A program made the position numbers and the translations under genes. Shown here in pieces: positions 1-64,000 of a DNA stretch of 64,000 bases; position 1 is the first letter of the stretch; every line of letters begins with the position of its first letter. The DNA comes from Chitinophagaceae bacterium. GTDB taxonomy: Bacteria; Bacteroidota; Bacteroidia; Chitinophagales; Chitinophagaceae. A model generated the notes under the pieces. It ran no database searches and was not told where the DNA came from. It worked only from the letters and a program-made list of their open reading frames with translations. Location: NCBI GenBank assembly GCA_035760665.1, contig DASTSN010000040.1, positions 82 to 64,081 of the forward strand. The letters run 5' to 3'.

Positions 1-970
1 TGTATTTTGACTGGATGGCGAAAACGACTCCTTCGGCTTGTTTTTCTTTGGTACTTAAAATGCCGATTACTTCTCCGTTACGGTTAAAAACGGGCCCGCC
101 ACTGTTACCGGGGTTGGCGGCAATGCCGATCTGGCAACTAAGCGTATCTCCATTAAATCCTGTTTTGGCGCTCAGGTATCCTTCGCCATAAACGATTTCA
201 TCTCTGGGATAACCAAGAGTGAAAACTGGTTCTGCAAGATCTGAGGATGATTTACGTATTCCGTAGGGGAGGGATGAATAGGATTTAAAACGGTCATCAT
301 CAATTTTAAGAATGGCAATATCACGGGGTATATCTAGTTTGATGACAGCGGCTTTAAACTGATCGCCTTTGTTATTTTGGATAAAAATATTTTTGGAATT
401 TTTTACCACATGCGCATTGGTAATCAGGTAGCCTTTGGCATCTACCAGGAAACCTGTTCCGTTGTAGCGGACAGGGGCATTGATGACGTTATTATAAGCA
501 CTTTTCTGGTCTACTTTATCAATTTTGTAATCCAGTTTCTGGGTTACGTCTTTGAGGTTGTTCACCTCGTATACCAGTTGTTGTACTTGTTCATCTTTGG
601 CTCTGGGAGAAATGGAATTTACCAGTATGGAAATACCAATAGCCGTAACACCGGCAATGGATGCCGCAATAGCTGCCACCCGTTTATACCGGTTCCACAG
701 GTATATGACCCTGGCTTTTCCTTTCAGCCTGTCAGAGTTGATTTTGCCCTGCTCGGCCAGATCAATGTGTACATCGTGTAAAGCGGACTTGAATTTCTTC
801 CATTCGCCGAAGCGATTCATCTGCTGGGTGAACAGGGTATGCTCCACCACCATCTGGTCTACCTCTGCACTGGTTTTGCGCAGTTGTTCAAAATGGAGCC
901 GCTCATCGGGATTCATTTCGCCCCGGATATATCGTTCCACTGCATCAAGTAAGGCAATTTCGTTGTTCAC
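1..970 (-). CDS. Anti-sigma-factor-like N-terminal region with one TM helix, fused to a trypsin-like (S1/HtrA-type) serine protease domain; partial, 3' end lies beyond window start
   Basis: Minus-strand frame is open from the window edge up to a GTG at 970 that overlaps the upstream sigma-factor stop (GTGA). Translation gives N-terminal RYIRGEMNPDERLHFEQLRK, then a hydrophobic helix VAAIAASIAGVTAIGISILV, a coiled-coil-like stretch, and the catalytic triad motifs in correct order: TNAHV (His), DIAILK (Asp), GNSGGPVF (Ser). Absent from the supplied ORF track only because it runs off the edge. Confidence 0.7.
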   Translation of the reverse strand, partial: MNNEIALLDAVERYIRGEMNPDERLHFEQLRKTSAEVDQMVVEHTLFTQQMNRFGEWKKFKSALHDVHIDLAEQGKINSDRLKGKARVIYLWNRYKRVAAIAASIAGVTAIGISILVNSISPRAKDEQVQQLVYEVNNLKDVTQKLDYKIDKVDQKSAYNNVINAPVRYNGTGFLVDAKGYLITNAHVVKNSKNIFIQNNKGDQFKAAVIKLDIPRDIAILKIDDDRFKSYSSLPYGIRKSSSDLAEPVFTLGYPRDEIVYGEGYLSAKTGFNGDTLSCQIGIAANPGNSGGPVFNRNGEVIGILSTKEKQAEGVVFAIQSKY

Positions 971-1533
971 TTTTCCCCGTTTTTATAATGAGCAAAGAAT
1001 ATTTTTTTCAGGCGCATCAGGCATTTGTACTTCTGGTTTTTGGCATTGTCGGCATTGGTATAGCCAAAATCGGCCGCTATCTCCTGCATGTTTCTCTTTT
1101 GCAGGTAATAGGCTTCCAGCAGGCTTTTACAGGGTTCTCCCAGGCTGCTGATCGCTTTCTCCATCATGTCAAATTCTGCATCCCGCTTTTCGTGCTCTTC
1201 AATTTCCTCTTCTACAGGTACGGAATCCTCCGCATTAGGTATCTCCGTGTACCGGTTAATCGTTTGTAATCGCTTTAACCAAAGCCTCCTGCAAACGGAA
1301 TACAAGTAGGTCTTTATCAGGCAGTTCAACTCAAAATTCCCCGACCGCACTTTTTCGTACAATACAATCATGGCTTCCTGAAAGATGTCTTTCGCATCGT
1401 CGGCAGAGCCATTATTGTTAATGATCAGGGCCTGCACCATATTATAATTGTCCTTATATATGGTTTCTACTGCCTTTCTGTCGTTAACGGCCAATCCTTG
1501 TAATAACAACTGTTCGCTGTTCTCTTGTTTCAC
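967..1533 (-). CDS. RNA polymerase ECF-type sigma-70 family sigma factor
   Basis: 188-aa ORF; region-2-like DIFQEAMIVLYEK and region-4 HTH-like MQEIAADFGYTNADNAKNQKYKCLMRLKK; stop overlaps start of downstream anti-sigma/protease gene. Confidence 0.85.
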   Translation of the reverse strand: MKQENSEQLLLQGLAVNDRKAVETIYKDNYNMVQALIINNNGSADDAKDIFQEAMIVLYEKVRSGNFELNCLIKTYLYSVCRRLWLKRLQTINRYTEIPNAEDSVPVEEEIEEHEKRDAEFDMMEKAISSLGEPCKSLLEAYYLQKRNMQEIAADFGYTNADNAKNQKYKCLMRLKKIFFAHYKNGEK

Positions 1534-1676
1534 TGCTCCGATATTTAATACATAAATCTAAAAATAGTAACCCTTCAGGTTGTCCAAAAAAAAATTTTCC
1601 GCGGGCGGGTTACTTTTTTTTGTTTACCGTATAAATGTGAAATCTTTTGTAATTACAAATTAAAAAAAATTAACTC

Positions 1677-1862
1677 ATGAAAAAGCTTTTATTAGTTATG
1701 GCAGTTGCCGGTTTCTTTGCAGCATGTAACAATTCAGGTGAAGGTGAAAAAACTACCACCGACACGACTACTGTACAGCCTGCTGCCCAGGATACAACTG
1801 CTAAAGTTGATACAACTGCTAAAGTTGATACAACTGCTGCTGCTGATACGACTAAGAAGTAA
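1677..1862 (+). CDS. Small secreted lipoprotein (61 aa) with Thr-rich tandem repeats
   Basis: Signal peptide MKKLLLVMAVAGFFAAC with lipobox-like AAC; mature part is DTTAKV repeats; followed by intrinsic terminator. Confidence 0.55.
   Translation: MKKLLLVMAVAGFFAACNNSGEGEKTTTDTTTVQPAAQDTTAKVDTTAKVDTTAAADTTKK
1791..1859 (+). repeat. 18-bp tandem repeat (gatacaactgctaaagtt, about 3.8 copies) inside the small lipoprotein gene
   Basis: Direct reading of sequence: gatacaactgctaaagtt gatacaactgctaaagtt gatacaactgctgctgct gatacgactaagaag. Confidence 0.9.
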
Positions 1863-1888
1863 GATTTTCATATGGCAAGCAATCGTTA

Positions 1889-1922
1889 GAGGCCGTCCCG
1901 TTCCCGGGAGGGCCTTTTTTGT
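1889..1922 (+). terminator. Rho-independent terminator after lipoprotein gene
   Basis: GC-rich hairpin gaggccgtcccg-ttc-ccgggagggcc followed by tttttt. Confidence 0.8.
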
Positions 1923-2002
1923 ATTATTCTCCACACATATTATTATCGGATGCTTAGCCGATTACGGCTACCTTTGCAACTTCAAACCAAATATTTTTAT
2001 AA

Positions 2003-3655
2003 GTGACTACTTTCGATTCCTTAGGTATAGAAGAAGGTTTATTACGTTCAGTTGAGGCGCTGGGTTTTACTACACCTACCCCCATCCAGGAAAAAGCGAT
2101 CCCCGTCCTGCTGCAGGGCACCAAAGATTTCATTGGGCTTGCCCAAACCGGAACCGGCAAAACAGCTGCGTTTGGGCTACCGCTTTTGCAACTGATCAAT
2201 AAAGAAGAACGCATCCCGCAGGCCCTTATTATTTGCCCCACACGGGAATTGTGCCTGCAGATCACTAACGATTTAACTGCATTTAAAAAGAAGGCCGCCA
2301 ATGTAGCGGTAACCGCCGTATATGGCGGCGCCTCTATTAGTATGCAAATCAGGGATCTGAAAAAAGGCACCCAGATTGTGGTGGCTACGCCCGGCCGGCT
2401 CATCGACCTGATTGAGCGAAAAGCCATTCACCTGGAAAATATTCACTACGTGGTGCTGGATGAAGCTGATGAGATGCTGAATATGGGCTTTAAAGACGAT
2501 ATCGAATTTATTTTACAAAACACTCCCCGGCGGCAAAGCACCTGGCTGTTTAGCGCCACGATGCCACCGGAAATCAGGCAGGTGAGCAAGCGCTACATGC
2601 AGCAGCCTTTTGAGATCACCATTGGTAAAGTCAATGCCACCAATGTCAATATTGATCATCAGTACTATGTTACTTCAGCAATAAATCGTTACGAAACCCT
2701 GAAACGTATTATTGATTTTAACCCCGGGTTATACGGCATCATTTTCACCCGCACGAAGGCTGATGCGCAGCAAATTACTGAATCGCTGATCCGTGAAGGC
2801 TACGATATTGAAGCCCTGCACGGAGATCTTACTCAGCAGCAGCGCGACAAAGTGATGGGGCGTTTTCGCGAAAAAAGTCTCCAGTTATTGATTGCTACGG
2901 ATGTGGCTGCCCGTGGCATTGATGTGCAGGGGGTAACCCATGTCATCAATTATGAGCTGCCGGATGATACGGAAGTATACACACATCGCAGTGGACGTAC
3001 AGGCCGCGCCGGCCGCAGCGGTGTTTCTATATCAATTGTTACGGCCAGAGAAATTTACAGGCTCCGGCAAATTGAAAAACTGGTAAACAACCGTTTTCAT
3101 AAAATGGATATACCCAGTGGAAAAGATGTATGCCGCAAACAGTTTTTTCATTTCATTGACAAAATGCAGCAGGCCGACATCAGCCACGGAGAATATGAAG
3201 CCTATTTGCCGGTACTCAGGGAAAAATTTGCAGCAGTAGAAAAAGAAGAAATTTTGCAACGGGTAGCCGCACTCGAGTTCGACCGCTTTTTGAAATATTA
3301 TGAAAACGCAGCTGACCTGAATCTCCGGGAAGAACGGCGGGGTGAAAAAACGCAAATGCCACACCGTGACAGTAAGGGTAAAAGTTTTTCAAGAAATGGA
3401 AACTATCAACGATTGTTCGTTAACCTGGGAACGAAAGACGGTTTTTATAAAGCCAGTTTTCTGCAATTTATTTTGGATATGAGTGACCTGAGCAAGGACG
3501 TGCTCGGGCGAATTGATATGAAAGAAATGAATAGCTGGGTGGAAGTGGAACCGGCAGCTGCCAAAAAGATGATGCGGGCAATTGATGGTAAAAACTTCAG
3601 GGGCAGAAAGATTCGGATGAATGATGCGGACAGCGGTAACCGCAAAAAAAGTTAA
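2003..3655 (+). CDS. deaD: DEAD-box ATP-dependent RNA helicase with C-terminal DbpA-type RNA-binding domain
   Basis: Motifs AQTGTGKT (Walker A), DEAD, SAT, HRSGRTGRAGRSG; 550 aa; C-terminal basic RNA-binding extension. Confidence 0.9.
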   Translation: MTTFDSLGIEEGLLRSVEALGFTTPTPIQEKAIPVLLQGTKDFIGLAQTGTGKTAAFGLPLLQLINKEERIPQALIICPTRELCLQITNDLTAFKKKAANVAVTAVYGGASISMQIRDLKKGTQIVVATPGRLIDLIERKAIHLENIHYVVLDEADEMLNMGFKDDIEFILQNTPRRQSTWLFSATMPPEIRQVSKRYMQQPFEITIGKVNATNVNIDHQYYVTSAINRYETLKRIIDFNPGLYGIIFTRTKADAQQITESLIREGYDIEALHGDLTQQQRDKVMGRFREKSLQLLIATDVAARGIDVQGVTHVINYELPDDTEVYTHRSGRTGRAGRSGVSISIVTAREIYRLRQIEKLVNNRFHKMDIPSGKDVCRKQFFHFIDKMQQADISHGEYEAYLPVLREKFAAVEKEEILQRVAALEFDRFLKYYENAADLNLREERRGEKTQMPHRDSKGKSFSRNGNYQRLFVNLGTKDGFYKASFLQFILDMSDLSKDVLGRIDMKEMNSWVEVEPAAAKKMMRAIDGKNFRGRKIRMNDADSGNRKKS

Positions 3656-3701
3656 AAAAATAATTGTTGAAGATAAAATACGGAATTATATTTGTCGAGA
3701 T

Positions 3702-3788
3702 ATGACAACAGTAAAAGCATTCTTCGGATTTTATTTTTATTACTTCTTTTTTAGCAAGAAGCCGGGATTGCTTTTGTTGAAAGCGTGA
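3702..3788 (+). CDS. pheL: Phe/Tyr-rich leader peptide (28 aa) of the pheA operon attenuator: MTTVKAFFGFYFYYFFFSKKPGLLLLKA
   Basis: ATG at 3702, stop TGA 3786-3788; 7 Phe + 3 Tyr within 12 consecutive codons (3720-3752); lies in the 196-nt leader immediately upstream of prephenate dehydratase; overlaps alternative RNA hairpins (see regulatory feature). Confidence 0.65.
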   Translation: MTTVKAFFGFYFYYFFFSKKPGLLLLKA

Positions 3789-3848
3789 TACATCAAACTA
3801 AAATCAACATAAGAGATCCCGGCCAAAAGCCGGGATTCTTTTTTTATC
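3753..3848 (+). promoter_or_regulatory. Transcription attenuator: alternative antiterminator/terminator structures upstream of pheA
   Basis: Two near-identical copies of gccgggatt(g/c)ttttt (3761-3775 and 3829-3846) can each pair with the single complement atcccggc (3816-3823). Pairing of 3816-3823 with 3829-3836 (loop caaaa) plus U-run 3837-3846 forms an intrinsic terminator 4 nt before the pheA ATG. Pairing of 3761-3768 with 3816-3823 is a mutually exclusive antiterminator. Copy A lies inside the leader-peptide ORF just downstream of the Phe/Tyr codons. Confidence 0.6.
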
Positions 3849-3851
3849 TGT

Positions 3852-4682
3852 ATGGCAACAACCGTATCAATCCAGGGCTACGAAGGCAGTTTTCACCAGG
3901 CTGCTGCCCGGGTATTTTTTGGCAAAGACACAGCCGTGATTCCCTGTGCCACCTTTCGCGATGTGGTAAAAATTGCCGGCGATAAAACACAGAGCGATGG
4001 GGGTGTAATGGCGATTGAAAATTCAATCGCGGGCAGTATTCTTCCGAATTACAACCTGCTTCAGAAAAGTAACCTTACCATTACCGGCGAAGTTTACCTG
4101 CATATCCGGCAAAACCTGCTGGTAAACCCTGGCGTAAAACTGGGAGATATCCGGGAGGTGCACTCACATCCGATGGCGTTGCAGCAATGCCTGGAGTATT
4201 TAGACAAATATAACTGGAAACTCGTTGAGTCGGAAGATACCGCCTTAAGTGCAAAATACATTCACCAGCATAGAAGCCGGCACGTTGCCGCCATTGCCAG
4301 TAAGCTGGCTGCCGATCTTTTCGATCTTGAAGTGCTGGCACCCAATATCCATACGCTAAAAAATAATTATACACGATTTTTAATCTTGCAACGGGCTGAA
4401 ACAGCTGCGCAAATAGCAGGTGCGGATAAAGCTTCTGTGAATTTTTACACCGATCATTCACGTGGCAGTCTTGCAAAAGTGCTGACCAAAATTGCAGAAG
4501 GCGGTATTAACCTGAGTAAACTCCAAAGTTTTCCTATCCCGGGCAGCGATTTTAAGTACAGCTTTCATGCCGATATGGAATTTGATGACTTGGACCAGTT
4601 TCTCAGTGTGATAAAAGGAATTCAGTCGATAACAGAGCAGTTGAAAATTTACGGAATTTATAAACGAGGAATATGGAAGTAG
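3852..4682 (+). CDS. pheA: Prephenate dehydratase (PDT catalytic domain + C-terminal ACT domain)
   Basis: 276 aa; IQGYEGSFHQAA N-terminus typical of PDT; C-terminal ACT-like regulatory region; first gene of aromatic cluster. Confidence 0.9.
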   Translation: MATTVSIQGYEGSFHQAAARVFFGKDTAVIPCATFRDVVKIAGDKTQSDGGVMAIENSIAGSILPNYNLLQKSNLTITGEVYLHIRQNLLVNPGVKLGDIREVHSHPMALQQCLEYLDKYNWKLVESEDTALSAKYIHQHRSRHVAAIASKLAADLFDLEVLAPNIHTLKNNYTRFLILQRAETAAQIAGADKASVNFYTDHSRGSLAKVLTKIAEGGINLSKLQSFPIPGSDFKYSFHADMEFDDLDQFLSVIKGIQSITEQLKIYGIYKRGIWK

Positions 4683-5854
4683 CTAAGCGATTACAGGGAA
4701 TTGGGGAATATTATTTTTCCCAAAAGCTCCGGGAGATAGAGGAGTTAAATAAGCGGGGCAAAAATGTAATTAATCTTGGTATCGGCAGCCCGGATCTGCC
4801 GCCGCATCCGGATGTGATCAACGTATTGCAGCAGGAGAGTGCTAAGCCCAATGTACATGCCTACCAGTCGTACAAAGGCTCGCCCGTGCTTCGAAAAGCG
4901 GTGCGTGATTGGTACCGCGAGTGGTACAGCGTTGAACTGAACCCTGACACTGAGATTTTACCACTCATTGGCAGCAAGGAAGGCATTATGCATGTTTGTA
5001 TGACATACCTGAACGAAGGGGATAAAGCGCTGGTGCCGAATCCCGGTTATCCTACATACAGAAGTGCAGTGAAGCTGGCGGGTGCGGAGTGTGTACCGTA
5101 TACGCTGAAAGAAGAAAATCATTACGAGCCAGATTTTGAGTCGCTTCAGCAAAGCGATCTTTCCGGTATCAGGCTTATGTGGGTAAATTATCCGCAAATG
5201 CCAACAGGCCAGTTGCCTGCAACAGCGTTATTTGAAAAATTGATTGCATTCGGGAAGAAAAATAATATTCTCATTTGCCATGATAACCCTTATAGCTTTA
5301 TCCTGAATGATGAACCGATGAGTCTATTGGCTGTTCCCGGTGCAAAAGATTGTGCTATTGAATTGAATTCCCTGAGTAAATCACATAACATGGCCGGCTG
5401 GCGGGTTGGTATGCTCTGTGGTGCAAAAGAAAGAGTGGACGAAATATTGCGCTTTAAAAGTAACATGGACAGCGGCATGTTTCTGCCCCTTCAGCTTGCT
5501 GCCGCCAAAGCCCTTTCGTTAGGAAAAGAGTGGTATGACAGTATAAATACAATATACCGGGAAAGACGGCAGAAGGTATTTGCCTTGTTGCGCCTGCTGA
5601 ATTGTGAGTTTGCTGAAAATCAGGCAGGCATGTTTGTATGGGCAAAAATACCCGCCGGTTACAAAGACGGCTTTGCGCTAAGCGACCAAGTATTGCAGGA
5701 AGCAGCTGTTTTTATTACACCCGGCGGTATTTTCGGAGAAGCAGGAAACCGCTACATCAGGGTTAGCTTGTGCAGTCCTGCTGAAAAGTTTGAAGAGAGT
5801 ATTACCAGGATACAAAGAACCATGAAAAATCAAAACGAGTTACATGTTCAATAA
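4673..5854 (+). CDS. Class I/II PLP-dependent aminotransferase (aromatic/aspartate aminotransferase-like)
   Basis: 393 aa; SLSKSHNMAGWRVG PLP-lysine motif; overlaps pheA stop by 10 nt (operon). Confidence 0.85.
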   Translation: MEVAKRLQGIGEYYFSQKLREIEELNKRGKNVINLGIGSPDLPPHPDVINVLQQESAKPNVHAYQSYKGSPVLRKAVRDWYREWYSVELNPDTEILPLIGSKEGIMHVCMTYLNEGDKALVPNPGYPTYRSAVKLAGAECVPYTLKEENHYEPDFESLQQSDLSGIRLMWVNYPQMPTGQLPATALFEKLIAFGKKNNILICHDNPYSFILNDEPMSLLAVPGAKDCAIELNSLSKSHNMAGWRVGMLCGAKERVDEILRFKSNMDSGMFLPLQLAAAKALSLGKEWYDSINTIYRERRQKVFALLRLLNCEFAENQAGMFVWAKIPAGYKDGFALSDQVLQEAAVFITPGGIFGEAGNRYIRVSLCSPAEKFEESITRIQRTMKNQNELHVQ

Positions 5855-6692
5855 TGTTACAATTGTGGGTGTAGGCTTAATCAGCGGTTCATTTGCGCTG
5901 GCGTTGAAAGAAAAGCAGCTTGCTAAAAATATCATTGGCGTTAGTCGTACAGAGGCTAGCATACAAAAGGCGTTGGCGTTAGGGCTGATTGATGAATCCT
6001 TGCCGTTGGCTGAGGCGGTGAAAAAAAGTGATTTGATTTACGTAGCCATACCGGTTGATGCCACCTTACCCGTCATGCGGCAGGTTATGGATTTAATCAC
6101 CGAACGCCAGGTTGTTGCCGATGCTGGTTCCACAAAATATGCTTTGTGTGCTGATTTGGCAGATCATCCAATGCGGAAACGGTTTGTAGCCACCCACCCG
6201 ATGTGGGGAACGGAGTACAGCGGACCGGAATCAGCTGTGCGGGATGCTTTTGCAGGCCGTGCTTGTGTCATTTGTGAAAAGGAAAAAAGTGCTGTGGATG
6301 CAGTGGAAACGATGGAAACTATCTACCGGCAACTGGGGATGCATATCATTTACATGGATGCAGCGAACCACGATGTGCATGCAGCATATGTCAGTCATAT
6401 ATCACACATTACATCCTTTGCGCTGGCCAATACGGTACTGGAAAAGGAAAAAGAGGAAGATGCCATTTTTGAACTGGCAGGCGGCGGTTTTGAAAGCACG
6501 GTAAGGCTTGCCAAAAGTAACCCGGCTATGTGGGCGCCAATCTTTATGCAAAACCGGGAAAATGTGCTAGATGTTTTAAATGAACATATCAGCCAGTTGC
6601 GCAAATTCAAAGCTTCATTGGAAAAGGAAAACTATGCGTACCTCTACGAGTTAATGGAGCAGGCAAATAAAATAAAACGGATTTTAAAATAA
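5844..6692 (+). CDS. tyrA: Prephenate dehydrogenase
   Basis: 282 aa; N-terminal Rossmann VTIVGVGLISGSFALALK; overlaps upstream aminotransferase by 11 nt. Confidence 0.85.
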   Translation: MFNNVTIVGVGLISGSFALALKEKQLAKNIIGVSRTEASIQKALALGLIDESLPLAEAVKKSDLIYVAIPVDATLPVMRQVMDLITERQVVADAGSTKYALCADLADHPMRKRFVATHPMWGTEYSGPESAVRDAFAGRACVICEKEKSAVDAVETMETIYRQLGMHIIYMDAANHDVHAAYVSHISHITSFALANTVLEKEKEEDAIFELAGGGFESTVRLAKSNPAMWAPIFMQNRENVLDVLNEHISQLRKFKASLEKENYAYLYELMEQANKIKRILK

Positions 6693-6781
6693 AAAGTGCT
6701 TCCGGTTTAGGAAATGTTTTAACAGTGATGCAGTAACAGGAAACATTCACAAATAAATTAACTTTACAAACAGCAAACTAT

Positions 6782-7873
6782 ATGCAAGCAACAGACACAA
6801 AAACCATGAAAGAAACAGTGCAGGAAAAATGGAATAAACGTCCATTAATTATTGCCGGTCCCTGCAGTGCCGAAACCGAGGAACAGGTTCTGGCGACAGC
6901 CCAGCGGCTGGCAAATACCGGTAAAATTGATTTGCTTCGGGCCGGTATCTGGAAACCCCGCACCAAGCCCGGTATGTTCGAGGGCATTGGCACCAAAGGG
7001 TTACCCTGGCTGCAACAGGCAAAAAAATTTACCGGATTGCCTACCACAGTGGAAGTGGCCACCGCCAAGCAGGTGGAAGATGCACTAACCTTTGAAGTGG
7101 ATGTTCTGTGGATTGGTGCCCGAACAACAGTTAATCCTTTCAGCGTGCAGGAAGTGGCTGATGCGCTGCGCGGGGTGGATGTGCCGGTGCTGATTAAAAA
7201 TCCCATTAATCCCGACCTGGAATTATGGAGCGGGGCTGTAGAGAGGGTGGCAAGGGCCGGCGTTAAAAAAATTGGACTTATACACCGTGGGTTTTCTTCC
7301 TATGGTAATACAGAATACAGAAATGCGCCGATGTGGCATCTGGCAATCGAGATGAAACGTCGCAATCCTGATATGATGATCATTAATGATCCGTCACATA
7401 TTTGTGGACGCAGGGATATATTGATGGATGTTGCGCAAAAAGCCATTGACCTCGACTTTGACGGCCTGATGATCGAAAGCCATATCGATCCGGATAATGC
7501 CTGGAGCGATGCGAAACAGCAAATTACCCCTGAGCGACTGGCTGAAATGCTGGATAGTATCATCTGGCGAAAGGAAGACATCAACTCAGAAGAATTTCAT
7601 GCCGCTTTAGAAAAACTTCGCCAGCAAATCAACCATCTCGATGATGAATTGATGCAGATACTAAGTCAGCGCATGAAAATAGCAGAGAAAATTGGGGAAT
7701 ATAAAAAGAATAATAATATCACAATTCTGCAAACAAACCGGTGGAATGCTATCCTGGAAAGAGCATTTGTGAAAGGGGATAAGCTGGGCCTGAGTAAGGA
7801 GTTTATAACAAAGTATTTTGATGCTGTACACATGGAAAGTATCAGCCACCAGAATAAGATTATGAACAGCTAA
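6782..7873 (+). CDS. Bifunctional 3-deoxy-7-phosphoheptulonate (DAHP) synthase type I-beta / chorismate mutase
   Basis: 363 aa; N-terminal DAHPS/KDO8PS-like (RPLIIAGPCSAE) and C-terminal AroQ-type chorismate mutase (LRQQINHLDDELMQILSQRMKIAEKIGEYK). Confidence 0.85.
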   Translation: MQATDTKTMKETVQEKWNKRPLIIAGPCSAETEEQVLATAQRLANTGKIDLLRAGIWKPRTKPGMFEGIGTKGLPWLQQAKKFTGLPTTVEVATAKQVEDALTFEVDVLWIGARTTVNPFSVQEVADALRGVDVPVLIKNPINPDLELWSGAVERVARAGVKKIGLIHRGFSSYGNTEYRNAPMWHLAIEMKRRNPDMMIINDPSHICGRRDILMDVAQKAIDLDFDGLMIESHIDPDNAWSDAKQQITPERLAEMLDSIIWRKEDINSEEFHAALEKLRQQINHLDDELMQILSQRMKIAEKIGEYKKNNNITILQTNRWNAILERAFVKGDKLGLSKEFITKYFDAVHMESISHQNKIMNS

Positions 7874-7960
7874 AACCCTGTTCAGGGTAAGAGATGTATT
7901 GATGTTAATTTGGTAAAACCTTTTATGCCTGTATTAGAGCTGTAACTGGAGAGAATCTAC

Positions 7961-8980
7961 ATGAAACATATCAATATAAAGTTTGGTCAATCTGCAACGG
8001 ATTTTTACCTCGATGCTTCTTTCAGCTATTTAAAAAAAATTGTTGATCCCAAAAGAGCTGTGCTGATTACAGACGAGCATGTTTTTCAATATCACAGTCA
8101 GCGGTTTAAAAACTGGAATGTGATTGTTTTAAAACCGGGCGAGGAATATAAAGTCCAGGCCACTGTTGATGCGATTATTGAGCAGTTGATTGAAATGGAG
8201 GCTGACCGCCAAACAACACTTGTTGGTATAGGCGGGGGTGTAATTACTGACATCACAGGTTATGTGGCATCTGTTTATATGCGCGGAGTTCGCTTTGGTT
8301 TTGTGCCCACTTCGGTACTGGCCATGGTAGATGCGTCAATAGGCGGGAAGAATGGTATTGATGTTGGTGTATACAAAAATATGGTCGGTGTTATCAGGCA
8401 GCCTTCGTTCATTTTACACGATTTATTCTTTCTCAAGTCATTACCCCAGCAGGAATGGGAAAATGGATTTGCAGAAATAATAAAACATGCCTGCATTAAA
8501 GATGCCGCCATGTTTCGGGAACTGGAAACAAATTCTTTACAAAAATACAGGTCAGTTAAAAGCGTAATGGCAGCCCTCATTCACCGGAATATGATGATTA
8601 AAGTAAGGGTGGTACAGAAAGATGAATTTGAAAAAAATGAACGACGGCTACTCAATTTCGGCCACACCCTGGGGCATGCGCTGGAGAACCAGTATGAACT
8701 GCTGCATGGTCAGGCGGTAGCGATAGGCATGACCTATGCCTGTAAAATTTCTGAACAGCTTACCGGCTTCAGGCACACTGATAAGGTAGTAAGTGTGCTG
8801 GAGAAATATGGATTACCCGCTTATGCACGGTTTGATAAACAAAAAGTATTGACTGTACTAAAAATGGATAAGAAACGGGAAAAAAGGGAAATCAATTACA
8901 TCTTGCTGGAAAAAATCGGGCGGGCGGTTATCCAACCCATTCCGATAAAGCAGGTAGAAACATTTATTGCGCAATTTTAA
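7961..8980 (+). CDS. aroB: 3-dehydroquinate synthase
   Basis: 339 aa; LVGIGGGVITDITGYVAS nucleotide-binding motif; NFGHTLGHALE metal-binding region. Confidence 0.9.
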   Translation: MKHINIKFGQSATDFYLDASFSYLKKIVDPKRAVLITDEHVFQYHSQRFKNWNVIVLKPGEEYKVQATVDAIIEQLIEMEADRQTTLVGIGGGVITDITGYVASVYMRGVRFGFVPTSVLAMVDASIGGKNGIDVGVYKNMVGVIRQPSFILHDLFFLKSLPQQEWENGFAEIIKHACIKDAAMFRELETNSLQKYRSVKSVMAALIHRNMMIKVRVVQKDEFEKNERRLLNFGHTLGHALENQYELLHGQAVAIGMTYACKISEQLTGFRHTDKVVSVLEKYGLPAYARFDKQKVLTVLKMDKKREKREINYILLEKIGRAVIQPIPIKQVETFIAQF

Positions 8981-8992
8981 ATAGCCGGGATC

Positions 8993-10300
8993 ATGAAAGC
9001 GACAATTGTACCGTCATTTTTAAAAGGAAATATTCTTGCCCCGGCTTCGAAGAGTTCCATGCAGCGGGCCTGTGCTGCAGCGCTGCTGGCAAAAGGAAAA
9101 AGCATTATCCGTAACCCGGGGCACAGCAACGATGACAAAGCAGCTATCGGGATTATAGAAAATCTTGGTGCTGTGGTAACCCAGGGTCATGAACAACTGA
9201 TGATTGAAAGCAACGGGGCACCTTTTGCTGCAGCGCCTTCGTCACTGCGAATTAATTGCGGGGAGAGTGGTTTAGGCATTCGTATGTTTACCCCCATTGT
9301 TACGCTCAGTAACAGGGATATCATCATTGACGGAGAAGGAAGCCTGCGTAACCGGCCGATGGATTTTTTTGATGAAATCCTTCCGCAGTTGGGATTGACT
9401 GTTGTTTCTAATAATGGCAAACTGCCACTACGCATTAAAGGAACACTGCAACCTCAGAATATAACGATTGACGGATCACTGAGCTCCCAGTTCCTTACGG
9501 GTCTGCTGCTGGCCTTTGCCGCTGCTGATGCCTGTGATATTTCGGTAAAAGTGAAGAATCTGAAAAGCAAACCCTATATTGATCTGACGCTTGATGTGAT
9601 GAAACGTTTTGGTCTGAAAACGCCTGAAAATCAAAACTACGAAACGTTTTATTTTTCCGCAGTGTCTCATTCATTGACCGCAACAGAACATCACTATACA
9701 GTGGAAGGTGACTGGAGCGGCGGTGCTTTTTTACTAGTTGCCGGAGCCATAGCTGGCGACATCATGGTGCGGGGGTTAGATATGTATTCCACCCAGGCTG
9801 ATAAAGCGGTTGTGGAGGCTTTGATTGCGGCCAATGCCGGTATCGCGGTTGAAGCCAAAGGAATCAAACTCCTGCATAAAGACATGCAGGCATTCTCTTT
9901 CGACGCCACTGATTGTCCTGATCTTTTTCCGCCACTCGTAGCACTGGCTGCGTATTGCACCGGTGCAACGACTATAAAAGGCGTACAACGGCTGACGCAT
10001 AAAGAGAGTAACCGGGCTATTACCTTGCAGGAAGAGTTTGGAAAAATGGGAGTACAGATAGAACTGGCAGATGATATAATGACAATCCATGGTGGTAAGC
10101 GACCTAACGGTACTGTTGTTCACTCCCGGCATGATCACCGCATTGCTATGGCTTGTGCGGTTGCTGCATTACGGGCAAACGGGGAGACGGTGATTGAAGA
10201 TGCGGAAGCGATTAATAAATCCTATCCGGATTTTTACAGGGATTTGCAAGAACTTGGAGCTGCCATATCTTTACCAAATAAGTTTTTATTTCATGAATAG
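8993..10300 (+). CDS. aroA: 3-phosphoshikimate 1-carboxyvinyltransferase (EPSP synthase)
   Basis: 435 aa; PASKSSMQRA and LRNRPMDFFDE EPSPS signatures. Confidence 0.9.
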   Translation: MKATIVPSFLKGNILAPASKSSMQRACAAALLAKGKSIIRNPGHSNDDKAAIGIIENLGAVVTQGHEQLMIESNGAPFAAAPSSLRINCGESGLGIRMFTPIVTLSNRDIIIDGEGSLRNRPMDFFDEILPQLGLTVVSNNGKLPLRIKGTLQPQNITIDGSLSSQFLTGLLLAFAAADACDISVKVKNLKSKPYIDLTLDVMKRFGLKTPENQNYETFYFSAVSHSLTATEHHYTVEGDWSGGAFLLVAGAIAGDIMVRGLDMYSTQADKAVVEALIAANAGIAVEAKGIKLLHKDMQAFSFDATDCPDLFPPLVALAAYCTGATTIKGVQRLTHKESNRAITLQEEFGKMGVQIELADDIMTIHGGKRPNGTVVHSRHDHRIAMACAVAALRANGETVIEDAEAINKSYPDFYRDLQELGAAISLPNKFLFHE

Positions 10301-11285
10301 TTTTGGGCGCATATTTCGTGTAAGCATTTTTGGAGAATCGCACGGCGAGTCTGTTGGTATTGTCATTGATGGCTGCCCGGCGGGCTTGCCATTATCGGCA
10401 GAAGACTTGTTACCAGACCTGGAGCGGCGAAAAGGCGGTACCCAAAAAGGAACCACGCCGCGACAGGAAGACGACTTCCCGTTTTTTAAAAGCGGTATTT
10501 TCAACAATCAAACAACCGGCGCTCCCATCACTATTTTATTTGAAAATAAAAATACCCGTAGCGGTGATTATGAAAAACAGCGGGCGGTACCACGTCCCGG
10601 CCATGCTGATTTTGTAGCACAAAAAAAATTTGGTGGCTTCGAAGATTTTCGCGGCAGCGGTCATTTCAGCGGCCGCTTAACCGTTGCGCTGGTGGCAGCA
10701 GGGGTGATTGCCAAAAAACTGATCAGCCCGGCGATGGTCAATAGTGCTATTCTTGAAATTGGCGGTGAGAAAGATCTGGAAAAAGGATTGCAAAAAGCCA
10801 TTACAGCCAAAGACTCCGTTGGAGGCATCGTGGAATGCCGGGCGCAAGGTCTTCCCGTTGGTTTAGGAGAACCTTTTTTTGATTCTGCTGAATCGTTGCT
10901 GGCGCATGCGGTATTTGCAATTCCTGCTGTTCGTGCTGTGGAGTTTGGTACCGGATTTGCCGCTGCCCGCATGTTCGGCAGTCAGCACAATGACGCCATC
11001 ACCACGATGGACGGAAAGACCAGTACCAACCATGCAGGTGGCATCGTAGGTGGGATTACCAACGGAAATGAATTGGTTTTACGCATTGCAGTTAAACCCA
11101 CTTCTTCAACACCAAAGGAACAGCACACACTGAACTGGGAAACAGGCGACATGGAAACGGTATCGATCAAAGGCCGTCACGATCTCTGTATTGCCCTGCG
11201 GGTGCCGGTGGTGCTGGAGGCTGTTACAGCCATTGTGCTGGCTGACCTGCTCTTGCTGGAACAACGAATCAATAGAATCCTGTAA
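10293..11285 (+). CDS. aroC: Chorismate synthase
   Basis: Start reassigned to ATG 10293 (MNSFGRIFRVSIFGESHGESVG), overlapping aroA stop by 8 nt; track ORF 10194 is an in-frame N-terminal over-extension. Confidence 0.9.
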   Translation: MNSFGRIFRVSIFGESHGESVGIVIDGCPAGLPLSAEDLLPDLERRKGGTQKGTTPRQEDDFPFFKSGIFNNQTTGAPITILFENKNTRSGDYEKQRAVPRPGHADFVAQKKFGGFEDFRGSGHFSGRLTVALVAAGVIAKKLISPAMVNSAILEIGGEKDLEKGLQKAITAKDSVGGIVECRAQGLPVGLGEPFFDSAESLLAHAVFAIPAVRAVEFGTGFAAARMFGSQHNDAITTMDGKTSTNHAGGIVGGITNGNELVLRIAVKPTSSTPKEQHTLNWETGDMETVSIKGRHDLCIALRVPVVLEAVTAIVLADLLLLEQRINRIL

Positions 11286-11287
11286 GT

Positions 11288-11590
11288 ATGCCGCATATTT
11301 ATCACATTACCACGCTGCAAAACTGGCAGCAGGCCCAGGGGGCGGGCTATTATGAAGCTCCCTCGCTGAAAGAAGAGGGATTTATACACTGTTCGCAGGA
11401 AGCACAGGTTACTGCTGTGCTGGAGCGATACTATGCCGGTAAAACGGGACTTATAAAACTGGTTATTGATCCGGACCGTTTAACCAGTAAACTGGTATAT
11501 GAATGGTCCCCTTCGGTGCAGGATACTTTTCCGCACATTTATGGATCGATTAACCTGGATGCAGTTGTGGAGGTCGTTCCATTGCGCTAA
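11288..11590 (+). CDS. DUF952 family protein
   Basis: 100 aa; HITTLQNWQ...EGFIHCS...FPHIYGSINLDAV matches DUF952 pattern; starts 2 nt after aroC stop. Confidence 0.6.
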   Translation: MPHIYHITTLQNWQQAQGAGYYEAPSLKEEGFIHCSQEAQVTAVLERYYAGKTGLIKLVIDPDRLTSKLVYEWSPSVQDTFPHIYGSINLDAVVEVVPLR

Positions 11591-12303
11591 TGCTGCCTGA
11601 ATTTTTTAAAATCAATATCCAGAACGTCAAAATTTCGTTGACTGGTATAATAGTAATGCCACCACTCTGTTTCCAGGGCTTTAAAACCATGCTTTTCCAT
11701 AACGCTTTTTAAGAGTAAGCGATTTTGTAAAATCTCTGCGGGTAAGCTTGTAAAATTCTGGTGTGCCGTGTCGGAAAAATTATCAAAGCCCGTTCCCATG
11801 GGCAGTTCTTCTCCGGATGTTCTGTTTATGATAGTGAGGTCAACAGCTATGCCACGATTATGACCGCTTCCTTTAGATGGGTCGGCTACATATCGCTCAT
11901 CTTTAATAAGATGCCACATTTTTACAGTTACACTGTAGGGCCGGTACGCATCAAAAATTTTTAAACCAAATCCTTTTGCGGCAAGTTCCCGGTCCACCTG
12001 GGCAAGGGCTTTAGCAGCTTCTGCACGCATGAAAGTTTTTGTACCCTGCGAATACAAACGAACACCAGTGAAATTATTTTTAGTAGCATACCGTAAATCA
12101 TATACGAGCTCGGGAATCAGTGATTTCAATTCAACCATTTCCTTATTCCTGTCGTCTTTCACTGAAAAATTATATTGTTGAATGGTGTGAATGACCTGTA
12201 ATGAATTGGTTTGCTGTGAGTAGGCAGCTTCAACGATAAATGTTGAAAAAATGCAGAACAGACAGGCCCTGAAATGAAAACCTTTTGTTATTTTGTTAAT
12301 CAT
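11587..12303 (-). CDS. M15 family zinc D-Ala-D-Ala dipeptidase (VanX/DdpX-like), secreted
   Basis: SGHNRGIAVDLT and WWHY motifs; signal peptide if started at internal Met (MINKITKGFHFRACLFCIFSTFIVEAAYS); longer track ORF to 12342 probably over-extended. Confidence 0.7.
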   Translation of the reverse strand: MINKITKGFHFRACLFCIFSTFIVEAAYSQQTNSLQVIHTIQQYNFSVKDDRNKEMVELKSLIPELVYDLRYATKNNFTGVRLYSQGTKTFMRAEAAKALAQVDRELAAKGFGLKIFDAYRPYSVTVKMWHLIKDERYVADPSKGSGHNRGIAVDLTIINRTSGEELPMGTGFDNFSDTAHQNFTSLPAEILQNRLLLKSVMEKHGFKALETEWWHYYYTSQRNFDVLDIDFKKFRQH

Positions 12304-12343
12304 ACTGTCGCTAATCAGACAGAAAATTAGTGTAAATATCAAT

Positions 12344-14071
12344 ATGCACCATACACACGGTAAGTTCGCTGGTCACGTACATATAGCCCTGCTTTTTTTT
12401 ATTTCGGTTGCGAATGTTTTCCTTTTGCCGTCCTGCAAAAGTCATTCCCGTCCCAGGGCGAAGGAGATAGTTGCTAAGCCGGAGGATATTGATGCAAAAG
12501 CGTCGGATATTATAGCGCAAACAGTAGAAGATGCAGCGAATAATTTTGGTAAGGTTGATGATTCCATCACGCTCAGCCAGCCACAGGTGACCCGTCATAT
12601 ATACCAGCAGTTTCAAAATGAGGTTCGCTGGTCGCAAAAAGAAAATTGGTTGCCGCTTGCCGATTCGTTGTACACCTTTATCAATCAATCCCGCCTGTAT
12701 GGATTGCTGCCGATGAACTATCATATTAACCAGTTGTCTTCCATACGGGCAAGAATCGCAGCCGATACGGCTGGCAAAGAAGACCGGAAAGATGCAGTTT
12801 TATGGGCGAAGGCTGATTTGATGTTCACAGATGCATTCGTGCAAATACTGCATGATATAAAACTCGGCAGGTTGCCAAACGACAGCATAACAATGCGGCA
12901 GGATTCTGTTTTGACCAATGATTTTTATGTAAAAAAACTGCAGGCATTTTTCCAGCCTGTTTCACTGACTCAAATAGTGGATTCGTTAGAGCCAGATAAC
13001 AAAGATTACCGCGACCTCAAGGCCGGTATCCCGCAGTTTCTGGATAGCGCGCATTTCAAACAATACACATTTATTGCTTATCCCTACAGCGACTCCCTGC
13101 AATTTGTCAAAGATCTTTTGAAGCGGCTGAACGAAGAGGATAGCCTTGTGAAGGATCCTGCTGCTGCCTATGATTCCCTGCAGATGGCGAAATTCCTCTT
13201 GCAATATCAAAAGAAAAAAGGGCTGGCGGCCGATGGTAAATTTGGTCCCCAGGTGTTAAACGCACTGAATAATACCGACAACGAAAAATTTATAAGAATT
13301 GCCATTTCAATGGACCGCTGCAAACTGCTACCGCCCAAAATGCCTGAAAAATACGTGTGGGTAAACCTGCCGGGCTTTTATTTACAATTGCGGGAAAATG
13401 ATACTGTCAAAATTCAATCCCGCATTGTTTGTGGCAAACCTGCAACACGTACGCCGGTATTGAACAGCAGCATTTATAACATGATCACCTACCCGCAGTG
13501 GACAATCCCCACCAGTATCATTGTAAAGGAAATATTACCCGGGCTAAAAAAAGACCCGGGTTACCTGGCAAAAAAAGGGTATTCACTGTTAGATAAAGAT
13601 GGTAACGAAGTGGACCCCTATTATGTGGACTGGTCTAAATATCACAAAGGCATACCTTATAAAGTTATCCAGGGAAGCGGTGATGACAATGCGCTGGGGG
13701 TGCTGAAATTCAATTTTGGCAATAAATATGCTGTATACCTGCATGATACCAACCAGCGTTACCTGTTCAGCAGAGCAGTAAGGGCATTGAGTCATGGTTG
13801 TGTACGGGTACAAAATTGGGATAAGATGGCATATTATATCCTTAGCAATGATAGCGCCTCGGTATTTGGTGCCCGTGGGAAGTACCTGCCTGCCGATTCG
13901 TTAAAGCATTGGTTGAAAAACAAGGAAAAGCACAGCATTGCTGTCAAAAACAAAATCCCGCTCTTTATCCGGTACATGACCTGCGTGGGAAACGATGGCA
14001 AGATCATGTTCTACGATGATATTTACGGTGAGGACAGGCAGTTGCGGGAGCGTTATTACCACGTTCAGTAA
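12344..14071 (+). CDS. L,D-transpeptidase (YkuD/ErfK/YcbB-like) with peptidoglycan-binding domain
   Basis: Catalytic region VYLHDTNQRYLFSRAVRALSHGCVRV (His...SHGC); PG_binding_1-like KKKGLAADGKFGPQVLNALN; start placed at Met of MHHTHGKFAG... followed by hydrophobic signal-like segment. Confidence 0.8.
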   Translation: MHHTHGKFAGHVHIALLFFISVANVFLLPSCKSHSRPRAKEIVAKPEDIDAKASDIIAQTVEDAANNFGKVDDSITLSQPQVTRHIYQQFQNEVRWSQKENWLPLADSLYTFINQSRLYGLLPMNYHINQLSSIRARIAADTAGKEDRKDAVLWAKADLMFTDAFVQILHDIKLGRLPNDSITMRQDSVLTNDFYVKKLQAFFQPVSLTQIVDSLEPDNKDYRDLKAGIPQFLDSAHFKQYTFIAYPYSDSLQFVKDLLKRLNEEDSLVKDPAAAYDSLQMAKFLLQYQKKKGLAADGKFGPQVLNALNNTDNEKFIRIAISMDRCKLLPPKMPEKYVWVNLPGFYLQLRENDTVKIQSRIVCGKPATRTPVLNSSIYNMITYPQWTIPTSIIVKEILPGLKKDPGYLAKKGYSLLDKDGNEVDPYYVDWSKYHKGIPYKVIQGSGDDNALGVLKFNFGNKYAVYLHDTNQRYLFSRAVRALSHGCVRVQNWDKMAYYILSNDSASVFGARGKYLPADSLKHWLKNKEKHSIAVKNKIPLFIRYMTCVGNDGKIMFYDDIYGEDRQLRERYYHVQ

Positions 14072-14080
14072 ACATTTTTT

Positions 14081-14512
14081 ATGCGACCTTATTCTATACT
14101 TTTTTTTATTCTCATCATTTCATCCCTGGGCAGGGCCGAAGGTCAGCAGGGCACTGTGGCAAAAAAGAAAAAAGCCACTCCTAAAATTCTTTACGGAACA
14201 GCCAGTTATTATGCAGATAAATTTAATGGTCGCAGAACAGCCAATGGTGAGATTTTCAGTCAAAAGAAAATGACGGCTGCCTGTAATGTGCTGCCGCTGG
14301 GCACCTGGATAAAAGTTACAAACCTTCGCAATGGTAAATGGGTGATCGTTAAAACAAACGACCGTCTTCATTCCAGGATGAAGAGAGTAGTGGACCTAAG
14401 CACTACTGCTGCCCGGCAATTAGGCTATTATAAAGCCGGGCTTGCCAAGGTGAAAGTGGAGGTTCTGGGCAAAAAAAAGCCGGTTCTTAAGAGCTCCGGG
14501 GGTAAACAATAA
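14081..14512 (+). CDS. RlpA-like (septal ring lytic transglycosylase / DPBB domain) protein
   Basis: 143 aa; signal peptide; YGTASYYADKFNGRRTANGE ... LPLGTWIKVTNLRNGKWVIVKTNDR double-psi beta-barrel signature. Confidence 0.75.
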   Translation: MRPYSILFFILIISSLGRAEGQQGTVAKKKKATPKILYGTASYYADKFNGRRTANGEIFSQKKMTAACNVLPLGTWIKVTNLRNGKWVIVKTNDRLHSRMKRVVDLSTTAARQLGYYKAGLAKVKVEVLGKKKPVLKSSGGKQ

Positions 14513-14575
14513 ATTATTTCTGGATATAGGACAGACCTTTTATTTTTGTTTTGACTTAAACCAAACTACCACACT

Positions 14576-15901
14576 ATGAAGAAGATTTTGATCGTCTGTT
14601 TGTGCGTTTATTTTGCTCTTTCCTCTGCAACCGCACAAAAAGGAGCCTACATAAGACCTTCGGGCTTTGGATTTAGCTTTGTTTTGAACGATTACGCCAC
14701 GCCCCAGCGTATACGCAATGGTTCCATTACGCAGGTATTCAGGGATAAAAAATGGGCAAAACTCAAGGAAATGGGTCCAGGTATCGCTGTAAATTATTAC
14801 CGCGGTATCACTAATCACCTGGATATTGCTGCTACCCTGGCTGCTTCTTCGGCAGATGTGCCTGATGTACCGGCGCATGATGATCTGCTGCTGGAAGGTG
14901 ATGTATCTGCCCAGCTTAAAATGATGACGGACAATTATTACGTGCAGCCCTATCTTTCCGCTGGTATAGGCGGCAGCAAGTACGGGGGATATTATGGCGC
15001 CTTTATTCCGCTGGGCATGGGGTTAAAAATAAATGTATCCAGCGAAACATCCGTTATTATTAATACGCAGTACCGTATTCCGGTAACTACAGAAACCAAC
15101 GGGTATCACTTTTTCCATAGCATCGGCATAGCCGCTAATATTGGTAAGAAGAAAGCAGCTCCAGTGAAAGAGGTCATCATACCCGAGGTGAAAGATACCG
15201 ATGGTGATGGTATTGCAGACGATAAAGATAAATGCCCAACGCAGGCCGGAGTAGCCAAATACGACGGGTGTCCTATTCCGGATACGGATAAAGATGGTAT
15301 TAATGACGAAGAAGATAAATGCCCCCAGGTTGCAGGCCTTTCCCGCTACCAGGGTTGCCCAATTCCCGATAGCGATAACGATGGTATCAACGACGAAGAA
15401 GATAAGTGCCCGTCTGTACCGGGTGTGGCCCGCTACGAAGGATGTCCCGTTCCTGATACCGATAAAGACGGCGTAAATGATGAGGAAGACAAATGCCCGT
15501 CCGTACCGGGAGTGAAGGAAAATAAAGGTTGCCCGGTTATCGCAGAAGAGGTAAAGAAAAAGATCGACTATGCTGCTCAAAATATTTATTTCTCCATCGG
15601 TAGTTATAAACTGTTGAGTAAATCTTACAAAGGACTGAATGAAGTGGTGCAAATCATGAATGAGAATCCTGATACGAAACTGATGATTGATGGTCACACC
15701 GATAATACTGGTAAGGCTGATTTAAACATGATCCTTAGTCAAAACAGGGCTAATGCTGTAAAGCAATACCTCATCAGCAAGGGAATTGATGAAAGCAGGC
15801 TCGTTGCCACTGGCCACGGGCAGGACGAACCAATTGCCGATAACAAAACGGCTGCCGGACGTGCGAAAAATCGCCGCGTGGAAATGAAACTCGGTTATTG
15901 A
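14576..15901 (+). CDS. OmpA-family outer membrane protein with thrombospondin type-3 (calcium-binding) repeats
   Basis: Signal peptide; four DxDxDGxxDxxDKCP TSP3 repeats; C-terminal OmpA/MotB domain (TDNTGKADLNMILSQNRANAV...GRAKNRRVE). Confidence 0.85.
   Translation: MKKILIVCLCVYFALSSATAQKGAYIRPSGFGFSFVLNDYATPQRIRNGSITQVFRDKKWAKLKEMGPGIAVNYYRGITNHLDIAATLAASSADVPDVPAHDDLLLEGDVSAQLKMMTDNYYVQPYLSAGIGGSKYGGYYGAFIPLGMGLKINVSSETSVIINTQYRIPVTTETNGYHFFHSIGIAANIGKKKAAPVKEVIIPEVKDTDGDGIADDKDKCPTQAGVAKYDGCPIPDTDKDGINDEEDKCPQVAGLSRYQGCPIPDSDNDGINDEEDKCPSVPGVARYEGCPVPDTDKDGVNDEEDKCPSVPGVKENKGCPVIAEEVKKKIDYAAQNIYFSIGSYKLLSKSYKGLNEVVQIMNENPDTKLMIDGHTDNTGKADLNMILSQNRANAVKQYLISKGIDESRLVATGHGQDEPIADNKTAAGRAKNRRVEMKLGY
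15195..15535 (+). repeat. About four tandem 90-bp TSP3-repeat coding units inside the OmpA gene
   Basis: Repeated gataaagatggt(a/g)ttaatgacgaagaagataaatgccc... units. Confidence 0.8.
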
Positions 15902-15920
15902 TCCGAAAATAAAAGTTAGG

Positions 15921-15956
15921 AAAAAGGCTGTTTCGAATCACGAAACAGCCTTTTTC
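15921..15956. terminator. Bidirectional intrinsic terminator between convergent OmpA and PBP1A genes
   Basis: aaaaa-ggctgtttcg-aatca-cgaaacagcc-ttttt perfect 10-bp stem flanked by A-run and T-run. Confidence 0.85.
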
Positions 15957-16062
15957 TATATATAAAAAAGCGATGATGGTTGAATAACCGGCAGTAATAT
16001 CAGTATTCAATGAAGCGGTATTTAGTTGACCAGCTCATTACTGCAAGCCCTGATAAACTTTA

Positions 16063-18459
16063 CTAGTTATTCTTTTTACCGCCAAATATGCGCTTAAAAA
16101 ATCCTTTCTTTTTAGGTTTATCTGCATCTGAAGGATCACCGATTTTAGGATCTTTTGGTTTTACTACCATTGTATCTTTCTGGTCGTCTTTAACCGGCTG
16201 GGATTCGGGCCCTATATACTGGTTATTTTGTATTTCAAAGTCTTTTTCGCTGCCAGCGCCCTGGTCTTCACCTTCAGCACCCGGGTTGGCATTTTCAATC
16301 AGTTGCATCAGGTCATTGGTATTAATTTCGTTTTCATAATCTGCAGGCCGTGAGAATTTGGCATCTCTTTCTATCCCCAGGGTCTTGTCGGCATACACTT
16401 TTTTGAAAAATTCTCTCCAGATGGGCATAGCAGCTTTACCTCCGTAACCCAGGTTATTTTTTAATTGGATAAAACGGTCATCGCAGCCAATCCATACGCC
16501 TGCCAGCAGCTGGGGTGTATACCCCATAAACCAGGCATCACTGTTATCATTAGTGGTTCCTGTTTTACCACCCATTTCCGCCGCACCTAAGCTGTTACGC
16601 AGGCCTGCGGCAGTTCCTATATCCACCGTTCCCTGCATCATCTGGCACATTTTGTAGGCCGTTCCTTCGCTGATGGCTTCTTTCCTGTTGACACTATAAT
16701 CAAAACGCTTAAGCACATTCCCGTTGCGGTCTTCTATACGGTTAATAAAATAAGGCTTTGTTGAAAATCCCATGCCGGCGAAAATGCTGTAACCCCAAAG
16801 CATTTCGAAAAGTGACAGATCGCAGGAGCCAAGAGCTATGGAGGGGTAGGGATCTACTTTTGTGGGAATATTTAACCTTGAAAGAAAATCGGCAAATTGC
16901 TGCGGGCCCACCTGCTTCATAATGTAGGCGCTGGCACAGTTAAGTGAGTGTGCCAGTGCACCGGCCATGGTTACCTGGGGAGGACCTTCGCATTTTTTGC
17001 CGGCGGGTACCCAGCCATTACCCTGGAAAAATTGTGGTTCATTATCACATACTGTTTCCGGCGTGAACCCTCTTTCTTCGATTGCTTGCGTGTACAAAAG
17101 AGGCTTTATGGTAGAACCTACCTGCCTTTTGGTTTTTAGATTTGCATGATCGTACTTGTAAGTTTTAAAGCTGATACCACCTACCCAGGCTTTCACTTCG
17201 CCGGTTACGGGATCCATAACCATAAAAGCTGTTTGCATCATCTGGCGATGATATTTAATGGAATCATACGGGGTCATGACAGTGTCTTTCTCCCGTTTGG
17301 GATTCCAGGCAAAAACCTTCATCGGCACCTTTTTAAAAAAGCTTGCCCGTATTTCTTTATCGCTCAAACCATCCTCTTTCAAATTATCCCATCGGTCGCT
17401 TTGCTTCATGGCTGCTTCCAGCACATTTTCATGCCCTTTCCACACATTACCATTTTTAATATACGCCTGTGCATCCATTCTTTTTTGCACGGTCGGCATC
17501 CATTCTGCTGCAGACTCTTCTGCATATTCCTGCATTTTGGGATTGATGGTGGTAAATATTCTCAGCCCATCATCATATATATTATAATCGCTGCCATCCG
17601 GTTTTTTCACATCTTTCAAGGCTGTTCGTATTTCATCTTTTAATATCTCCCGGAAATAAGGTGCATAGCCGGTGTTTTCATCAAGTTTTCGGTAATGGCT
17701 CAGGTCAATGGGTGTTGCCTTGTATTTAGCTGCATCGCCAACAGTGATATACCCATTTTCCTGCATCCGGCTGATAACAAGGTTTCGGCGTTCCAGGGCT
17801 GCTTTGGGATTTGTGCGTGGGTTATAAAGGCCGGGGCCATTAACCATGCCCACCAGCATCGCGGCTTCCGGTACACTCAGGCGGTCGGGTTCTTTTTGAA
17901 AAAAAGTGCGGGCCGCATTGCGAATCCCATAGACATTGTCCGAATAAGAAACAGCATTGAGGTAGAGTGCTAATATTTCTTCTTTGGTAAAGTTTCGCTC
18001 CAGCTTGATGGCTGTGATATATTCTTTGATTTTTTCTATAACGCGCCAGGCTTTGTTTTTACTGCCCTGCTTCAGCAGCGCTTTTGCCAGCTGCTGTGTG
18101 ATGGTGCTACCACCCCCCTCGCGGCCCAGCAGCACTACGGCACGGATTGTCGATTTCATATCCACGCCGGAATGGTCATAAAAGCGGGCATCTTCGGTGG
18201 CTACCAGCGCATTGATCACATTTTTGGAAATATCGTTGTAGTCTACATTGCTGCGGTTACCATTCACCCTGTAATATTTCCCCATCAGTGTGCCATCATC
18301 TGCATATACTTCCGAAGATTGCAGCATGGAGGGATTTTCCAGTTCCTTTAAGGAAGGCATGGTGCCAAACACACCAAAGTTGGCCATCATAACAATAGCG
18401 ACAAAGATGCCGATACAAATAAATGCGAAGGACCAGAAAATACGAACGGATTTTCTCAT
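16063..18459 (-). CDS. mrcA: Class A penicillin-binding protein 1A (glycosyltransferase + transpeptidase)
   Basis: 798 aa; N-terminal TM; GT51 motifs (EDARFYDHSGVD); transpeptidase STIKP; C-terminal low-complexity tail. Confidence 0.9.
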   Translation of the reverse strand: MRKSVRIFWSFAFICIGIFVAIVMMANFGVFGTMPSLKELENPSMLQSSEVYADDGTLMGKYYRVNGNRSNVDYNDISKNVINALVATEDARFYDHSGVDMKSTIRAVVLLGREGGGSTITQQLAKALLKQGSKNKAWRVIEKIKEYITAIKLERNFTKEEILALYLNAVSYSDNVYGIRNAARTFFQKEPDRLSVPEAAMLVGMVNGPGLYNPRTNPKAALERRNLVISRMQENGYITVGDAAKYKATPIDLSHYRKLDENTGYAPYFREILKDEIRTALKDVKKPDGSDYNIYDDGLRIFTTINPKMQEYAEESAAEWMPTVQKRMDAQAYIKNGNVWKGHENVLEAAMKQSDRWDNLKEDGLSDKEIRASFFKKVPMKVFAWNPKREKDTVMTPYDSIKYHRQMMQTAFMVMDPVTGEVKAWVGGISFKTYKYDHANLKTKRQVGSTIKPLLYTQAIEERGFTPETVCDNEPQFFQGNGWVPAGKKCEGPPQVTMAGALAHSLNCASAYIMKQVGPQQFADFLSRLNIPTKVDPYPSIALGSCDLSLFEMLWGYSIFAGMGFSTKPYFINRIEDRNGNVLKRFDYSVNRKEAISEGTAYKMCQMMQGTVDIGTAAGLRNSLGAAEMGGKTGTTNDNSDAWFMGYTPQLLAGVWIGCDDRFIQLKNNLGYGGKAAMPIWREFFKKVYADKTLGIERDAKFSRPADYENEINTNDLMQLIENANPGAEGEDQGAGSEKDFEIQNNQYIGPESQPVKDDQKDTMVVKPKDPKIGDPSDADKPKKKGFFKRIFGGKKNN

Positions 18460-18553
18460 ACCGGTATTTTAGATTTTAAAAACAGGTGTACCAATGCGGA
18501 TGGCTAGTACTGATTTCACCGCCAAATCTATGAAATCGGGCGGAACGGATTGG

Positions 18554-21520
18554 TTAAAATTTGCCCTGCCGGAATTGCTCAATAAATTTAAGATAATCTC
18601 CCAGATTGGGCCTGGATTTTAACAATTCAAGATTGCTGTCGCTGATGATGGAAAAAGAATATTTTTCCGGTTTGAGCCATGGAATAATTTGTGTGGTCGC
18701 CACTGGTTTTGCCTGTTGTATGTATTGAATGGCTGCAGCGGCACTGTCAAAGGCACCAATCAGTAATAATTTGTTTTCCGCATCAATATCAATGGTGGAG
18801 TAATCAAACGCTTTATTATAAAATGTTTCCCGGTTATAGCGGAAAAATGCATTTTTTGCCTCGTTACGAAAAACATTGTCCACTTTGTTGAGAATCACCA
18901 TCACATAATGTTTTTCCCCGGGTTTGTAGGTAAACCGCACATCGGGCGGAATCGCTACTTTTTTAGCCAGCGTATCAGCCGGTTGTTTCACTACTGCTAC
19001 CGGTACTGTCGTTTCAACCTTGGGCTGCACAATTGGTTTTCTGGTGACGGTATCCGCCTGGGCAGAAGGAGGAGTCACCACAACCATATCGGCAGGTTTG
19101 GATGCCGGTTCTGCTGTCGGTTTTTCAATTTTCAGGTTGCGTAATTCTTCTTCTATTGCCGCACGGCGGTTCAGTACACTCACCAGGTTGTCTGCTTTCG
19201 CTGCCAGCGCAGACCCGGGATACCGGTTGCTGATTTGCTGTAAAATATCTTTTGCAATACTGTCTTCCCGTTGTTTTACGTGGTAAACAGCTTCGATATA
19301 CAATAGCTGTGGTGTCCAGTAAGTGGTACCGTAGACGCTGTCGGCTGATTTTTTCTCACGAAGCGCTTCTGCAAAATTTCCCTCTATAAACTGGTCGTAA
19401 ATGGCTTCATAGGTTTTTGTAGCCAGTTCATTGGTTTTGGCAGTTGCTGCAGGTTGTCCGGTTAGCAGCACGGTCGCGTATTGGCCGGAGGGATAGTGAT
19501 CCGCCAGCTGTTTTTTTACCTGACTTGCCTTTATGGCATCGCCACTGTTCGTATAGCAGCGATAAAGATGAAACAGCACTTCTTCCATGTGATCAAATCC
19601 CGGAAAGCGCTTTTGCAATGTTTCTCCTGTACTGATCACAGAGGGGCAGTCATCCATTTCATCTGCATATAATTTTACCAATGCATACAGGGCGTTTTGA
19701 ATCGAATCATCTGACTGTTGCAATTTTTCTGTTGTTAAGGGAATATGATCGTAAAGGGCATCAAACGTTAAAGCGGGTGGCTGATTTTGCTGGTTCCCGC
19801 CATACTGGTTACCAGGCTGCGGAAGGGTGGCAGAGGTATTGATGGCGGCAGCGCGGCGCCAGTTATCAACGTTTGGTCTGTTACCCCACACGGATTTAAA
19901 GGTTGCAGCACCACGGTTGCGCAACGTGGCATTGTAAAAATACCATTCACCCTTGGCAGCATTATTGCCAAATAAGTCTGGTGGCTGCTGCTGTCCGAAA
20001 TCGGAACTAAGTCCCTGCTGGGCAATCAGGTCTTCATCTTTCAGCCCCTGTGCTTTGCGTAGCTTTTTCACCAGTTTTTTTACAAAATCTTTTCGATCGA
20101 TTTCCGGCAGCGCGGCCAGGTGCTGCAGGCTGTCTTGCCGGTCAATGGTTTCGAGATGAAAAGCAATTTTGCCCAGTACTTCTTTTTGCGATGTGATTTT
20201 TTGCGGATCAGGCAGTTCAGGGTCATTCATCTGCAGGCTGTCATAGCAGTTGTAAGCAAGCCGGTATTGTTTTTTAGCAAGTGCCAGAGTGGCCAGTTGC
20301 AAAAAAGCCTTATTTCGCTGGGCTGTATTGCCGTTGTTATAATTTGTGCTTTTCTCCAGTAATATTGCGGCGGCATCAGTGTTATGTCGCTCCAGTTCCA
20401 TTTGTGCAGCCATGAAATAAATAATATCCCTGTAATCGGCATACCGGTCCTTATGCGCCATTTTCAGCAATTCTGCCACGTTGCGGTCAATATAGTTATC
20501 AGCACCCTGTTTGTTCACTTTTATTGAGTTTAACCGCGCATAGATTTCCATCACCGCGTCGGTCGTGTGACTGATTACCCTGGTATACCAGGCTTCCGCT
20601 TCATCATAGTTGCCAGCTTTTTCGTACAACTGGGCGCAAAGGTATTCCCAGCGGGTCCGTTCTTGTTTGCTGCCGGCATTACCCAATGCATTTACCAGGT
20701 ATTCTGCCGCACTGTCCCACCTGTTTTGTTTAAAAAAATACAATGCCTGTACTTCCGCCAGGTCGTTTTGCAGGCGGCTGGGAAAATTAGGATCGTGTTT
20801 CAGCTCTTCTATCAGGCTGGCGGCATCGGAAAATTTTTCCTGAGCCAGCAGCGTCCGGATTTGCCAGATAAAAGCGTCATTGCGGCTGGGCGGCTCGGAA
20901 AATAGTTTCTTCGTTAGGGCATCGCTTTCTTTTGTGGCGATACTATTGGCTGCATTTCCATCCATTTTACTGCCGATGTAGCGGTAATACCCATCTTTTT
21001 CTTTCGGCGCAAAGGCATAGTTGATGAACTGGAACATCAGGTATGCCGAATCAAAATCTTTTCGCAGGTAATAGGCGGCCCCCCAAAGCAGGTACATATT
21101 GTCCACCCAGTCATTTCTCAAATCATGCAGCACAATGCCGGTTTTGGCCTTATACATCAGCGAATCCAGTTCTACCTGTTCCTGGGCAGTAACATCGAGG
21201 CTGTAATTGTAAAACGATAGCAGGCGGGAATAATCGTCCTGCTGGGCTAGTTTGGCCCTTTCAATAATGTCGTTCAGCCGGTTGTTGGCATTAAAAAAAT
21301 AATTGTAATGTGTAAAGGTGTTCTGTATGAACCTTCTGGGTGCTGTAAATTTCTTCTGATCCGATTTTTCGGAACGAAGCACCCTGTCTTCATATTGTCT
21401 TGGTTTCTTAATGTCAAATGAAATCCCCAGCTGGCCGTATGAAGGGATGACGATTTGACAAAGGATAAAGAAAACAGAAGCGAAAATGATATAGCGGCTT
21501 AATCGCATTTTCCTGCGCAA
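18554..21520 (-). CDS. Large secreted tetratricopeptide-repeat protein (988 aa), possibly SprE/PorW-like or PBP-associated
   Basis: Signal peptide; many TPR-like helical repeats; Pro/Gln-rich linker near residue 560 and again near 800; directly upstream of and co-oriented with PBP1A. Confidence 0.55.
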   Translation of the reverse strand: MRRKMRLSRYIIFASVFFILCQIVIPSYGQLGISFDIKKPRQYEDRVLRSEKSDQKKFTAPRRFIQNTFTHYNYFFNANNRLNDIIERAKLAQQDDYSRLLSFYNYSLDVTAQEQVELDSLMYKAKTGIVLHDLRNDWVDNMYLLWGAAYYLRKDFDSAYLMFQFINYAFAPKEKDGYYRYIGSKMDGNAANSIATKESDALTKKLFSEPPSRNDAFIWQIRTLLAQEKFSDAASLIEELKHDPNFPSRLQNDLAEVQALYFFKQNRWDSAAEYLVNALGNAGSKQERTRWEYLCAQLYEKAGNYDEAEAWYTRVISHTTDAVMEIYARLNSIKVNKQGADNYIDRNVAELLKMAHKDRYADYRDIIYFMAAQMELERHNTDAAAILLEKSTNYNNGNTAQRNKAFLQLATLALAKKQYRLAYNCYDSLQMNDPELPDPQKITSQKEVLGKIAFHLETIDRQDSLQHLAALPEIDRKDFVKKLVKKLRKAQGLKDEDLIAQQGLSSDFGQQQPPDLFGNNAAKGEWYFYNATLRNRGAATFKSVWGNRPNVDNWRRAAAINTSATLPQPGNQYGGNQQNQPPALTFDALYDHIPLTTEKLQQSDDSIQNALYALVKLYADEMDDCPSVISTGETLQKRFPGFDHMEEVLFHLYRCYTNSGDAIKASQVKKQLADHYPSGQYATVLLTGQPAATAKTNELATKTYEAIYDQFIEGNFAEALREKKSADSVYGTTYWTPQLLYIEAVYHVKQREDSIAKDILQQISNRYPGSALAAKADNLVSVLNRRAAIEEELRNLKIEKPTAEPASKPADMVVVTPPSAQADTVTRKPIVQPKVETTVPVAVVKQPADTLAKKVAIPPDVRFTYKPGEKHYVMVILNKVDNVFRNEAKNAFFRYNRETFYNKAFDYSTIDIDAENKLLLIGAFDSAAAAIQYIQQAKPVATTQIIPWLKPEKYSFSIISDSNLELLKSRPNLGDYLKFIEQFRQGKF

Positions 21521-21650
21521 TCTTACTCCTTAATAACTGAATTCCAAACATTTTATTATAAAAATGCGCATATTTTTTGCTGCTGACTGCATCCCGGACC
21601 GCTGGAAAAACCGGGTTTCATTTCTTACCTTTAAAAATTAAACAGTAAGT

Positions 21651-22046
21651 ATGGCAAAACTGGAGGCCGATTCCACCCTGCAGCGGCTGCGAAACCGCTA
21701 CCGGCTTGTAATTATGAATGATGATACGTACGAGGAGGTGGTAACATTTAAATTATCAAGATTAAGTGTGTATATTGGACTCAGCACCATTTTTGTATTA
21801 CTGGTTGGGTTAACAGTGGCACTGATCGTTTTTACTCCCCTGAAATATTATATACCCGGGTATGATGATTTAAAAATTGGCAGAGAATACCGGCAAATGA
21901 AATACAGGGTGGACTCACTGGAGCAGCAGGTGACGTACCAGGCACAGTACATTGATGGGGTAAAAAAGGTCTTGAAAGGCGATGTACCCCTGAAACTTGA
22001 TACAACCAGTATACAAATGCCAAAAGAGGAATTTTCGAATGATTAA
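21651..22046 (+). CDS. Small single-TM protein resembling the N-terminal anchor region of Bacteroidota M23 peptidases
   Basis: 131 aa; MAK...YRLVIMNDDTYEEVVTFKLSRLSVYIGLSTIFVLLVGLTVALIVF then coiled-coil; no M23 catalytic domain. Confidence 0.45.
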   Translation: MAKLEADSTLQRLRNRYRLVIMNDDTYEEVVTFKLSRLSVYIGLSTIFVLLVGLTVALIVFTPLKYYIPGYDDLKIGREYRQMKYRVDSLEQQVTYQAQYIDGVKKVLKGDVPLKLDTTSIQMPKEEFSND

Positions 22047-22060
22047 AATAGAGTAATCCT

Positions 22061-22483
22061 ATGTTTAACACCACTAAATCCAAATCAGACATGAGCACAG
22101 AAAAATCAACCAATGGAAATGGCGCTACTTTAATCGGCGCCGGTACTACCGTAAAAGGCGATATCAGCAGCAATAATGATCTTCGCATAGATGGCACCAT
22201 CATCGGAAATATCCGCAGCAGTTCGAAAATCATTGTTGGTACCAGCGGAGTGGTAGAAGGGGATATTGAAGGCAACCAGGCCGATATTGTCGGTAAAGTA
22301 TCGGGAAATATTAAGGTGAAAGATCTGCTGCAACTCCGCGGCGACTGCAACGTATCGGGAAACCTGTATGCCGGCAAGTTGCAGGTGGAGCCTACGGCCA
22401 CTTTTAACGGCCAATGTCATATGGGAGCACCTGTCTCCGTCGGCAGCGATATTGAACTGGATAAAGAAGAGTTGCTGCAATAA
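22061..22483 (+). CDS. Bactofilin (polymer-forming cytoskeletal protein, DUF583)
   Basis: 140 aa; repetitive beta-helical GxxVxGxI pattern (TVKGDISSNNDLRIDGTIIGNIRSSSKIIVGTSGVVEGDIEGNQADIVGKVSGNIKV). Confidence 0.85.
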   Translation: MFNTTKSKSDMSTEKSTNGNGATLIGAGTTVKGDISSNNDLRIDGTIIGNIRSSSKIIVGTSGVVEGDIEGNQADIVGKVSGNIKVKDLLQLRGDCNVSGNLYAGKLQVEPTATFNGQCHMGAPVSVGSDIELDKEELLQ

Positions 22484-22622
22484 GTAAGTTCACGAATGGG
22501 TTTTTGCTGCTAAAAACCTGTTGCAGAAATTAGTAATCCGGATGCTGCAAAGTGTTTATTTTGGGTTATAACTTTTCGTATATTTTTTGCATATTTTGCT
22601 ATTTTAAACGTCAATTCTAGTA

Positions 22623-23021
22623 ATGAAACGCCAGCCACGCACTTTCTTCCCGGTCCTTCTTCTCTTTTTAGCCGTCAATGCCTTTTTGCTGCTTGGAAAA
22701 AACCGGCTTGATGGATGGGGAGCCGATCAAACGGTGCTGATATTCGGGAACCTGGTATTGTTCATTATCACCCTGGTTTCCTTTTTAATTGCCCTGAAAA
22801 GTATGCAGACCAAAAACCCGCAGGCGATCGTACGGTTTGTGTACGGCAGTATTTTGTTTAAGTTTTTTGCCTGTATCCTGGCGGCTGTAATTTACATCAT
22901 GATCGAAAAGGGCGATGTCAATAAGCCGGCATTGTTCATTTGCCTGGGTCTTTATGTAGCCTATACCTTTTTGGAGGTGGCCGCCCTGATGAAATTATCG
23001 AAGCAAAACAGCAATGCCTAA
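22623..23021 (+). CDS. Hypothetical 4-TM membrane protein
   Basis: 132 aa, four hydrophobic helices; overlaps next gene by 8 nt. Confidence 0.5.
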   Translation: MKRQPRTFFPVLLLFLAVNAFLLLGKNRLDGWGADQTVLIFGNLVLFIITLVSFLIALKSMQTKNPQAIVRFVYGSILFKFFACILAAVIYIMIEKGDVNKPALFICLGLYVAYTFLEVAALMKLSKQNSNA

Positions 23022-23634
23022 AAAAGAAGCGCCAGTACATCAATTGCAGCTGTTCCTGCCCGATGGTACCTTTGAGCCGGTTTTACAATACCTGAACCAT
23101 TATCGGGTGCACCTGACCATTGCCCGCGAACGAAAAAGCATCCTGGGCGATTACCGCCACCGCACGCATGCACAAAACCACCGGATCAGCGTAAACGGCA
23201 ATTTAAATAAATATGCGTTTCTGATAACCCTCCTGCATGAGCTGGCGCATCTGTTAACGTTTGAGCAATATGGCAACCGGGTGCTATCGCATGGGAAAGA
23301 ATGGAAAACGATTTATGCACAACTGCTTGACCAGTTTTTACATAACAAATTATTTCCGGCAGATATCCAGGAAGAATTGCAGCGCTCACTCCGTAATCCC
23401 GCAGCCAGCAGTTGTGCCGAAGACGGACTGATCAGGGTGCTGAAAAAATATGACCTTCGCCATTCCGGAAGGAGGATGGTGGAGGAACTACCGCCAAAAA
23501 GCCTCTTCCGTACCGAAGACGGCCGCGTGTTTCAAAAAGGCGATCAGCTCCGAAAGCGGTTTCGCTGCATAGAAAAGGCAACCGGCCGTGTATATCTTTT
23601 CAGCCCCGTTTACGAAGTTGAACCTGTTCAATAA
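23014..23634 (+). CDS. SprT-like zinc metalloprotease family protein
   Basis: 206 aa; HExxH (LLHELAHLL) in SprT-like context (NKYAFLITLLHELAHLLTFEQYG...HGKEWK). Confidence 0.6.
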   Translation: MPKKEAPVHQLQLFLPDGTFEPVLQYLNHYRVHLTIARERKSILGDYRHRTHAQNHRISVNGNLNKYAFLITLLHELAHLLTFEQYGNRVLSHGKEWKTIYAQLLDQFLHNKLFPADIQEELQRSLRNPAASSCAEDGLIRVLKKYDLRHSGRRMVEELPPKSLFRTEDGRVFQKGDQLRKRFRCIEKATGRVYLFSPVYEVEPVQ

Positions 23635-23705
23635 GCTTCTTTAACATTCTCTCGGGCTTGCACCGTTTTACTTTTCCTACCTTTGCCCAATCAAAAACTA
23701 CAATT

Positions 23706-24248
23706 ATGAAAAAACATCTTGTATTCATTCTATTAATTGGACTGGCCGGTTTGGCAAAAGCGCAAACCTCCAATGGCGACTGGATGGTGGGCGGTAATAT
23801 CAGCCTGAACACAAATGATAATAATACACAAATCAATTTTACACCTACTGCCGGAGCTTTTGTGATTAATAATCTGGCCGTGGGAGGCGAATTTTTGCTG
23901 GATTATGCAAAAACGGGCGATAACAAGGTGACAAACTTTGGGTTTGGCCCTTTTGTACGTTATTATTTTACCAATGCTAACGTGCGTCCAATTGTGCAAG
24001 GAAGCCTGGGTTATATCAGCCAAAATGTTAAAAACGGAACTTTTAGTTCAACCAATAATGGTACACATTATTTCCTGGGTGGCGGGGCTGCCATTTTTAT
24101 CAGCCACCAGGTATCGCTAGATATCCTGATGGGCTATGATCATTCCAAATACTCAGATTTTGACGGCTCAGGCGGCTTCAAACTGGGCGTAGGCTTCCAG
24201 GTTTATTTGCTGAAACGCCAGGTAGACCGGCTAAGGGGTAACAGGTAA
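23706..24248 (+). CDS. Outer-membrane beta-barrel protein (porin-family-like)
   Basis: Start at MKKHLVFILLIGLAGLAKAQ signal peptide; alternating amphipathic beta-strand pattern; aromatic C-terminus. Confidence 0.55.
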   Translation: MKKHLVFILLIGLAGLAKAQTSNGDWMVGGNISLNTNDNNTQINFTPTAGAFVINNLAVGGEFLLDYAKTGDNKVTNFGFGPFVRYYFTNANVRPIVQGSLGYISQNVKNGTFSSTNNGTHYFLGGGAAIFISHQVSLDILMGYDHSKYSDFDGSGGFKLGVGFQVYLLKRQVDRLRGNR

Positions 24249-24267
24249 TTGGTACGTGATAATTTTG

Positions 24268-24303
24268 AAAGCAGGCGGCTTGCAACTGCCTGCTTTTTTA
24301 TTC
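24268..24303 (+). terminator. Intrinsic terminator after OM barrel gene (overlaps 3' end of convergent GNAT gene)
   Basis: agcaggc...gcctgct stem followed by tttttta. Confidence 0.65.
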
Positions 24304-24792
24304 CAGTTCTTTTAACATCCAGCGGCCGCAGCCAAAGTGTCCCGTATTACCCATGGGGCCATCCAGGTAGCGGAAACCGGCTTTCTCATATGCCTGCAAG
24401 GCTTTTTGCAATTCGGGCATACTTTCCAGGTATATTTTTTTATAGCCTGTTTGCCTGGCCAGATCAAGATTTTTCTCAATTAGCATTTTACCAAGACCGA
24501 TACCTCTTGCCGAAGGGATTAAATACATTTTTACCAGTTCGCAGGTGTCTTCCGGCAACCCCTCAGATGGATAGATACCACCACCGCCTGCAATTTCACC
24601 ATTGACTTCGGCAACAAGGTAATACGCCCCTGGCCGCTGAAACAGCTCAAAGAGTGCGTCGGTAGTAGGGTCATAATACACAGTGCCGGGCCGGTTTGCG
24701 CCGAATTCTGTTAATGCATCGCGGATGATCTTCGCCAGTGCCGCATTATCCGATGGTTGTATAGTCCGAATAACGATTGAGTGCATACGCAA
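24298..24792 (-). CDS. GNAT family N-acetyltransferase
   Basis: 164 aa; acetyl-CoA binding motif ARGIGLGKML. Confidence 0.8.
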   Translation of the reverse strand: MRMHSIVIRTIQPSDNAALAKIIRDALTEFGANRPGTVYYDPTTDALFELFQRPGAYYLVAEVNGEIAGGGGIYPSEGLPEDTCELVKMYLIPSARGIGLGKMLIEKNLDLARQTGYKKIYLESMPELQKALQAYEKAGFRYLDGPMGNTGHFGCGRWMLKELE

Positions 24793-24845
24793 ATCTACAA
24801 ACGTCCCTGGTAAAGACGAACAAGCAACGCCCTTCCTTGTTACCC

Positions 24846-25508
24846 TTATTTGTGGCAGCTGATTAGTTTACCAATTGTTATGCCGACAGCACGGTACAAA
24901 ATGGAAGGCCCGCCCTCGGTATTATCTAAGTTGGTAAGACCTTGTGTGTATTGTAAATAAAGGACTGTTCGTTTGCTTTCGATGCCGGCATGTAAAATGC
25001 CCGAAGCAGCATACCGTCCATAATGCGTAAATCCATAGGGCATTTTCTGGCTAATGGTACTTCCGTTGGCAAGTTTATATTTCTCCTGCCCGTAGAGCTG
25101 GAAATCTAAAGAAGGTCCGAACCGGAGAAAGAAGTGACGGGGGCGGTCGCTGAAATCAACTTGTAATAAAGGAGCAAATTCCAGGGTATGCACTACTGTG
25201 TTGTTACTAACAGCTGTTGGATCAGGCGGATTGGAAGGCCGGCTAAATGACACGCGATAGCCTTTGAGACTATAATAAATGCTTGGCGCAAAATAAAGTT
25301 TCGTATCAAAAGGGATTTTTGCACTAACTCCGGCTTGCAGTCCCGCTTTAAAATCGCTGGTTTGCAATTGGCCGTCAATCTTGTACCGTGCCCTGACTGT
25401 TTGCGGTCCGGCAAACAGAAAAACGCTTACTTGTGAAAAGCCGGCACTGAATGCACACACACATATTATTACTATAAACAGCCTGGCTGAATTCCGAAAT
25501 AGGGGCAT
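24846..25508 (-). CDS. Outer-membrane beta-barrel protein (PorT/porin-family-like)
   Basis: 220 aa; signal peptide; beta-strand periodicity. Confidence 0.5.
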   Translation of the reverse strand: MPLFRNSARLFIVIICVCAFSAGFSQVSVFLFAGPQTVRARYKIDGQLQTSDFKAGLQAGVSAKIPFDTKLYFAPSIYYSLKGYRVSFSRPSNPPDPTAVSNNTVVHTLEFAPLLQVDFSDRPRHFFLRFGPSLDFQLYGQEKYKLANGSTISQKMPYGFTHYGRYAASGILHAGIESKRTVLYLQYTQGLTNLDNTEGGPSILYRAVGITIGKLISCHK

Positions 25509-25618
25509 GTGGGTTGTATAAGCAAGAGGGTAATTAATGCGTTGAAAATACAGAATTTAGTTACTCCCGTAAACGGGATTGTGGATATGTGGGAAAATAG
25601 ACGGCTTCAGTATATTAT

Positions 25619-26164
25619 TCAGCCAAACTTTTTCGCTGGGTCTTTCGCATGATCGCCCTGGTTGTATTGAAGAGATGCTCCTCTGGGAATGGAAAGCGAT
25701 TGCCAGGCATCGTTTTTCAGGAGGCGGGCTATGTATACTATTTGTCCTACGTGATAGGGATAATGGGCCAGTTGCCGGTTAATCGCATCAATTACGGTCA
25801 GTGGCTCCTGGCGGATGGTAACGGTTTTAAGCAAATCATTACTTGTTAAGGACTGCAGGGCTTCCAGGTAACAGGTCCATCCTTTTTCCCACATGTCAAG
25901 TAAGGCGGCTTTGTTAGTAGGGTGATTGGCAAACTCCTCATCGCGCCGGCGCCATTCTTTTTCACCATCTTCTGTCAAGAAATTTGTCCATCTGCTCAGT
26001 ATATTTCCAGCCATATGCTGAATGATGACAGCAATACTGTTGGATTCGGAACTGGGTTGAACCAGGAAGTCATTCTCATCGAGTTGTGCCATTGCTTTAT
26101 CTGCCAGATCCTTGTAATATTTTACTCTTTTTATGACTGTTTTCAGGTATTCTTCTCCTATCAT
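25619..26164 (-). CDS. DUF1572 (DinB superfamily) protein
   Basis: SIAVIIQHMAGNILSRWTNFLTEDGEKEWRRRDEEF and AINRQLAHYPYHVGQIVYIARLL match DUF1572 pattern; start moved to MIGEEY to avoid overlap with ggt. Confidence 0.55.
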   Translation of the reverse strand: MIGEEYLKTVIKRVKYYKDLADKAMAQLDENDFLVQPSSESNSIAVIIQHMAGNILSRWTNFLTEDGEKEWRRRDEEFANHPTNKAALLDMWEKGWTCYLEALQSLTSNDLLKTVTIRQEPLTVIDAINRQLAHYPYHVGQIVYIARLLKNDAWQSLSIPRGASLQYNQGDHAKDPAKKFG

Positions 26165-26186
26165 TGCAGTTGATTTACTTACAAAT

Positions 26187-27905
26187 TTAATAACCCTCCG
26201 CATCATCTTCGCCGCGGTTATCAGCCACTACTTCAAAACGGCCGTCGGGTAAAACTTTGATGACTTCAGTCCGGCCAATGGCGCCGCGCTCAAATACACG
26301 ATAGCCCATTTTCACCAGCCCGTCACGAATGTCTTTCGGGAATCCTTTTTCAATAATGATATCATCGGGCAGCCATTGATGATGAAATTTAGGCGTATAC
26401 ACGGCATCTTCTGTAGATAATCCAAAGTCGATAATGTTTACCAGGGTTTGAAAAACAGACGTGGGAATCGTTGTGCCGCCGGGTGTACCGACTACCAAAA
26501 ATGGCGTATTATTTTTTAAAACGATGGTAGGCGTCATTGAGCTCAGCATTCGCTTACCGGGTGCAATAGCATTGGCCTCGCCGCCCACGGCGCCATACAA
26601 ATTGGGTACGCCCGGTTTCATACTGAAATCGTCCATTTCGTCATTCAGGAAAAAACCAGCGCCACCGACCACAGTTTTACATCCGTAAGAATTATTGAGC
26701 GTGGTTGTAACAGATACGGCGTTGCCATCCTTGTCAATTACATTCAGGTGTGTAGTTTCCTCGCTTTCCCTTTGCGGTAACAAACCAGGCTGCACATCTT
26801 TGCTGTTGCCGGCTACCGAAGGGTTGTAATCTTTCATTCGGTCAGCAAGGTAGCTGTCACTTACCAGCGATGCTGCAGGTACTTTATAAAAATCTGCATC
26901 TCCCATATATTTTGCCCTGTCGGCAAAGGCCCTTCTTTCTACTTCTGTCATAAGTTGAACAGCTTGCACGGAATGAAAGCCCATGGCGGGAAGATTCCTG
27001 TTTTCCACCATTTTCATCATCTGGTGAAGCAAGATACCACCGCTGCTGGGCATCGGCATACCTACAACGGTATAGCCCTTGTATGAGAAAACATGTGGTT
27101 CCCTGAACCTTGCCTGGTAATTTCTCAAATCATTTTTGTCAACAATACCGCCGCCGCGATTCATCTCGTCTACAATTAACTGGGCTGTTTTGCCTTCATA
27201 AAATCCTTTAGCACCCTTGTCGCGTATTCTTTTTAATGTGCCGGCAAGATCTTTTTGTATTAGCGTGTCGCCAGCTTTCCAGGGCGTTGCTTTTACAAAT
27301 ACAGGCATAACAGAATTATATTTTTTCAAGTCGGCCTGGATGCTATTCAACGAACCTGCTTCATTTTTTGTAATTACAAACCCCTTTTCTGCCAGTTCTA
27401 TAGCGGGTTGAATTAATTTTTGAAAAGGAAGTTTTCCATACCGTGCAGCAGCAAATAAACCCGCTACGGTGCCGGGTATGCCTGCGGCCAGGTGACCGTT
27501 AATGCTTTTATCGTGTTGCGGGTTGCCGTTGGCATCAAGGTACATATTTTTTTGTGCCCCGGCGGGGGCCGCTTCCCGGTAATCGAGTGCCAGCAACTGG
27601 CCGGAGCTTAACCGGGCAATCATAAATCCGCCACCGCCAATATTGCCGGCACCCGGGTAAACTACGGCCAGGGCAAGTTGTGTGGCAATGGCTGCATCAA
27701 TGGCATTGCCTCCTTCCTGTAAAATAGCGAGACCCACTTTGCTGGCCAGCGGATGTGCAGCAACAACAGCGCCATTCACACAGCTTATTTTTTTTTGAAT
27801 GGCGTATTGATAAGGGTCAGGAAAATTTCGAACCAGTTGTTTGCCGCTATGACAGGCGGACAGCAAAGAAACGATGAGTAAAGAGAGTGAGGCAGTCTTT
27901 TTCAT
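26187..27905 (-). CDS. ggt: Gamma-glutamyltransferase
   Basis: Signal peptide MKKTASLSLLIVSLLSAC; GGT motifs GGGFMIARL, TTHLNVIDKDGNAVSVTTTLN (autoprocessing Thr). Confidence 0.9.
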   Translation of the reverse strand: MKKTASLSLLIVSLLSACHSGKQLVRNFPDPYQYAIQKKISCVNGAVVAAHPLASKVGLAILQEGGNAIDAAIATQLALAVVYPGAGNIGGGGFMIARLSSGQLLALDYREAAPAGAQKNMYLDANGNPQHDKSINGHLAAGIPGTVAGLFAAARYGKLPFQKLIQPAIELAEKGFVITKNEAGSLNSIQADLKKYNSVMPVFVKATPWKAGDTLIQKDLAGTLKRIRDKGAKGFYEGKTAQLIVDEMNRGGGIVDKNDLRNYQARFREPHVFSYKGYTVVGMPMPSSGGILLHQMMKMVENRNLPAMGFHSVQAVQLMTEVERRAFADRAKYMGDADFYKVPAASLVSDSYLADRMKDYNPSVAGNSKDVQPGLLPQRESEETTHLNVIDKDGNAVSVTTTLNNSYGCKTVVGGAGFFLNDEMDDFSMKPGVPNLYGAVGGEANAIAPGKRMLSSMTPTIVLKNNTPFLVVGTPGGTTIPTSVFQTLVNIIDFGLSTEDAVYTPKFHHQWLPDDIIIEKGFPKDIRDGLVKMGYRVFERGAIGRTEVIKVLPDGRFEVVADNRGEDDAEGY

Positions 27906-28095
27906 GCTGGTGAATTGATGGTGAAAAGTTTGGCAGGGTAACTGATATTTCGACAAAATAAGCTAAAATCCGGCAATGAAAAGCCATTATTCAGTGAGAA
28001 ATAGACTTACGATATTCCACTAATCGTACAATTTGTTCTGATGATCTATGGCTAATCCTTTACACTTTACTAAATTGCTGTTTTAATTATTGCTT

Positions 28096-30621
28096 ATGAG
28101 AAATAAACTACTGGTTGCCATACTATTTTTGGCAACCACCATCACCCTTCATGCGCAGGTTAAGTCACCTGAAGAATTTCTTGGTTATAAAGTTGGTACA
28201 CGGTACACGCCGCACTGGAAAATCGTAAGCTATTTTCAGTATGTAGCATCGGCCGTGCCATCTATGGTCAAGCTGCAGCAATATGGCGAGACCAACGAAG
28301 GACGCCCATTGCTGGTTGCATTTGTCAGCAACGAGCAGCATATACAACAACTGGAGTCTATACGGTTGAATAATCTGCGACTGGCTAACATGACAAAAGA
28401 TAAGATGGCACCTGTAGAAAATGGAGCACCGGCCATCGTTTGGCTAAGTTATAATGTACACGGCAACGAAACATCGTCTTCCGAAGCTGCTATGCTAACG
28501 TTATTCGCGTTGGTGGATCCGCAAAATACGAAAACAAAAGAGTGGCTGAAGAATACAGTGGTAGCGCTGGATCCCTGTATCAATCCTGATGGACGAGACC
28601 GTTACGTAAACTGGTTTAATTCCATCGTGGGAGCACAATACAATCCACGCCTGGATGCCCGTGAACACCATGAACCATGGCCCGGCGGACGAACCAATCA
28701 TTATAATTTTGATCTCAACCGTGACTGGGCATGGCAAACACAAAAGGAAACACAGCAGCGACTGAATTTGTACAATCAGTGGCTGCCGGAAGTACATGTG
28801 GATTATCATGAAATGGGTATCAATGAAGCGTACTATTTTGCCCCGGCGGCACAGCCATATCACGAAGTGATTACAGCCTGGCAGCGGGAGTTTCAACAGA
28901 TGATCGGGAAAAACAATGCCCGGTATTTTGATGCGAATGGTTGGCTGTTTTTTACCAAGGAGGTATATGATCTTTTTTATCCTTCTTACGGTGATACCTA
29001 CCCGATTTATAACGGGGCGGTTGGTATGACGTACGAACAGGCAGGCGGTGGTGCTGCCGGCCTGGGTGTTTTGAAAGAAGAGGGCGATACCTTAACACTG
29101 GTTGACCGTGTGATGCATCATTTTACTACCGGGTTGAGCACCATCGAAATGTCCTCCCAGCAGGCTGACAGGCTTATTAAGGAATTCCGTAAGTTTTATA
29201 ACGATGCAGTCAGTACCGGTACCGGCGAATACAAAACGTTTGTTATTAAAAATAATCCCGCTGATGCCGAAAGAATTAACGCCCTGCTGGACCTGCTGGA
29301 TAAAAATAAAATTCAATATGGTACCGGTTCCGGATCGTCGCGTGGATTCAGTTATACATCAGGAAAGGAAGAAAGCTTTTCTTTTTCCTCTGGCGATATT
29401 ATCGTAAGTGACCTTCAGCCGAAGTCTACGTTACTGAAAGTGTTATTTGAGCCCAAAAGCAAGCTTGTTGATTCCGCCACATATGATATCACCGCCTGGG
29501 CCTTGCCGTATGTTTATGGTTTGACGGCCTATGCTACAAAAGATAAAATTGCAGCTGGTCCGGGCAATGTTCGCCCAACCTTTACAAATAATAACCCGGC
29601 TGATGTTTATGGTTATGTAATCAAATGGCAGGGTGTGGAAAGCGCTAGGGCCGCCGGCCAGTTGTTGCAACAAGGAATCCGTCTGCGTTTTACAGAAGAA
29701 CCTTTTGAAGAGGGCGGGGAAACGTTTGACCGCGGGTCTGTTCTGATCCTCAAAGATGGCAACAGCGCTTTTGGAAATGCCCTATGGAAAACCGCTGCTG
29801 ATATCTGTAATGCCAACCAGGTAAAATTGTATGCTGTTACCTCTGGTTTTGTCGATAAAGGGCATGACTTTGGCAGCGATAAGGTTACACCGTTAAAAGC
29901 ACCAAAAGTGGTGCTGCTGACCGGAGAAGGAACTTCGTCAAATGCGGCTGGTGAGGTATGGCATTTCTTCGAACAACAGCTGAAATTTCCGATCACCCTC
30001 ATTAATGCGGGTGATATCAGCCGTGCCGATTGGGATAATATTGATGTGCTGATCATGCCAGATGGTAATTACCGTTTCCTGAGCGAGAAAAACACGGCAG
30101 ACCAGTTCCGGGACTGGATTTCGCACGGTGGCAGGGTCGTGGCGCTTGAAAGGGCTGTAGCACAGTTGTCACGTCTCGACTGGATTAGTTTGAAAATGAA
30201 AAAATCGGATGATTCATCGGATAAAAAAGAAGATTATGATTTGTTGAAGAAGTATGCAAACCGCGAACGAGATCAGCTGGTTGATTTTATCCCGGGTTCC
30301 GTATTTAAAGTTGAGCTGGATAATACCCACCCTCTTGGTTTTGGCTATCCCAATTATTATTATACCCTCAAAATGGATGACAATATTTACCAGTTTATGA
30401 AAGACGATGGCTGGAATGTGGGTGTGATAAAAAAGGAAGATGCCATATCCGGGTACGTTGGTTCAAAACTCAAAGCGAAACTGAAAGATGGACTCTTGTT
30501 TGGCACGCAGCGTGTTGGCCGCGGTACGGTGGTTTTTCTCAGCGACGATGTAGTCTTTCGTGAATTTTGGGAAAACGGAAAGCTTATGCTTTGCAATGCT
30601 GTTTTCCTGGTTGGACAATAA
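28096..30621 (+). CDS. M14 family zinc carboxypeptidase, large secreted multi-domain protein
   Basis: Signal peptide; LSYNVHGNETSSSEAAM (HxxE zinc site) M14 signature; about 840 aa. Confidence 0.8.
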   Translation: MRNKLLVAILFLATTITLHAQVKSPEEFLGYKVGTRYTPHWKIVSYFQYVASAVPSMVKLQQYGETNEGRPLLVAFVSNEQHIQQLESIRLNNLRLANMTKDKMAPVENGAPAIVWLSYNVHGNETSSSEAAMLTLFALVDPQNTKTKEWLKNTVVALDPCINPDGRDRYVNWFNSIVGAQYNPRLDAREHHEPWPGGRTNHYNFDLNRDWAWQTQKETQQRLNLYNQWLPEVHVDYHEMGINEAYYFAPAAQPYHEVITAWQREFQQMIGKNNARYFDANGWLFFTKEVYDLFYPSYGDTYPIYNGAVGMTYEQAGGGAAGLGVLKEEGDTLTLVDRVMHHFTTGLSTIEMSSQQADRLIKEFRKFYNDAVSTGTGEYKTFVIKNNPADAERINALLDLLDKNKIQYGTGSGSSRGFSYTSGKEESFSFSSGDIIVSDLQPKSTLLKVLFEPKSKLVDSATYDITAWALPYVYGLTAYATKDKIAAGPGNVRPTFTNNNPADVYGYVIKWQGVESARAAGQLLQQGIRLRFTEEPFEEGGETFDRGSVLILKDGNSAFGNALWKTAADICNANQVKLYAVTSGFVDKGHDFGSDKVTPLKAPKVVLLTGEGTSSNAAGEVWHFFEQQLKFPITLINAGDISRADWDNIDVLIMPDGNYRFLSEKNTADQFRDWISHGGRVVALERAVAQLSRLDWISLKMKKSDDSSDKKEDYDLLKKYANRERDQLVDFIPGSVFKVELDNTHPLGFGYPNYYYTLKMDDNIYQFMKDDGWNVGVIKKEDAISGYVGSKLKAKLKDGLLFGTQRVGRGTVVFLSDDVVFREFWENGKLMLCNAVFLVGQ

Positions 30622-30650
30622 TATAACGGTATTTTCAATACAATTGTCAA

Positions 30651-30705
30651 AAACCGGTTTTGACCATCCGATATTGATCAGGGTCAAAACCGGTTTCGGT
30701 TTTTA
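30651..30705 (+). terminator. Long perfect-stem hairpin terminator (15-bp stem, 16-nt loop) after M14 peptidase gene
   Basis: aaaccggttttgacc (30651-30665) / ggtcaaaaccggttt (30682-30696) perfectly complementary, followed by cggttttt; each arm is itself palindromic around CCGG. Confidence 0.8.
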
Positions 30706-31042
30706 ACGATTTACTATGCAATCAGCGTAGGGCGTTGTAAATTTGCTGATCAGCTTCATGGATAAACAAGATGCTGATGATTCAAAATGAGAACAACTTG
30801 TTCTTTCCGCTTTTTTTTCTTTTCTGAAAAACTAACCGGCATTCGGTTTACGATATTCAATACGTCTCCTCCCGTGCATTAATGCCATATAACCCTTTAC
30901 CCATTGTTTTGGGCTAAGAAGAATTCATCATTTACTGCACTGTAACACTTGAAGTCATTGTTGCAAGCCATTGTTTGCATGTCTAACAGCGTGTGTGCAG
31001 TATTGAACTGCAACGTTTTTATTCATTATAATTATACACAAC

Positions 31043-32959
31043 ATGGAAAAATCAGAACTCATCCGCTGGGGATTGATCATTGGTATTCCCCTTTTTCTTT
31101 TTTTGTTTTACAAATTTATTCTCCGGGTATTTTTCGGGCTCATCATTGTGCCGGAAGACAGAATTGGATTGGTCACGAAAAAATTTGTTTTGTTTGGTAA
31201 ACAAGAACTACCTGAAGGCCGGATTATCGCTACTGCCGGAGAGGCCGGTTTCCAGGCACAGACATTAGCACCCGGCGTATATTTTTGGAAATGGATTTGG
31301 CAATATTCCGTCCACTTTCAGCCATTTACGGTTATACCTACCGGTAAGCTGGGACTGGTGTTAGCAAAGGATGGCGCAGAACTGGAAACTGGTCGCATAC
31401 TGGGACGCAAAGTTGACTGCGATTCGTTTCAGGATGCAGCAGCTTTTTTAAAAAATGGCGGACGCAAGGGACGGCAAACAGCTGTTATTCCCCCCGGCTC
31501 ATACCGTATTAATACATACCTGTTTGAAATTGAACTGACCGATATGGTCATGATTCCGGATAATGCAGTAGGTATTGTCACCACACTGGAAGGAAACCCG
31601 TTAGCAGAAGGCCAGATTGCCGGCAAAATCATCCCGGATCACAACAAATTCCAGGACGTTGATATGTTTCTGTCAAATGGTGGATATAAAGGCTTACAGG
31701 AGCAAGTGATCCTGGCGGGATCCTATTTTATCAATCCATGGTTTGCCAAGCTGGAATTGGTCAAGATGACCGAAATACCAATTGGTTACGTGGGAGTGGT
31801 GATTTCCTACGTAGGAGAAGATGGGAAAGACCTCAGTGGCGCAGAGTTTAAACATGGCAATATTGTAGAGCGGGGCTTTAAAGGCGTATGGGCAGAACCG
31901 TTAGGTCCTGGTAAGTACCCGATCAATCCTTATATCATGAAAGTGGAACTTGTACCAACAACCAACCTTGTGCTCAACTGGGCCAGCGCCAGGAGCGAAG
32001 CTCATCAGCTGGATAAAAACCTGTCCACGATCACAGTGCGCAGTAAAGATGGCTTCCCGTTCAACCTCGACGTGTCACAAATCATTCATATTCCAACAAC
32101 AGAGGCACCGAAAGTGATCGCCCGGTTTGGTAACATGACGAACTTGGTCAGCCAGGTACTGGAGCCAACGATTGGTAACTATTTCCGTAACAGTGCCCAG
32201 GATAGCGATGTAATTGCCTTTCTCGGTACCCGTAAAGAAAGACAGCAATCTGCTAAAGACCATATTGGCAAAGTGCTGGATCAATACAATGTATACGGGG
32301 TGGATACTTTGATTGGTGACATTGTACCGCCGGAAAGCCTGATGAAAACCCTGACCGATCGTAAACTGGCCGAGGAACAAAAGATCACCTACGAAACGGA
32401 AAAGAAAGCACAGGAAACCCGGCAGACACTGGAAAAAGAAACGGCCATTGCCGATATACAAAAGGAAATTGTAAAAGCTGACCAGGGTGTGCTAATCGCA
32501 GAACGTATCGCTGATGCGTCGGTGAAAAAAGCTACCGGTGACGCCAACAGCGTGCGGTTGCAGGCGACTGCTGAAGCCGACCGGTTAAAACTCATGGCCA
32601 GTGGTGAGGCAGAAAAAACAAGGCTGCTCGCAAAAGCGGATGCCGAAAAAATTGAATTGCTGGCAAAAGCCGATGCTGAAAAAATTTCACTGACAGGTAA
32701 GGCAGAAGCAGAAAAAATTTTGGCAATTGGTACATCCAATGCAGAAGCCTACAAGCTTTCTGTTGAAGCAATGGGAGGCGATAACTTTACACAATTGAAA
32801 GTGATCGAATCCATCGCAACGGAAAAAGTTAAGATTATGCCCGATGTACTGATCAACAGCAGCGGTGATCATGCCACAGGTGGCATCAGCGGATTACTGG
32901 GTTTGCAATTGCTGGAAAAGATGGGTAAAAAGCTTGACAGCGATAGCAGCCAGGAATAA
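31043..32959 (+). CDS. Flotillin-like SPFH/band-7 family protein
   Basis: 638 aa; N-terminal TM, SPFH domain, C-terminal Ala/Glu/Lys-rich flotillin repeats (AEADRLKLMASGEAEKTRLLAKADAEKIELLAKADAEKISL). Confidence 0.85.
   Translation: MEKSELIRWGLIIGIPLFLFLFYKFILRVFFGLIIVPEDRIGLVTKKFVLFGKQELPEGRIIATAGEAGFQAQTLAPGVYFWKWIWQYSVHFQPFTVIPTGKLGLVLAKDGAELETGRILGRKVDCDSFQDAAAFLKNGGRKGRQTAVIPPGSYRINTYLFEIELTDMVMIPDNAVGIVTTLEGNPLAEGQIAGKIIPDHNKFQDVDMFLSNGGYKGLQEQVILAGSYFINPWFAKLELVKMTEIPIGYVGVVISYVGEDGKDLSGAEFKHGNIVERGFKGVWAEPLGPGKYPINPYIMKVELVPTTNLVLNWASARSEAHQLDKNLSTITVRSKDGFPFNLDVSQIIHIPTTEAPKVIARFGNMTNLVSQVLEPTIGNYFRNSAQDSDVIAFLGTRKERQQSAKDHIGKVLDQYNVYGVDTLIGDIVPPESLMKTLTDRKLAEEQKITYETEKKAQETRQTLEKETAIADIQKEIVKADQGVLIAERIADASVKKATGDANSVRLQATAEADRLKLMASGEAEKTRLLAKADAEKIELLAKADAEKISLTGKAEAEKILAIGTSNAEAYKLSVEAMGGDNFTQLKVIESIATEKVKIMPDVLINSSGDHATGGISGLLGLQLLEKMGKKLDSDSSQE
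32629..32727 (+). repeat. Three degenerate 33-nt coding repeats (AKADAEKI-type) in flotillin C-terminus
   Basis: gcaaaagcggatgccgaaaaaattgaattgctg / gcaaaagccgatgctgaaaaaatttcactgac / ...gcagaagcagaaaaaattttggc. Confidence 0.7.
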
Positions 32960-32978
32960 ATATCGGAATTGATACACG

Positions 32979-33010
32979 CCTCTCCCCGCAACGGGGAGAG
33001 GTTTTTTTTT
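32979..33010 (+). terminator. Intrinsic terminator after flotillin gene
   Basis: cctctccccg-caa-cggggagagg followed by nine T. Confidence 0.9.
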
Positions 33011-33195
33011 GCGGCAAAAGACCAGCAGATATTTTAACAGCCAGGCAACCCGGAATTCATCTTTATGTTTTTCTAATCGCCTAAAACAAGTTATAGCACA
33101 GGGTAATATTTTACCCGGCAACAAAATCTTAATGTTTGCCAATGGTAAATCATACTTCCGATGTATAACTTATATTCGCTGAATAAACCAACGGG

Positions 33196-35658
33196 ATGAA
33201 AAGAATTGCTTCTGTACTAACTGCCTGTTTTCTTTTCTTTATTACAACAGCACAACGTCCTGCCAGCTGGACTTCTTCGGACATGTACCTGGCTCTCCGA
33301 AAACTCAATGTGCTGGGATCTGTACTCTATATTGCAGCGCACCCGGATGATGAAAATACCCGGCTCATTGCGTATTTATCGAAAGAAAAATTATACCGTA
33401 CAGGATATATGGCCCTTACAAGGGGTGACGGCGGTCAAAATTTAATTGGCGATGAACAGGGGATAGAATTAGGATTAATCCGAACCCAGGAATTGCTGGC
33501 AGCCAGGCGGATTGATGGTGGCGAACAGTTTTTTTCACGGGCATTCGATTTTGGATTCTCCAAGGGACCGGAAGAAACATTTACCAAATGGGACAAAGAA
33601 AAAATTCTTAGTGACGTTGTTTGGGTGATCCGCAATTTTCAGCCTGATGTCATCATAACACGTTTTCCCACAACTGGCGAAGGGGGTCACGGACATCACA
33701 CAGCTTCGGCTATATTGGCTAACGAAGCATTTACCGCAGCGGCTGACCCCAATCGTTTTCCCGAGCAATTAAAATATGTAAAACCCTGGCAGGCGAAACG
33801 TATTTTGTGGAATACATTCAACTTTGGTTCAATTAATACCACCAGCAATAGTCAGTTCAAATTTGATGTGGGCGGTTATAATCCATTGCTGGGAAAAAGC
33901 TACGGCGAAATTGCTGCCGAAAGCCGCAGCCAGCATAAAAGCCAGGGCTTTGGTGTACCGGCTTCCCGCGGTGAAGCCTGGGAATATTTTAAAACCACCG
34001 GTGGTACACCCCCTGAAAATGATTTAATGGACGACGTGGATATCACCTGGAACCGTGTGCCCGGTGGAGCAGCTATTGCCGGTATGATCGAGCAATTGGC
34101 ATCTTCATTTGATTTGTTACATCCTGAAGAATCAGTTCCCGGGTTGGTTAAATTATACCAGGCGATGCAAAACCTGCCTGACGGGTATTGGAAAAAGCAA
34201 AAACTAAAAGAAACAAAGCAACTGATTGAGCAATGCAGCGGGTTATGGATGGAAGCATACAGTAATAATGCCTATGCTGTGCAGACGGATTCCGTACGCA
34301 TCAGTTTTTCTTTCAACGACCGCTTAGGCGTAAACGCTATATTAAAAAATATCACAGTTGATCAGTTCGATTCAACATTGAACGAGCCGTTTCACAAGAA
34401 CGAGAATATCGGGTTCTCAAAATTGCTTTTCGTTCCTGCCTCTAAATCCATTACGCAACCTTACTGGCTTGTACACAAAATGGAAGAAGGGTATTACAAT
34501 GTAACCAATCAGCAAAAAATAGGGCAGGCAGATGTGGATCCTGCGTACATAGCGCAGATTACCGTCAATATCGAAGGACAGGATTTTACTTTTTCAAAGC
34601 CGGTAAAATATAAATTCACAGATCCCGTCAAGGGCGAAATCTATCAGCCCCTGGTGGTGGTACCACCCGTTACAGCGGGTGATTTAGCTCCCTTTTATTT
34701 AAAAAATAAAAAGGATAATGTGATTGATGTGCGCCTGATTGCAAACACCAATGTAAGTTCAGATGCAATGCCGGTAAGCAATACGGCGATAACGAGCCAG
34801 GATACACTATCCTTTGCCATGACATATCATCTCAAAAAAAACAGCCAGATTGATATGGCTTATCCTGTAAATGAGCTGCAAAACAAAACCTACCGGGTAG
34901 CATTACCCGACCAGGAAACGGCGATGACCATGCGATCGATCATGTATGATCATATTCCGGCGATTCATTATTTCAAAGAAGCTGTGACAACGGTACGGGA
35001 GCTGGATTTAAAAACATACGGAAAGAAAATCGGATACATTGTAGGGGCCGGGGATAAAGTGCCGGAAGCATTGGAACAAATGGGTTATGACGTAACCTTC
35101 CTCGATGATAAAAGTTTATCAAGAAATAACCTGCAGCAGTTTGATGCGATCATTGCCGGTGTTCGGGCTTATAATACAGATGAATGGCTGAATGCGCATT
35201 ATGAGCAACTGATGAAATATGTAAATGATGGCGGCAACTTGATTGTTCAATATAATACCAGTAGCCAGATTGGGCCGGTGAGGGCAAAAATAGGTCCTTA
35301 CAATTTTGATATTACAAGAACCAGGGTAACAGATGAGAATGCGGTGGTGACAGTTTTAAAACCCGATCACCCGGTGCTGAATTTTCCCAATAAAATTAAC
35401 AGTGATGATTTTAAAGGGTGGATACAGGAACGCAGTATTTATCATGCTGCCAACTGGGATCCGCATTTCGAAACAATCTTTTCCATGCACGATAAAGGGG
35501 AGGCGCCGGATGAGGGCAGCCTGATTATTGCGAAATACGGTAAAGGTTATTTCACCTATACAGGATTGGTATTTTACAGGGAGTTACCGGCAGGAGTGCC
35601 CGGGGCTTACCGGTTAATGGCAAATTTGATTGCACTCAATAAGAAAAAAGCCTTTTAA
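33196..35658 (+). CDS. PIG-L/LmbE family N-acetylglucosaminyl deacetylase, large multi-domain form with C-terminal ThuA/GATase1-like domain
   Basis: Signal peptide; VLYIAAHPDDENTRLIAYL LmbE signature; 820 aa. Confidence 0.75.
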   Translation: MKRIASVLTACFLFFITTAQRPASWTSSDMYLALRKLNVLGSVLYIAAHPDDENTRLIAYLSKEKLYRTGYMALTRGDGGQNLIGDEQGIELGLIRTQELLAARRIDGGEQFFSRAFDFGFSKGPEETFTKWDKEKILSDVVWVIRNFQPDVIITRFPTTGEGGHGHHTASAILANEAFTAAADPNRFPEQLKYVKPWQAKRILWNTFNFGSINTTSNSQFKFDVGGYNPLLGKSYGEIAAESRSQHKSQGFGVPASRGEAWEYFKTTGGTPPENDLMDDVDITWNRVPGGAAIAGMIEQLASSFDLLHPEESVPGLVKLYQAMQNLPDGYWKKQKLKETKQLIEQCSGLWMEAYSNNAYAVQTDSVRISFSFNDRLGVNAILKNITVDQFDSTLNEPFHKNENIGFSKLLFVPASKSITQPYWLVHKMEEGYYNVTNQQKIGQADVDPAYIAQITVNIEGQDFTFSKPVKYKFTDPVKGEIYQPLVVVPPVTAGDLAPFYLKNKKDNVIDVRLIANTNVSSDAMPVSNTAITSQDTLSFAMTYHLKKNSQIDMAYPVNELQNKTYRVALPDQETAMTMRSIMYDHIPAIHYFKEAVTTVRELDLKTYGKKIGYIVGAGDKVPEALEQMGYDVTFLDDKSLSRNNLQQFDAIIAGVRAYNTDEWLNAHYEQLMKYVNDGGNLIVQYNTSSQIGPVRAKIGPYNFDITRTRVTDENAVVTVLKPDHPVLNFPNKINSDDFKGWIQERSIYHAANWDPHFETIFSMHDKGEAPDEGSLIIAKYGKGYFTYTGLVFYRELPAGVPGAYRLMANLIALNKKKAF

Positions 35659-35819
35659 TGAGTTCCCGACAACATGATGAAACAAGAAGAAATATAGCTG
35701 GAGTAACGGCTATTGTACTGGGTTTGCTGATTGGTTTATTTATAAAACGGGTAAAAGTAGGGTTATTAATCGGGCTTGTGCTGGGCCTCGTAGCGGCGAT
35801 GATGATAAAGAGAAAATAA
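35658..35819 (+). CDS. Micro-protein (53 aa), two predicted TM helices
   Basis: ATG overlaps deacetylase stop (TAATG); MSSRQHDETRRNIAGVTAIVLGLLIGLFIKRVKVGLLIGLVLGLVAAMMIKRK; not in track (under length cutoff). Confidence 0.35.
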   Translation: MSSRQHDETRRNIAGVTAIVLGLLIGLFIKRVKVGLLIGLVLGLVAAMMIKRK

Positions 35820-35832
35820 ACAGAAAATAATA

Positions 35833-35952
35833 ATGCAGGAAGATTCAAAAGTTCCTTTGTTTAAAAAATGGAGCCACTGGTATTTTTTTGTTATCGGCAT
35901 GCTGGTGTTGCTGATCGCATTATTTTATTTGTTCACTAAACAGTTTTCATGA
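35833..35952 (+). CDS. Micro-protein (39 aa), single TM, translationally coupled to SSS transporter
   Basis: MQEDSKVPLFKKWSHWYFFVIGMLVLLIALFYLFTKQFS; stop overlaps transporter start (ATGA). Confidence 0.4.
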   Translation: MQEDSKVPLFKKWSHWYFFVIGMLVLLIALFYLFTKQFS

Positions 35953-37682
35953 CGACGGTTGACTGGCTGGTACTGGTGCTTACCCTGCTCGGGATTATTT
36001 CGTACGGATTGTATAAAAGCCGAACGACACATAACCTGGAGGGTTACTTTTTGTCAAACCGCAGTATGCCCTGGGGACTGATACTGCTAAGTATCATTGG
36101 TACACAGGCCAGTGCCATTACCTTTATTTCAGCCCCGGGGCAGGCCTATACAGACGGGATGCGCTTTGTGCAGTATTATTTTGGGTTACCGCTGGCCATG
36201 GTTGTTATTTGCATAGCATTTGTCCCCATTTTCAACCGCCTGAAAGTTTATACCGCTTATGAATACCTGGAAAACCGGTTTGACGGGAAGACCAGGACGC
36301 TTACGTCTTTTTTATTTCTTTTGCAGCGCGGCTTGTCAACCGGCATCAGTGTTTTTGCTCCTTCGATTATCTTATCATCACTCCTGGGCTGGAATATTTA
36401 CTGGACCAATATATTAATGGGGGGACTGCTGATAATTTATACCATGAGCGGTGGCGCCAGGGCAGTGGCGTATACCCAGCAACTGCAAATGGTGATCATA
36501 TTTGCCGGTATGTTTCTGGCGACTTATATGGTGGTAAGAATGCTGCCGGAAGGCGTGGGATTTATGGATGCGCTGCATATTAGTGGGAAGCTTGGAAAAT
36601 TAAATGTCATAACAACAGGTGTTACAAAAAACGGTTTTAACTGGAGCGATCAATATAATTTATGGAGCGGCATAATAGGAGGCTTTTTTTTGGCGCTTTC
36701 TTATTTCGGCGCAGATCAGTCGCAGGTTGGACGGTATTTAACCGCGAAGTCAGTGGCAGAAAGCCGTGTGGGTTTGTTAATGAACGGATTGGTGAAAGTA
36801 CCAATGCAGTTTTTGATTTTACTGATCGGTGCTTTGGTATTTACTTTTTACCAGTTTAACAGTGCGCCTGTTTTTTTTAATGATACGCAAATTGCAAGGA
36901 TAGAGCAATCACCTCTGCGAGATTCGTTTCATGTGGCTGAAAAAGCTTTTGAAAAAATAGGTCAGCAAAAAAAGGAATCGGTTACAGCTTTTTCCCAGGC
37001 CCTGCATGCCGGTGATGAAGTGCAGCTGGCAGCTGTGACAGATGAGCTGCGATTTTTACAAAAGGGGGCTGATAGCCTGCGTACAAAAGTTAAGAACTGG
37101 ATTAATTCATCACAGGTAGGTGGTGATGGCAATGATACGAATTATATTTTCCTGCGTTTTGTATTGGATTATCTTCCGCCTGGACTGGTGGGACTACTGA
37201 TTGCTATTATCTTTTTGGCTTCCTGGGGCAGTATTGCTGCGGCTATTAATTCGCTGGCTTCTTGTTCCATGATCGATTTTCACCGCCGGTTCAGCCGTAA
37301 ACAAATTGAGCCGCAACAGGAATACGCCCTGTCCAAATGGTATACGCTGGGCTGGGGTGTGTTTTGTATTGTTGTAGCCATGTTTACCTACAATATTGGT
37401 AACAGCCTGATAGAGGCGGTGAATGTTCTGGGGTCACTGTTTTACGGGGTTATTCTGGGGGTTTTTCTTGTAGCGTTTTTTTTAAAAAATATAAAAAGCG
37501 GAACAGCTGTCTTCTGGGCTGCTGCTTTAGCAGAATTGATTGTGCTAACGTTTTTTGCCTTGAGCAAGTATAAAGTGCTTTCCCTTGGGTTTCTCTGGCT
37601 CAATCCGATTGGCGCTATTTCTGTAATACTATTTGCCTTACTATTGCAGCCGTTATTTTCAAAAAAAGAAAACCCTGTCTGA
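35949..37682 (+). CDS. Sodium:solute symporter (SSS) family transporter with large cytoplasmic insertion
   Basis: 577 aa; multiple TM helices; SSS-type GxxxxxxGGxxA-like motifs; about 100-aa hydrophilic insertion (residues 310-410). Confidence 0.85.
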   Translation: MTTVDWLVLVLTLLGIISYGLYKSRTTHNLEGYFLSNRSMPWGLILLSIIGTQASAITFISAPGQAYTDGMRFVQYYFGLPLAMVVICIAFVPIFNRLKVYTAYEYLENRFDGKTRTLTSFLFLLQRGLSTGISVFAPSIILSSLLGWNIYWTNILMGGLLIIYTMSGGARAVAYTQQLQMVIIFAGMFLATYMVVRMLPEGVGFMDALHISGKLGKLNVITTGVTKNGFNWSDQYNLWSGIIGGFFLALSYFGADQSQVGRYLTAKSVAESRVGLLMNGLVKVPMQFLILLIGALVFTFYQFNSAPVFFNDTQIARIEQSPLRDSFHVAEKAFEKIGQQKKESVTAFSQALHAGDEVQLAAVTDELRFLQKGADSLRTKVKNWINSSQVGGDGNDTNYIFLRFVLDYLPPGLVGLLIAIIFLASWGSIAAAINSLASCSMIDFHRRFSRKQIEPQQEYALSKWYTLGWGVFCIVVAMFTYNIGNSLIEAVNVLGSLFYGVILGVFLVAFFLKNIKSGTAVFWAAALAELIVLTFFALSKYKVLSLGFLWLNPIGAISVILFALLLQPLFSKKENPV

Positions 37683-37718
37683 CGCAGGGTTTTGCATATT
37701 GTCTCTTTTTGTAGAAAT

Positions 37719-38561
37719 TTATTTTAGTTGCTCCAGCAATTTATCGTTGAGTCGTACGTAATCATCATTTTTAGCTGCTACTGCGAGTTCCCTTGACTTT
37801 TGTGCAGCAGCTTTTGCTTCTTCTTTTTTACCAAGGCGTGCAAGACAGTTGGCACGCTGATGATGTACCCAGTAGGCATTTGGTTGCTGCTGTACGGCTT
37901 TATCAAGCCATGCAAGCGCCTGATTGAGATCCCTGCCAGTTTCCATGTAATACATCGCGGCCTGGAAATAAGGCCTGTTATCGTTTTGCATGACCTGGTT
38001 AATCTGCGCCATTACTTTTTTATCGATGTCAGTGCTGATTGGCAGTGCCACAGCAGTATTCTCCCACATCATGTGCAGTTCACAACTACCGGGTTTTACA
38101 TCGGCAAATTGCATCGTGAATGTTTCCACCGGCTCTTTCATGGTCATAGCTTTGGCCTGCACTCTTACAACATCATCCTCCATTTTATAAGCTGCCGGAC
38201 TGGTTACGTCTAATTGCTTGGTAATAATAATGGTCCAGTTGTCTTTGTCAGGGATTGTGAGCAGTCCATATTTTCCTGCGGGAATATTTACACCAGCAAT
38301 TGTAACATCATCACTAAATGTAAGCGTGGTCGCACTGTTAGCACCAGTTCGCCACACCTTTCCAAACGGAACAAGATCACCGAAAATTTTCCTTCCTTTT
38401 TTTCCGGGTCTTGAATACGATACTTCAATAGAGGAGACACCAAATTCCTGAACGATGGTTTGCGTGGGGCTGGGGGATGGTGTCCTGATTGATTGCGCCT
38501 GAGAAAAAATTACCGAGCAAACAGCCAGGACTGTCAAAATTGTTTTTGTCATAACAAGCAA
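37719..38561 (-). CDS. DUF2911 domain protein with C-terminal TPR-like region
   Basis: Signal peptide; VSYSRPGKKGRKIFGDLVPFGKVWRTGANSATTLTFSDDVTIAG matches DUF2911. Confidence 0.65.
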   Translation of the reverse strand: MLVMTKTILTVLAVCSVIFSQAQSIRTPSPSPTQTIVQEFGVSSIEVSYSRPGKKGRKIFGDLVPFGKVWRTGANSATTLTFSDDVTIAGVNIPAGKYGLLTIPDKDNWTIIITKQLDVTSPAAYKMEDDVVRVQAKAMTMKEPVETFTMQFADVKPGSCELHMMWENTAVALPISTDIDKKVMAQINQVMQNDNRPYFQAAMYYMETGRDLNQALAWLDKAVQQQPNAYWVHHQRANCLARLGKKEEAKAAAQKSRELAVAAKNDDYVRLNDKLLEQLK

Positions 38562-38873
38562 TTTTTTTAGAGAACAAAGGTAAGGGGAAAGGTACTATCG
38601 GACTTTAATCCGGGTCAGAAAGAAATCGCTTCGGAAGTACTGTTTCCTTCGAAAAAATTGGAATACCGGATAACAGGCAACATGATTTTCCGGGAACCCT
38701 TAAAATCATTTTGCATTTTTAAAAAACTAAAATGTAAAACGGCTGGACTTGGATAAAGTATCTGTAACAAAGCGCAATACTAAATCGTCTTTCAGATGAA
38801 CCGTCATGAATTTTTAAATAAGGTATTATATAATCAATAAAATAAGTCGTTCTAACAGCCGGTTAGAGACTGC

Positions 38874-38905
38874 GGGTTCCGTTTTTACGGAACCCTGATT
38901 TTTTG
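38874..38905 (+). terminator. Orphan plus-strand intrinsic terminator in a 368-bp intergenic region between two minus-strand genes
   Basis: gggttccg-ttttta-cggaaccc then tgattttttg; the T-run is only on the plus strand. Confidence 0.6.
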
Positions 38906-38929
38906 TATACGGGGTCATGCAATACTGGT

Positions 38930-39562
38930 TTATCTTTTTTTCCCGCGTATCCTGCTGAGTGTTTCGACGGCAATACCAAGATAGGAAGCGATATATTTAA
39001 CGGGAATCCTGTTGGCCAGCCCGGGGTTATGGTCAATGAAGCGCAGGTATCTTTTCTGCGCATTTGGAATCCGGCAGATAAAAGCCCGTTCTTCAGCATC
39101 GCGGTAATATTGCTCCAATAGTTTGCGGCCCACTATATTCATTTCAATAAAATGTTCATACAAGTATTCCAACGCACCATACTCCACAGCGCATAATTCA
39201 CAATCTTCAATTGCCTGGATGTATTCCGGCGAGGGTTCATTCAGCGCCAGACTCCTGATGGACGTGATAATCTCGTTTTCAGCATTGATCCAGGTGGTGA
39301 TCTCCCGTTTTCCTTCTTTAATAAATGCCCTTACAAGGCCTTTATTAATGAGATAAAGATGCTGGCATACTGTGCCTGCTTTCACCAGGTATTTCCCTTT
39401 TTGAATAAAAAAGGGAAAACTGTTTTTGTCGATATAGTTGGTAACTTCCTGACTAACAGGGTGGATTAAGCGAACAAATGCTGAGATTGGTGAATTGGCG
39501 GATGAATGATTACTGTCAAAAACGTTTTTTTGCTCTGTCCCCGCCGAATTTTTTTTCTTCAT
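38930..39562 (-). CDS. Crp/Fnr family transcriptional regulator
   Basis: 210 aa; cNMP-binding beta-roll plus C-terminal HTH (IASYLGIAVETLSRIR). Confidence 0.8.
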   Translation of the reverse strand: MKKKNSAGTEQKNVFDSNHSSANSPISAFVRLIHPVSQEVTNYIDKNSFPFFIQKGKYLVKAGTVCQHLYLINKGLVRAFIKEGKREITTWINAENEIITSIRSLALNEPSPEYIQAIEDCELCAVEYGALEYLYEHFIEMNIVGRKLLEQYYRDAEERAFICRIPNAQKRYLRFIDHNPGLANRIPVKYIASYLGIAVETLSRIRGKKR

Positions 39563-39806
39563 TTCACCTGTTATTTAAACTTTTTGTGCAATTCATTGTC
39601 ACTTATTCCGTTTGTTCATGTGTGTTAGAAATGATGATGAAATTGTAATGTGGTAGCAATTTAATTTAAACTTCTTAAAGGGGTCGTAAATCTGTAAATA
39701 ATTAAACATATTAATATCTGGTTTATGGTTAAAGTATACAAAATAATTTGGCATTAAATGTGATATATTTTAAAAAAAACCATAATTTTAAGGTAATAGC
39801 TAATCT

Positions 39807-40340
39807 ATGATACACTCAACTCTGGACAAATTACGTCTTAGGGCTTCTCTTCATCTATCACCTTCAAGTATCCACCCTATCTCAGACGTTCAATCTAAAA
39901 ACATTGGCAAAGGAACGTTCATTTGGCAATTTGCTGTTATCCTGGAAGGTGCCCGAATCGGTGATAACTGTAATATCAACTGCCATACATTTATTGAAAA
40001 TGATGTTGTTATTGGCAATAATGTTACTGTTAAGGCCGGTGTTTATCTGTGGGATGGGATACGAATAGAAGATGATGTGTTTATAGGTCCCAACGCCACT
40101 TTTGTAAACGACAACCATCCCCGTTCAAAAAAATACCCGGAACATTTTCTGCAAACTAAAATCTGTAAGGGAGCCTCAATTGGCGCTAACGCAACCATTC
40201 TTGGAGGAATCACAATTGGCCAGTATGCAATGATCGGCGCTGGCAGTGTCGTTACAAAAAGTGTTCCTCCTTACACAATGGTGTACGGAAATCCTGCACG
40301 CGTTATTGGGAAAGTAGATAAAGATGGGAAATTAATTTAA
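39807..40340 (+). CDS. Hexapeptide-repeat (left-handed beta-helix) sugar-nucleotide N-acetyltransferase (WxcM-C-terminal/FdtC/QdtC-like)
   Basis: Isoleucine-patch repeats: [59 protein letters not shown]; gene and upstream 240 bp are visibly AT-rich relative to neighbours. Confidence 0.7.
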
Positions 40341-40379
40341 ACTCTTAAGAGTAGTAGAAATTCCTTCATATACATACCA

Positions 40380-41294
40380 TCATTTATTTGTTTTACGCAT
40401 GAAAGATGGATGATATTTTTCAAGTGTTTTCCGAAGATATTCCCTGTCGAGGTGGGTATATATTTCCGTTGTTGTAATACTTTCATGTCCTAACATCTCC
40501 TGTACGGCTCGTAAATCGGCTCCGCCCTCCACCAGGTGGGTGGCGAATGAATGGCGGAACGTATGCGGCGATACTATTTTCGTGATTCCTGCTTTATTTG
40601 CCAGGTCTTTGATGATCAGGAAAATCATGACTCTTGACAACATACCTCCCCTGTTATTTAAAAACAAAATATCCTCGCACCCTTTTTTTACAGGCACATG
40701 TACCCTGATTTTATTTTTATAAAGATTGATGTATTTCGCCGCGCTTTTCCCAAGCGGTACCAATCGCTCTTTATTTCCTTTGCCAATTACCCGGATATAA
40801 CCGGCATCGGTATAAATATGCGGTATTTTCAGGCTAACCACTTCACTTACCCTGAGACCGCAACTGTACATCGTTTCAAGGATAGCTTTGTTACGGCCGC
40901 CTTCAGGTTTACTTAGGTCTATTTGCCCGATGATTGTTTCTATTTCTTCAAAACTCAGTACAGCTGGCAAAGCCCTCTTTAGTTTTGGCGCTTCCAGTAG
41001 TACCGTTGGGTCCTCGGTGGAAATATTTTCCAGCAAGCAGTATTTGTAAAAAGCACGAATACCTGAGATTAGCCGGGCTTGCGAGGTGGGTGTCATGCCC
41101 AGTTCCGTTATCCATTTAATAAAGGTTTGAAGGTCTTTCAGGACTAGCTCCGAAGGAGACTTCATCAGTTTATGCTGTGCCAGATAATCGGTGAGTTTTT
41201 CGATATCCCGCAAATAAGCTTCCACTGAATTGTCGGACAGTGATTTTTCCAGTTGCAGGTATGACCTAAACCCTTTTTTATAAGGCTCCCACAT
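40380..41294 (-). CDS. xerD: Tyrosine site-specific recombinase XerD
   Basis: 304 aa; N-terminal SAM-like core-binding domain; catalytic HTFRHSFATHLVEGGADLRAVQEMLGHESITTTEIYTHL. Confidence 0.8.
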   Translation of the reverse strand: MWEPYKKGFRSYLQLEKSLSDNSVEAYLRDIEKLTDYLAQHKLMKSPSELVLKDLQTFIKWITELGMTPTSQARLISGIRAFYKYCLLENISTEDPTVLLEAPKLKRALPAVLSFEEIETIIGQIDLSKPEGGRNKAILETMYSCGLRVSEVVSLKIPHIYTDAGYIRVIGKGNKERLVPLGKSAAKYINLYKNKIRVHVPVKKGCEDILFLNNRGGMLSRVMIFLIIKDLANKAGITKIVSPHTFRHSFATHLVEGGADLRAVQEMLGHESITTTEIYTHLDREYLRKTLEKYHPSFMRKTNK

Positions 41295-41299
41295 GTGTG

Positions 41300-41953
41300 T
41301 TACAGGCTGATGGTTTTTTCCAGCGGTGTGATTTTACCTTTTTGTTTAAGATTCACAAAAATCCTGGTGCGGGTAACATTCACAGAATCAAATGTGGCAT
41401 GAATGTTATTGAAATCAATGTCCAGTTCTTCATCTGCCAGTTTCAGTTGTGCTTTGTTGCCGGTAGCCATATCTTCGACATAAACAAACGAATAATCGGC
41501 ATAACAAATTAACCCGTCACCGATTTTGAACTTGGGATCAAACTTGGTTAAAGCACTGCTGTATTTACTGATATCATATTGCTTGCTATAGGGCAGTTTT
41601 AACAAAAAGCCCCGAAAGGTTGAGCAATCGTTAAACTGCAGCCAGGCATAGCTTGTGTCTTTAAAATAACAATCCACGTATTTGGCATTGATGGTAACTG
41701 GCTGTCCTAATAAATAAGCTAGGTCCATTTTGCGGTTATTCACCAGGTATTTATTGCTCCATACCAGGGTATCCGGCGAGCAGGCTTTGGGAGAAATATA
41801 CACATAAGGCTTGCCGGGATCATCCCCGGTAAATCTAAGTGTATCCTGCAGGCAGGCATTGTCGCAGTAAGAAATTTTCTTTTTGTCGCCCGATGAACAG
41901 GCCGTAACAAAGAAAACTGAAATGATAAGGGCGAGAAGTGTAAATGGTTTCAT
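41300..41953 (-). CDS. Hypothetical cysteine-rich lipoprotein
   Basis: Signal peptide with lipobox (VTAC); 217 aa; co-oriented 6 bp upstream of xerD. Confidence 0.5.
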   Translation of the reverse strand: MKPFTLLALIISVFFVTACSSGDKKKISYCDNACLQDTLRFTGDDPGKPYVYISPKACSPDTLVWSNKYLVNNRKMDLAYLLGQPVTINAKYVDCYFKDTSYAWLQFNDCSTFRGFLLKLPYSKQYDISKYSSALTKFDPKFKIGDGLICYADYSFVYVEDMATGNKAQLKLADEELDIDFNNIHATFDSVNVTRTRIFVNLKQKGKITPLEKTISL

Positions 41954-42038
41954 AAGCTGATTGTTATTCCTAACAAAAATAGAAACTTGCGCCCTGAAAA
42001 CTACTTTTTTCTTTTATCTTCGGCGTTTAACCATCACA

Positions 42039-42563
42039 ATGAAAACAAAGACAGTTAATCTTCGTTCGTTTCGTCAAAAAGTACGCCATCATAAAACGGC
42101 TTTACGCAGATTTCTTTCCAGACTTGAAAAAAAACCACCCCGTGGGCTTGATAAAATGACAGCTGCAGTGGAGAAGGAAGTGTGGGATGAAGTGGATTGT
42201 CTCACCTGCGCCAATTGTTGCAAAACAATGACGCCGACGTATACACCGGCAGACATCAGGCGGATAGCAGCGCATTTTAAGATGACTCCAGAACAATTCA
42301 GAGGGAAATGGTTATACAAGGAGCGCAGCAGCGGCGACTGGATGAATAAATCCACGCCCTGCCAGTTTCTCAATTTAAAAGATAATAAATGCTCAATTTA
42401 CAGTATACGTCCGGTTGATTGTGCCGGTTTTCCGCACCTGCCTAAGCGCAGGATGGTCGATTACATGCATATTCATAAACAAAATGTGGAATACTGCCCC
42501 GCAACGTATAAAATGGTGGAAAAGATCAAACAACGGGTTGAGGATGCAGCAGCTGCTCAATAA
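42039..42563 (+). CDS. YkgJ family cysteine-cluster (CxxCxxCC) protein
   Basis: CLTCANCCKT...C...CAGFP pattern; start set at MKTKTVNL (track ORF begins upstream at 41961). Confidence 0.7.
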   Translation: MKTKTVNLRSFRQKVRHHKTALRRFLSRLEKKPPRGLDKMTAAVEKEVWDEVDCLTCANCCKTMTPTYTPADIRRIAAHFKMTPEQFRGKWLYKERSSGDWMNKSTPCQFLNLKDNKCSIYSIRPVDCAGFPHLPKRRMVDYMHIHKQNVEYCPATYKMVEKIKQRVEDAAAAQ

Positions 42564-42569
42564 AGCTTC

Positions 42570-42929
42570 TTACAGGTATACATCTTCAATCAAGAAAAAT
42601 TCAGGAACCGCATTCCGGCTGACTGACACAGACAGGATATCGTATTGTACCAAGCGGTATTGAGGGTGCTGAAATAAAAACTCATCTGCCGCATTGAGCA
42701 GGTGTTTGAATTTTTTCTTGGTTACAGCTTCTTCAGGATAACCGCGGGAGGAGTCTTTCAGGGTTTTGACTTCTACAAAATGCAATACATTTTTTTTGCG
42801 GGCAATAATGTCAATTTCATAATACGAATAGCGCCAGTTGCGGTGAAGAATTTCATAGCCTTTTTCCCGTAGAAATTGCTCTGCCATTGCTTCACCTTCT
42901 TTGCCCAGTTGATTATGTTCTGCCATCAC
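42570..42929 (-). CDS. YraN family (UPF0102) predicted endonuclease
   Basis: 119 aa; GKEGEAMAEQFLREKGYEILHRNWR...EIDIIARK...HFVEVKT pattern. Confidence 0.8.
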   Translation of the reverse strand: MMAEHNQLGKEGEAMAEQFLREKGYEILHRNWRYSYYEIDIIARKKNVLHFVEVKTLKDSSRGYPEEAVTKKKFKHLLNAADEFLFQHPQYRLVQYDILSVSVSRNAVPEFFLIEDVYL

Positions 42930-42976
42930 TTATCTTTACTTTAAAATACAAAGAAAGCGTGGTGGTATTGCAAAAA

Positions 42977-44179
42977 ATGTATCGTTTATATGGCAAAATC
43001 CAGCATTATACCTGGGGCGGTTTTGATTTTATACCCAACCTGCTGGGTATAAAAAATACTGAGCGAAAGCCTTTTGCAGAGTACTGGATGGGCGCCCATC
43101 ATTCCGCCTCTGCACAGCTGGGCAAAGAACTCTTGTCCCTCCACACATTATTACAAGAACAGAAGGAAGAACTGCTGGGGGCTTATGTTGCCAGGGAATT
43201 TGGTGATTTACCGTACTTGTTTAAAATACTGGATGTAAAAGATATGTTATCCATCCAGGTGCATCCGTCCAGGAAAGAGGCGGAAAAAGAGTTTGCCCGT
43301 GAAAATAAGGAAGGAATTCCGCTAACCGACCCCGCCAGGAATTATAAAGATGCCAATCATAAACCGGAACTGATGGTGGCACTAAGCGATTTCTGGTTGC
43401 TGCACGGGTTTAAGCCAGCGGATGAACTGCAAGCTGTGCTGCAGGATACGCCGGAATTGCAATTTCTTTTGCCCATTTTTAAAAAGGATGGATATGAAAA
43501 ACTGTATCGCACCGTTATGGAACTGCCGCAGCGGGAAGTAAATGAACGGTTGCAACCTTTGCTGGACCGGATCATCCCGTTGTATAATGAAAACAGCCTG
43601 TCCAAAAGTGATGAGAATTTTTGGGCTGCCCGGGCCGCTCTGACATTTCATCACGATGAAAATTTCGACCGGGGAATTTTTTCTATTTATTTATTTAACC
43701 TTGTTTATCTAAAACCGGGGGAAGGCATTTTCCAGGATGCTGGTGTGCCCCATGCCTACCTGGAGGGACAGAATGCTGAAATTATGGCCAACTCCGATAA
43801 CGTATTGCGGGGTGGACTGACTGCCAAGCATATTGATGTAAAGCAGTTACTCAAGCATGTGCAGTGCAGGCCGGTTCGGCCGCAAATTTTAACCGGCAAA
43901 ATAAATGAACAGCTTGAAATAGTGTATAAAACGCCGGCGAAAGAGTTTGAACTCAGTAGAATTGTGTTGAGAGGTAATGAAAAAATATCATATGTTTCCC
44001 GTACCGGTGAGGTTCTGTTGCTGACGGAAGGACGTGTACGTATAAACGTTGCCAATGAAATTACAACACTGAACAGGGGAGAGGCCGTTTTTATTGTTGC
44101 CAACCAGCCTGCCGATATTAAAGCAGCAGAGGATGCTGTGGTTTTTCGGGCAACAGTACCTGTTCACAAAGGTGAATAA
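42977..44179 (+). CDS. manA: Mannose-6-phosphate isomerase, class I
   Basis: Start at MYRLYGKIQHYTWGG; QVHP zinc-binding motif; ELMVALSDFWLLHGF; track ORF 42887 is over-extended. Confidence 0.8.
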   Translation: MYRLYGKIQHYTWGGFDFIPNLLGIKNTERKPFAEYWMGAHHSASAQLGKELLSLHTLLQEQKEELLGAYVAREFGDLPYLFKILDVKDMLSIQVHPSRKEAEKEFARENKEGIPLTDPARNYKDANHKPELMVALSDFWLLHGFKPADELQAVLQDTPELQFLLPIFKKDGYEKLYRTVMELPQREVNERLQPLLDRIIPLYNENSLSKSDENFWAARAALTFHHDENFDRGIFSIYLFNLVYLKPGEGIFQDAGVPHAYLEGQNAEIMANSDNVLRGGLTAKHIDVKQLLKHVQCRPVRPQILTGKINEQLEIVYKTPAKEFELSRIVLRGNEKISYVSRTGEVLLLTEGRVRINVANEITTLNRGEAVFIVANQPADIKAAEDAVVFRATVPVHKGE

Positions 44180-44353
44180 CTAGGCAAGCTGTTTTCGCCA
44201 ATTCCTTTATTTTTGCATTGAAACCAGTTTATCCTGAATTGCCCATAATTTTCGCAAATGCACGGCAACAATTAGGCGGCAATGCTCTTCTGCTGACAGA
44301 CAGGAATCTGAAAAAATAGCTGCCGGTAAAACGGTAAATAAAAAAATAAACAG

Positions 44354-44932
44354 ATGAAATTGAACAGAACCACCTTGATTGCTTTCGGCTTATTGCTGTT
44401 GGCTTCATCTTTATATCGTGTGTGGGACAGTAGGCCGCTAGGCTTTATACCCTTGTTTTCTATGGCTGTATTCAGTGGTATCGTTATTAAAAACAAGGCT
44501 ACCGCTTTTTTAATTCCGCTGATTTCGCTGTTTCTCAGCGATGTGTTGTATGAAGTGTTATACGTTAACCAACTGACGGAAATAAAGGGATTTTACAGTG
44601 GCCAGTTTATCAATTACGTCCTGATTGCCGGCACAACGGTAATCGGTATGCTGGTGCGTAAAGTAAATGTTTTATCGGTCACAACAGCTTCATTGAGTGC
44701 GCCAACATTGTATTTTTTCATTTCTAATTTTTTATACTGGATTACCGGCGGCACAGATATCCGCACGCAGCTTCCGTTGAACAGAACTGTTGATGGCTTA
44801 CTGCAAGCATACAACCAGGGACTTCCGTTTTACAAAGGATATGTACTGGGAACCCTGTTTTTCTCAGGAGTTTTCTTTGGAATGTATTACCTGTTAAAAC
44901 GCATGGCACCGGCTGTTGAACAGCCTGCTTAA
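44354..44932 (+). CDS. Hypothetical polytopic membrane protein (possible ECF-S-component-like transporter subunit)
   Basis: 192 aa; 5-6 TM helices; preceded by 174-nt leader. Confidence 0.45.
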   Translation: MKLNRTTLIAFGLLLLASSLYRVWDSRPLGFIPLFSMAVFSGIVIKNKATAFLIPLISLFLSDVLYEVLYVNQLTEIKGFYSGQFINYVLIAGTTVIGMLVRKVNVLSVTTASLSAPTLYFFISNFLYWITGGTDIRTQLPLNRTVDGLLQAYNQGLPFYKGYVLGTLFFSGVFFGMYYLLKRMAPAVEQPA

Positions 44933-44961
44933 CCTCGTAAGAATAACTGAATTTCTGAATA

Positions 44962-44990
44962 AAGTCCGGCGTTAAGCCGGATTTTTTATT
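44962..44990 (+). terminator. Intrinsic terminator after membrane-protein gene
   Basis: aaagtccggc-gttaa-gccggatttttta. Confidence 0.75.
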
Positions 44991-45081
44991 GCAGGTTCAT
45001 ACTTTGTACGGAATTTTTTCGGCTTGCAGTGTAGTAAAAAAGGCAGACTTGTTTCCCGTAAAAACCGCCGGTTCCGATGGC

Positions 45082-45885
45082 TTAGTCACGCAGGCTGGCG
45101 GCTACTAATTCGGCGATATCCAGTACCTGCACGCTGTCTTCTTTGGCGGCCAGTTTTACGCCATCAGTCATCATAGTATTACAAAAGGGGCAGGCAGCGG
45201 CAATTACGGGGGCGCCGGTTTCCAGTGCTTCGCTGCTTCGTTCTGCATTGACACGGGAAATACCTTTTTCTTCTTCTTTAAACATTTGGGCACCACCGGC
45301 ACCACAGCATAAGCCTTTGCTGCGGCATCGCTTCATTTCCACTAGTTCGGCATCCAGCGCTTCTAATACTTTACGCGGTGCTTCGTAAATATTATTGGCG
45401 CGTCCCAGGTAGCAACTGTCGTGGTAGGTGATGCGTTTGCCCTGGAAGGTACCGCCCTCTTTCAGCCGAATCTTACCCTCGTCAATCAATTGTTGCAACA
45501 AGGCCGTATGGTGAATTACTTCGTAATGACCACCCAGTTCCGGGTATTCGTTTTTAAGTGTATTAAAACAGTGCGGGCAGGCCGTTACAATTTTTTTGAT
45601 ACCGTAATTGTTCAGCAACTGTATGTTCTGATAGGCCATCATTTGAAACAGAAACTCATTACCGGCTCTGCGCACCGGGTCTCCTGTGCACATTTCTTCT
45701 TTCCCCAGAATCGCATAATGAATACCTGCCTTATCCAGGATGGAAACAAAAGCCCTGGTGATTTTTTGTGCACGCTGATCAAAGCTGCCGGCACAGCCCA
45801 CCCAAAACAAGATTTCGGGCGATGTTCCATTGGCAAACAACTCAGCAACCGTTGGTACAGGTTTGTCCATAAGCAGAAAAATCAA
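45082..45885 (-). CDS. (Fe-S)-binding protein with two CCG (cysteine-rich) domains, heterodisulfide-reductase subunit B/GlpC-C-terminal-like
   Basis: 267 aa; FWVGCAGSFD...CTGD and second CCG repeat (CPHCFNTLKNEYP... CCGAGG); no adjacent 4Fe-4S partner gene. Confidence 0.75.
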   Translation of the reverse strand: MIFLLMDKPVPTVAELFANGTSPEILFWVGCAGSFDQRAQKITRAFVSILDKAGIHYAILGKEEMCTGDPVRRAGNEFLFQMMAYQNIQLLNNYGIKKIVTACPHCFNTLKNEYPELGGHYEVIHHTALLQQLIDEGKIRLKEGGTFQGKRITYHDSCYLGRANNIYEAPRKVLEALDAELVEMKRCRSKGLCCGAGGAQMFKEEEKGISRVNAERSSEALETGAPVIAAACPFCNTMMTDGVKLAAKEDSVQVLDIAELVAASLRD

Positions 45886-46066
45886 TTTTCATCAAATCTA
45901 TAAAATATTATGCATTGCAAGTCGCTTGTTGAATGGCAGCTACAGAAATGAATGTGCAAAATAGGTGACCGGAGAAACTTTTAACATTTCATCACCTGGA
46001 TACATCTTTTGCAAAAAGATGAAATCCTCCATTGTTTAGGAATGGAAAGCTATTTTTGCTGCTTCT

Positions 46067-47110
46067 ATGCGGGTAAAAAATTTTTTTCAGCGGCTGACCA
46101 ACTGGGAACTATGGCCTTTTTATGTACTGTATTTTCCCATCAGCTTTGTGTGGTGCTGGTATTGTATAAAAAGCCGCTCACTCTGGTTCTTCAGTTCATC
46201 TAATCCTACCATTACATTTGGTGGTTTTGAGGGGGAAAGTAAACGGGAAATGTATGAGCAATTGCCCCCTGCTTTGTATCCCAAAACTATTTATATCCTG
46301 CATGACTGTCCTTTTGAAGAGTTGAAAACCGCAATCCGGGAAAATGGGTTTACTTATCCGTTTGTTGTCAAACCCGATGTTGGCATGAAAGGTATCCTGT
46401 TCCGAAAAATTGAAAACGAAGAGCAACTGGAAAAATACCACAGTCGAATACCGGTAGAATATATTGTTCAGGAACTGGTGGAGTTACCCGTAGAGTTGAG
46501 TGTATTTTACTACCGCCATCCCACCCACGAAAAAGGAACGATCAGTGGTTTTATACAAAAAGAACTGCTCGAGGTGTATGGCGATGGACAAAGCACCCTT
46601 TGGCAACTCATCCAGCAGCACCCACGTGCCCGTTTCAGGCTGGAAGAAATGCAACTGCGGCACGAGCACCGGCTGGACAGGATATTGCCCAAGGGACAGC
46701 ATTTTTATTTGTCATATGCCGGTAACCATAACCGCGGCGCCCGCTTTATCAATCTTGCCAACCAGGTAGACGATCGTTTGTTGAAGATATTTGATGACCT
46801 CAGTCATTACACCGGAAAATTTTATTACGGTCGTTATGATATCAAATGTAACTCGGTGGAAGAACTAAAGGCTGGCGGTCATTTTTCTATTCTTGAATTC
46901 AATGGCTGCGGGGCCGAGCCCAATCACATATACGATGCGGGCATGAAGCTTGGGCAGGCCTACAGGGAAATTCTCAAGCACTGGAAAGCCCTGTATGAAA
47001 TTAGTAAGTATAATCACGAAAACGGAACCCCTTACTGGCCTTTTCAAAAAGGACGGAAATTTCTTCGGGATGCCAAGCGCCATTTCCGCATGCTGGAAAA
47101 GTATGATTAG
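46067..47110 (+). CDS. Uncharacterised ATP-grasp-like ligase family protein, paralog A (N-terminal Trp-rich hydrophobic segment)
   Basis: 347 aa; Gly-rich loop VVKPDVGMKGILF and Mg-site-like ILEFNGCGAEPNH; about 40-45% identical to ORF 50364-51446. Confidence 0.45.
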   Translation: MRVKNFFQRLTNWELWPFYVLYFPISFVWCWYCIKSRSLWFFSSSNPTITFGGFEGESKREMYEQLPPALYPKTIYILHDCPFEELKTAIRENGFTYPFVVKPDVGMKGILFRKIENEEQLEKYHSRIPVEYIVQELVELPVELSVFYYRHPTHEKGTISGFIQKELLEVYGDGQSTLWQLIQQHPRARFRLEEMQLRHEHRLDRILPKGQHFYLSYAGNHNRGARFINLANQVDDRLLKIFDDLSHYTGKFYYGRYDIKCNSVEELKAGGHFSILEFNGCGAEPNHIYDAGMKLGQAYREILKHWKALYEISKYNHENGTPYWPFQKGRKFLRDAKRHFRMLEKYD

Positions 47111-47171
47111 CGGTTGCAGGCATTACGCATTCTTTCGTTAATTTTAATTTATCACCTGGTACAGCAATACT

Positions 47172-47873
47172 ATGACAATTGATGAACGTTTTCTGCTTAT
47201 CCGCAACTATGACCTGTGGTCGCAACTGAGCGATGAAGAATATGAAGAGCTCAATGTGGATCACCATTTTATTGAGGCCAAGAAAGGTGATTATATTTAT
47301 TTTGATTCCCATTATCTCAACAGGCTTTATTTTGTAAAAGATGGGTTTATCAAAATTGGATACGTTGATGAAGAGGGCAACGAAATCATTAAAGAAATTA
47401 TTCGTGAAGGAGAAGTGTTTGGCCAGTTTACACTGGAAAAAAACAACCTGCATGGCGAGTTTGCCCGTGCTTATAAAGCAGACGTTAGCCTTTGTTCATT
47501 TACCATCGACGATTTCGAAAAATTGCTGAAAAAAAAGCCTGAAATAGCCATTCGCTATAGCCGGCAGATGGGACAAAAGTTGCGGAATGCAGAATTTCGG
47601 TTACTGAGTTTGCTGAACAAAGATGTTCGTTCCCGGCTGCTCTCATTTTTTTATCAGTTAGCGGTGCAGAACGGTTACTCGGGCGAAGATGGAATTTTTA
47701 GCATGGATAATTTTTTAACGCACGATGATATTGCCGGTTTGATAGGTTCGGCGCGGCAAACAGTGACCACGTTTATCAACATCCTGGAAGCCGAAGGACT
47801 TGTAAAAATTACCCGGAAGCACATTACACTGCCCGATGTTAAAAAAATCCAAAAGCAGGTGATTGTCACCTGA
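47172..47873 (+). CDS. Crp/Fnr family transcriptional regulator
   Basis: 233 aa; cNMP-binding domain plus HTH (IAGLIGSARQTVTTFINILEAEG). Confidence 0.8.
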   Translation: MTIDERFLLIRNYDLWSQLSDEEYEELNVDHHFIEAKKGDYIYFDSHYLNRLYFVKDGFIKIGYVDEEGNEIIKEIIREGEVFGQFTLEKNNLHGEFARAYKADVSLCSFTIDDFEKLLKKKPEIAIRYSRQMGQKLRNAEFRLLSLLNKDVRSRLLSFFYQLAVQNGYSGEDGIFSMDNFLTHDDIAGLIGSARQTVTTFINILEAEGLVKITRKHITLPDVKKIQKQVIVT

Positions 47874-47925
47874 GCGACAATGACCGCGTAAAAGCATCTG
47901 TATTTTTGATCTGAAATAAACATGC

Positions 47926-48315
47926 ATGCTCAATAAAATTTTGCCCTGGATAGCCCGCATTGTCGCAGCAGTCATAATGCTGCAAACATTATTTTTCAAA
48001 TTTACAGGGGCGGAGGAATCGAAGTATATTTTTTCCCGCCTGCATGCCGAACCCTGGGGGCGTATTGGAAGCGGCGTGATCGAACTGCTGGCCTCAATCC
48101 TGATCTTGATTCCTGCTACTACAGGTTATGGTGCGTTGCTCGGCCTTGGAGTGATGACAGGAGCCATACTTTCTCATCTTACCGTTCTGGGTATTGATGT
48201 GCAGAACGATGGTGGTTTGTTATTTTTGTATGCAATACTGGTTTTTTTCAGTTGCCTGTATCTGGTTTGGGTCTACCGCAAGCAATTGCCTGTATTCAAT
48301 AAACTATTTGCCTGA
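47926..48315 (+). CDS. DoxX family membrane protein
   Basis: 129 aa; 4 TM; R/G-containing DoxX pattern (WIARIVAAVIMLQTLFFKFTG...GSGVIELLASILILIP). Confidence 0.8.
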   Translation: MLNKILPWIARIVAAVIMLQTLFFKFTGAEESKYIFSRLHAEPWGRIGSGVIELLASILILIPATTGYGALLGLGVMTGAILSHLTVLGIDVQNDGGLLFLYAILVFFSCLYLVWVYRKQLPVFNKLFA

Positions 48316-48574
48316 TAAATTTAGAATTTCAATATTAATAAAGTTCTTTAACAGGTTGCTTATGTTTTCTTACGGAAATGATGATGCGGTATAGCTGATT
48401 TTGCTTGTCATTTATAAAAGGATTGTGAAACTTACTGTTGTAAAAGAATTAATAAACTATTTTTGGCAAGCAACGAAAAGAATGAAAACCACGTTCTTAT
48501 ATTTTGCGTAGATAGCAGCAGATTGTTTTACCTGTTGCCGTATCGTCTTCGTAAAATTTGTTCATCAACCCGTA

Positions 48575-49123
48575 TTGATCATGAAACGTTTTTTGGCAAC
48601 TGTTTTATTCAGTTCTTTTACAGCATGGTGTATTGCTCAGCAATATTTGCCCGTGGATGAAGCATCAAAAGTAAAGTTTGTTATTAAAAACCTTGGCATT
48701 AAAACCGGGGGTACTTTTGCAGGATTGACCGGCATCATTGATTTTGATCCATCAAACCTGGCAGCGGCTAGTTTTGACGTAAGCGTGGATGCAAAAACAA
48801 TTGATACCGACATTGAAATGCGCGACAATCATTTACGGAGTGCCGAATATTTTGATGTGGAAAAATATCCGCGTCTTTCATTCAGGTCCACGCAGGTTAC
48901 AAAGTCCAACTCGGCAAAATATCTTTATATGTTTGGCAATATCACCATCAGGGGTATTACAAAAGAAATTAAATTCCCCTTTAAAGCAACACCGAAAGAT
49001 GATGGCTATCTGTTTGAAGCAGAATTTAAACTGAACAGAAGGGATTTTGGTGTCGGTGGCAGTAGTCTCACCCTATCTGATGACCTGACTGTATCACTTT
49101 CGGTGTTTGCGAAAAAAACTTAA
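48575..49123 (+). CDS. YceI-like polyisoprenoid-binding periplasmic protein
   Basis: Signal peptide; VKFVIKNLGIKTGGTFAGLTGIIDFDP...IEMRDNHLRSAEYFDVEKYPRLSFRS YceI signature. Confidence 0.85.
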   Translation: MIMKRFLATVLFSSFTAWCIAQQYLPVDEASKVKFVIKNLGIKTGGTFAGLTGIIDFDPSNLAAASFDVSVDAKTIDTDIEMRDNHLRSAEYFDVEKYPRLSFRSTQVTKSNSAKYLYMFGNITIRGITKEIKFPFKATPKDDGYLFEAEFKLNRRDFGVGGSSLTLSDDLTVSLSVFAKKT

Positions 49124-49150
49124 TTTGTCGCAAACAATTGAAGAAACCAT

Positions 49151-49648
49151 ATGCTGCAAAACGCGATACAAAACGTATTTGTACAATTAACCACCACTCT
49201 TGACCAGCTAAACCGGCAGCAATATTCGCAGCCCTGTCGTACATTATTCAATGCTACAATTGGCCAGCATGTTCGGCACATCATTGAGTTGTTTCAGTGT
49301 CTCGAAAACGGCTATGCGTCCGGGTCGGTGAATTATGAAAAAAGAAAAAGAGATACTGCCATTGAAACCAATCCACAGTTGGCCGTTTCTTTACTCAAGC
49401 AAATTTATACGCAACTCAACAGACCAGATAAACAGCTGCAACTGGAATGTGCGTATGATGAAGGATCACCGGAAACTGTCATAATAGCCACCAATTACTT
49501 TCGTGAAATCGTTTACAATCTTGAACATACAATTCACCACATGGCATTGATCAGGGTGGGGATCAAAGAAGTTGCGAATGTGCAGCTGCCCGAAAATTTT
49601 GGAGTGGCACCTTCTACCAGCAAATATCGCCAGTCATGTGCACAGTAA
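49151..49648 (+). CDS. DinB_2/YfiT-like four-helix-bundle (putative metal-dependent) protein
   Basis: 165 aa; His-containing motifs GQHVRHIIELF and EHTIHHMALI at positions expected for DinB-type metal triad; overlaps NRDE gene by 13 nt. Confidence 0.4.
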   Translation: MLQNAIQNVFVQLTTTLDQLNRQQYSQPCRTLFNATIGQHVRHIIELFQCLENGYASGSVNYEKRKRDTAIETNPQLAVSLLKQIYTQLNRPDKQLQLECAYDEGSPETVIIATNYFREIVYNLEHTIHHMALIRVGIKEVANVQLPENFGVAPSTSKYRQSCAQ

Positions 49649-50367
49649 CGTTTTTGCCCTATAAAGAAAAAGTTTTTATCACCTCGAACCGTGATGAAAA
49701 ACACTGGAGGTCGCCGGCCATCCCACCGGATTCTTATGATTTTTCCACGGGCAGGATCTTTTTTCCCAAAGATGGCGATGCAGGTGGTACCTGGTTTGCT
49801 GTGCACGAAAACGGGCAAGTAGTTGTGCTGCTCAACGGTGCTTTCCGGTTCCATCTGTCGCAGCCCCCTTACCGGAAAAGCCGCGGGGTAATTGTATTAG
49901 AGCTGGTGCAAACGGCTTCCCCTTTTGACTCATTTCGTTCTGTGAATCTTGAAAATATCGAGCCTTTCACGCTGGTGTTGTGGGAAAGAGATCAGTTGTT
50001 TGAATGCCGCTGGGATGGCGAAAAAAAACATGCCGTTATGCTGGATAAATCCATACCGCATATCTGGTCGTCTGCAACATTGTACGATGAAAAAATAGCG
50101 GCGGAACGAAAGGCCTGGTTTACGGCATGGCTGCAGGGGCAATCATCTTTTTCACAAAACGATCTTTTCCATTTTCACCGGTTTGCTGGCCACGGGGATC
50201 CTGCAAATGGCCTGATGATGAACCGCGACGGCAAAGTCTTCACCGTAAGCATTACAGGTGTTGAAATTTCACCTGCTCTTGCCCGCCTGCAATATTTTGA
50301 TGCAATGCAGAACGATTTTTATCTGCGTGAAATAAATCTTCAAAAAGAGCTTGTTGTAAAATCATGA
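49636..50367 (+). CDS. NRDE (TANGO2-like, DUF833) family protein
   Basis: N-terminal MCTVTFLP...ITSNRDE signature of NRDE family; 243 aa; stop overlaps paralog-B start (ATGA). Confidence 0.75.
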   Translation: MCTVTFLPYKEKVFITSNRDEKHWRSPAIPPDSYDFSTGRIFFPKDGDAGGTWFAVHENGQVVVLLNGAFRFHLSQPPYRKSRGVIVLELVQTASPFDSFRSVNLENIEPFTLVLWERDQLFECRWDGEKKHAVMLDKSIPHIWSSATLYDEKIAAERKAWFTAWLQGQSSFSQNDLFHFHRFAGHGDPANGLMMNRDGKVFTVSITGVEISPALARLQYFDAMQNDFYLREINLQKELVVKS

Positions 50368-51446
50368 ATGGATTGCTACGCGTCCTGCACAAACCTTTTT
50401 TTATCAAACTTTTGCATTGGGAATACTGGAGTATGACAGCTGTCTACGCTCTGATTTACCCCATTTTTTTATGGTTTTGTATCCGCAGCGGCTGGAAGTA
50501 CTTTTTTACAGCAGCCAATCCCCGTATTCGTTATGGTGGATTTTTAATGGAATCCAAAAAAGAAATCTACGACCAGTTGCCGCCGGGAACATATCCCCGT
50601 ACAATTTTAGTGGTTGCCGGCACTACGATGGATTCCCTGCTAGAAAAAGTACAGCAGGCAAAACTGCAATTCCCGCTAATTGCCAAACCTGATATTGGTA
50701 TGCGTGGGTTGGCTGTAAAAAAAATTGATTCGCCGGAAGCTTTAATCGCAACTGCGCCACGGTACAAGGTTGATTTCCTGCTGCAGGAATTTGTGCCCTT
50801 CGAAAATGAAGTGGGGATTTTTTATTATCGCTTTCCCGGGGAGGAGCGAGGCCGTTTTACCGGCATTGTGGCAAAAGAATTTTTAACCGTAACCGGCGAC
50901 GGTACACAAACGCTTGAATCGCTTTTGCAGGCAGACAAACGGTTTGTTTTGCAACTGGATGCCCTCCGGAAAGAATACGGGCAATCGATGAAAACTGTGC
51001 TGCCGGCAGGCGAAAAAAGGTTGCTGGTTCCCTATGGTAACCATGCAAGAGGTGCCAAGTTCCTTGATCACAGTTACCTGATTGATGAGGAACTACTGGC
51101 GGTTATTGATACACTATGCCGGCAGGTTCCTGATTTTTATTACGGACGACTGGATCTCCGGTATAACACCTGGGAAGAACTTCGGCAGGGTAAAAACGTT
51201 GCTGTTATTGAACTGAATGGCGCGGGCAGCGAGCCCACCCATATGTATGATCCCGCTCATTCACTGTTTTTTGCCTGGAAAGAAATTATTCGTCACTGGC
51301 ATATATTATGGAAAATTAGTGATCAGAATCACCGCCGGGGATTTCCTTACATGAGCTATTCTCAAGGTGCTGCAATGTTCAGGGATCATCGCAGGTACGT
51401 AAAAAAGTTGCAACAGGTACATCTCGCATTATTATCACATTCCTGA
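50364..51446 (+). CDS. Uncharacterised ATP-grasp-like ligase family protein, paralog B
   Basis: 360 aa; IAKPDIGMRGLAV, VIELNGAGSEPTHMYD; colinear similarity to 46067-47110 along whole length. Confidence 0.45.
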   Translation: MNGLLRVLHKPFFIKLLHWEYWSMTAVYALIYPIFLWFCIRSGWKYFFTAANPRIRYGGFLMESKKEIYDQLPPGTYPRTILVVAGTTMDSLLEKVQQAKLQFPLIAKPDIGMRGLAVKKIDSPEALIATAPRYKVDFLLQEFVPFENEVGIFYYRFPGEERGRFTGIVAKEFLTVTGDGTQTLESLLQADKRFVLQLDALRKEYGQSMKTVLPAGEKRLLVPYGNHARGAKFLDHSYLIDEELLAVIDTLCRQVPDFYYGRLDLRYNTWEELRQGKNVAVIELNGAGSEPTHMYDPAHSLFFAWKEIIRHWHILWKISDQNHRRGFPYMSYSQGAAMFRDHRRYVKKLQQVHLALLSHS

Positions 51447-51518
51447 AGAACTGACCACAATCATTTCCTTAGTTAAGTATTGTATTTTGCTGGTTTTGAT
51501 TAGTCCGTATTTTTACAA

Positions 51519-52217
51519 ATGCACAAACTGCTAAAGATTTTTTTTACTGGTATGCTGATCAGTTTTCTGGGATCGCTGCCGCTGGGAACCTTGAATGTAG
51601 CGGCTATGCAGATATCCGTTACCGAAAGCGTAGAGCATGCCATTTTATTTGCCATCGGCTCACTGATGGCGGAGATGGTGTATGTACGCCTGTCGCTGGT
51701 GGCCATGGACTGGATTCGGAAACAGGAACGTATTTTTCGCATACTCGAGTGGGTAACACTTGCCATCATCGTGGCGCTGGCGTTTTCGAGTTTTTATGCC
51801 GCCCTGCATCCTAAGGTGGAAAAAAATATTATTCTCAGCAGTACACTGCCAAAGTTCCTGCTTGGTTTGCTAATGAGTGCAGTGAATCCCGTACAGATAC
51901 CCTTCTGGTTTGGCTGGAGTACGGTATTGTTTACAAAAAAGATTTTGTTGCCGCGAAATGATCACTACAATTCCTATATCATTGGTATTGGCATTGGAAC
52001 CTTTATTGGCAATTGTGTTTTTATCTTTGGTGGCCGGTTGATGGTGGAACGGCTGAACTCCAATCAGCATATCTTAAACTGGGTGATTGGTGGTATTTTC
52101 GCCATAACGGCCCTCATACAGGTTTGGCGGATGGTCCTGAAGCGAAAAACGATTCATGAAAAACTGGAGCATCCCGAACAGGTAACACACGGACTGGAAG
52201 ATAAAATCATCAAATAA
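51519..52217 (+). CDS. LysE/RhtB-type amino-acid/metabolite exporter family membrane protein
   Basis: 232 aa; 6 TM; LGSLPLGTLN N-terminal motif typical of LysE superfamily. Confidence 0.65.
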   Translation: MHKLLKIFFTGMLISFLGSLPLGTLNVAAMQISVTESVEHAILFAIGSLMAEMVYVRLSLVAMDWIRKQERIFRILEWVTLAIIVALAFSSFYAALHPKVEKNIILSSTLPKFLLGLLMSAVNPVQIPFWFGWSTVLFTKKILLPRNDHYNSYIIGIGIGTFIGNCVFIFGGRLMVERLNSNQHILNWVIGGIFAITALIQVWRMVLKRKTIHEKLEHPEQVTHGLEDKIIK

Positions 52218-52230
52218 AACCACTTGCATT

Positions 52231-52725
52231 ATGGCATTAAAAGACGCATTATTGGCTGAATTCAAACACGAAGCTGCAGCAACTCAAAAATTACTGGAAA
52301 AAGTACCAGTTGCATCCAGCACCTGGAAACCGCATGAAAAATCAATGACGCTGGGGAGGCTTGCCACCCACATTGCAGAAATTCCCTACTGGATTGTAGA
52401 AATTCTTGGGAAGGATGAATTTGACTTTGCGGCCCGCCCATATAACCCACGTGTGGCGGCCACGCATGAAGAGCTGATGGAGATCTTTTCTAAAAATGTA
52501 GAGCAGGCAGCAGAAGCTTTATCCGCAGCGGACGACAACCTGCTGAATAAGACCTGGACTGTGCGTAACGGTGAGCACATTATGTTTGCAGCGCCTAAGA
52601 AGGTGGCCATCAGGGGTTGGGCATTTAACCACCAGTATCATCACAGGGGACAACTTTCGGTTTACCTGCGCCTGCTGGATATTCCGGTTCCGGGCATGTA
52701 CGGTCCCAGTGCGGATGAGCTGTAA
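52231..52725 (+). CDS. DinB family protein (paralog 1)
   Basis: 164 aa; WKPHEKSMT..RLATHIAE.P.W and QYHHRGQLSVYLRLLDIPVPGMYGPSADE; about 50% identical to 55870-56367. Confidence 0.7.
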   Translation: MALKDALLAEFKHEAAATQKLLEKVPVASSTWKPHEKSMTLGRLATHIAEIPYWIVEILGKDEFDFAARPYNPRVAATHEELMEIFSKNVEQAAEALSAADDNLLNKTWTVRNGEHIMFAAPKKVAIRGWAFNHQYHHRGQLSVYLRLLDIPVPGMYGPSADEL

Positions 52726-52731
52726 AACAGT

Positions 52732-53061
52732 TTAATCGACAATAAAAAGTTTGCAGCCATCGCGGCTTACAGAGCGGTGCGCCATCGAGCCATCGCCAAC
52801 AAAGTAAGTCATGCCGGGAGTTATTTTCATAACGCGTCCGTCGGCAAGTTCTGTATCCATTTCGCCTTCGATACACAGGATAATATGCCCTTTGTTGCAC
52901 CAGTGATCGGCTTTGTATTGCGGCGAATACTCCACCATTCTTACCCGAATGTCATTGACGTGTACCGTTTGCCAGTAAGCAGTGCCGGTTTCTCCTTGGT
53001 GTTCTTCTTTTGGAACTGTCTCCCATCGCAACGTTTGAAAATCAAAGGGGGCAATATTCAT
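52732..53061 (-). CDS. Cupin-fold protein (DHCW-motif-like)
   Basis: Start at MNIAPFDFQ; ADHWCNKGHIILCIEGE metal-binding-like motif; the 49-codon N-terminal extension in the track (MAITTTTTRPRPR...) looks non-coding. Confidence 0.6.
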   Translation of the reverse strand: MNIAPFDFQTLRWETVPKEEHQGETGTAYWQTVHVNDIRVRMVEYSPQYKADHWCNKGHIILCIEGEMDTELADGRVMKITPGMTYFVGDGSMAHRSVSRDGCKLFIVD

Positions 53062-53116
53062 CGTTACTCGTTTATAACAGCAAGGTGATAAATATTTTGT
53101 ATTTTCTCTGCGGAAA

Positions 53117-54544
53117 TTGTATAAACAGCAACAGATTGTTATGAATGCTCCCAGCCAGCTTAACCGTTCTCTCGGCCTCGGTCTTGTTGTGGTCGTTGTG
53201 ATTGCCAATATTATCGGTTCCGGGGTTTATAAAAAAGTGGCACCAATGGCTGCTGAGTTGCATGCATCGGGCTGGGTACTCATTTGCTGGGTGCTGGCTG
53301 GTATCATCAGCCTTTTTGGGGCCTTAAGCAATGCGGAAGTGGCAGGCCTGCTGGCTGATACCGGCGGGGAATATGTATATTATCAAAAAATCTACAACCG
53401 TTTTTTTGCCTTCCTGTTCGGCTGGTCATTATTTACCATAATTCAAACCGCAGCTATTTCTTCATTAGCCTATGTGTTTGCCCAGTCGCTCAACAGTATT
53501 GTACACTTGCCACCCATATTGTCATCCTGGTCTGATGTCTCCATTGCCGGCATATTTTATCCTTATGCTGATTTCCAGGTCAAGCTTACCGCCATTATAA
53601 TCATAGCGCTGTTTACCTGGTTTAACAGTCGTGGCGTCAGAACCGGTGCCGGTTTAAGTAGAGTGATACTGTTACTGGTTTTTGCCGGCATTTTCACAAT
53701 TATCATTTTCGGCCTCAGCAGCAGACAGGCGAATATTTCCGATGTTTTTTCTTTACACCAGGATCCCGGAAACCCGGTACACTTCAGCGCTATATTTACG
53801 GCCATGCTCGCTGCTTTCTGGGCTTACCAGGGCTGGGCTACCATCGGGTATATTGGCGGTGAAGTAAAAAATGCACGACGTGTGTTACCCGTTGGTATGG
53901 CCATCGGCATGGCTATTGTTATCAGCACATACTTGCTGGTAAATACTACCTATTTGTCCTTGCTCCCTATTAGTCGGTTGCAGGATATCTATACCAGCAC
54001 AAACAGTATTGCGGCAGTGGAAGCGGTGCGGGTTTTTTGGGGTACAAACGGGGCGATATTTATCTCTTCCCTAATTGCACTGACTACACTGGGCTGTGTT
54101 CATGCGACAATACTGGTAAGTTGCAGAACGTATTTTGCGATGGCCCGGGAAGGAATGTTTTTTAAAAGTGCAGGTAAACTGAATAACAGGCAGGTGCCTG
54201 TTAATTCGTTGTGGATGCAGGGATTGTGGGCCTGCATGCTCGTATTGTCCGGTACTTTCGATCAGCTGACGGATATGATTATTTTTAGTGTGTTTTTATT
54301 CTATGGGGCAACCACTTTGGGCGTTTTTATCCTGCGAAAAAAAATGCCCGATGCGCCGCGTCCTTACAAAGTTTGGGGCTACCCGGTGGTGCCGGCATTG
54401 GTGGTATTGTTTTGCGCAGTTCTTTTTATCAACACCATCTTTGCCAGGCCCCGGGAGGCTGGGGTCGGTATTGTACTTATGCTCACGGGTGTTCCTTTCT
54501 ATTTTTGGTTCAGGAAAAAATACCCACAAACCATTAAATCGTAA
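53117..54544 (+). CDS. APC superfamily amino-acid permease
   Basis: 475 aa; 12 TM; N-terminal GSGVYK consensus region; real start may be internal Met at 53141. Confidence 0.85.
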   Translation: MYKQQQIVMNAPSQLNRSLGLGLVVVVVIANIIGSGVYKKVAPMAAELHASGWVLICWVLAGIISLFGALSNAEVAGLLADTGGEYVYYQKIYNRFFAFLFGWSLFTIIQTAAISSLAYVFAQSLNSIVHLPPILSSWSDVSIAGIFYPYADFQVKLTAIIIIALFTWFNSRGVRTGAGLSRVILLLVFAGIFTIIIFGLSSRQANISDVFSLHQDPGNPVHFSAIFTAMLAAFWAYQGWATIGYIGGEVKNARRVLPVGMAIGMAIVISTYLLVNTTYLSLLPISRLQDIYTSTNSIAAVEAVRVFWGTNGAIFISSLIALTTLGCVHATILVSCRTYFAMAREGMFFKSAGKLNNRQVPVNSLWMQGLWACMLVLSGTFDQLTDMIIFSVFLFYGATTLGVFILRKKMPDAPRPYKVWGYPVVPALVVLFCAVLFINTIFARPREAGVGIVLMLTGVPFYFWFRKKYPQTIKS

Positions 54545-54548
54545 CATA

Positions 54549-55139
54549 TCAATGCTTGCCGGGCAGTCGATTATTAAGCGACAAGGCATACATCACCATA
54601 TTATCAGGATCTTCCGGAGAAGTACCGGCTGTTATATTTTGTGAATGGATTTGCAGCCTGAAATGAAAATACTTAAGCAGCGAAACCGACGCTTCATTAT
54701 CGGCCCTGGTCCACGCTTCTATTGTTGACAGTTGCATGGTATCAAATCCAAAACGAAGAACGGGTGTCACTGCTTCCCGCATAAATCCCTTACCGCGGTA
54801 ATTCGGCAATAATTCGTATCCTATTTCGGCACTGTTTTTTTCCTGCGAGAGATTCCATAAACATACGGTGCCGATTAATTGATCTGTATCCTGAAGGACA
54901 ATGACCCAATAAAGCCATTCTTTTTTTGCAATACCGGTATTGATTTTATCAATAAACCGGTGAACATCATCCATTGAAACCGGGGCAGGCCTGTCAAGAT
55001 ACTTGTTAACTTCAGGATGGGACCGCAGCTCAAACAGCTGCTGCGCATCCAAGGCCAGGGGCTGGCGCAGCAGCAAACGTGCGGTAGCTAATTGTGGAAA
55101 AGCTGTAAATGAAATGATAGGCATGCAAGTGTAATTCAA
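54549..55139 (-). CDS. GNAT family N-acetyltransferase (RimJ/RimL-like)
   Basis: 196 aa; NYRGKGFMREAV acetyl-CoA site. Confidence 0.8.
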   Translation of the reverse strand: MNYTCMPIISFTAFPQLATARLLLRQPLALDAQQLFELRSHPEVNKYLDRPAPVSMDDVHRFIDKINTGIAKKEWLYWVIVLQDTDQLIGTVCLWNLSQEKNSAEIGYELLPNYRGKGFMREAVTPVLRFGFDTMQLSTIEAWTRADNEASVSLLKYFHFRLQIHSQNITAGTSPEDPDNMVMYALSLNNRLPGKH

Positions 55140-55171
55140 TAATGATGACTTTGTTAAAAGTTGCTGAGAGA

Positions 55172-55594
55172 TTACAACACTAAATTATCATTCTCGTCAA
55201 GTTCCCAAAATGGATTATAGGCCACTTCAATAACATGGCCGTCTAAATCTTTAAAGTAGCCGCTGTAACCACCCCAAAATGCTTTTTGGGGTGGTTTGAT
55301 GACAGAGGCGCCCAGCGTAGCAACTTTTGCCATTACCTCATCTACTTCTTTTTCAGATTTGGCATTGTAAGAAAGAGTCAAACCGGAAAAATTTGAAGGT
55401 TCATAATTCAGCATGGCATCTTTGGCAAGTTCTGCCCGCGGGTAAAGTGCCAGCGAAATGCCCCCGAGCGGAAAGAGCGCCAAATCGTCCATACTTTTAT
55501 CCGATTTTTTCCAGCCAAGGCCTTTTTCGTAAAATGCCACTGAGTTTTTAAAATTGTCAACACCCAGTGTGATCAGATTTAACTTTTGTCGCAT
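55172..55594 (-). CDS. VOC (glyoxalase/bleomycin-resistance) family protein
   Basis: 140 aa; paired beta-alpha-beta-beta-beta modules, GVDNFKNSVAFYEKGLGW. Confidence 0.8.
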   Translation of the reverse strand: MRQKLNLITLGVDNFKNSVAFYEKGLGWKKSDKSMDDLALFPLGGISLALYPRAELAKDAMLNYEPSNFSGLTLSYNAKSEKEVDEVMAKVATLGASVIKPPQKAFWGGYSGYFKDLDGHVIEVAYNPFWELDENDNLVL

Positions 55595-55793
55595 GATAAA
55601 AAATAAATTTTTGAGAGGATAATTTTTTCCAGGATACTTTTCTATCTGCAGTTTTCAATTAATCCGAGCGATCATCTTCGTGGTAGCGGATACCGGGTTA
55701 GCTACTATTATTGCTAGTTAAAAATCGATTTCCTTAAAGCTTTGTCCGGTGAACTTTTTCGATGTTGCCGGCTAAATTTATAAAAGTAAAGTA

Positions 55794-55822
55794 AAAAAGC
55801 CGGTTGAAGACGCGGCTTTTTA
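55794..55822. terminator. Bidirectional intrinsic terminator
   Basis: aaaaagccg-gttgaagacg-cggcttttt (9-bp stem including A/T flanks). Confidence 0.7.
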
Positions 55823-55869
55823 TGATAATGAAGAACGGATGTTTTTGCGTGCTTATTTATTGTCCCTGT

Positions 55870-56367
55870 TCAAAAGCCCGGTTCGTCGGCGCTGGGTCCG
55901 TAACTGCCGGGAATCGGGATATTGAGCAGCCGCAGGTATACTCCCAGTTGCGCCCTGTGATGAACAATTTGGCAATAAGCCATGCGGATCACTTCGCCCT
56001 TGGGCGATACGTCATAAATATTTTTTCCATTGCGCAGAGTCCAGTTTGGCTGCAGGTCTTCATCTTTAGCCGTGGCAAGCTGCGCTTTTCCGGCTGCCAA
56101 TACCTGCTCAAAATAATCCATCAATTCAGCATTGTTGCGAAGGTTGGCAGGTTGGTAATCATTATAGGCAAAATCAAGTTCATCTGTCGTAAGTACCATA
56201 GTTACCCAGCCGGGAAGCTCAGCAATATGTGTTGCCAGCCTTTGTACCGTCATGCTTTTCTCATGCGGTTTCCAGTTCCATTGCTCATCAGGTACTCGTT
56301 GTAGCATTTTGCGGGTTGTCTGGCTTTCTTTTTCCATTTCTTTCAGGAGCGATTGAATCATTGACAT
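55870..56367 (-). CDS. DinB family protein (paralog 2)
   Basis: 165 aa; same motif set as 52231-52725 (WKPHEKSMT, HHRAQLGVYLRLLNIPIPGSYGPSADE). Confidence 0.7.
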   Translation of the reverse strand: MSMIQSLLKEMEKESQTTRKMLQRVPDEQWNWKPHEKSMTVQRLATHIAELPGWVTMVLTTDELDFAYNDYQPANLRNNAELMDYFEQVLAAGKAQLATAKDEDLQPNWTLRNGKNIYDVSPKGEVIRMAYCQIVHHRAQLGVYLRLLNIPIPGSYGPSADEPGF

Positions 56368-56512
56368 AGTTGATTGTTTTAGTTTTTCAAAGTAAATACA
56401 GGGTAGTGACAGCCCTATGTCAGCAGGGGAGAGATATTTTGTGCTTTGTCAATAGATGTAACCATTTATCCAGATTTTTTTTGCCCCGTTTGCGGAAAAT
56501 GTATCTTGTTGC

Positions 56513-58723
56513 ATGGCTCAGCGATTTTTGTTTGCGTTACTGTTAGTGGCCGGTCAGTCAGCCGCCCAGGATGCCGATATGTTTAGTCCAGATTCTGTGA
56601 AAAAGCACATCAATGCTGTGCAGATCCAGGCCCGGCTTCACATAGATGGAAAGTTAGATGAGCAGGATTGGTCTTTTGCAAAACCGTCGCCCCCGTTTGT
56701 ACAGATAGAGCCCAGGCAGGGCATGCCGGCTACTTATGGCACCGATATAAAAGTGCTCTATAACCGGCAATTCCTGTACGTGGGCATTTTTGCGCATGAC
56801 CCCGGGGGTAAGAAAGCCATTAAAGCAACAGATTTTAAGAGGGACTTTAATTTTCGGCAGCACGATTATGTGGCACTGGCAATCGACGGATTTAATGATG
56901 GCCGGAATGCAATGAATTTTGCAGTAAACGCTTACGGGGTGCAGCGTGATTTACTGGCGTTTGACGATTTGTATTATGATGTGGATTGGGACGGCTTGTG
57001 GCAGGTAAGGACAACCCGAACCGACTCGGGCTGGTATGCAGAAATTGCAATACCCTGGCAAACCCTGCGGTATCCAAATTCCGCAGACAGTCTTCACCAC
57101 TGGGGATTTAATGCCGAACGTAACCGGCGGCTGAGTAATGAGCTTACTGCAATGTCTGCTTTCCCACGGGTATTTACCTCATTGCGCATGCAATATGCTG
57201 GCGTATTGAACCAATTGCAACCACCGCCACCCAAACCCAATATACGCCTGCAACCATATGTGTTGAGCTCATACGATCATTATCGCAATTTTGATCCATC
57301 CGTTACGCCGGAAAAAACAAGCCTGAAATTCGGCGGGGATTTAAAGTGGGCGATTAATCCCAATGCGGTTCTCGATCTCACGGCTAATACTGATTTTGCA
57401 CAGGCGGATGCCGACCGGCAGGTAAATAATGTGACAAGATTTTCCGTCTTTTTTCCGGAACGCAGGCAATTTTTCCTTGAAAATGCATCATTATTTGCGC
57501 CGGGCGTGGCCATGAGTGAAGATGCCTCAGGCGGATCTATGCGCATTCAGCCTTTTTTCAGCCGACGCATTGGCCTGGATGATTATGGCAACCCAATACC
57601 CATTGATGCAGGTGGCCGGTTTGTCTATCGTTCTTCAAAAGAAAATTTTGGAGTAATGGCTATGCGTCAGAGCGGAAATGACAGTGTGGAGGCTACTAAT
57701 TTTTTTGTGGGCCGGTACGCAAAAAACCTAGGACGGCAAAGTAGGATTGGCGGACTGGTAACGATCAAAAATTTGCATGGTGCTACCAATATTGTGACGG
57801 CAGTAGACGGGCTGGTACGACTTGGCACTTCTCATTCCATTAACACGATGGTAATGCAATCTGTCAACACTAATGGCAGGAAAAATGGATTAGCAGGGTA
57901 TGCACAATACTATTTCTCCATTAACCAACTGAAAATTTGGTGGACGCAGTCGGTGGTGACAAAAGATTTCGATCCGCAAATGGGCTTTGTATCCCGTAGT
58001 GATGTAATAGGTACCACTCCGGGCATTTTTGGATATTACCGGGGAAAATTCTTGCCCTTTAAAAAATTTTTAAGGGCACTGGAGCCGGGTTTGAGTCCTG
58101 AATTTTACCACCAGGCTTCCACAGGGAAGCTGATTGAACGAACGGTTAATTTCTATCCCATATGGTTCAATTTTCAAAGTGGAGCTTATCTGGGATATGG
58201 TATTGTGCCTACTTATCAACGGCTGACAGAAATTTTCGAGCCGCTGGATGTCACGATCTTACCCGGTAAGTATACTTACACGCAGCAACAAATATGGGCC
58301 AGCACCAACCCCTCGAAAATTGTGAATATGCAGGTGATCTATACCTGGGGGCATTATTTCAACGGGCGGTTGAATGCTGGCGACTGGCGCTTACAAATTG
58401 CACCGGTTCCCCAGTTCTCATTAATAGCCCGTTTTAACAGGAATCACTTTATGCAGGTAGGTGAACCAAAAACCAGTGCTATGATTGATCTGTATAGCCT
58501 CGAAGGACGTTTTGCCCTGAATCCACGGCTACAACTTATCGGGTTTTATCAGCAAAACTCGCAGAATAATTCAAAGAATTATAACATACGGTTATCCTGG
58601 GAATACAAACCGCTTTCGTATGTGTACCTGGTATATAACCGGAATGGTTTTAAAGATCCTCTCATCAAAAACCAGGTTGATGATCACCTGATTGGAAAGA
58701 TCAGTTACCTGCTGCAATTGTAA
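56513..58723 (+). CDS. DUF5916 domain protein with N-terminal CBM9-like carbohydrate-binding module
   Basis: 736 aa; signal peptide; N-terminal region (IDGKLDEQDW...) typical of DUF5916/CBM9 family proteins common in Bacteroidota. Confidence 0.6.
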   Translation: MAQRFLFALLLVAGQSAAQDADMFSPDSVKKHINAVQIQARLHIDGKLDEQDWSFAKPSPPFVQIEPRQGMPATYGTDIKVLYNRQFLYVGIFAHDPGGKKAIKATDFKRDFNFRQHDYVALAIDGFNDGRNAMNFAVNAYGVQRDLLAFDDLYYDVDWDGLWQVRTTRTDSGWYAEIAIPWQTLRYPNSADSLHHWGFNAERNRRLSNELTAMSAFPRVFTSLRMQYAGVLNQLQPPPPKPNIRLQPYVLSSYDHYRNFDPSVTPEKTSLKFGGDLKWAINPNAVLDLTANTDFAQADADRQVNNVTRFSVFFPERRQFFLENASLFAPGVAMSEDASGGSMRIQPFFSRRIGLDDYGNPIPIDAGGRFVYRSSKENFGVMAMRQSGNDSVEATNFFVGRYAKNLGRQSRIGGLVTIKNLHGATNIVTAVDGLVRLGTSHSINTMVMQSVNTNGRKNGLAGYAQYYFSINQLKIWWTQSVVTKDFDPQMGFVSRSDVIGTTPGIFGYYRGKFLPFKKFLRALEPGLSPEFYHQASTGKLIERTVNFYPIWFNFQSGAYLGYGIVPTYQRLTEIFEPLDVTILPGKYTYTQQQIWASTNPSKIVNMQVIYTWGHYFNGRLNAGDWRLQIAPVPQFSLIARFNRNHFMQVGEPKTSAMIDLYSLEGRFALNPRLQLIGFYQQNSQNNSKNYNIRLSWEYKPLSYVYLVYNRNGFKDPLIKNQVDDHLIGKISYLLQL

Positions 58724-58804
58724 ACCGGCTGGCGTTCCCATTAGATGTTCATCGCTAAATCTTAGTGCAGAAAGATCTGTACGGATGTGATATTTTTTCG
58801 GGTT

Positions 58805-59467
58805 TTACGATAGCGCCAGTGCGGCAAACCAATAATCATTATGTGTCAGCGTTTCGGTTACGGAAACCTGCAACCGGTCACTGAAAAGCGGGCAGTCAAG
58901 TACCAGTGTATGGAATTCGCCGTTTTCACCACATGGATCTACACCTATGCTTTCCAGTTCATTTACCAGTGCTGGGGTCAGGAGTTTGCCAATAAAACGT
59001 TCGCCCATTGTTGTATTGCAACTGACGATCATCGTTTCTATGCCTGCTTCGAGCATTTGCATCACCAGTTTGCGCCGGTCTTGTTTCCACAGTGGAAGAA
59101 CAGCGGTTAGCTCCGCATTGGCACATACTTTTTCCTCCCAGTCACGGTGAGGCTGCAGGTCAATATCACCGAAAATGGCATGCTCAAGCCCGTAGTTTGC
59201 TTTCAGGAGTTGAAGTGCTGCGGTAAAATTTTTTTCATAATCCTGCCATGAACTGGCTACCAGGTGAATGGGCAGGCCAGCGAGTGCGGCCTGCTTTTGT
59301 AAAATTGCAGCGGGTATGCCGTGAGAGCGGGAAATCTTTCCCTCTTCATTTAATACATTGAGTAAGGTAACCGGGGTATAGCCCATTTGCAGCGTTTGCA
59401 GCAGTGCAAAACAGCTGTCTTTACCACCACTCCAGGAGCAAAGCGATTTTTTCGTCATACCATTCAT
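58805..59467 (-). CDS. MJ0570/Dph6-related PP-loop ATP pyrophosphatase (diphthine-ammonia-ligase-like)
   Basis: 220 aa; SWSGGKDS PP-loop; EGGE/ENGEFHT C-terminal motif; starts 1 nt after rnhA stop. Confidence 0.75.
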   Translation of the reverse strand: MNGMTKKSLCSWSGGKDSCFALLQTLQMGYTPVTLLNVLNEEGKISRSHGIPAAILQKQAALAGLPIHLVASSWQDYEKNFTAALQLLKANYGLEHAIFGDIDLQPHRDWEEKVCANAELTAVLPLWKQDRRKLVMQMLEAGIETMIVSCNTTMGERFIGKLLTPALVNELESIGVDPCGENGEFHTLVLDCPLFSDRLQVSVTETLTHNDYWFAALALS

Positions 59468-59950
59468 TTATTGTTCAAAAAGGGTATCACCGTTTCCAGT
59501 ATAACCTTCATCGGGTAAAAGTTGACGGCTATCCGCCGCCGTTGTAGCCAGTTCGTCGCAGCGATTATTAAAAGGGTTGTCGGCATGCCCGCGTACCCAT
59601 ACAAACTGAATTTGGTGATCGCGGGCGAGCTGGTGATAACGGAGCCAGAGATCTTTATTTTTCTTACCGCCTTTAAAGTTGGTGGCGATCCACTTTTTCA
59701 GCCAGCCTTTTTGCACGGCATTTACCACATACTGGCTGTCGGAGTAAATGGTAATCTGCTGCCCTTTTTTCTTTACCGCTGCCAGTGCGGCAATAACAGC
59801 CATCAGTTCCATTCGGTTATTGGTGGTATGACTGTACCCCTGTGATAACTCTTTTCGATGCGTCCCACTCATCAGGATGACGCCATAGCCTCCCGGACCG
59901 GGATTGCCGCGGGCTGCACCATCAGTGTATATGGTTATTTCGTTTGACAT
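59468..59950 (-). CDS. rnhA: Ribonuclease HI
   Basis: Start at MSNEITIYTDGAARGNPGPGGYGVIL; DEDD catalytic residues (YTDGA, MELMAV, DSQYV, RGHADN). Confidence 0.9.
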   Translation of the reverse strand: MSNEITIYTDGAARGNPGPGGYGVILMSGTHRKELSQGYSHTTNNRMELMAVIAALAAVKKKGQQITIYSDSQYVVNAVQKGWLKKWIATNFKGGKKNKDLWLRYHQLARDHQIQFVWVRGHADNPFNNRCDELATTAADSRQLLPDEGYTGNGDTLFEQ

Positions 59951-60036
59951 ATTTTGTATTGATTGTGTATTACCGGGAATCCGGGTGTACACTTTTTTAC
60001 AGGAATGATGGGCTCACATATTTCATACAAGAAGGA

Positions 60037-61662
60037 TCATACCTGGAAAACACCCGTTTTTAACTCGCCGGTCTCCGGGTTATGGTTTGCTGCACTGATC
60101 CCTGCGGAAATAACCTGCCTTGTTTCCAGGGGATCAATGATTGCATCAACCCATAACCGTGCTGCTGCATAGTAAGGAGAGGTTTGCCGGTCGTATTTGT
60201 TTTTTATTGCTGATAACAATTGCTGTTCTTCCTCTTCGCTTAACGCCCTGCCTTTTGCCTTTTGAGAGGCAACTTCGATTTGTAGCAAAGTTTTGGCAGC
60301 AGAATCGCCGCTCATTACAGCAATTTTTGCGGTGGGCCATGCGTAAATAAACCGCGGATCGTAGGCCTTGCCACACATGGCATAATTACCGGCTCCAAAT
60401 GAATTACCGATGATCACTGTAATTTTTGGCACCACTGAATTGGCAACGGCATTAACCATTTTAGCACCATCTTTTATAATGCCGGCCTGTTCACTGCGGC
60501 TGCCAACCATAAAGCCCGTAACATCCTGCAGAAAAACCAACGGGATTTTTTTCTGGTTGCAGTTTAAAATGAACCGGGCTGCCTTGTCGGCGCTGTCATT
60601 GTAAATGACACCGCCCATCTGCATTTCGCCCCGTTTACTTTTCACCATTTTACGCTGGTTGGCAACAATGCCCACAGCCCAGCCGTCGATGCGTGCATAA
60701 CCGCACACAATGGTTTTGCCGTATTCTTCTTTAAACTGCTCAAAGGCAGAATGATCCACAATCCGTTCGATGATGTCGACAACGTCGTAAGGCTTGCCGT
60801 CACTGGGGAAAAGCCCATAAAGTTCGTCCGGATGTTTCAGGGGGGCTGCGGGAGTAATCCTGTCAAATCCTGCCGTTTCTTTTGCGCCCAGCATAGCCAT
60901 TATCCGCTTCACATGATCAAGACAGGCTTGCTCGGAATTGAATTTATAATCTGCAATGCCGGAAATGGCGGTGTGGGTAACGGCGCCGCCCAGGGTCTCA
61001 CTGTCCACATCTTCGCCAATGGCTGCTTTTACCAGGTAGGGGCCGGCGAGATAGATGGAACCATGGCCTTCCACCATCAATGTTTCATCACTCATAATCG
61101 GAAGGTAGGCGCCGCCTGCAACACAGGGGCCCATTACCGCGGCTATTTGTGGAATACCCATGGCACTCATACGGGCATTGTTGCGGAAAATCCGGCCGAA
61201 ATGTTCTTTATCCGGAAAAATTTCATCCTGCATGGGCAGGAATACGCCTGCACTGTCTACGAGATAAATAATGGGCAAATGGTTTTCCATCGCCAGTTCC
61301 TGCAGGCGCAGATTTTTTTTACCGGTAATGGGAAACCAGGCACCCGCCTTAACTGTTTGATCGTTGGCAACGATGATACATTGACGGCCACTGACATACC
61401 CCATACCGCCAACCGTTCCACCCGCGGGACAGCCGCCTTCTTCTTCATACATTTCATAGCCGGCAAAAGCACCAATTTCAATAAAGGGCTTGTCTTTATC
61501 AATAAGATAGGCAATGCGCTCCCGTGCAGTGAGTTTATTTTTTCCCCGTTGTTTCTCGATTGCTTTTTTGCCTCCGCCCAGATAAATTTTTTCGAGTAAC
61601 CTGTTCCTGTCACCCAGCATCAGTTTCATGACATCTTCGTACTTATTGAATTCAATATTCAT
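60037..61662 (-). CDS. Acyl-CoA carboxylase carboxyltransferase subunit (methylcrotonyl-/propionyl-CoA carboxylase beta-chain-like)
   Basis: 541 aa; two crotonase-fold CT halves; GGTVGGMGYVSGRQCIIVANDQTVKAGAW and AAVMGPCVAGGAYLP motifs. Confidence 0.85.
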   Translation of the reverse strand: MNIEFNKYEDVMKLMLGDRNRLLEKIYLGGGKKAIEKQRGKNKLTARERIAYLIDKDKPFIEIGAFAGYEMYEEEGGCPAGGTVGGMGYVSGRQCIIVANDQTVKAGAWFPITGKKNLRLQELAMENHLPIIYLVDSAGVFLPMQDEIFPDKEHFGRIFRNNARMSAMGIPQIAAVMGPCVAGGAYLPIMSDETLMVEGHGSIYLAGPYLVKAAIGEDVDSETLGGAVTHTAISGIADYKFNSEQACLDHVKRIMAMLGAKETAGFDRITPAAPLKHPDELYGLFPSDGKPYDVVDIIERIVDHSAFEQFKEEYGKTIVCGYARIDGWAVGIVANQRKMVKSKRGEMQMGGVIYNDSADKAARFILNCNQKKIPLVFLQDVTGFMVGSRSEQAGIIKDGAKMVNAVANSVVPKITVIIGNSFGAGNYAMCGKAYDPRFIYAWPTAKIAVMSGDSAAKTLLQIEVASQKAKGRALSEEEEQQLLSAIKNKYDRQTSPYYAAARLWVDAIIDPLETRQVISAGISAANHNPETGELKTGVFQV

Positions 61663-61859
61663 ACTTACGATTGTTAATCTAACAAAGATAGGGAAGCAGG
61701 GTGATGATAGCAGGAACCCTTTTCAGTAACTGCTGCAGCTCTTAGTGTCAATCTGTTTTCTTTTGTAAAAAACAGCATAGAATTTCATCGCATCCGGGTA
61801 TAATACACGTAAATTTATGCAGTTACTGTATTTAAGATTTTCAAATTTCATGAACGATT

Positions 61860-63593
61860 ATGCCAAACGATACTACACATGCCAATATTAATACGGGTGG
61901 CGTACAGCAAAACACATACGATGCAATTGTTATTGGTTCCGGGATCAGCGGGGGATGGGCCGCGAAAGAGCTTTGCGAAAAGGGTTTAAAAACACTTGTA
62001 CTGGAACGGGGTCGCAATGTTGAACACCTGAAAGACTATCCGACGGCAAACATGAATCCCTGGGACTTTCCCCACCGCGGTCAGATGCCGTACAAGTTTG
62101 TCGAGGAAAATCCCCTGATTACCGAAGCAGCTGGTTTTGATGAATCAACCGCTCATTTTTTTATAAAAGATAAAGATCATCCCTATGTGCAGGAAAAACC
62201 GTTTGAATGGATACGGGGATACCAGGTGGGTGGTAAATCGCTGATCTGGGGACGAGCCTGCCCGCGCTGGAGCAAGTATGAATTTATCAATCCTGCCAAA
62301 TTTGGTTATGGCATCGAGTGGCCCATCGGTTATGATGATGTGGCCCCCTGGTATTCGTACGTGGAAAGATTTGCAGGAATTTGCGGAAACCGGGACGGAC
62401 TGGAAGCCATGCCTGATGGTGAGTATCTGCCACCCTTTGATTTCAATTGCGTGGAGAAGGATATTAAAAAAAAGCTGAGTGCTGTATACAAAGACAGATT
62501 CATGATACAGGGACGCTGGGCACAATTAACCCAGCCTGCGGAAATACATATACAACAGGGACGGGGTCGCTGCCAGGCAAGAGATTTGTGTATGCGGGGC
62601 TGTCCCTATGGCGGGTATTTCAGTTCCAACTCTTCTACCTTGCCGTGGGCACAGAAAACAGGTAACCTCACTATCAGGCCTTTCTCCGTTGTGCATTCCA
62701 TCATTTATGATGTGAAAAAAGGCAGGGCTGCCGGTGTGCGGGTGATTGATGCCAATACGAAACAGGCTACGGAGTTTTTTGCCCGGATCATTTTCGTCAA
62801 TGCATCAGCGCTGAACAGTAATCTTATTTTATTGAATTCCACTTCGAACCGCTTTCCTGATGGATTTGGTAATGATAATGGTTTGTTGGGTAAATATGTA
62901 TGTTTTCAGAATTACCGCGGTTCGGTAAACGGGGATGTGGAAGGATACGAGGATAAATATTATTATGGACGCCGGACGGCAGAATGCATGATGGCCAACT
63001 TCCGAAACATTCATAAAAATGATATGGATTTTGTAGGAGGCTATATGGCTTTCATGGGCGCCTGGCGTGACCGTGGCGCCGGCGACACAGCCCCTGAACC
63101 TGTTGGCGCTTCGTTTAAAGAGGCCATGAGCGAAGCGGGCGGCTGGCACATGTATATGTACATGCAGGGAGAAACCGTGCCAAAAGAAACGAATTACGTG
63201 GCATTGAGCAAGACCGAAAAAGACCAGTGGGGCATTCCGCTCCTGGTTACGAATGTGGCGTATGATGATAATGATGAAAAGTTGCTGAAAGATTTCCTCA
63301 CTCAAGGAGCAGAAATGTTCGACCGTTGTGGCATAAAGAATATCCGGCAATATGATAACCACTGGGCGCCCGGCCGCGATATTCACGAAATGGGCGGGTG
63401 CCGGATGGGAAAAGATCCGAAAACATCACTGCTGAATAAATGGAACCAGTTTCATACTTGCCCGAATGTATTTGTGACAGACGGTGCCTGCATGACCAGC
63501 ACGGCCAATCAGAGTCCCTCTATTTTTTATATGACCTTAACAGCCCGGGCTGCCAATCACGCAGTGGAAGAATTAAAAAAAGGAAATTTGTGA
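61860..63593 (+). CDS. GMC family FAD-dependent oxidoreductase
   Basis: 577 aa; N-terminal FAD fold YDAIVIGSGISGGWAAKEL; C-terminal GMC catalytic His region (HEMGGCRMG). Confidence 0.85.
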   Translation: MPNDTTHANINTGGVQQNTYDAIVIGSGISGGWAAKELCEKGLKTLVLERGRNVEHLKDYPTANMNPWDFPHRGQMPYKFVEENPLITEAAGFDESTAHFFIKDKDHPYVQEKPFEWIRGYQVGGKSLIWGRACPRWSKYEFINPAKFGYGIEWPIGYDDVAPWYSYVERFAGICGNRDGLEAMPDGEYLPPFDFNCVEKDIKKKLSAVYKDRFMIQGRWAQLTQPAEIHIQQGRGRCQARDLCMRGCPYGGYFSSNSSTLPWAQKTGNLTIRPFSVVHSIIYDVKKGRAAGVRVIDANTKQATEFFARIIFVNASALNSNLILLNSTSNRFPDGFGNDNGLLGKYVCFQNYRGSVNGDVEGYEDKYYYGRRTAECMMANFRNIHKNDMDFVGGYMAFMGAWRDRGAGDTAPEPVGASFKEAMSEAGGWHMYMYMQGETVPKETNYVALSKTEKDQWGIPLLVTNVAYDDNDEKLLKDFLTQGAEMFDRCGIKNIRQYDNHWAPGRDIHEMGGCRMGKDPKTSLLNKWNQFHTCPNVFVTDGACMTSTANQSPSIFYMTLTARAANHAVEELKKGNL

Positions 63594-63673
63594 AAAGTGC
63601 GATAACAGGAAACACAAATAAAAATGCCCAACGAAAGTCGCCGGGCATTTTTATTTCAGCACGCTGATGACTA

Positions 63674-64000
<327 letters not shown>

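Follow-up and report, generated by a model that had tools for sequence, protein, structure and literature searches.

The spacer in front of pheA in the window (the whole 64,000-nt stretch of DNA that was analysed) very probably carries a classical ribosome-mediated transcription attenuator, which would sense charged tRNA-Phe and probably also tRNA-Tyr. The initial annotation had already read the locus as a case of ribosome-mediated attenuation, and the predictions of this reading that could be tested at the sequence level held for the micro-ORF, the covariation in both hairpins and the modelled geometry of the leader. Judged from sequence, the element appears to be a new example from Bacteroidota of a known mechanism, a well-supported assignment that involves no new principle. 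The features to which the following text refers are:

3664-3666, + strand: -33-like TTG of a predicted sigma-ABfr-type promoter, putatively assigned, 20 nt upstream of the -7 box
3687-3694, + strand: -7 promoter box TATATTTG (TAnnTTTG), a conserved motif, with a predicted transcription start near 3698 and a 5' UTR of ~4 nt
3702-3788, + strand: leader ORF encoding MTTVKAFFGFYFYYFFFSKKPGLLLLKA, alternative frames being stop-interrupted in homologues
3709-3727, + strand: region 1, an anti-antiterminator pairing with region 2 (MFE fold, inverted repeat)
3720-3752, + strand: regulatory codon block, 10 Phe/Tyr among 11 codons (codon-position signature)
3743-3761, + strand: small hairpin (CUUCUU/AAGAAG), whose 5' arm is formed by the last Phe/Tyr codons and whose 3' end abuts region 2
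3761-3780, + strand: region 2, the 5' arm of the antiterminator, within the leader ORF (inverted repeat, masked folding, covariation, geometry)
3804-3823, + strand: region 3, the 3' arm of the antiterminator, whose last 9 nt double as the 5' arm of the terminator
3815-3845, + strand: intrinsic terminator with a 9-bp GC-rich stem (3815-3823:3829-3837), a CAAAA loop and a U7 run (3839-3845)
3852-6692, + strand: conserved regulated core of overlapping ORFs, pheA 3852-4682, aminotransferase 4673-5854 and tyrA 5844-6692 (Pfam)
6782-11285, + strand: DAHPS/CM 6782-7873, aroB 7961-8980, aroA 8993-10300 and aroC about 10194/10314-11285 (Pfam)

The leader ORF could be read directly from the sequence: it runs from an ATG at 3702 to a TGA at 3786-3788 and spans 28 codons, as had been annotated initially, and the 10 Phe/Tyr among 12 consecutive codons claimed for it were found at 3720-3755. 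When all six frames of the 64-kb window were scanned, this ORF was the sole place with at least nine Phe/Tyr in 12 stop-free codons, the next-best density elsewhere being seven in 12, and other small ORFs with single-amino-acid runs in the window were not convincing, as these matches lay inside coding regions. Relatives were then aligned, as the initial annotation had suggested, and both things sought in the alignment were present: compensatory changes in the two hairpins, which are quantified below, and the Phe/Tyr micro-ORF, which was found as a leader of 21-31 codons followed by a terminator in all 79 Chitinophagaceae genome loci with upstream sequence. Each of 80 leaders contained at least two Phe codons and at least two Tyr codons. 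Their 8-codon cores had T at codon position 1 in 91%, T or A at position 2 in 90%, and T or C at position 3 in 96%, with TTA occurring once in 640 core codons, and the other two frames carried internal stops in 76/80 and 67/80 homologues.

The window contains just two exact copies of the 9-mer GCCGGGATT, one at 3761-3769 and one at 3829-3837, and the complement of this 9-mer, ATCCCGGC, lies at 3816-3823. The repeat had been described as gccgggatt(g/c)ttttt, present twice; the two copies stand, but the part that they share exactly is only the 9-mer, and the wider repeat is 22 nt long with 82% identity. Finding the 9-mer twice in 64 kb is not significant alone, with 22/100 shuffles giving two or more copies, and the significance of the repeat lies in its arrangement and the conservation of this arrangement. 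An inverted-repeat search recovered the terminator pair, 100% complementary over 8 nt and with a loop of 5 nt. The 8-nt pairing, the caaaa loop and the U7 run of the terminator were thus as described earlier, except that 6 nt, and not 5 nt, separate the end of the U7 run from the pheA ATG (3852). The same search also returned the upstream pairing that had been thought to preclude the terminator: a competing antiterminator does exist, but it is far longer than had been noted, with 20-nt arms at 3761-3780 and 3804-3823 that are 85% complementary, and it is mutually exclusive with the terminator in that 3815-3823 is common to both. Region 1 had been missed altogether, and it would supply the missing piece of the switch logic.

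These helices were conserved to different degrees. Across 80 sequences, 95.8% of cells were paired in the terminator and 7/11 pairs had changed on both sides; none of 500 shuffles reached the observed score, and slid controls were paired to 63% at most. The U run after the terminator hairpin was conserved in the alignment as well. For the antiterminator, 80.6% of cells were paired, compared to 49% at most in slid controls, and 12/16 pairs had changed on both sides (e.g. GC:40 / AU:18). Regions 2, 3 and 4 covaried three-way, as seen in the combinations GCGGGGA/CCCCCGA/TCGGGGG, AGCGGGA/TCCCGCT/GGCGGGA and GTAGAGG/CCTCCGA/TCGGAGG. The 1:2 helix was the least conserved, with 67% of cells paired versus 42-52% in slid controls, and with one pair changing as GC:44 / AU:13.

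In the proposed mechanism, the TAnnTTTG promoter would start transcription a few nt before the leader ATG. With no ribosome on the leader, regions 1 (3709-3727) and 2 (3761-3780) would pair and leave region 3 free, and the 3:4 hairpin together with U7 would terminate transcription 6 nt before pheA. With plentiful Phe- and Tyr-tRNA, the ribosome would reach the stop at 3786, cover the 3' half of region 2 and sit between regions 2 and 3, again yielding the terminator. With scarce Phe- or Tyr-tRNA, the ribosome would instead stall on the Phe/Tyr block (best at 3729-3747), masking region 1 and leaving region 2 free; provided that transcription and translation are coupled, the 2:3 antiterminator (-26 versus -18 kcal/mol for the terminator) would then form before region 4 is made, allowing pheA-aminotransferase-tyrA, and probably DAHPS/CM-aroBAC further downstream, to be transcribed by readthrough.

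Folding energies in the window followed this hierarchy, with -17.6, -26.3 and -18.0 kcal/mol for 1:2, 2:3 and 3:4 taken alone, and -36.6 and -32.8 kcal/mol for the OFF and ON states. Masked folding, which had been proposed as a check, gave the two alternative outcomes: a footprint at 3729-3738 flipped the MFE fold to the antiterminator, and a mask at the stop codon resulted in the terminator. Over 80 leaders, and with the RNA upstream of the ribosome also masked, the pairing probability of region 3 was 0.77 (maximum 0.89) with the ribosome on the Phe/Tyr codons and 0.05 with the ribosome at the stop codon. This contrast depends on the masking model, because masking only the 30-nt footprint at the stop codon left region 3 pairing high, with a mean of 0.64 and a value of 0.94 for the window. 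Without a ribosome or region 4, region 3 preferred region 2 at equilibrium, with P averaging 0.79 and reaching 0.94 for the window, so that termination in the untranslated state would rely on kinetic precedence of 1:2. If stalling occurred at the very last one or two Phe codons, the ribosome would cover part of region 2, and P fell to 0.43. The full-length MFE fold flipped on masking in only 4/9 leaders from distant lineages, and equilibrium MFE folding was therefore treated as a weak test. The stop codon of the homologues was always placed so that, by its footprint, a terminating ribosome would cover region 2. The initial annotation had called the start of copy A, 9 nt past the last Phe codon, not textbook-perfect, but such a spacing is usual in the family, which ranges over 5-12 nt with a mode of 7-8.

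The alternation of terminator and antiterminator is by itself silent on what flips the switch, and the 1:2 pairing is only moderately conserved. A trans factor, such as a TRAP-like Phe/Tyr-binding protein, an aptamer ligand or a T-box-type uncharged tRNA, could operate a real RNA switch in which the Phe/Tyr ORF is incidental. However, translation is indicated by the open frame with its conserved ATG, by the closure of the other frames and by the codon-position signature, the stop codon is consistently positioned for coverage of region 2, and the leader alignment contained no conserved unpaired motif besides the Phe/Tyr codons. Searches against Rfam also argued against such a factor: no T-box or riboswitch family matched across 3000-13000 even at E <= 10, a permissive scan gave chance-level matches only (snoR135, STnc260 and Phe_leader), of which Phe_leader (RF01859) reached 22.7 bits in the window, below its gathering score of 55 (E = 3.8), and 18 related loci matched neither RF01859 nor any other Rfam family at gathering score. 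Control by a trans factor is thus improbable, and ribosome-mediated attenuation remains the preferred reading.

The position of the hairpin relative to pheA bears on whether the element might control translation of pheA instead, either through a hairpin that occludes initiation or through a leader ORF that promotes re-initiation. In the window, 14 nt separate the end of the hairpin from the pheA ATG, a distance that is 1-20 nt in many relatives, and short leader genes near structural genes have been proposed as translation enhancers (PMC4833913). Over the whole family, however, the distance between hairpin and pheA ranges from 1 to 198 nt, many loci carry unrelated inserts with the hairpin and U run intact, and the conserved U run itself points to termination. 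The leader stop lies 64 nt upstream of pheA, too far for coupling, and translational control was considered quite improbable.

Since the Sinorhizobium trpL attenuator RNA and its peptide (rnTrpL/peTrpL) act in trans (PMC7298713, PMC7968998), the leader could likewise produce a functional hydrophobic micropeptide or a trans-acting RNA, besides or instead of its role in cis, and the recurrent K-A-Y at the peptide N-terminus might be taken as a sign of this. In contrast, C-terminal sequence, length and stop position vary among the homologues and fall into three classes, and the residues that are conserved outside the Phe/Tyr block coincide with RNA pairing segments (AAAGCA:UGCUUU; CCGGGA = PG); a function of the peptide or of the RNA in trans was considered very improbable.

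A sigma-70 promoter scan showed no excess of sites (17 versus 17.3 in shuffles), as expected because the host belongs to Bacteroidota, and TAnnTTTG was searched for instead, following the -33/-7 motif definition in PMC7366714; in B. thetaiotaomicron this motif is centred at -7. In the 60 nt that precede the leader ATG, 70/79 loci carried the strict motif, versus 0.03 expected by chance, and in 66 of those 70 its final G was only 4-10 nt away from the ATG. A spacer of 19-20 nt between the -33-like TTG and the -7 box was the mode, found in 37/70 related loci. Going by the promoter box, the leader mRNA is probably near-leaderless in most Chitinophagaceae. Neshat et al. reportedly found leaderless transcripts to be the templates of leader-peptide translation in C. 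glutamicum. The gene upstream of the leader, a DEAD-box helicase gene with its end at 3655, is on the same strand and the spacer is AT-rich, but the idea that the hairpin is the terminator of this helicase gene, with a Phe/Tyr ORF arising by chance from T-rich spacer, is barely credible given the conserved promoter motif between helicase gene and leader, the presence of a helicase upstream in only 26/80 loci, the leader and terminator that accompany pheA in many loci with another upstream gene, and a Phe/Tyr enrichment that is codon-specific and unique in the window.

Pfam assigned the genes downstream of the leader to PDT, class I/II aminotransferase, prephenate dehydrogenase, a DAHP synthase-chorismate mutase fusion, DHQ synthase, EPSP synthase and chorismate synthase. 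Nearly all of the 80 genome loci kept the order pheA-aminotransferase-tyrA, as did Alistipes and Chitinophaga dinghuensis, and this conserved core makes both Phe and Tyr. It is followed by DAHPS/CM in about 48/80 loci and by a helicase in 17. No terminator-like sites were found in the window within the gaps of 89 nt before DAHPS/CM and 87 nt before aroB, and DAHPS/CM-aroBAC is probably co-transcribed with the pheA core, with internal promoters being possible. The claim that the leader governs a whole aromatic supercluster is supported only in part: linkage of the later genes to tyrA is not universal and the conserved unit is pheA-aminotransferase-tyrA.

Subsequently, I used a covariance model, R1, built from the 80 Chitinophagaceae leaders, with the window sequence in its training set and the metagenome, Alistipes and Chitinophaga loci outside of it. 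R1 gave a single match in the window (134.7 bits), matched 80/80 independent metagenome loci (34-141 bits), and scored 47-49 bits upstream of pheA in Alistipes and 50-55 bits in Chitinophaga dinghuensis. The leaders of Alistipes (Bacteroidales; MSKYSPFYAYYFYFGFSKSGPDGVCA) and C. dinghuensis showed the same architecture with unrelated stem sequences, loci L081-L084 and L136 likewise had this architecture, and in Chitinophaga related leaders were found as a tandem pair. Among cultured bacteria, the element is carried for example by Niastella caeni, Filimonas zeae, Terrimonas rubra and C. dinghuensis. Taxonomic breadth was derived from the metagenome scan, a third protein search and contig look-ups; representatives at 50% identity with a cluster look-up gave distant PheA proteins with almost no taxon names, and their profile search returned Chitinophagaceae again. 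With confidence a little short of even, the leaders may be grouped as an ancient family of dual Phe/Tyr attenuators outside Rfam, spanning at least two Bacteroidota orders (Chitinophagales and Bacteroidales), leaderless or near-leaderless in Chitinophagaceae and tandem in Chitinophaga. If true, the family would offer a natural and easily assayed reporter for coupling and leaderless initiation in Bacteroidota.

Attenuators in Bacteroidetes were reportedly among the possible predictions of Vitreschak et al. in 2004 and Lopatovskaya et al. in 2010. According to a 2010 survey, leader-peptide attenuation had not been demonstrated outside Proteobacteria and Actinobacteria (PMC2965389), and the literature search returned almost nothing specific to Bacteroidota besides one passing prediction, a sentence stating that Bacteroides 'potentially use a pheL gene' (Gurvich et al. 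2011; PMC3082878). This putative pheL shares phylum and target gene with the element described here and probably belongs to the same family as the Alistipes leader; the available part of that text gives no structure, covariation, distribution or Tyr codons. The locus and about 160 relatives amount to strong comparative evidence for the mechanism in Bacteroidota, including gut Alistipes. The attenuator accounts for the unannotated spacer of ~200 nt and for over-extended pheA gene calls, and it predicts how Phe/Tyr synthesis may be controlled in abundant soil and gut bacteria. The alignment and covariance model are ready for use in annotation, and the element is a compact system in which transcription-translation coupling could be studied, in a phylum whose initiation does not depend on Shine-Dalgarno pairing and, at this locus, appears to be near-leaderless.

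The pheL-pheA attenuator of E. coli and gammaproteobacteria is alike in its short ORF with a run of Phe codons, its mutually exclusive antiterminator and terminator hairpins before pheA, and its ribosome-position logic (PMC3082878). However, no homology to E. coli pheL-pheA in sequence or structure was detectable, the codons here alternate between Phe and Tyr where pheL has Phe only, and the operon adds tyrA and an aminotransferase, and at this locus the common pathway too. It also belongs to a phylum without Shine-Dalgarno initiation, with a 5' UTR of probably ~0-5 nt and a sigma-ABfr-type promoter. The proposed four-segment scheme (1:2, 2:3, 3:4) and its energy hierarchy are those of E. coli trpL; unlike here, the trpL, thr and ilvGMEDA leaders read other amino acids and show no homology, and the element has an extra small hairpin formed from its last regulatory codons.

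Mixed regulatory codons in the thr and ilvGMEDA leaders sense more than one amino acid. Sensing of Tyr by the present leader, as suggested by its codons, is not assured. The aroR-aroF system of C. glutamicum (Neshat et al. 2014, per PMC11802643) also combines a Phe-Tyr-Phe leader with ribosome stalling and aromatic genes including DAHP synthase; it differs in phylum, in its first gene (aroF there, pheA here) and in having three such residues (F-Y-F) where the leaders here have 8-11 Phe/Tyr codons. The aroR leader was reported to respond to limitation of Phe and not of Tyr (PMC11802643). As an aside, Tyr codons could also break up U runs or build the small hairpin at 3743-3761.

This small hairpin was also considered as the true region 1 and was rejected, as its 3' arm overlaps the antiterminator by one base only. 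A hairpin ending at region 2 was present in most homologues, with a mean stem of 6.4 bp versus 3.0 in shuffles and with differing arm sequences. Its function may be that of a pause or stacking element.

The Phe/Tyr leader ORF upstream of pheA and the terminator/antiterminator alternation proposed in the initial annotation are real, the ORF having been read directly from the sequence and the pairings found by a repeat finder.

Features of the pheA leader (window positions)
196-nt spacer holding the leader ORF, between the DEAD-box/DbpA helicase gene (2003-3655) and pheA (3852-4682)
3687-3694, predicted promoter box TATATTTG, a TAnnTTTG match 7 nt before the leader ATG
3702-3788, leader ORF encoding MTTVKAFFGFYFYYFFFSKKPGLLLLKA

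By direct reading, ten of the 12 codons at 3720-3755 encode Phe or Tyr, and when all six frames of the window were scanned, only the leader exceeded eight such codons per stop-free 12, the highest count outside the pheA spacer being seven. The best PheA matches were from Chitinophagaceae (99% for a metagenome protein, ~80% for Terrimonas and MAGs), and 80 Chitinophagaceae genome loci were fetched, 79 with upstream sequence. All 79 contained a 21-31 codon ORF with a Phe/Tyr core and, downstream of the ORF, a GC-rich hairpin with a T run. The family consensus was M-x3-K-A-Y-x2-F-Y-F-Y-F-Y-F-...-(R)PG(M)LLL, with means of 5.4 Phe and 3.7 Tyr codons per leader, at least two of each in every leader, and one additional Trp codon in 14. 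Within the 8-codon cores, T was found at codon position 1 in 91%, T/A at position 2 in 90%, and T/C at position 3 in 96%, TTA accounted for 1/640 codons, and the alternative frames were interrupted by stops in 76/80 and 67/80 sequences. This codon-position bias and the stops in other frames reflect selection on Phe/Tyr codon identity, beyond mere U-richness.

The sequence GCCGGGATT occurs in the whole window only at 3761-3769 and 3829-3837. In the terminator (regions 3:4), ATCCCGGC (3816-3823) is perfectly complementary to 3829-3836, the arms being separated by a 5-nt loop and the stem being followed by TCTTTTTTT. The competing antiterminator (regions 2:3) was present as initially described but had been understated: it pairs 3761-3780 with 3804-3823, over 20 nt at 85% complementarity (inverted repeat I3). 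A third pairing joins 3713-3722 and 3766-3775 (I8). The leader folded more stably than shuffles (z = -3.2), and the minimum-free-energy fold predicted for the transcript had three components: pairing of region 2 (3762-3779) with region 1, the anti-antiterminator arm (3709-3727); a small hairpin nested within 1:2 (3743-3748 with 3756-3761); and the terminator.

Folding energies in the window
1:2 alone, -17.6 kcal/mol
2:3 alone, -26.3 kcal/mol
3:4 alone, -18.0 kcal/mol
Terminated (OFF) state, 1:2 plus 3:4, -36.6 kcal/mol
Best antiterminated state, -32.8 kcal/mol

These predicted energies form the classical hierarchy, in which 2:3 would outcompete 3:4 if region 2 is free, and 1:2 and 3:4 jointly would outcompete 2:3. 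When 30 nt were masked to mimic a ribosome whose A site is at 3729 or 3738, the minimum-free-energy structure became the antiterminator; the mask at the stop codon gave the terminator fold.

Covariation was computed on the alignment of 80 Chitinophagaceae leaders, with shuffles and slid helices as controls. The terminator helix was paired in 95.8% of cells with 7/11 pairs changed on both sides (0/500 shuffles reached its score; slid helices ≤63%), and the antiterminator helix in 80.6% with 12/16 pairs changed on both sides, e.g. GC:40 / AU:18 / UA:3 (slid 35-49%). Region 1:2 plus the small hairpin was paired in 67% (slid 42-52%) and showed real covariation at a few core pairs; the 1:2 pairing is the weakest element of the model. 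Lineages with variant stems had changed regions 2/3/4 in concert (GCGGGGA/CCCCCGA/TCGGGGG, AGCGGGA/TCCCGCT/GGCGGGA, and GTAGAGG/CCTCCGA/TCGGAGG). In most sequences the last Phe/Tyr codons formed the 5' arm of a hairpin that ends at region 2, with differing arm sequences and a mean stem of 6.4 bp vs 3.0 in shuffles; it may act as a pause signal or stacking element.

A covariance model built from this alignment gave a single match in the window (134.7 bits), and matched upstream of pheA in 80/80 independently fetched metagenome loci (E ≤ 1e-3 in 79). These include lineages with PheA only 52-60% identical to the window's, in which stem sequences were unrelated and 2/3/4 complementarity was retained. 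Names for two of these groups came from another protein search and from contig records. Chitinophaga dinghuensis carried two tandem Phe/Tyr attenuators, MNTQVTFGFFGFYYFWYQE and MKKQFTSYFFYYFSYFFYAKKPGTRLQ, and two Alistipes sp. MAGs (Bacteroidales) carried MSKYSPFYAYYFYFGFSKSGPDGVCA and then a terminator, both preceding pheA-aminotransferase-tyrA-DAHPS/CM (DAHP synthase fused to chorismate mutase) in the same gene order.

The initial annotation had queried the geometry of the leader, where the upstream repeat copy begins 9 nt past the last Phe codon. This spacing is typical, because the last Phe/Tyr codon of homologues lay 5-12 nt (mode 7-8) from region 2, and the leader stop codon was invariably at or beyond the 3' part of region 2. 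Partition-function folds used transcripts truncated after region 3, with the ribosome placed by masking. With the ribosome on Phe/Tyr codons, the mean probability of region 3 being paired was 0.77 (best codon 0.89); in the window it was 0.86-1.0 for A sites at 3729-3747 and 0.43 at the last Phe codon. With the ribosome on the stop codon it fell to 0.05 if RNA behind the ribosome was treated as unavailable, a contrast that rests on this steric assumption, since masking only the 30-nt footprint gave 0.94 for the window and a mean of 0.64. The equilibrium without a ribosome preferred 2:3 (0.94, window), so termination on an untranslated leader must need 1:2 to form first; this predicted reliance on early 1:2 formation is a weakness of the attenuation model.

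The Bacteroidota housekeeping promoter consists of TAnnTTTG centred at -7 and TTTG near -33 (PMC7366714). A strict TAnnTTTG was found ≤60 nt from the leader ATG in 70/79 loci (0.03 expected), with a gap of 4-10 nt (mode 7) in 66/79 Chitinophagaceae loci and a TTG 19-20 nt upstream of the box in 37. Judging from this gap, the leader mRNA is probably either leaderless or preceded by no more than about 5 nt of 5' UTR; 5' UTRs of <10 nt make up only 3.7% of those in B. thetaiotaomicron. The box lay 28-54 nt upstream of the ATG in Alistipes, Chitinophaga, and the group of metagenome loci L081-L084, so the near-leaderless layout is a Chitinophagaceae trait, pointing to a lineage-specific change towards leaderless translation of the leader.

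Taken together, the pheA leader very probably operates by ribosome-mediated attenuation, as initially interpreted, with the same logic as trpL and pheL. It is a phylogenetically broad, well-supported further case; the mechanism is textbook, and the leader is therefore an added example of a known principle, made modestly unusual by the alternation of Phe and Tyr codons, a near-leaderless layout, and, in one genus, tandem copies. It falls outside Rfam Phe_leader (22.7 bits in the window vs a gathering score of 55), which was also not found in the relatives scanned. Leader peptides were described as shown solely in Proteobacteria and Actinobacteria (Naville and Gautheret, 2010; PMC2965389). One sentence in Gurvich et al. 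(PMC3082878) states that Bacteroides may use a pheL, and Ryan et al. noted B. thetaiotaomicron small ORFs 'reminiscent of leader peptides'. I infer Tyr sensing by the window leader with caution, because the likewise mixed C. glutamicum aroR leader (F-Y-F) was reported to respond to Phe only (PMC11802643).

Pfam bore out the expected downstream genes: prephenate dehydratase, class I/II aminotransferase, prephenate dehydrogenase, DAHP synthase fused to chorismate mutase, dehydroquinate synthase, EPSP synthase, and chorismate synthase. Control of the whole aromatic cluster, as first proposed, is only partly supported: pheA, the aminotransferase gene, and tyrA, which mutually overlap in the window and are linked in nearly all loci, form a conserved unit consistent with a Phe-plus-Tyr sensor, but DAHPS/CM came next in only ~48/80 loci. 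A single transcript through aroC is plausible from the 89- and 87-nt gaps before DAHPS/CM and aroB in the window, which held no terminator-like site and no strict promoter box. The helicase gene adjoined the cluster in many of the 80 genome loci, preceding pheA in 26 and following tyrA in 17, which suggests local rearrangement around the conserved block. The chorismate synthase ORF is listed with a TTG start and a 107-nt overlap with aroA (10194-10313); its Pfam match begins at residue 41, and translation probably starts close to 10314 instead. Directly after aroC lies a 100-aa uncharacterised ORF (11288-11590, + strand), convergent with a D-Ala-D-Ala dipeptidase gene (Peptidase_M15/VanY; 11587-12342, - strand) that likely marks where the transcription unit ends; no intrinsic terminator was seen at this junction.

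Two complete leader-terminator units preceded pheA in tandem at L163:2649-2947 (Chitinophaga dinghuensis), L119:1560-1860, L128:2144-2441, L141:2147-2451, and L136:1591-1876. Their first peptide contained a Trp codon and ended in ...FYYFWYQE (L141: ...YFYGFYFFWYQK), and attenuators in series would make the response sharper. Inserts of 40-200 nt separated the attenuator from pheA in L003, L005, L006, L007, L009, L029, and L096, and were absent from the window; they bear short G/C-rich palindromes, e.g. CCCCTAAAGGGG, resembling REP or MITE elements. Some loci had an N-terminal extension of PheA, and such inserts or extensions probably explain the 290-305 aa PheA annotations.

What the first reader, a model, noticed from the sequence alone, without database searches (positions are those of the whole stretch)
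45886..52217. Two diverged paralogous ATP-grasp-like proteins bracketing a Crp-DoxX-YceI-DinB_2-NRDE cassette, plus a LysE exporter: candidate uncharacterised redox/thiol-linked ligase system
ORFs 46067-47110 and 50364-51446 are clearly homologous over their full length. Shared blocks are NP.I.(F/Y)GGF..ESK.E.Y.QLPP, KPD(V/I)GM(K/R)G, YGNH.RGA.F, (I/V)(L/I)E(F/L)NG.G.EP.H.YD and a C-terminal ..HW..L..IS..NH..G.PY. They are only about 40-45% identical, so this is an old duplication. Both start with a Trp-rich hydrophobic segment. The Gly-rich KPDxGMxG loop and the E-x-N-G acidic motif fit the ATP-grasp (GshB/RimK-like) fold. This is my inference from the sequence, not a database hit. Between them, with 4-13-nt overlaps or short gaps, lie a Crp regulator, DoxX, YceI, a DinB_2/YfiT-like protein and an NRDE/TANGO2-like protein, and a LysE-type exporter follows. 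DinB_2/YfiT-fold enzymes include low-molecular-weight-thiol S-transferases and EgtB-like domains. DoxX proteins take part in thiol/quinone redox homeostasis. GshB is itself an ATP-grasp. Together this suggests synthesis, conjugation and export of an unknown amide-linked small molecule, possibly a thiol or peptide, under Crp control. A 19-bp near-palindrome, catcttttg-c-aaaaagatg, lies at about 46000, roughly 50 bp upstream of paralog A, and is a candidate operator.
Basis: partly seen in the sequence, partly recalled or inferred. Interest (0 to 1): 0.7.

Follow-up and report, generated by a model that had tools for sequence, protein, structure and literature searches.

The report
Membrane ATP-grasp ligase module with exporter
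Two anciently diverged copies of an unstudied ATP-using bond-forming enzyme sit with an exporter, a metal-binding helper protein and a bacterial relative of the human disease protein TANGO2. This partnership recurs, sometimes as fused genes, across many bacteria, and it points to an unknown small molecule that is made at the membrane and moved across it, probably during oxidative stress.

Summary
ORFs 46067-47110 (A) and 50364-51446 (B) are homologous over their full length (37% identity, E 2e-96).

The cassette is composite. The recurring core is DinB-fold protein (orf5) - ATP-grasp - LysE.
- It appears in Chitinophagaceae, Fulvivirga and two unnamed metagenome contigs. Pedobacter has orf5 - TANGO2::ATP-grasp without an adjacent LysE, and Leptospiraceae has orf5 with a DedA fusion.
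- Continuous fused ORFs exist: TANGO2::ATP-grasp, LysE::ATP-grasp and DedA::ATP-grasp.
- Paralog A is an orf5-less branch that lies next to LysE in 65 of 67 Chitinophagaceae loci.
- Crp, DoxX and YceI are variable accessories.
- Neighbours are repeatedly redox-related (YHS, DoxX, MsrA/B, thioredoxin, AhpC).

The palindrome occurs at chance frequency and is absent from about 78 orthologous upstream regions.

Best reading: a membrane-associated amide ligase coupled to a translocator, a thiol-type DinB enzyme and a Cys-Ntn amidase. The product is unknown.

The parts
46003..46021 (.).
   Evidence: It is present. Its frequency is at chance level, with 48 such palindromes in the window against 40 +/- 7 in shuffles. 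It is absent from about 78 orthologous upstream regions. Probably not part of the system.
46051..46058 (+). TATTTTTG, a match to the Bacteroidota -7 promoter consensus TAnnTTTG, 16 nt before the start codon of A
   Evidence: A TAnnTTTG-type element at the same place is visible in most of the orthologous upstream regions printed, by eye and not counted. Assigning it as a promoter is inference from the published Bacteroidota consensus.
46067..47110 (+). Paralog A: 347-aa ATP-grasp ligase with an aromatic hydrophobic N-terminal segment (residues about 13-34)
47172..47873 (+). Crp/Fnr-family regulator (accessory)
   Evidence: Pfam cNMP_binding plus HTH_Crp_2. Present after A in 16 of 67 loci. A 31%-identical Crp lies beside the B-type cluster in L083.
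47926..48315 (+). DoxX-family membrane protein (frequent accessory)
   Evidence: Pfam DoxX and DoxX_2. DoxX homologues lie in the ATP-grasp cluster in L081, L083, L085, L088 and L094. It has its own TAnnTTTG at 47901.
48575..49123 (+). YceI-like protein with a hydrophobic N-terminal leader read as a signal peptide, so probably periplasmic (accessory)
   Evidence: Pfam YceI at 121 bits. Present after A in 15 of 67 loci, and in L081. The signal-peptide reading comes from the translation by eye; no predictor was run.
49151..49648 (+). orf5: 165-aa DinB-fold protein with a candidate metal triad H40/H43...H126-x3-H130. Core partner of the ATP-grasp.
   Evidence: All 8 orthologues match Pfam DinB_2 below threshold, best E 4.6e-5. 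AF2 pLDDT 89.3. The top 13 Foldseek PDB hits are all DinB/YfiT-superfamily folds. A homologue lies immediately upstream of the ATP-grasp in at least 10 distinct contexts, including Leptospiraceae.
49636..50367 (+). TANGO2/NRDE-family putative Cys N-terminal-nucleophile hydrolase. It overlaps orf5 by 13 nt and B by 4 nt.
   Evidence: Pfam PF05742 at 45.7 bits against a cut-off of 22.6. M1-C2-T3 and S-N-R-D-E are invariant in 12 sequences. It is fused N-terminally to the ATP-grasp in P0243 (Pedobacter sp. Hv1), P0248, P0249 and P0263.
50364..51446 (+). Paralog B: 360-aa ATP-grasp ligase. This is the subfamily that travels with orf5 and TANGO2.
   Evidence: 37% identical to A over its full length, with the same invariant catalytic residues. 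The orf5-TANGO2-B trio is conserved in L020, L021, L026, L038 and L081-L085.
51519..52217 (+). LysE-family six-helix carrier, the translocator partner of the ligases
   Evidence: Pfam LysE at 58.5 bits. Adjacent to A in 65 of 67 loci. It has co-duplicated with an A-like gene in 8 loci. Fused to the ATP-grasp in P0244, P0294 and P0296. Downstream of the ATP-grasp in L082, L090, L091, L092 and L094.
52231..52725 (+).
   Evidence: Pfam DinB at 61.6 bits. It lies directly after LysE in 27 of 65 A-type loci.

Best explanation
The region holds two diverged members of one uncharacterised ATP-grasp ligase family, together with that family's usual partners.

The unit that recurs is a DinB-fold metalloprotein (orf5), then the ATP-grasp ligase, then a LysE-type membrane carrier. 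In the B branch a TANGO2-type Cys-Ntn hydrolase is inserted between orf5 and the ligase.

Proposed mechanism, with the basis for each step:
1. The ligase sits at the inner face of the cytoplasmic membrane, held by its aromatic N-terminal segment. This is inferred from hydrophobicity and from fusions to LysE and DedA.
2. It uses ATP to activate a carboxylate as an acyl-phosphate and joins it to an amine, making a small amide-linked compound. The fold and catalytic residues are shown. The chemistry follows from what is established for ATP-grasp enzymes. The substrates are unknown.
3. The LysE carrier, or DedA in Leptospira, moves this compound or a derivative across the membrane (inferred).
4. 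The DinB-fold partner uses or modifies the compound, most plausibly as a metal-dependent thiol transferase like other DinB-fold enzymes (inferred).
5. The TANGO2-type enzyme cleaves or transfers the same kind of amide bond for turnover or recycling (inferred). This would resemble the amidase half of glutathionylspermidine synthetase/amidase, or the Mca/Bca amidases of mycothiol and bacillithiol detoxification.

The physiological setting is envelope oxidative or electrophile stress. Paralog A is an orf5-less sister that shares the same LysE. Crp, DoxX and YceI are lineage-variable accessories.
For: ATP-grasp identity:
- AF2 model pLDDT 89.8, pTM 0.85.
- Foldseek top 50 hits are all ATP-grasp enzymes: CphA2 at 1e-10, then CphA1, GshAB and Ddl.
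- A family profile against PDB sequences hits the CphA2 ATP-grasp domain at E 8e-6 and GshAB at 1e-3, aligning K-P...G-x-x-G and E-x-N.
- In 152 diverse members, K102 is kept in 152 of 152, R256 and D258 in 151 of 151, E277 in 147 of 149 and N279 in 148 of 149.

Coupling to partners:
- Continuous fused ORFs exist for TANGO2::ATP-grasp (Pedobacter sp. Hv1 WP_055131527.1 and three other clusters), LysE::ATP-grasp (Psychroserpens and two other clusters) and DedA/VTT::ATP-grasp (two Leptospiraceae clusters).
- orf5 homologues at 34-67% identity lie immediately upstream of the ligase in Panacibacter, Pedobacter, Fulvivirga, Bacteroidia, Leptospiraceae and unnamed metagenome contigs.
- LysE follows A in 65 of 67 loci, and 8 loci carry a co-duplicated A'-LysE' pair.
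- The 13-nt and 4-nt overlaps of orf5/TANGO2/B are conserved.

Partner identities:
- orf5 has the DinB fold.
- The TANGO2-like protein has invariant Cys2 and NRDE. These correspond by motif position (not aligned here) to Cys2 and Asn25/Arg26/Asp27, four of the six residues that the human TANGO2 crystal-structure paper assigns to a Cys-Ntn hydrolase active site (PMC13044924). The equivalents of Asn157 and Lys166 were not checked.

Membrane association:
- The N-terminal 19-mer has a Wimley-White octanol energy of -17.4 (A) and -14.2 (B) kcal/mol.
- The W-E-x-W motif is conserved family-wide.

Redox context: YHS, DoxX, DM13, DUF1223, MsrB, MsrA, thioredoxin, AhpC and glutaredoxin-type genes recur around the ligase in unrelated taxa.
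Against: - No substrate, product or activity is known for any member, and no paper in the searchable library describes the association.
- The thiol link rests only on analogy with DinB-fold enzymes and on neighbouring genes.
- Most of the 80 A-type loci come from one family, Chitinophagaceae, so their synteny could be inherited rather than selected.
- Paralog A, the Psychroserpens fusion (L086) and the Saprospiraceae member (L093) have no adjacent orf5, so orf5 is not obligatory.
- If the ligase product itself is exported, the role of a cytoplasmic amidase is unclear.
- DedA proteins are not known amino-acid exporters, which fits a lipid-type substrate better.
- Whether the N-terminal segment is a monotopic anchor, a transmembrane helix or a buried structural element was not resolved.
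Confidence: 0.45

Rival explanations
1. Membrane-lipid or lipid-linked head-group modification. The ligase, embedded in the membrane interface by its Trp-rich segment, adds an amino acid to the carboxylate of an amphipathic lipid such as an N-acyl amino acid or aminolipid (or the reverse). LysE or DedA then flips the product to the outer leaflet. The TANGO2-type enzyme acts as a lipid amidase.
For: - The enzyme is fused to two unrelated polytopic membrane proteins, LysE and DedA/VTT. From general knowledge, DedA proteins are implicated in lipid and undecaprenyl-phosphate translocation.
- The hydrophobic aromatic N-terminal segment with conserved W-E-x-W fits an interfacial anchor.
- The human TANGO2 structure paper argues for hydrophobic fatty-acid-derived amide substrates and compares the protein with acid ceramidase, NAAA and bile-salt hydrolase.
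- From general knowledge, YceI proteins bind polyisoprenoid lipids.
- P0296 also gives a weak hit to the sulfolipid-addressing protein family.
Against: - No acyltransferase or other lipid-synthesis gene recurs in the neighbourhoods seen.
- The nearest structural relatives all ligate soluble amino acids or peptides.
- DinB-fold enzymes and the Msr, Trx and AhpC neighbours point to soluble redox chemistry.
- LysE-family members with known function export small amino acids.
Confidence: 0.2
2. Protein or peptide C-terminal modification in the manner of RimK or LysX/ArgX. The ligase would add residues to, or build a metabolite on, the C-terminus of a small partner protein, with orf5 as carrier. The TANGO2-type amidase would release the product.
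For: - orf5 is small and always immediately upstream.
- Its extreme C-terminus, C-A-Q, is invariant in the B-type loci.
Against: - The C-A-Q invariance is explained by the 13-nt overlap ATGTGCACAGTAA with the invariant M-C-T-V start of the TANGO2 gene.
- Where no TANGO2 gene overlaps, orf5 C-termini are unrelated...KVSS...QQAPSA...FRSQG...KEAMAH.
- orf5 has an enzyme-like DinB fold with a His triad, not a LysW-like zinc ribbon with an acidic tail.
- A works without any orf5.
Confidence: 0.08
3. Secreted dipeptide-type secondary metabolite. The ligase would be an L-amino-acid ligase like BacD or RizA, making an antibiotic or signalling dipeptide exported by LysE. The redox neighbours would be coincidental.
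For: - A dedicated exporter sits next to the ligase.
- One A-type member is fused to a YqcI/YcgG domain (P0262). That family is recalled from memory, not checked here, to include amino-acid N-hydroxylases of natural-product pathways.
Against: - A-LysE is a fixed, syntenic pair in essentially every Chitinophagaceae genome sampled, always beside the same housekeeping CCG gene. It is not a patchy accessory cluster.
- No precursor-supply or self-resistance genes recur.
- Redox neighbours recur in four independent lineages.
Confidence: 0.1
4. Nothing shared. The paralogs would be ordinary cytosolic ligases, for example D-Ala-D-Ala ligases as some NCBI records name B homologues. The neighbouring genes would be unrelated, and the arrangement an accident of synteny.
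For: - NCBI and JGI names on some B homologues read 'D-alanine--D-alanine ligase' or 'D-alanine-D-alanine ligase-like ATP-grasp enzyme'.
- Most loci examined come from a single family.
Against: - No Pfam or NCBIfam Ddl model reaches its cut-off. Dala_Dala_lig_C matches only 5 of 80 members, at best E 0.0038.
- No Ddl N-domain match was seen in the Pfam scans; in its place there is a hydrophobic helical segment.
- Independent fusions to TANGO2, LysE and DedA, and the same gene order in Spirochaetota, cannot be inherited synteny.
Confidence: 0.03

Closest known systems
Cyanophycin synthetase G (ATP-grasp) domain, CphA2 and CphA1 (PDB 7ta5, 8fxh, 7lg5)
   Different: A and B have 347-360 aa against 585-880 aa. 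They lack the N domain and the Mur-ligase-like M domain. Instead they carry a hydrophobic N-terminal segment and two extra C-terminal helices. Identity is only 17-20%. Nothing suggests polymer synthesis.
Glutathione synthetases: the GshAB ATP-grasp domain (3ln6) and GshB (1gsa)
   Different: No family model reaches threshold. There is no gamma-glutamylcysteine ligase partner. The membrane segment and the LysE/DedA fusions are unknown in Gsh enzymes.
Glutathionylspermidine synthetase/amidase (E. coli GspSA), from general knowledge
   Same: It works like the TANGO2::ATP-grasp fusions. An N-terminal Cys-nucleophile amidase is joined to a C-terminal ATP-dependent amide synthetase, so one protein both makes and breaks an amide conjugate, under redox control.
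   Different: The GspSA amidase is a CHAP domain, not an Ntn hydrolase. The synthetase belongs to a different ATP-grasp-like family. There is no sequence relationship, no DinB partner and no carrier.
Mycothiol and bacillithiol conjugation pathways (MshC/BshC ligase; DinB-fold S-transferases MST and BstA/YfiT; Mca/Bca amidase; export of the cysteine conjugate), from general knowledge
   Same: The cast of functions is the same: an ATP-dependent ligase, a DinB-fold metalloenzyme, an amidase and an exporter. orf5 matches YfiT (1rxq) and other DinB structures by fold.
   Different: None of the enzymes is homologous except at the DinB-fold level. The ligase here is an ATP-grasp, not an aminoacyl-tRNA-synthetase-like enzyme. 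The amidase is a Cys-Ntn hydrolase, not a zinc deacetylase. No thiol has been demonstrated.
D-alanine--D-alanine ligase (the name given to B homologues in some records)
   Different: No Ddl model passes threshold. No Ddl N-domain match was seen and identity is 11-15%. The membrane segment and the gene context are unrelated to cell-wall synthesis.
Human TANGO2 (PDB 8sv7; PMC13044924)
   Same: The window protein 49636-50367 belongs to the same Pfam family. It keeps Cys2 and the N-R-D(E) motif that the crystal-structure paper assigns to a Cys-Ntn hydrolase active site.
   Different: It is a bacterial protein of 243 aa, translationally coupled or fused to an ATP-grasp ligase. No such partner is known for the eukaryotic protein. 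The substrate is unknown for both.

Membership tests
ATP-grasp superfamily (A and B) | Three-domain ATP-grasp fold | tested here: met
ATP-grasp superfamily (A and B) | ATP-binding lysine and flexible Gly-rich loop | tested here: met
   K102-P-D-x-G106-x-x-G109 aligns with the corresponding K-P...G-x-K-G of CphA2. K102 is kept in 152 of 152, G106 in 147 and G109 in 149 of 152 family representatives.
ATP-grasp superfamily (A and B) | Mg/phosphate-binding R-x-D and E-x-N motifs | tested here: met
   R256 and D258 are kept in 151 of 151, E277 in 147 of 149 and N279 in 148 of 149. E-x-N aligns with E-I-N of CphA2.
ATP-grasp superfamily (A and B) | ATP-dependent carboxylate-nucleophile ligation | not testable with these tools
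   Requires an enzyme assay.
D-alanine--D-alanine ligase | Match to Ddl family models (Dala_Dala_lig_N and Dala_Dala_lig_C, NCBIfam Ddl) at curated cut-off | tested here: not met
   No Pfam hit for A or B at E 0.01. No Ddl hit in NCBIfam. Dala_Dala_lig_C matches only 5 of 80 members, at best E 0.0038 and below cut-off, and no N-domain hit was found.
Cyanophycin synthetase | N domain plus G (ATP-grasp) domain plus M (Mur-ligase-like) domain | tested here: not met
   Only the G-domain region aligns, residues about 93-283. The NCBIfam cyanophycin synthetase model scores 14 bits against a cut-off of 850. The protein has 347 aa.
TANGO2/NRDE family, PF05742 (49636-50367) | Pfam model above gathering score | tested here: met
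   45.7 bits against 22.6, E 1.2e-11.
TANGO2/NRDE family, PF05742 (49636-50367) | N-terminal Cys2 and the N-R-D-E motif (proposed Ntn active site) | tested here: met
   M1-C2-T3 and S17-N18-R19-D20-E21 are invariant in 12 sequences, including four fusions in which the TANGO2 part keeps the free N-terminus. The residues were assigned in human TANGO2 by PMC13044924; the correspondence is by motif position, not by an alignment made here. Hydrolase activity itself was not tested.
DinB/YfiT superfamily (orf5, 49151-49648) | Pfam DinB_2 or DinB model at gathering score | tested here: not met
   The window protein scores 12.7 bits against a cut-off of 24.8. All 8 orthologues match DinB_2 but below the cut-off, best E 4.6e-5. 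One database homologue (P0466) carries a precomputed PF12867 hit, and some sources name homologues DinB family proteins.
DinB/YfiT superfamily (orf5, 49151-49648) | Four-helix-bundle DinB fold | tested here: met
   AF2 pLDDT 89.3. The top 13 Foldseek PDB hits are all DinB/YfiT-superfamily folds: 2f22 with TM 0.64/0.72, then 3dka, 2qe9, 3gor and 1rxq, plus ClbS (7mtl). Probabilities are 0.9-1.0, but E-values are only 2e-3 to 9e-2.
DinB/YfiT superfamily (orf5, 49151-49648) | Metal-binding His triad (H ... H-x3-H) | tested here: inconclusive
   H40, H43, H126, H129 and H130 are invariant, and the spacing H126-x3-H130 fits the superfamily pattern. The positions were not superposed on a solved metal site.
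LysE translocator family, PF01810 (51519-52217) | Pfam model above gathering score, with multiple hydrophobic helices | tested here: met
   58.5 bits against 25.6, covering 3-186 of 193 model positions. Several Kyte-Doolittle windows exceed 1.6. No NCBIfam equivalog (ArgO, RhtB, LeuE or similar) matches, so substrate class is not assigned.
Crp/Fnr regulators (47172-47873) | cNMP-binding domain plus C-terminal Crp-type HTH | tested here: met
   PF00027 at 43 bits and PF13545 at 44.9 bits, both above cut-off. No NCBIfam equivalog is reached.

The most novel reading that the evidence does not exclude
The orf5 (DinB-fold) - TANGO2-type amidase - ATP-grasp - LysE module would be a previously unrecognised pathway that makes, uses, recycles and exports a low-molecular-weight thiol or other antioxidant amide in Bacteroidota and Leptospira. 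On this reading the bacterial TANGO2::ATP-grasp fusions give the first biochemical context for the TANGO2 family: an Ntn amidase or acyltransferase acting on the product of a dedicated amide ligase. That would make the long-disputed substrate of human TANGO2 experimentally approachable through a tractable bacterial operon.
Probability: 0.15. Interest if true: 0.85.

Novelty: new variant of a known kind. Interest (0 to 1): 0.6.

Why it matters
- The ATP-grasp family here is large: 3,485 clusters at 50% identity with E up to 1e-3, of which 1,470 are below 1e-30. It has no curated model and is either unnamed or mislabelled as D-Ala-D-Ala ligase.
- Its architecture is unusual for ATP-grasp enzymes. 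It has a conserved aromatic membrane segment and natural fusions to LysE or DedA carriers.
- It is genetically welded to a TANGO2-family protein. Human TANGO2 deficiency is a serious metabolic disorder. The protein's activity is still argued over (haem chaperone, acyl-CoA binder or Cys-Ntn hydrolase). A conserved bacterial ligase partner narrows the search to amide-linked substrates and offers a simple system to find them.
- The consistent redox-stress neighbourhood suggests an unexplored envelope-protection chemistry in Bacteroidota.

Tried and rejected
1. Palindrome as operator. I counted equivalent palindromes (48 observed, about 40 expected) and inspected about 78 orthologous upstream regions (none has it). 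Rejected as unsupported.
2. Riboswitch or other RNA element that might name the ligand. Rfam in E-value mode over 44000-54000 found nothing.
3. orf5 as a LysW-like carrier with a conserved C-terminal tail. The C-A-Q conservation is a by-product of the gene overlap, and the tail is not conserved elsewhere. Rejected.
4. D-Ala-D-Ala ligase identity. It fails the family models and shows no N-domain match.
5. Curated family assignment for A and B. Pfam gives none. NCBIfam gives only 14-25-bit partial hits to CPS-like and cyanophycin synthetase models whose cut-offs are 218-850 bits.
6. Literature. Four searches combining ATP-grasp with NRDE, TANGO2, LysE, DinB, YHS or DoxX found no description of the system.
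8. Sigma-70-type promoter and intrinsic-terminator scans gave counts at shuffle level, and they are not suited to Bacteroidota.
9. Search for remnants of YHS, DM13, DUF1223 or the 249-aa protein in the window, including the 259-nt DoxX-YceI gap. None was found.

Full report
OBSERVATION

- A: 46067-47110, 347 aa.
- Crp: 47172-47873.
- DoxX: 47926-48315.
- YceI: 48575-49123.
- orf5: 49151-49648.
- TANGO2-like: 49636-50367.
- B: 50364-51446, 360 aa.
- LysE: 51519-52217.
All lie on the + strand. The gaps are 61, 52, 259, 27, -13, -4 and 72 nt.

BLASTP of A against B gives 37% identity and 60% positives over 342 residues with no gaps, E 2e-96. Pfam confirms Crp, DoxX, YceI, TANGO2 and LysE above gathering score. 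It finds nothing for A, B or orf5.

The window comes from a Chitinophagaceae MAG. The orf5 protein is 100% identical to locus VFS36_05365 of "MAG TPA: Chitinophagaceae bacterium".

ARE THE PARALOGS ATP-GRASP ENZYMES? YES.

Sequence alone gives only weak hits.
- NCBIfam partial matches to carbamoyl-phosphate-synthase-like and cyanophycin synthetase models are far below cut-off.
- phmmer against PDB finds the ATP-grasp domain of cyanophycin synthetase 2 at E 7e-4.
- A profile of 80 family members raises this to 8e-6 for CphA2 and 1e-3 for GshAB. The alignment places K102-P-D-x-G-x-x-G on the ATP-binding lysine and Gly loop, and E277-x-N279 on the Mg site.

Structure prediction settles the question.
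- An AlphaFold2 model of A built on that alignment has mean pLDDT 89.8 and pTM 0.85.
- Foldseek against the PDB returns only ATP-grasp enzymes in the top 50: CphA2 at 1e-10, then CphA1, GshAB, Ddl and VanA.

Catalytic residues are kept across the family. In an alignment of A, B and 150 diverse 50%-identity representatives, K102 is kept in 152 of 152, R256 and D258 in 151 of 151, E277 in 147 of 149, N279 in 148 of 149 and G280 in 149 of 149.

The classical N-terminal domain of ATP-grasp enzymes is largely replaced by short helices. These include an aromatic hydrophobic stretch, WPFYVLYFPISFVWCWYCI in A. Its Wimley-White octanol energy (-17.4 kcal/mol for A, -14.2 for B) is that of a membrane-embedded segment. 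It begins with a W-E-x-W motif conserved family-wide.

The family is large, with 3,485 clusters at E up to 1e-3 and 1,470 below 1e-30. It has no curated model. The "D-alanine--D-alanine ligase" name on some B homologues fails the Ddl family models.

WHAT IS THE UNIT?

A scan of one genome per species returned 80 loci. All are A orthologues at 65-81% identity, nearly all labelled Chitinophagaceae or related Bacteroidota. I located the window's proteins in them by tblastn. Of 67 loci with enough downstream sequence:
- 65 have the divergent CCG-domain gene upstream.
- 65 have LysE downstream of A, 59 of them within 1 kb.
- 27 of 65 have a canonical DinB gene directly after LysE, as in the window at 52231-52725.
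- 16 have Crp.
- 15 have YceI.
- 8 have a second A-like gene (43-53% identity) followed by its own second LysE (36-40% identity).
- Only 4 (L020, L021, L026, L038) have DoxX...orf5-TANGO2-B inserted between A and LysE, as the window does.

So the bracketing is incidental. A-LysE is one conserved pair, and orf5-TANGO2-B is a separate block.

Look-ups of B-type proteins show the orf5-TANGO2-B block without A, with the same 13-nt and 4-nt overlaps.
- Panacibacter ginsenosidivorans: YHS-DoxX-249aa-DM13-YceI-orf5-TANGO2-B.
- L082: CCG(-)|orf5-TANGO2-B-LysE.
- L083: Crp(-), Trx(-), YHS-DoxX-DM13-orf5-TANGO2-B-DUF1223.

FUSIONS AND DISTANT TAXA

Among the 150 best family representatives several are about 530-600 aa. 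Pfam shows what is fused.
- TANGO2 N-terminal to the ligase: P0243, P0248, P0249, P0263.
- LysE N-terminal to the ligase: P0244, P0294, P0296.
- DedA/VTT N-terminal to the ligase: P0363. P0377 has the same length and is named a VTT-domain protein by its source, but was not scanned against Pfam.
- YqcI/YcgG C-terminal: P0262.
- MORN_2 C-terminal: P0286.

The fusions looked up (P0243, P0244, P0294 and P0363) are continuous ORFs in assembled DNA, and two come from named organisms.
- Pedobacter sp. Hv1 (RefSeq WP_055131527.1), in the order YHS-147aa-DoxX-orf5-TANGO2::ligase-DUF1223-MsrB.
- Psychroserpens, in several assemblies, among MsrA x2, AhpC-like, CMD, aldo-keto reductase and a glutaredoxin/pyridine-nucleotide oxidoreductase.
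- Leptospiraceae: DinB_2-like, then DedA::ligase, with DoxX and YHS alongside.

Further unfused contexts repeat the same genes.
- Fulvivirga: YHS-orf5-ligase-LysE.
- L089: orf5-LysE::ligase.
- L091: orf5-ligase-LysE.
- L092: orf5-ligase-LysE.
- L094: DoxX-orf5-ligase-LysE.
- A Saprospiraceae member sits next to MsrA.

The orf5 homologues in these loci are 34-46% identical to the window's, with E 1e-30 to 1e-56. Inherited synteny cannot explain the same partners in Bacteroidota and Spirochaetota, nor the independent fusions. The recurring core is therefore orf5 - ligase - LysE (or DedA), with TANGO2 added in the B branch.

THE PARTNERS

orf5
- It matches Pfam DinB_2 only below threshold, though all 8 orthologues do, with best E 4.6e-5.
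- Its AF2 model (pLDDT 89.3) finds DinB/YfiT-superfamily structures as its top 13 PDB matches, with TM up to 0.64/0.72.
- Invariant H40/H43 and H126-x3-H130 fit the superfamily's metal triad. I did not superpose them on a solved site.
- The invariant C-terminus C-A-Q in the B-type loci is explained by the overlap ATGTGCACAGTAA. That sequence also encodes the invariant M-C-T-V start of the TANGO2 gene. The tail is not conserved where there is no overlap.

TANGO2-like protein
- It keeps Cys2 and S-N-R-D-E in all 12 sequences compared.
- In every fusion it occupies the N-terminus, as an N-terminal-nucleophile enzyme requires.
- The 2026 crystal structure of human TANGO2 assigns Cys2, Asn25, Arg26, Asp27, Asn157 and Lys166 to a Cys-Ntn hydrolase site. 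It leaves the substrate open and suggests hydrophobic amides (PMC13044924). The bacterial Cys2 and NRDE correspond to the first four by motif position; I did not align the two proteins or check the Asn157 and Lys166 equivalents.

LysE
- It matches Pfam at 58.5 bits but no NCBIfam equivalog, so its substrate class is open.

HOW IT MOST LIKELY WORKS

Shown:
- A complete ATP-grasp catalytic apparatus.
- A membrane-type N-terminal segment.
- Physical or genetic coupling to a carrier, a DinB-fold protein and a Cys-Ntn-type protein.
- Redox-stress neighbours.

From established ATP-grasp chemistry: the enzyme should form an acyl-phosphate from a carboxylate and pass it to an amine (less often a thiol or hydroxyl).

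Inferred:
- The enzyme works at the inner face of the membrane. The TANGO2 fusions argue that the hydrophobic segment is monotopic rather than membrane-spanning, because both the TANGO2 and ATP-grasp domains must be cytoplasmic.
- Its product, or a conjugate of it, is moved by LysE or DedA.
- orf5 acts on the product as DinB-fold thiol transferases do.
- The TANGO2-type enzyme cleaves or transfers the amide.

Two precedents have the same logic. The first is glutathionylspermidine synthetase/amidase. The second is the mycothiol and bacillithiol cycle of ligase, DinB-fold S-transferase, amidase and export of the cysteine conjugate. Both come from general knowledge, not from tests made here.

I put 0.45 on the general model and much less on any specific product. 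The rivals are listed separately: lipid head-group modification with a flippase (0.2), secreted dipeptide (0.1), protein C-terminal modification (0.08) and no shared function (0.03).

REGULATION

- The proposed operator is not supported.
- What is conserved upstream of A is a TAnnTTTG element 8-16 nt before the start codon in most orthologous loci, judged by eye. It matches the Bacteroidota -7 promoter consensus as I know it from the literature.
- Similar elements precede DoxX (47901) and lie in the DoxX-YceI gap (48458).
- This suggests the transcription units A(-Crp), DoxX, and YceI-orf5-TANGO2-B(-LysE-DinB). That division is inference.
- No Rfam element is present.
- A Crp-family gene accompanies the system in 16 of 67 A loci and in L083, so a regulatory role is plausible but untested.

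NOVELTY AND VERDICT

The fold and general chemistry are known. The following are undescribed in the libraries and papers searched:
- the family itself;
- its membrane segment;
- its fusions to LysE, DedA and TANGO2;
- its fixed DinB-fold partner.

I rate it a new variant of a known kind, with interest 0.6. The main value is a bacterial handle on TANGO2-family biochemistry and a candidate envelope redox pathway in Bacteroidota.

Noticed in passing
It follows LysE directly in 27 of 65 A-type loci. So both ATP-grasp paralogs have a DinB-superfamily neighbour: orf5 upstream of B, and this one downstream of A-LysE.
   Followed up: partly
window 49636-49648: The 13-nt overlap ATGTGCACAGTAA encodes both the C-A-Q-stop end of orf5 and the M-C-T-V start of the TANGO2-like gene. 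The overlap is conserved in every B-type locus seen. It explains the otherwise puzzling invariance of the orf5 C-terminus.
   Followed up: yes
window 46051-46058, 47901-47908, 48458-48465: TATTTTTG matches to the Bacteroidota -7 promoter consensus TAnnTTTG. The one before A is conserved 8-16 nt upstream of the start codon in most orthologous loci, judged by eye, which implies a very short leader.
   Followed up: partly
L086 3913-7938, L087 2701-6731, L092 8203-13062: In Psychroserpens and in a Bacteroidia MAG the ligase/LysE genes lie beside the same three genes: a Rieske::TPP-enzyme fusion (about 650 aa), an unannotated protein of about 275 aa, and a Na+/H+ exchanger-family protein. L092 also has a ferric-reductase::Rieske protein. 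This second recurring neighbourhood has unknown meaning.
   Followed up: no
P0262 (589 aa, ENA contig of 3.5 kb) and P0286 (558 aa): Two further fusions of the ligase. One has a C-terminal YqcI/YcgG domain (177.6 bits). The other has a C-terminal region with a MORN_2 repeat. From memory and not checked here, the YqcI/YcgG family includes haem-dependent N-hydroxylases of guanidino or amino acids, which would hint at an arginine-like substrate for that member.
   Followed up: no
window 48316-48574: The 259-nt gap between DoxX and YceI is where relatives carry extra genes: a 249-aa protein with a signal-peptide-like N-terminus in L020, L050 and L081, and DM13 in L081. No remnant of these genes was detected in the window, so it has a reduced version of the cassette, also lacking YHS.
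   Followed up: partly
window 52732-53208 (-) and 53117-54544 (+): The listed TTG start of the amino-acid permease-like ORF (475 aa) overlaps the 5' end of the oppositely oriented ORF (its L082 homologue, 62% identical, carries no Pfam hit) by about 90 nt. The true permease start is probably further downstream. Both genes are common neighbours of A-LysE-DinB in other loci.
   Followed up: no
L014 about 490-595 and L041 about 9891-9920 (upstream of A orthologues): Short tandem repeats, CATCGTA-type units in L014 and TGCCCAT units in L041, occupy the divergent promoter region between the CCG gene and A in two relatives.
   Followed up: no
L082 (JGI contig Ga0613621_000003): In this relative the orf5-TANGO2-B trio occupies the position next to the CCG gene and before the orthologous LysE (64% identity), the place where A normally sits. 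No A gene is in the locus. This suggests A and B are interchangeable with respect to this LysE.
   Followed up: partly
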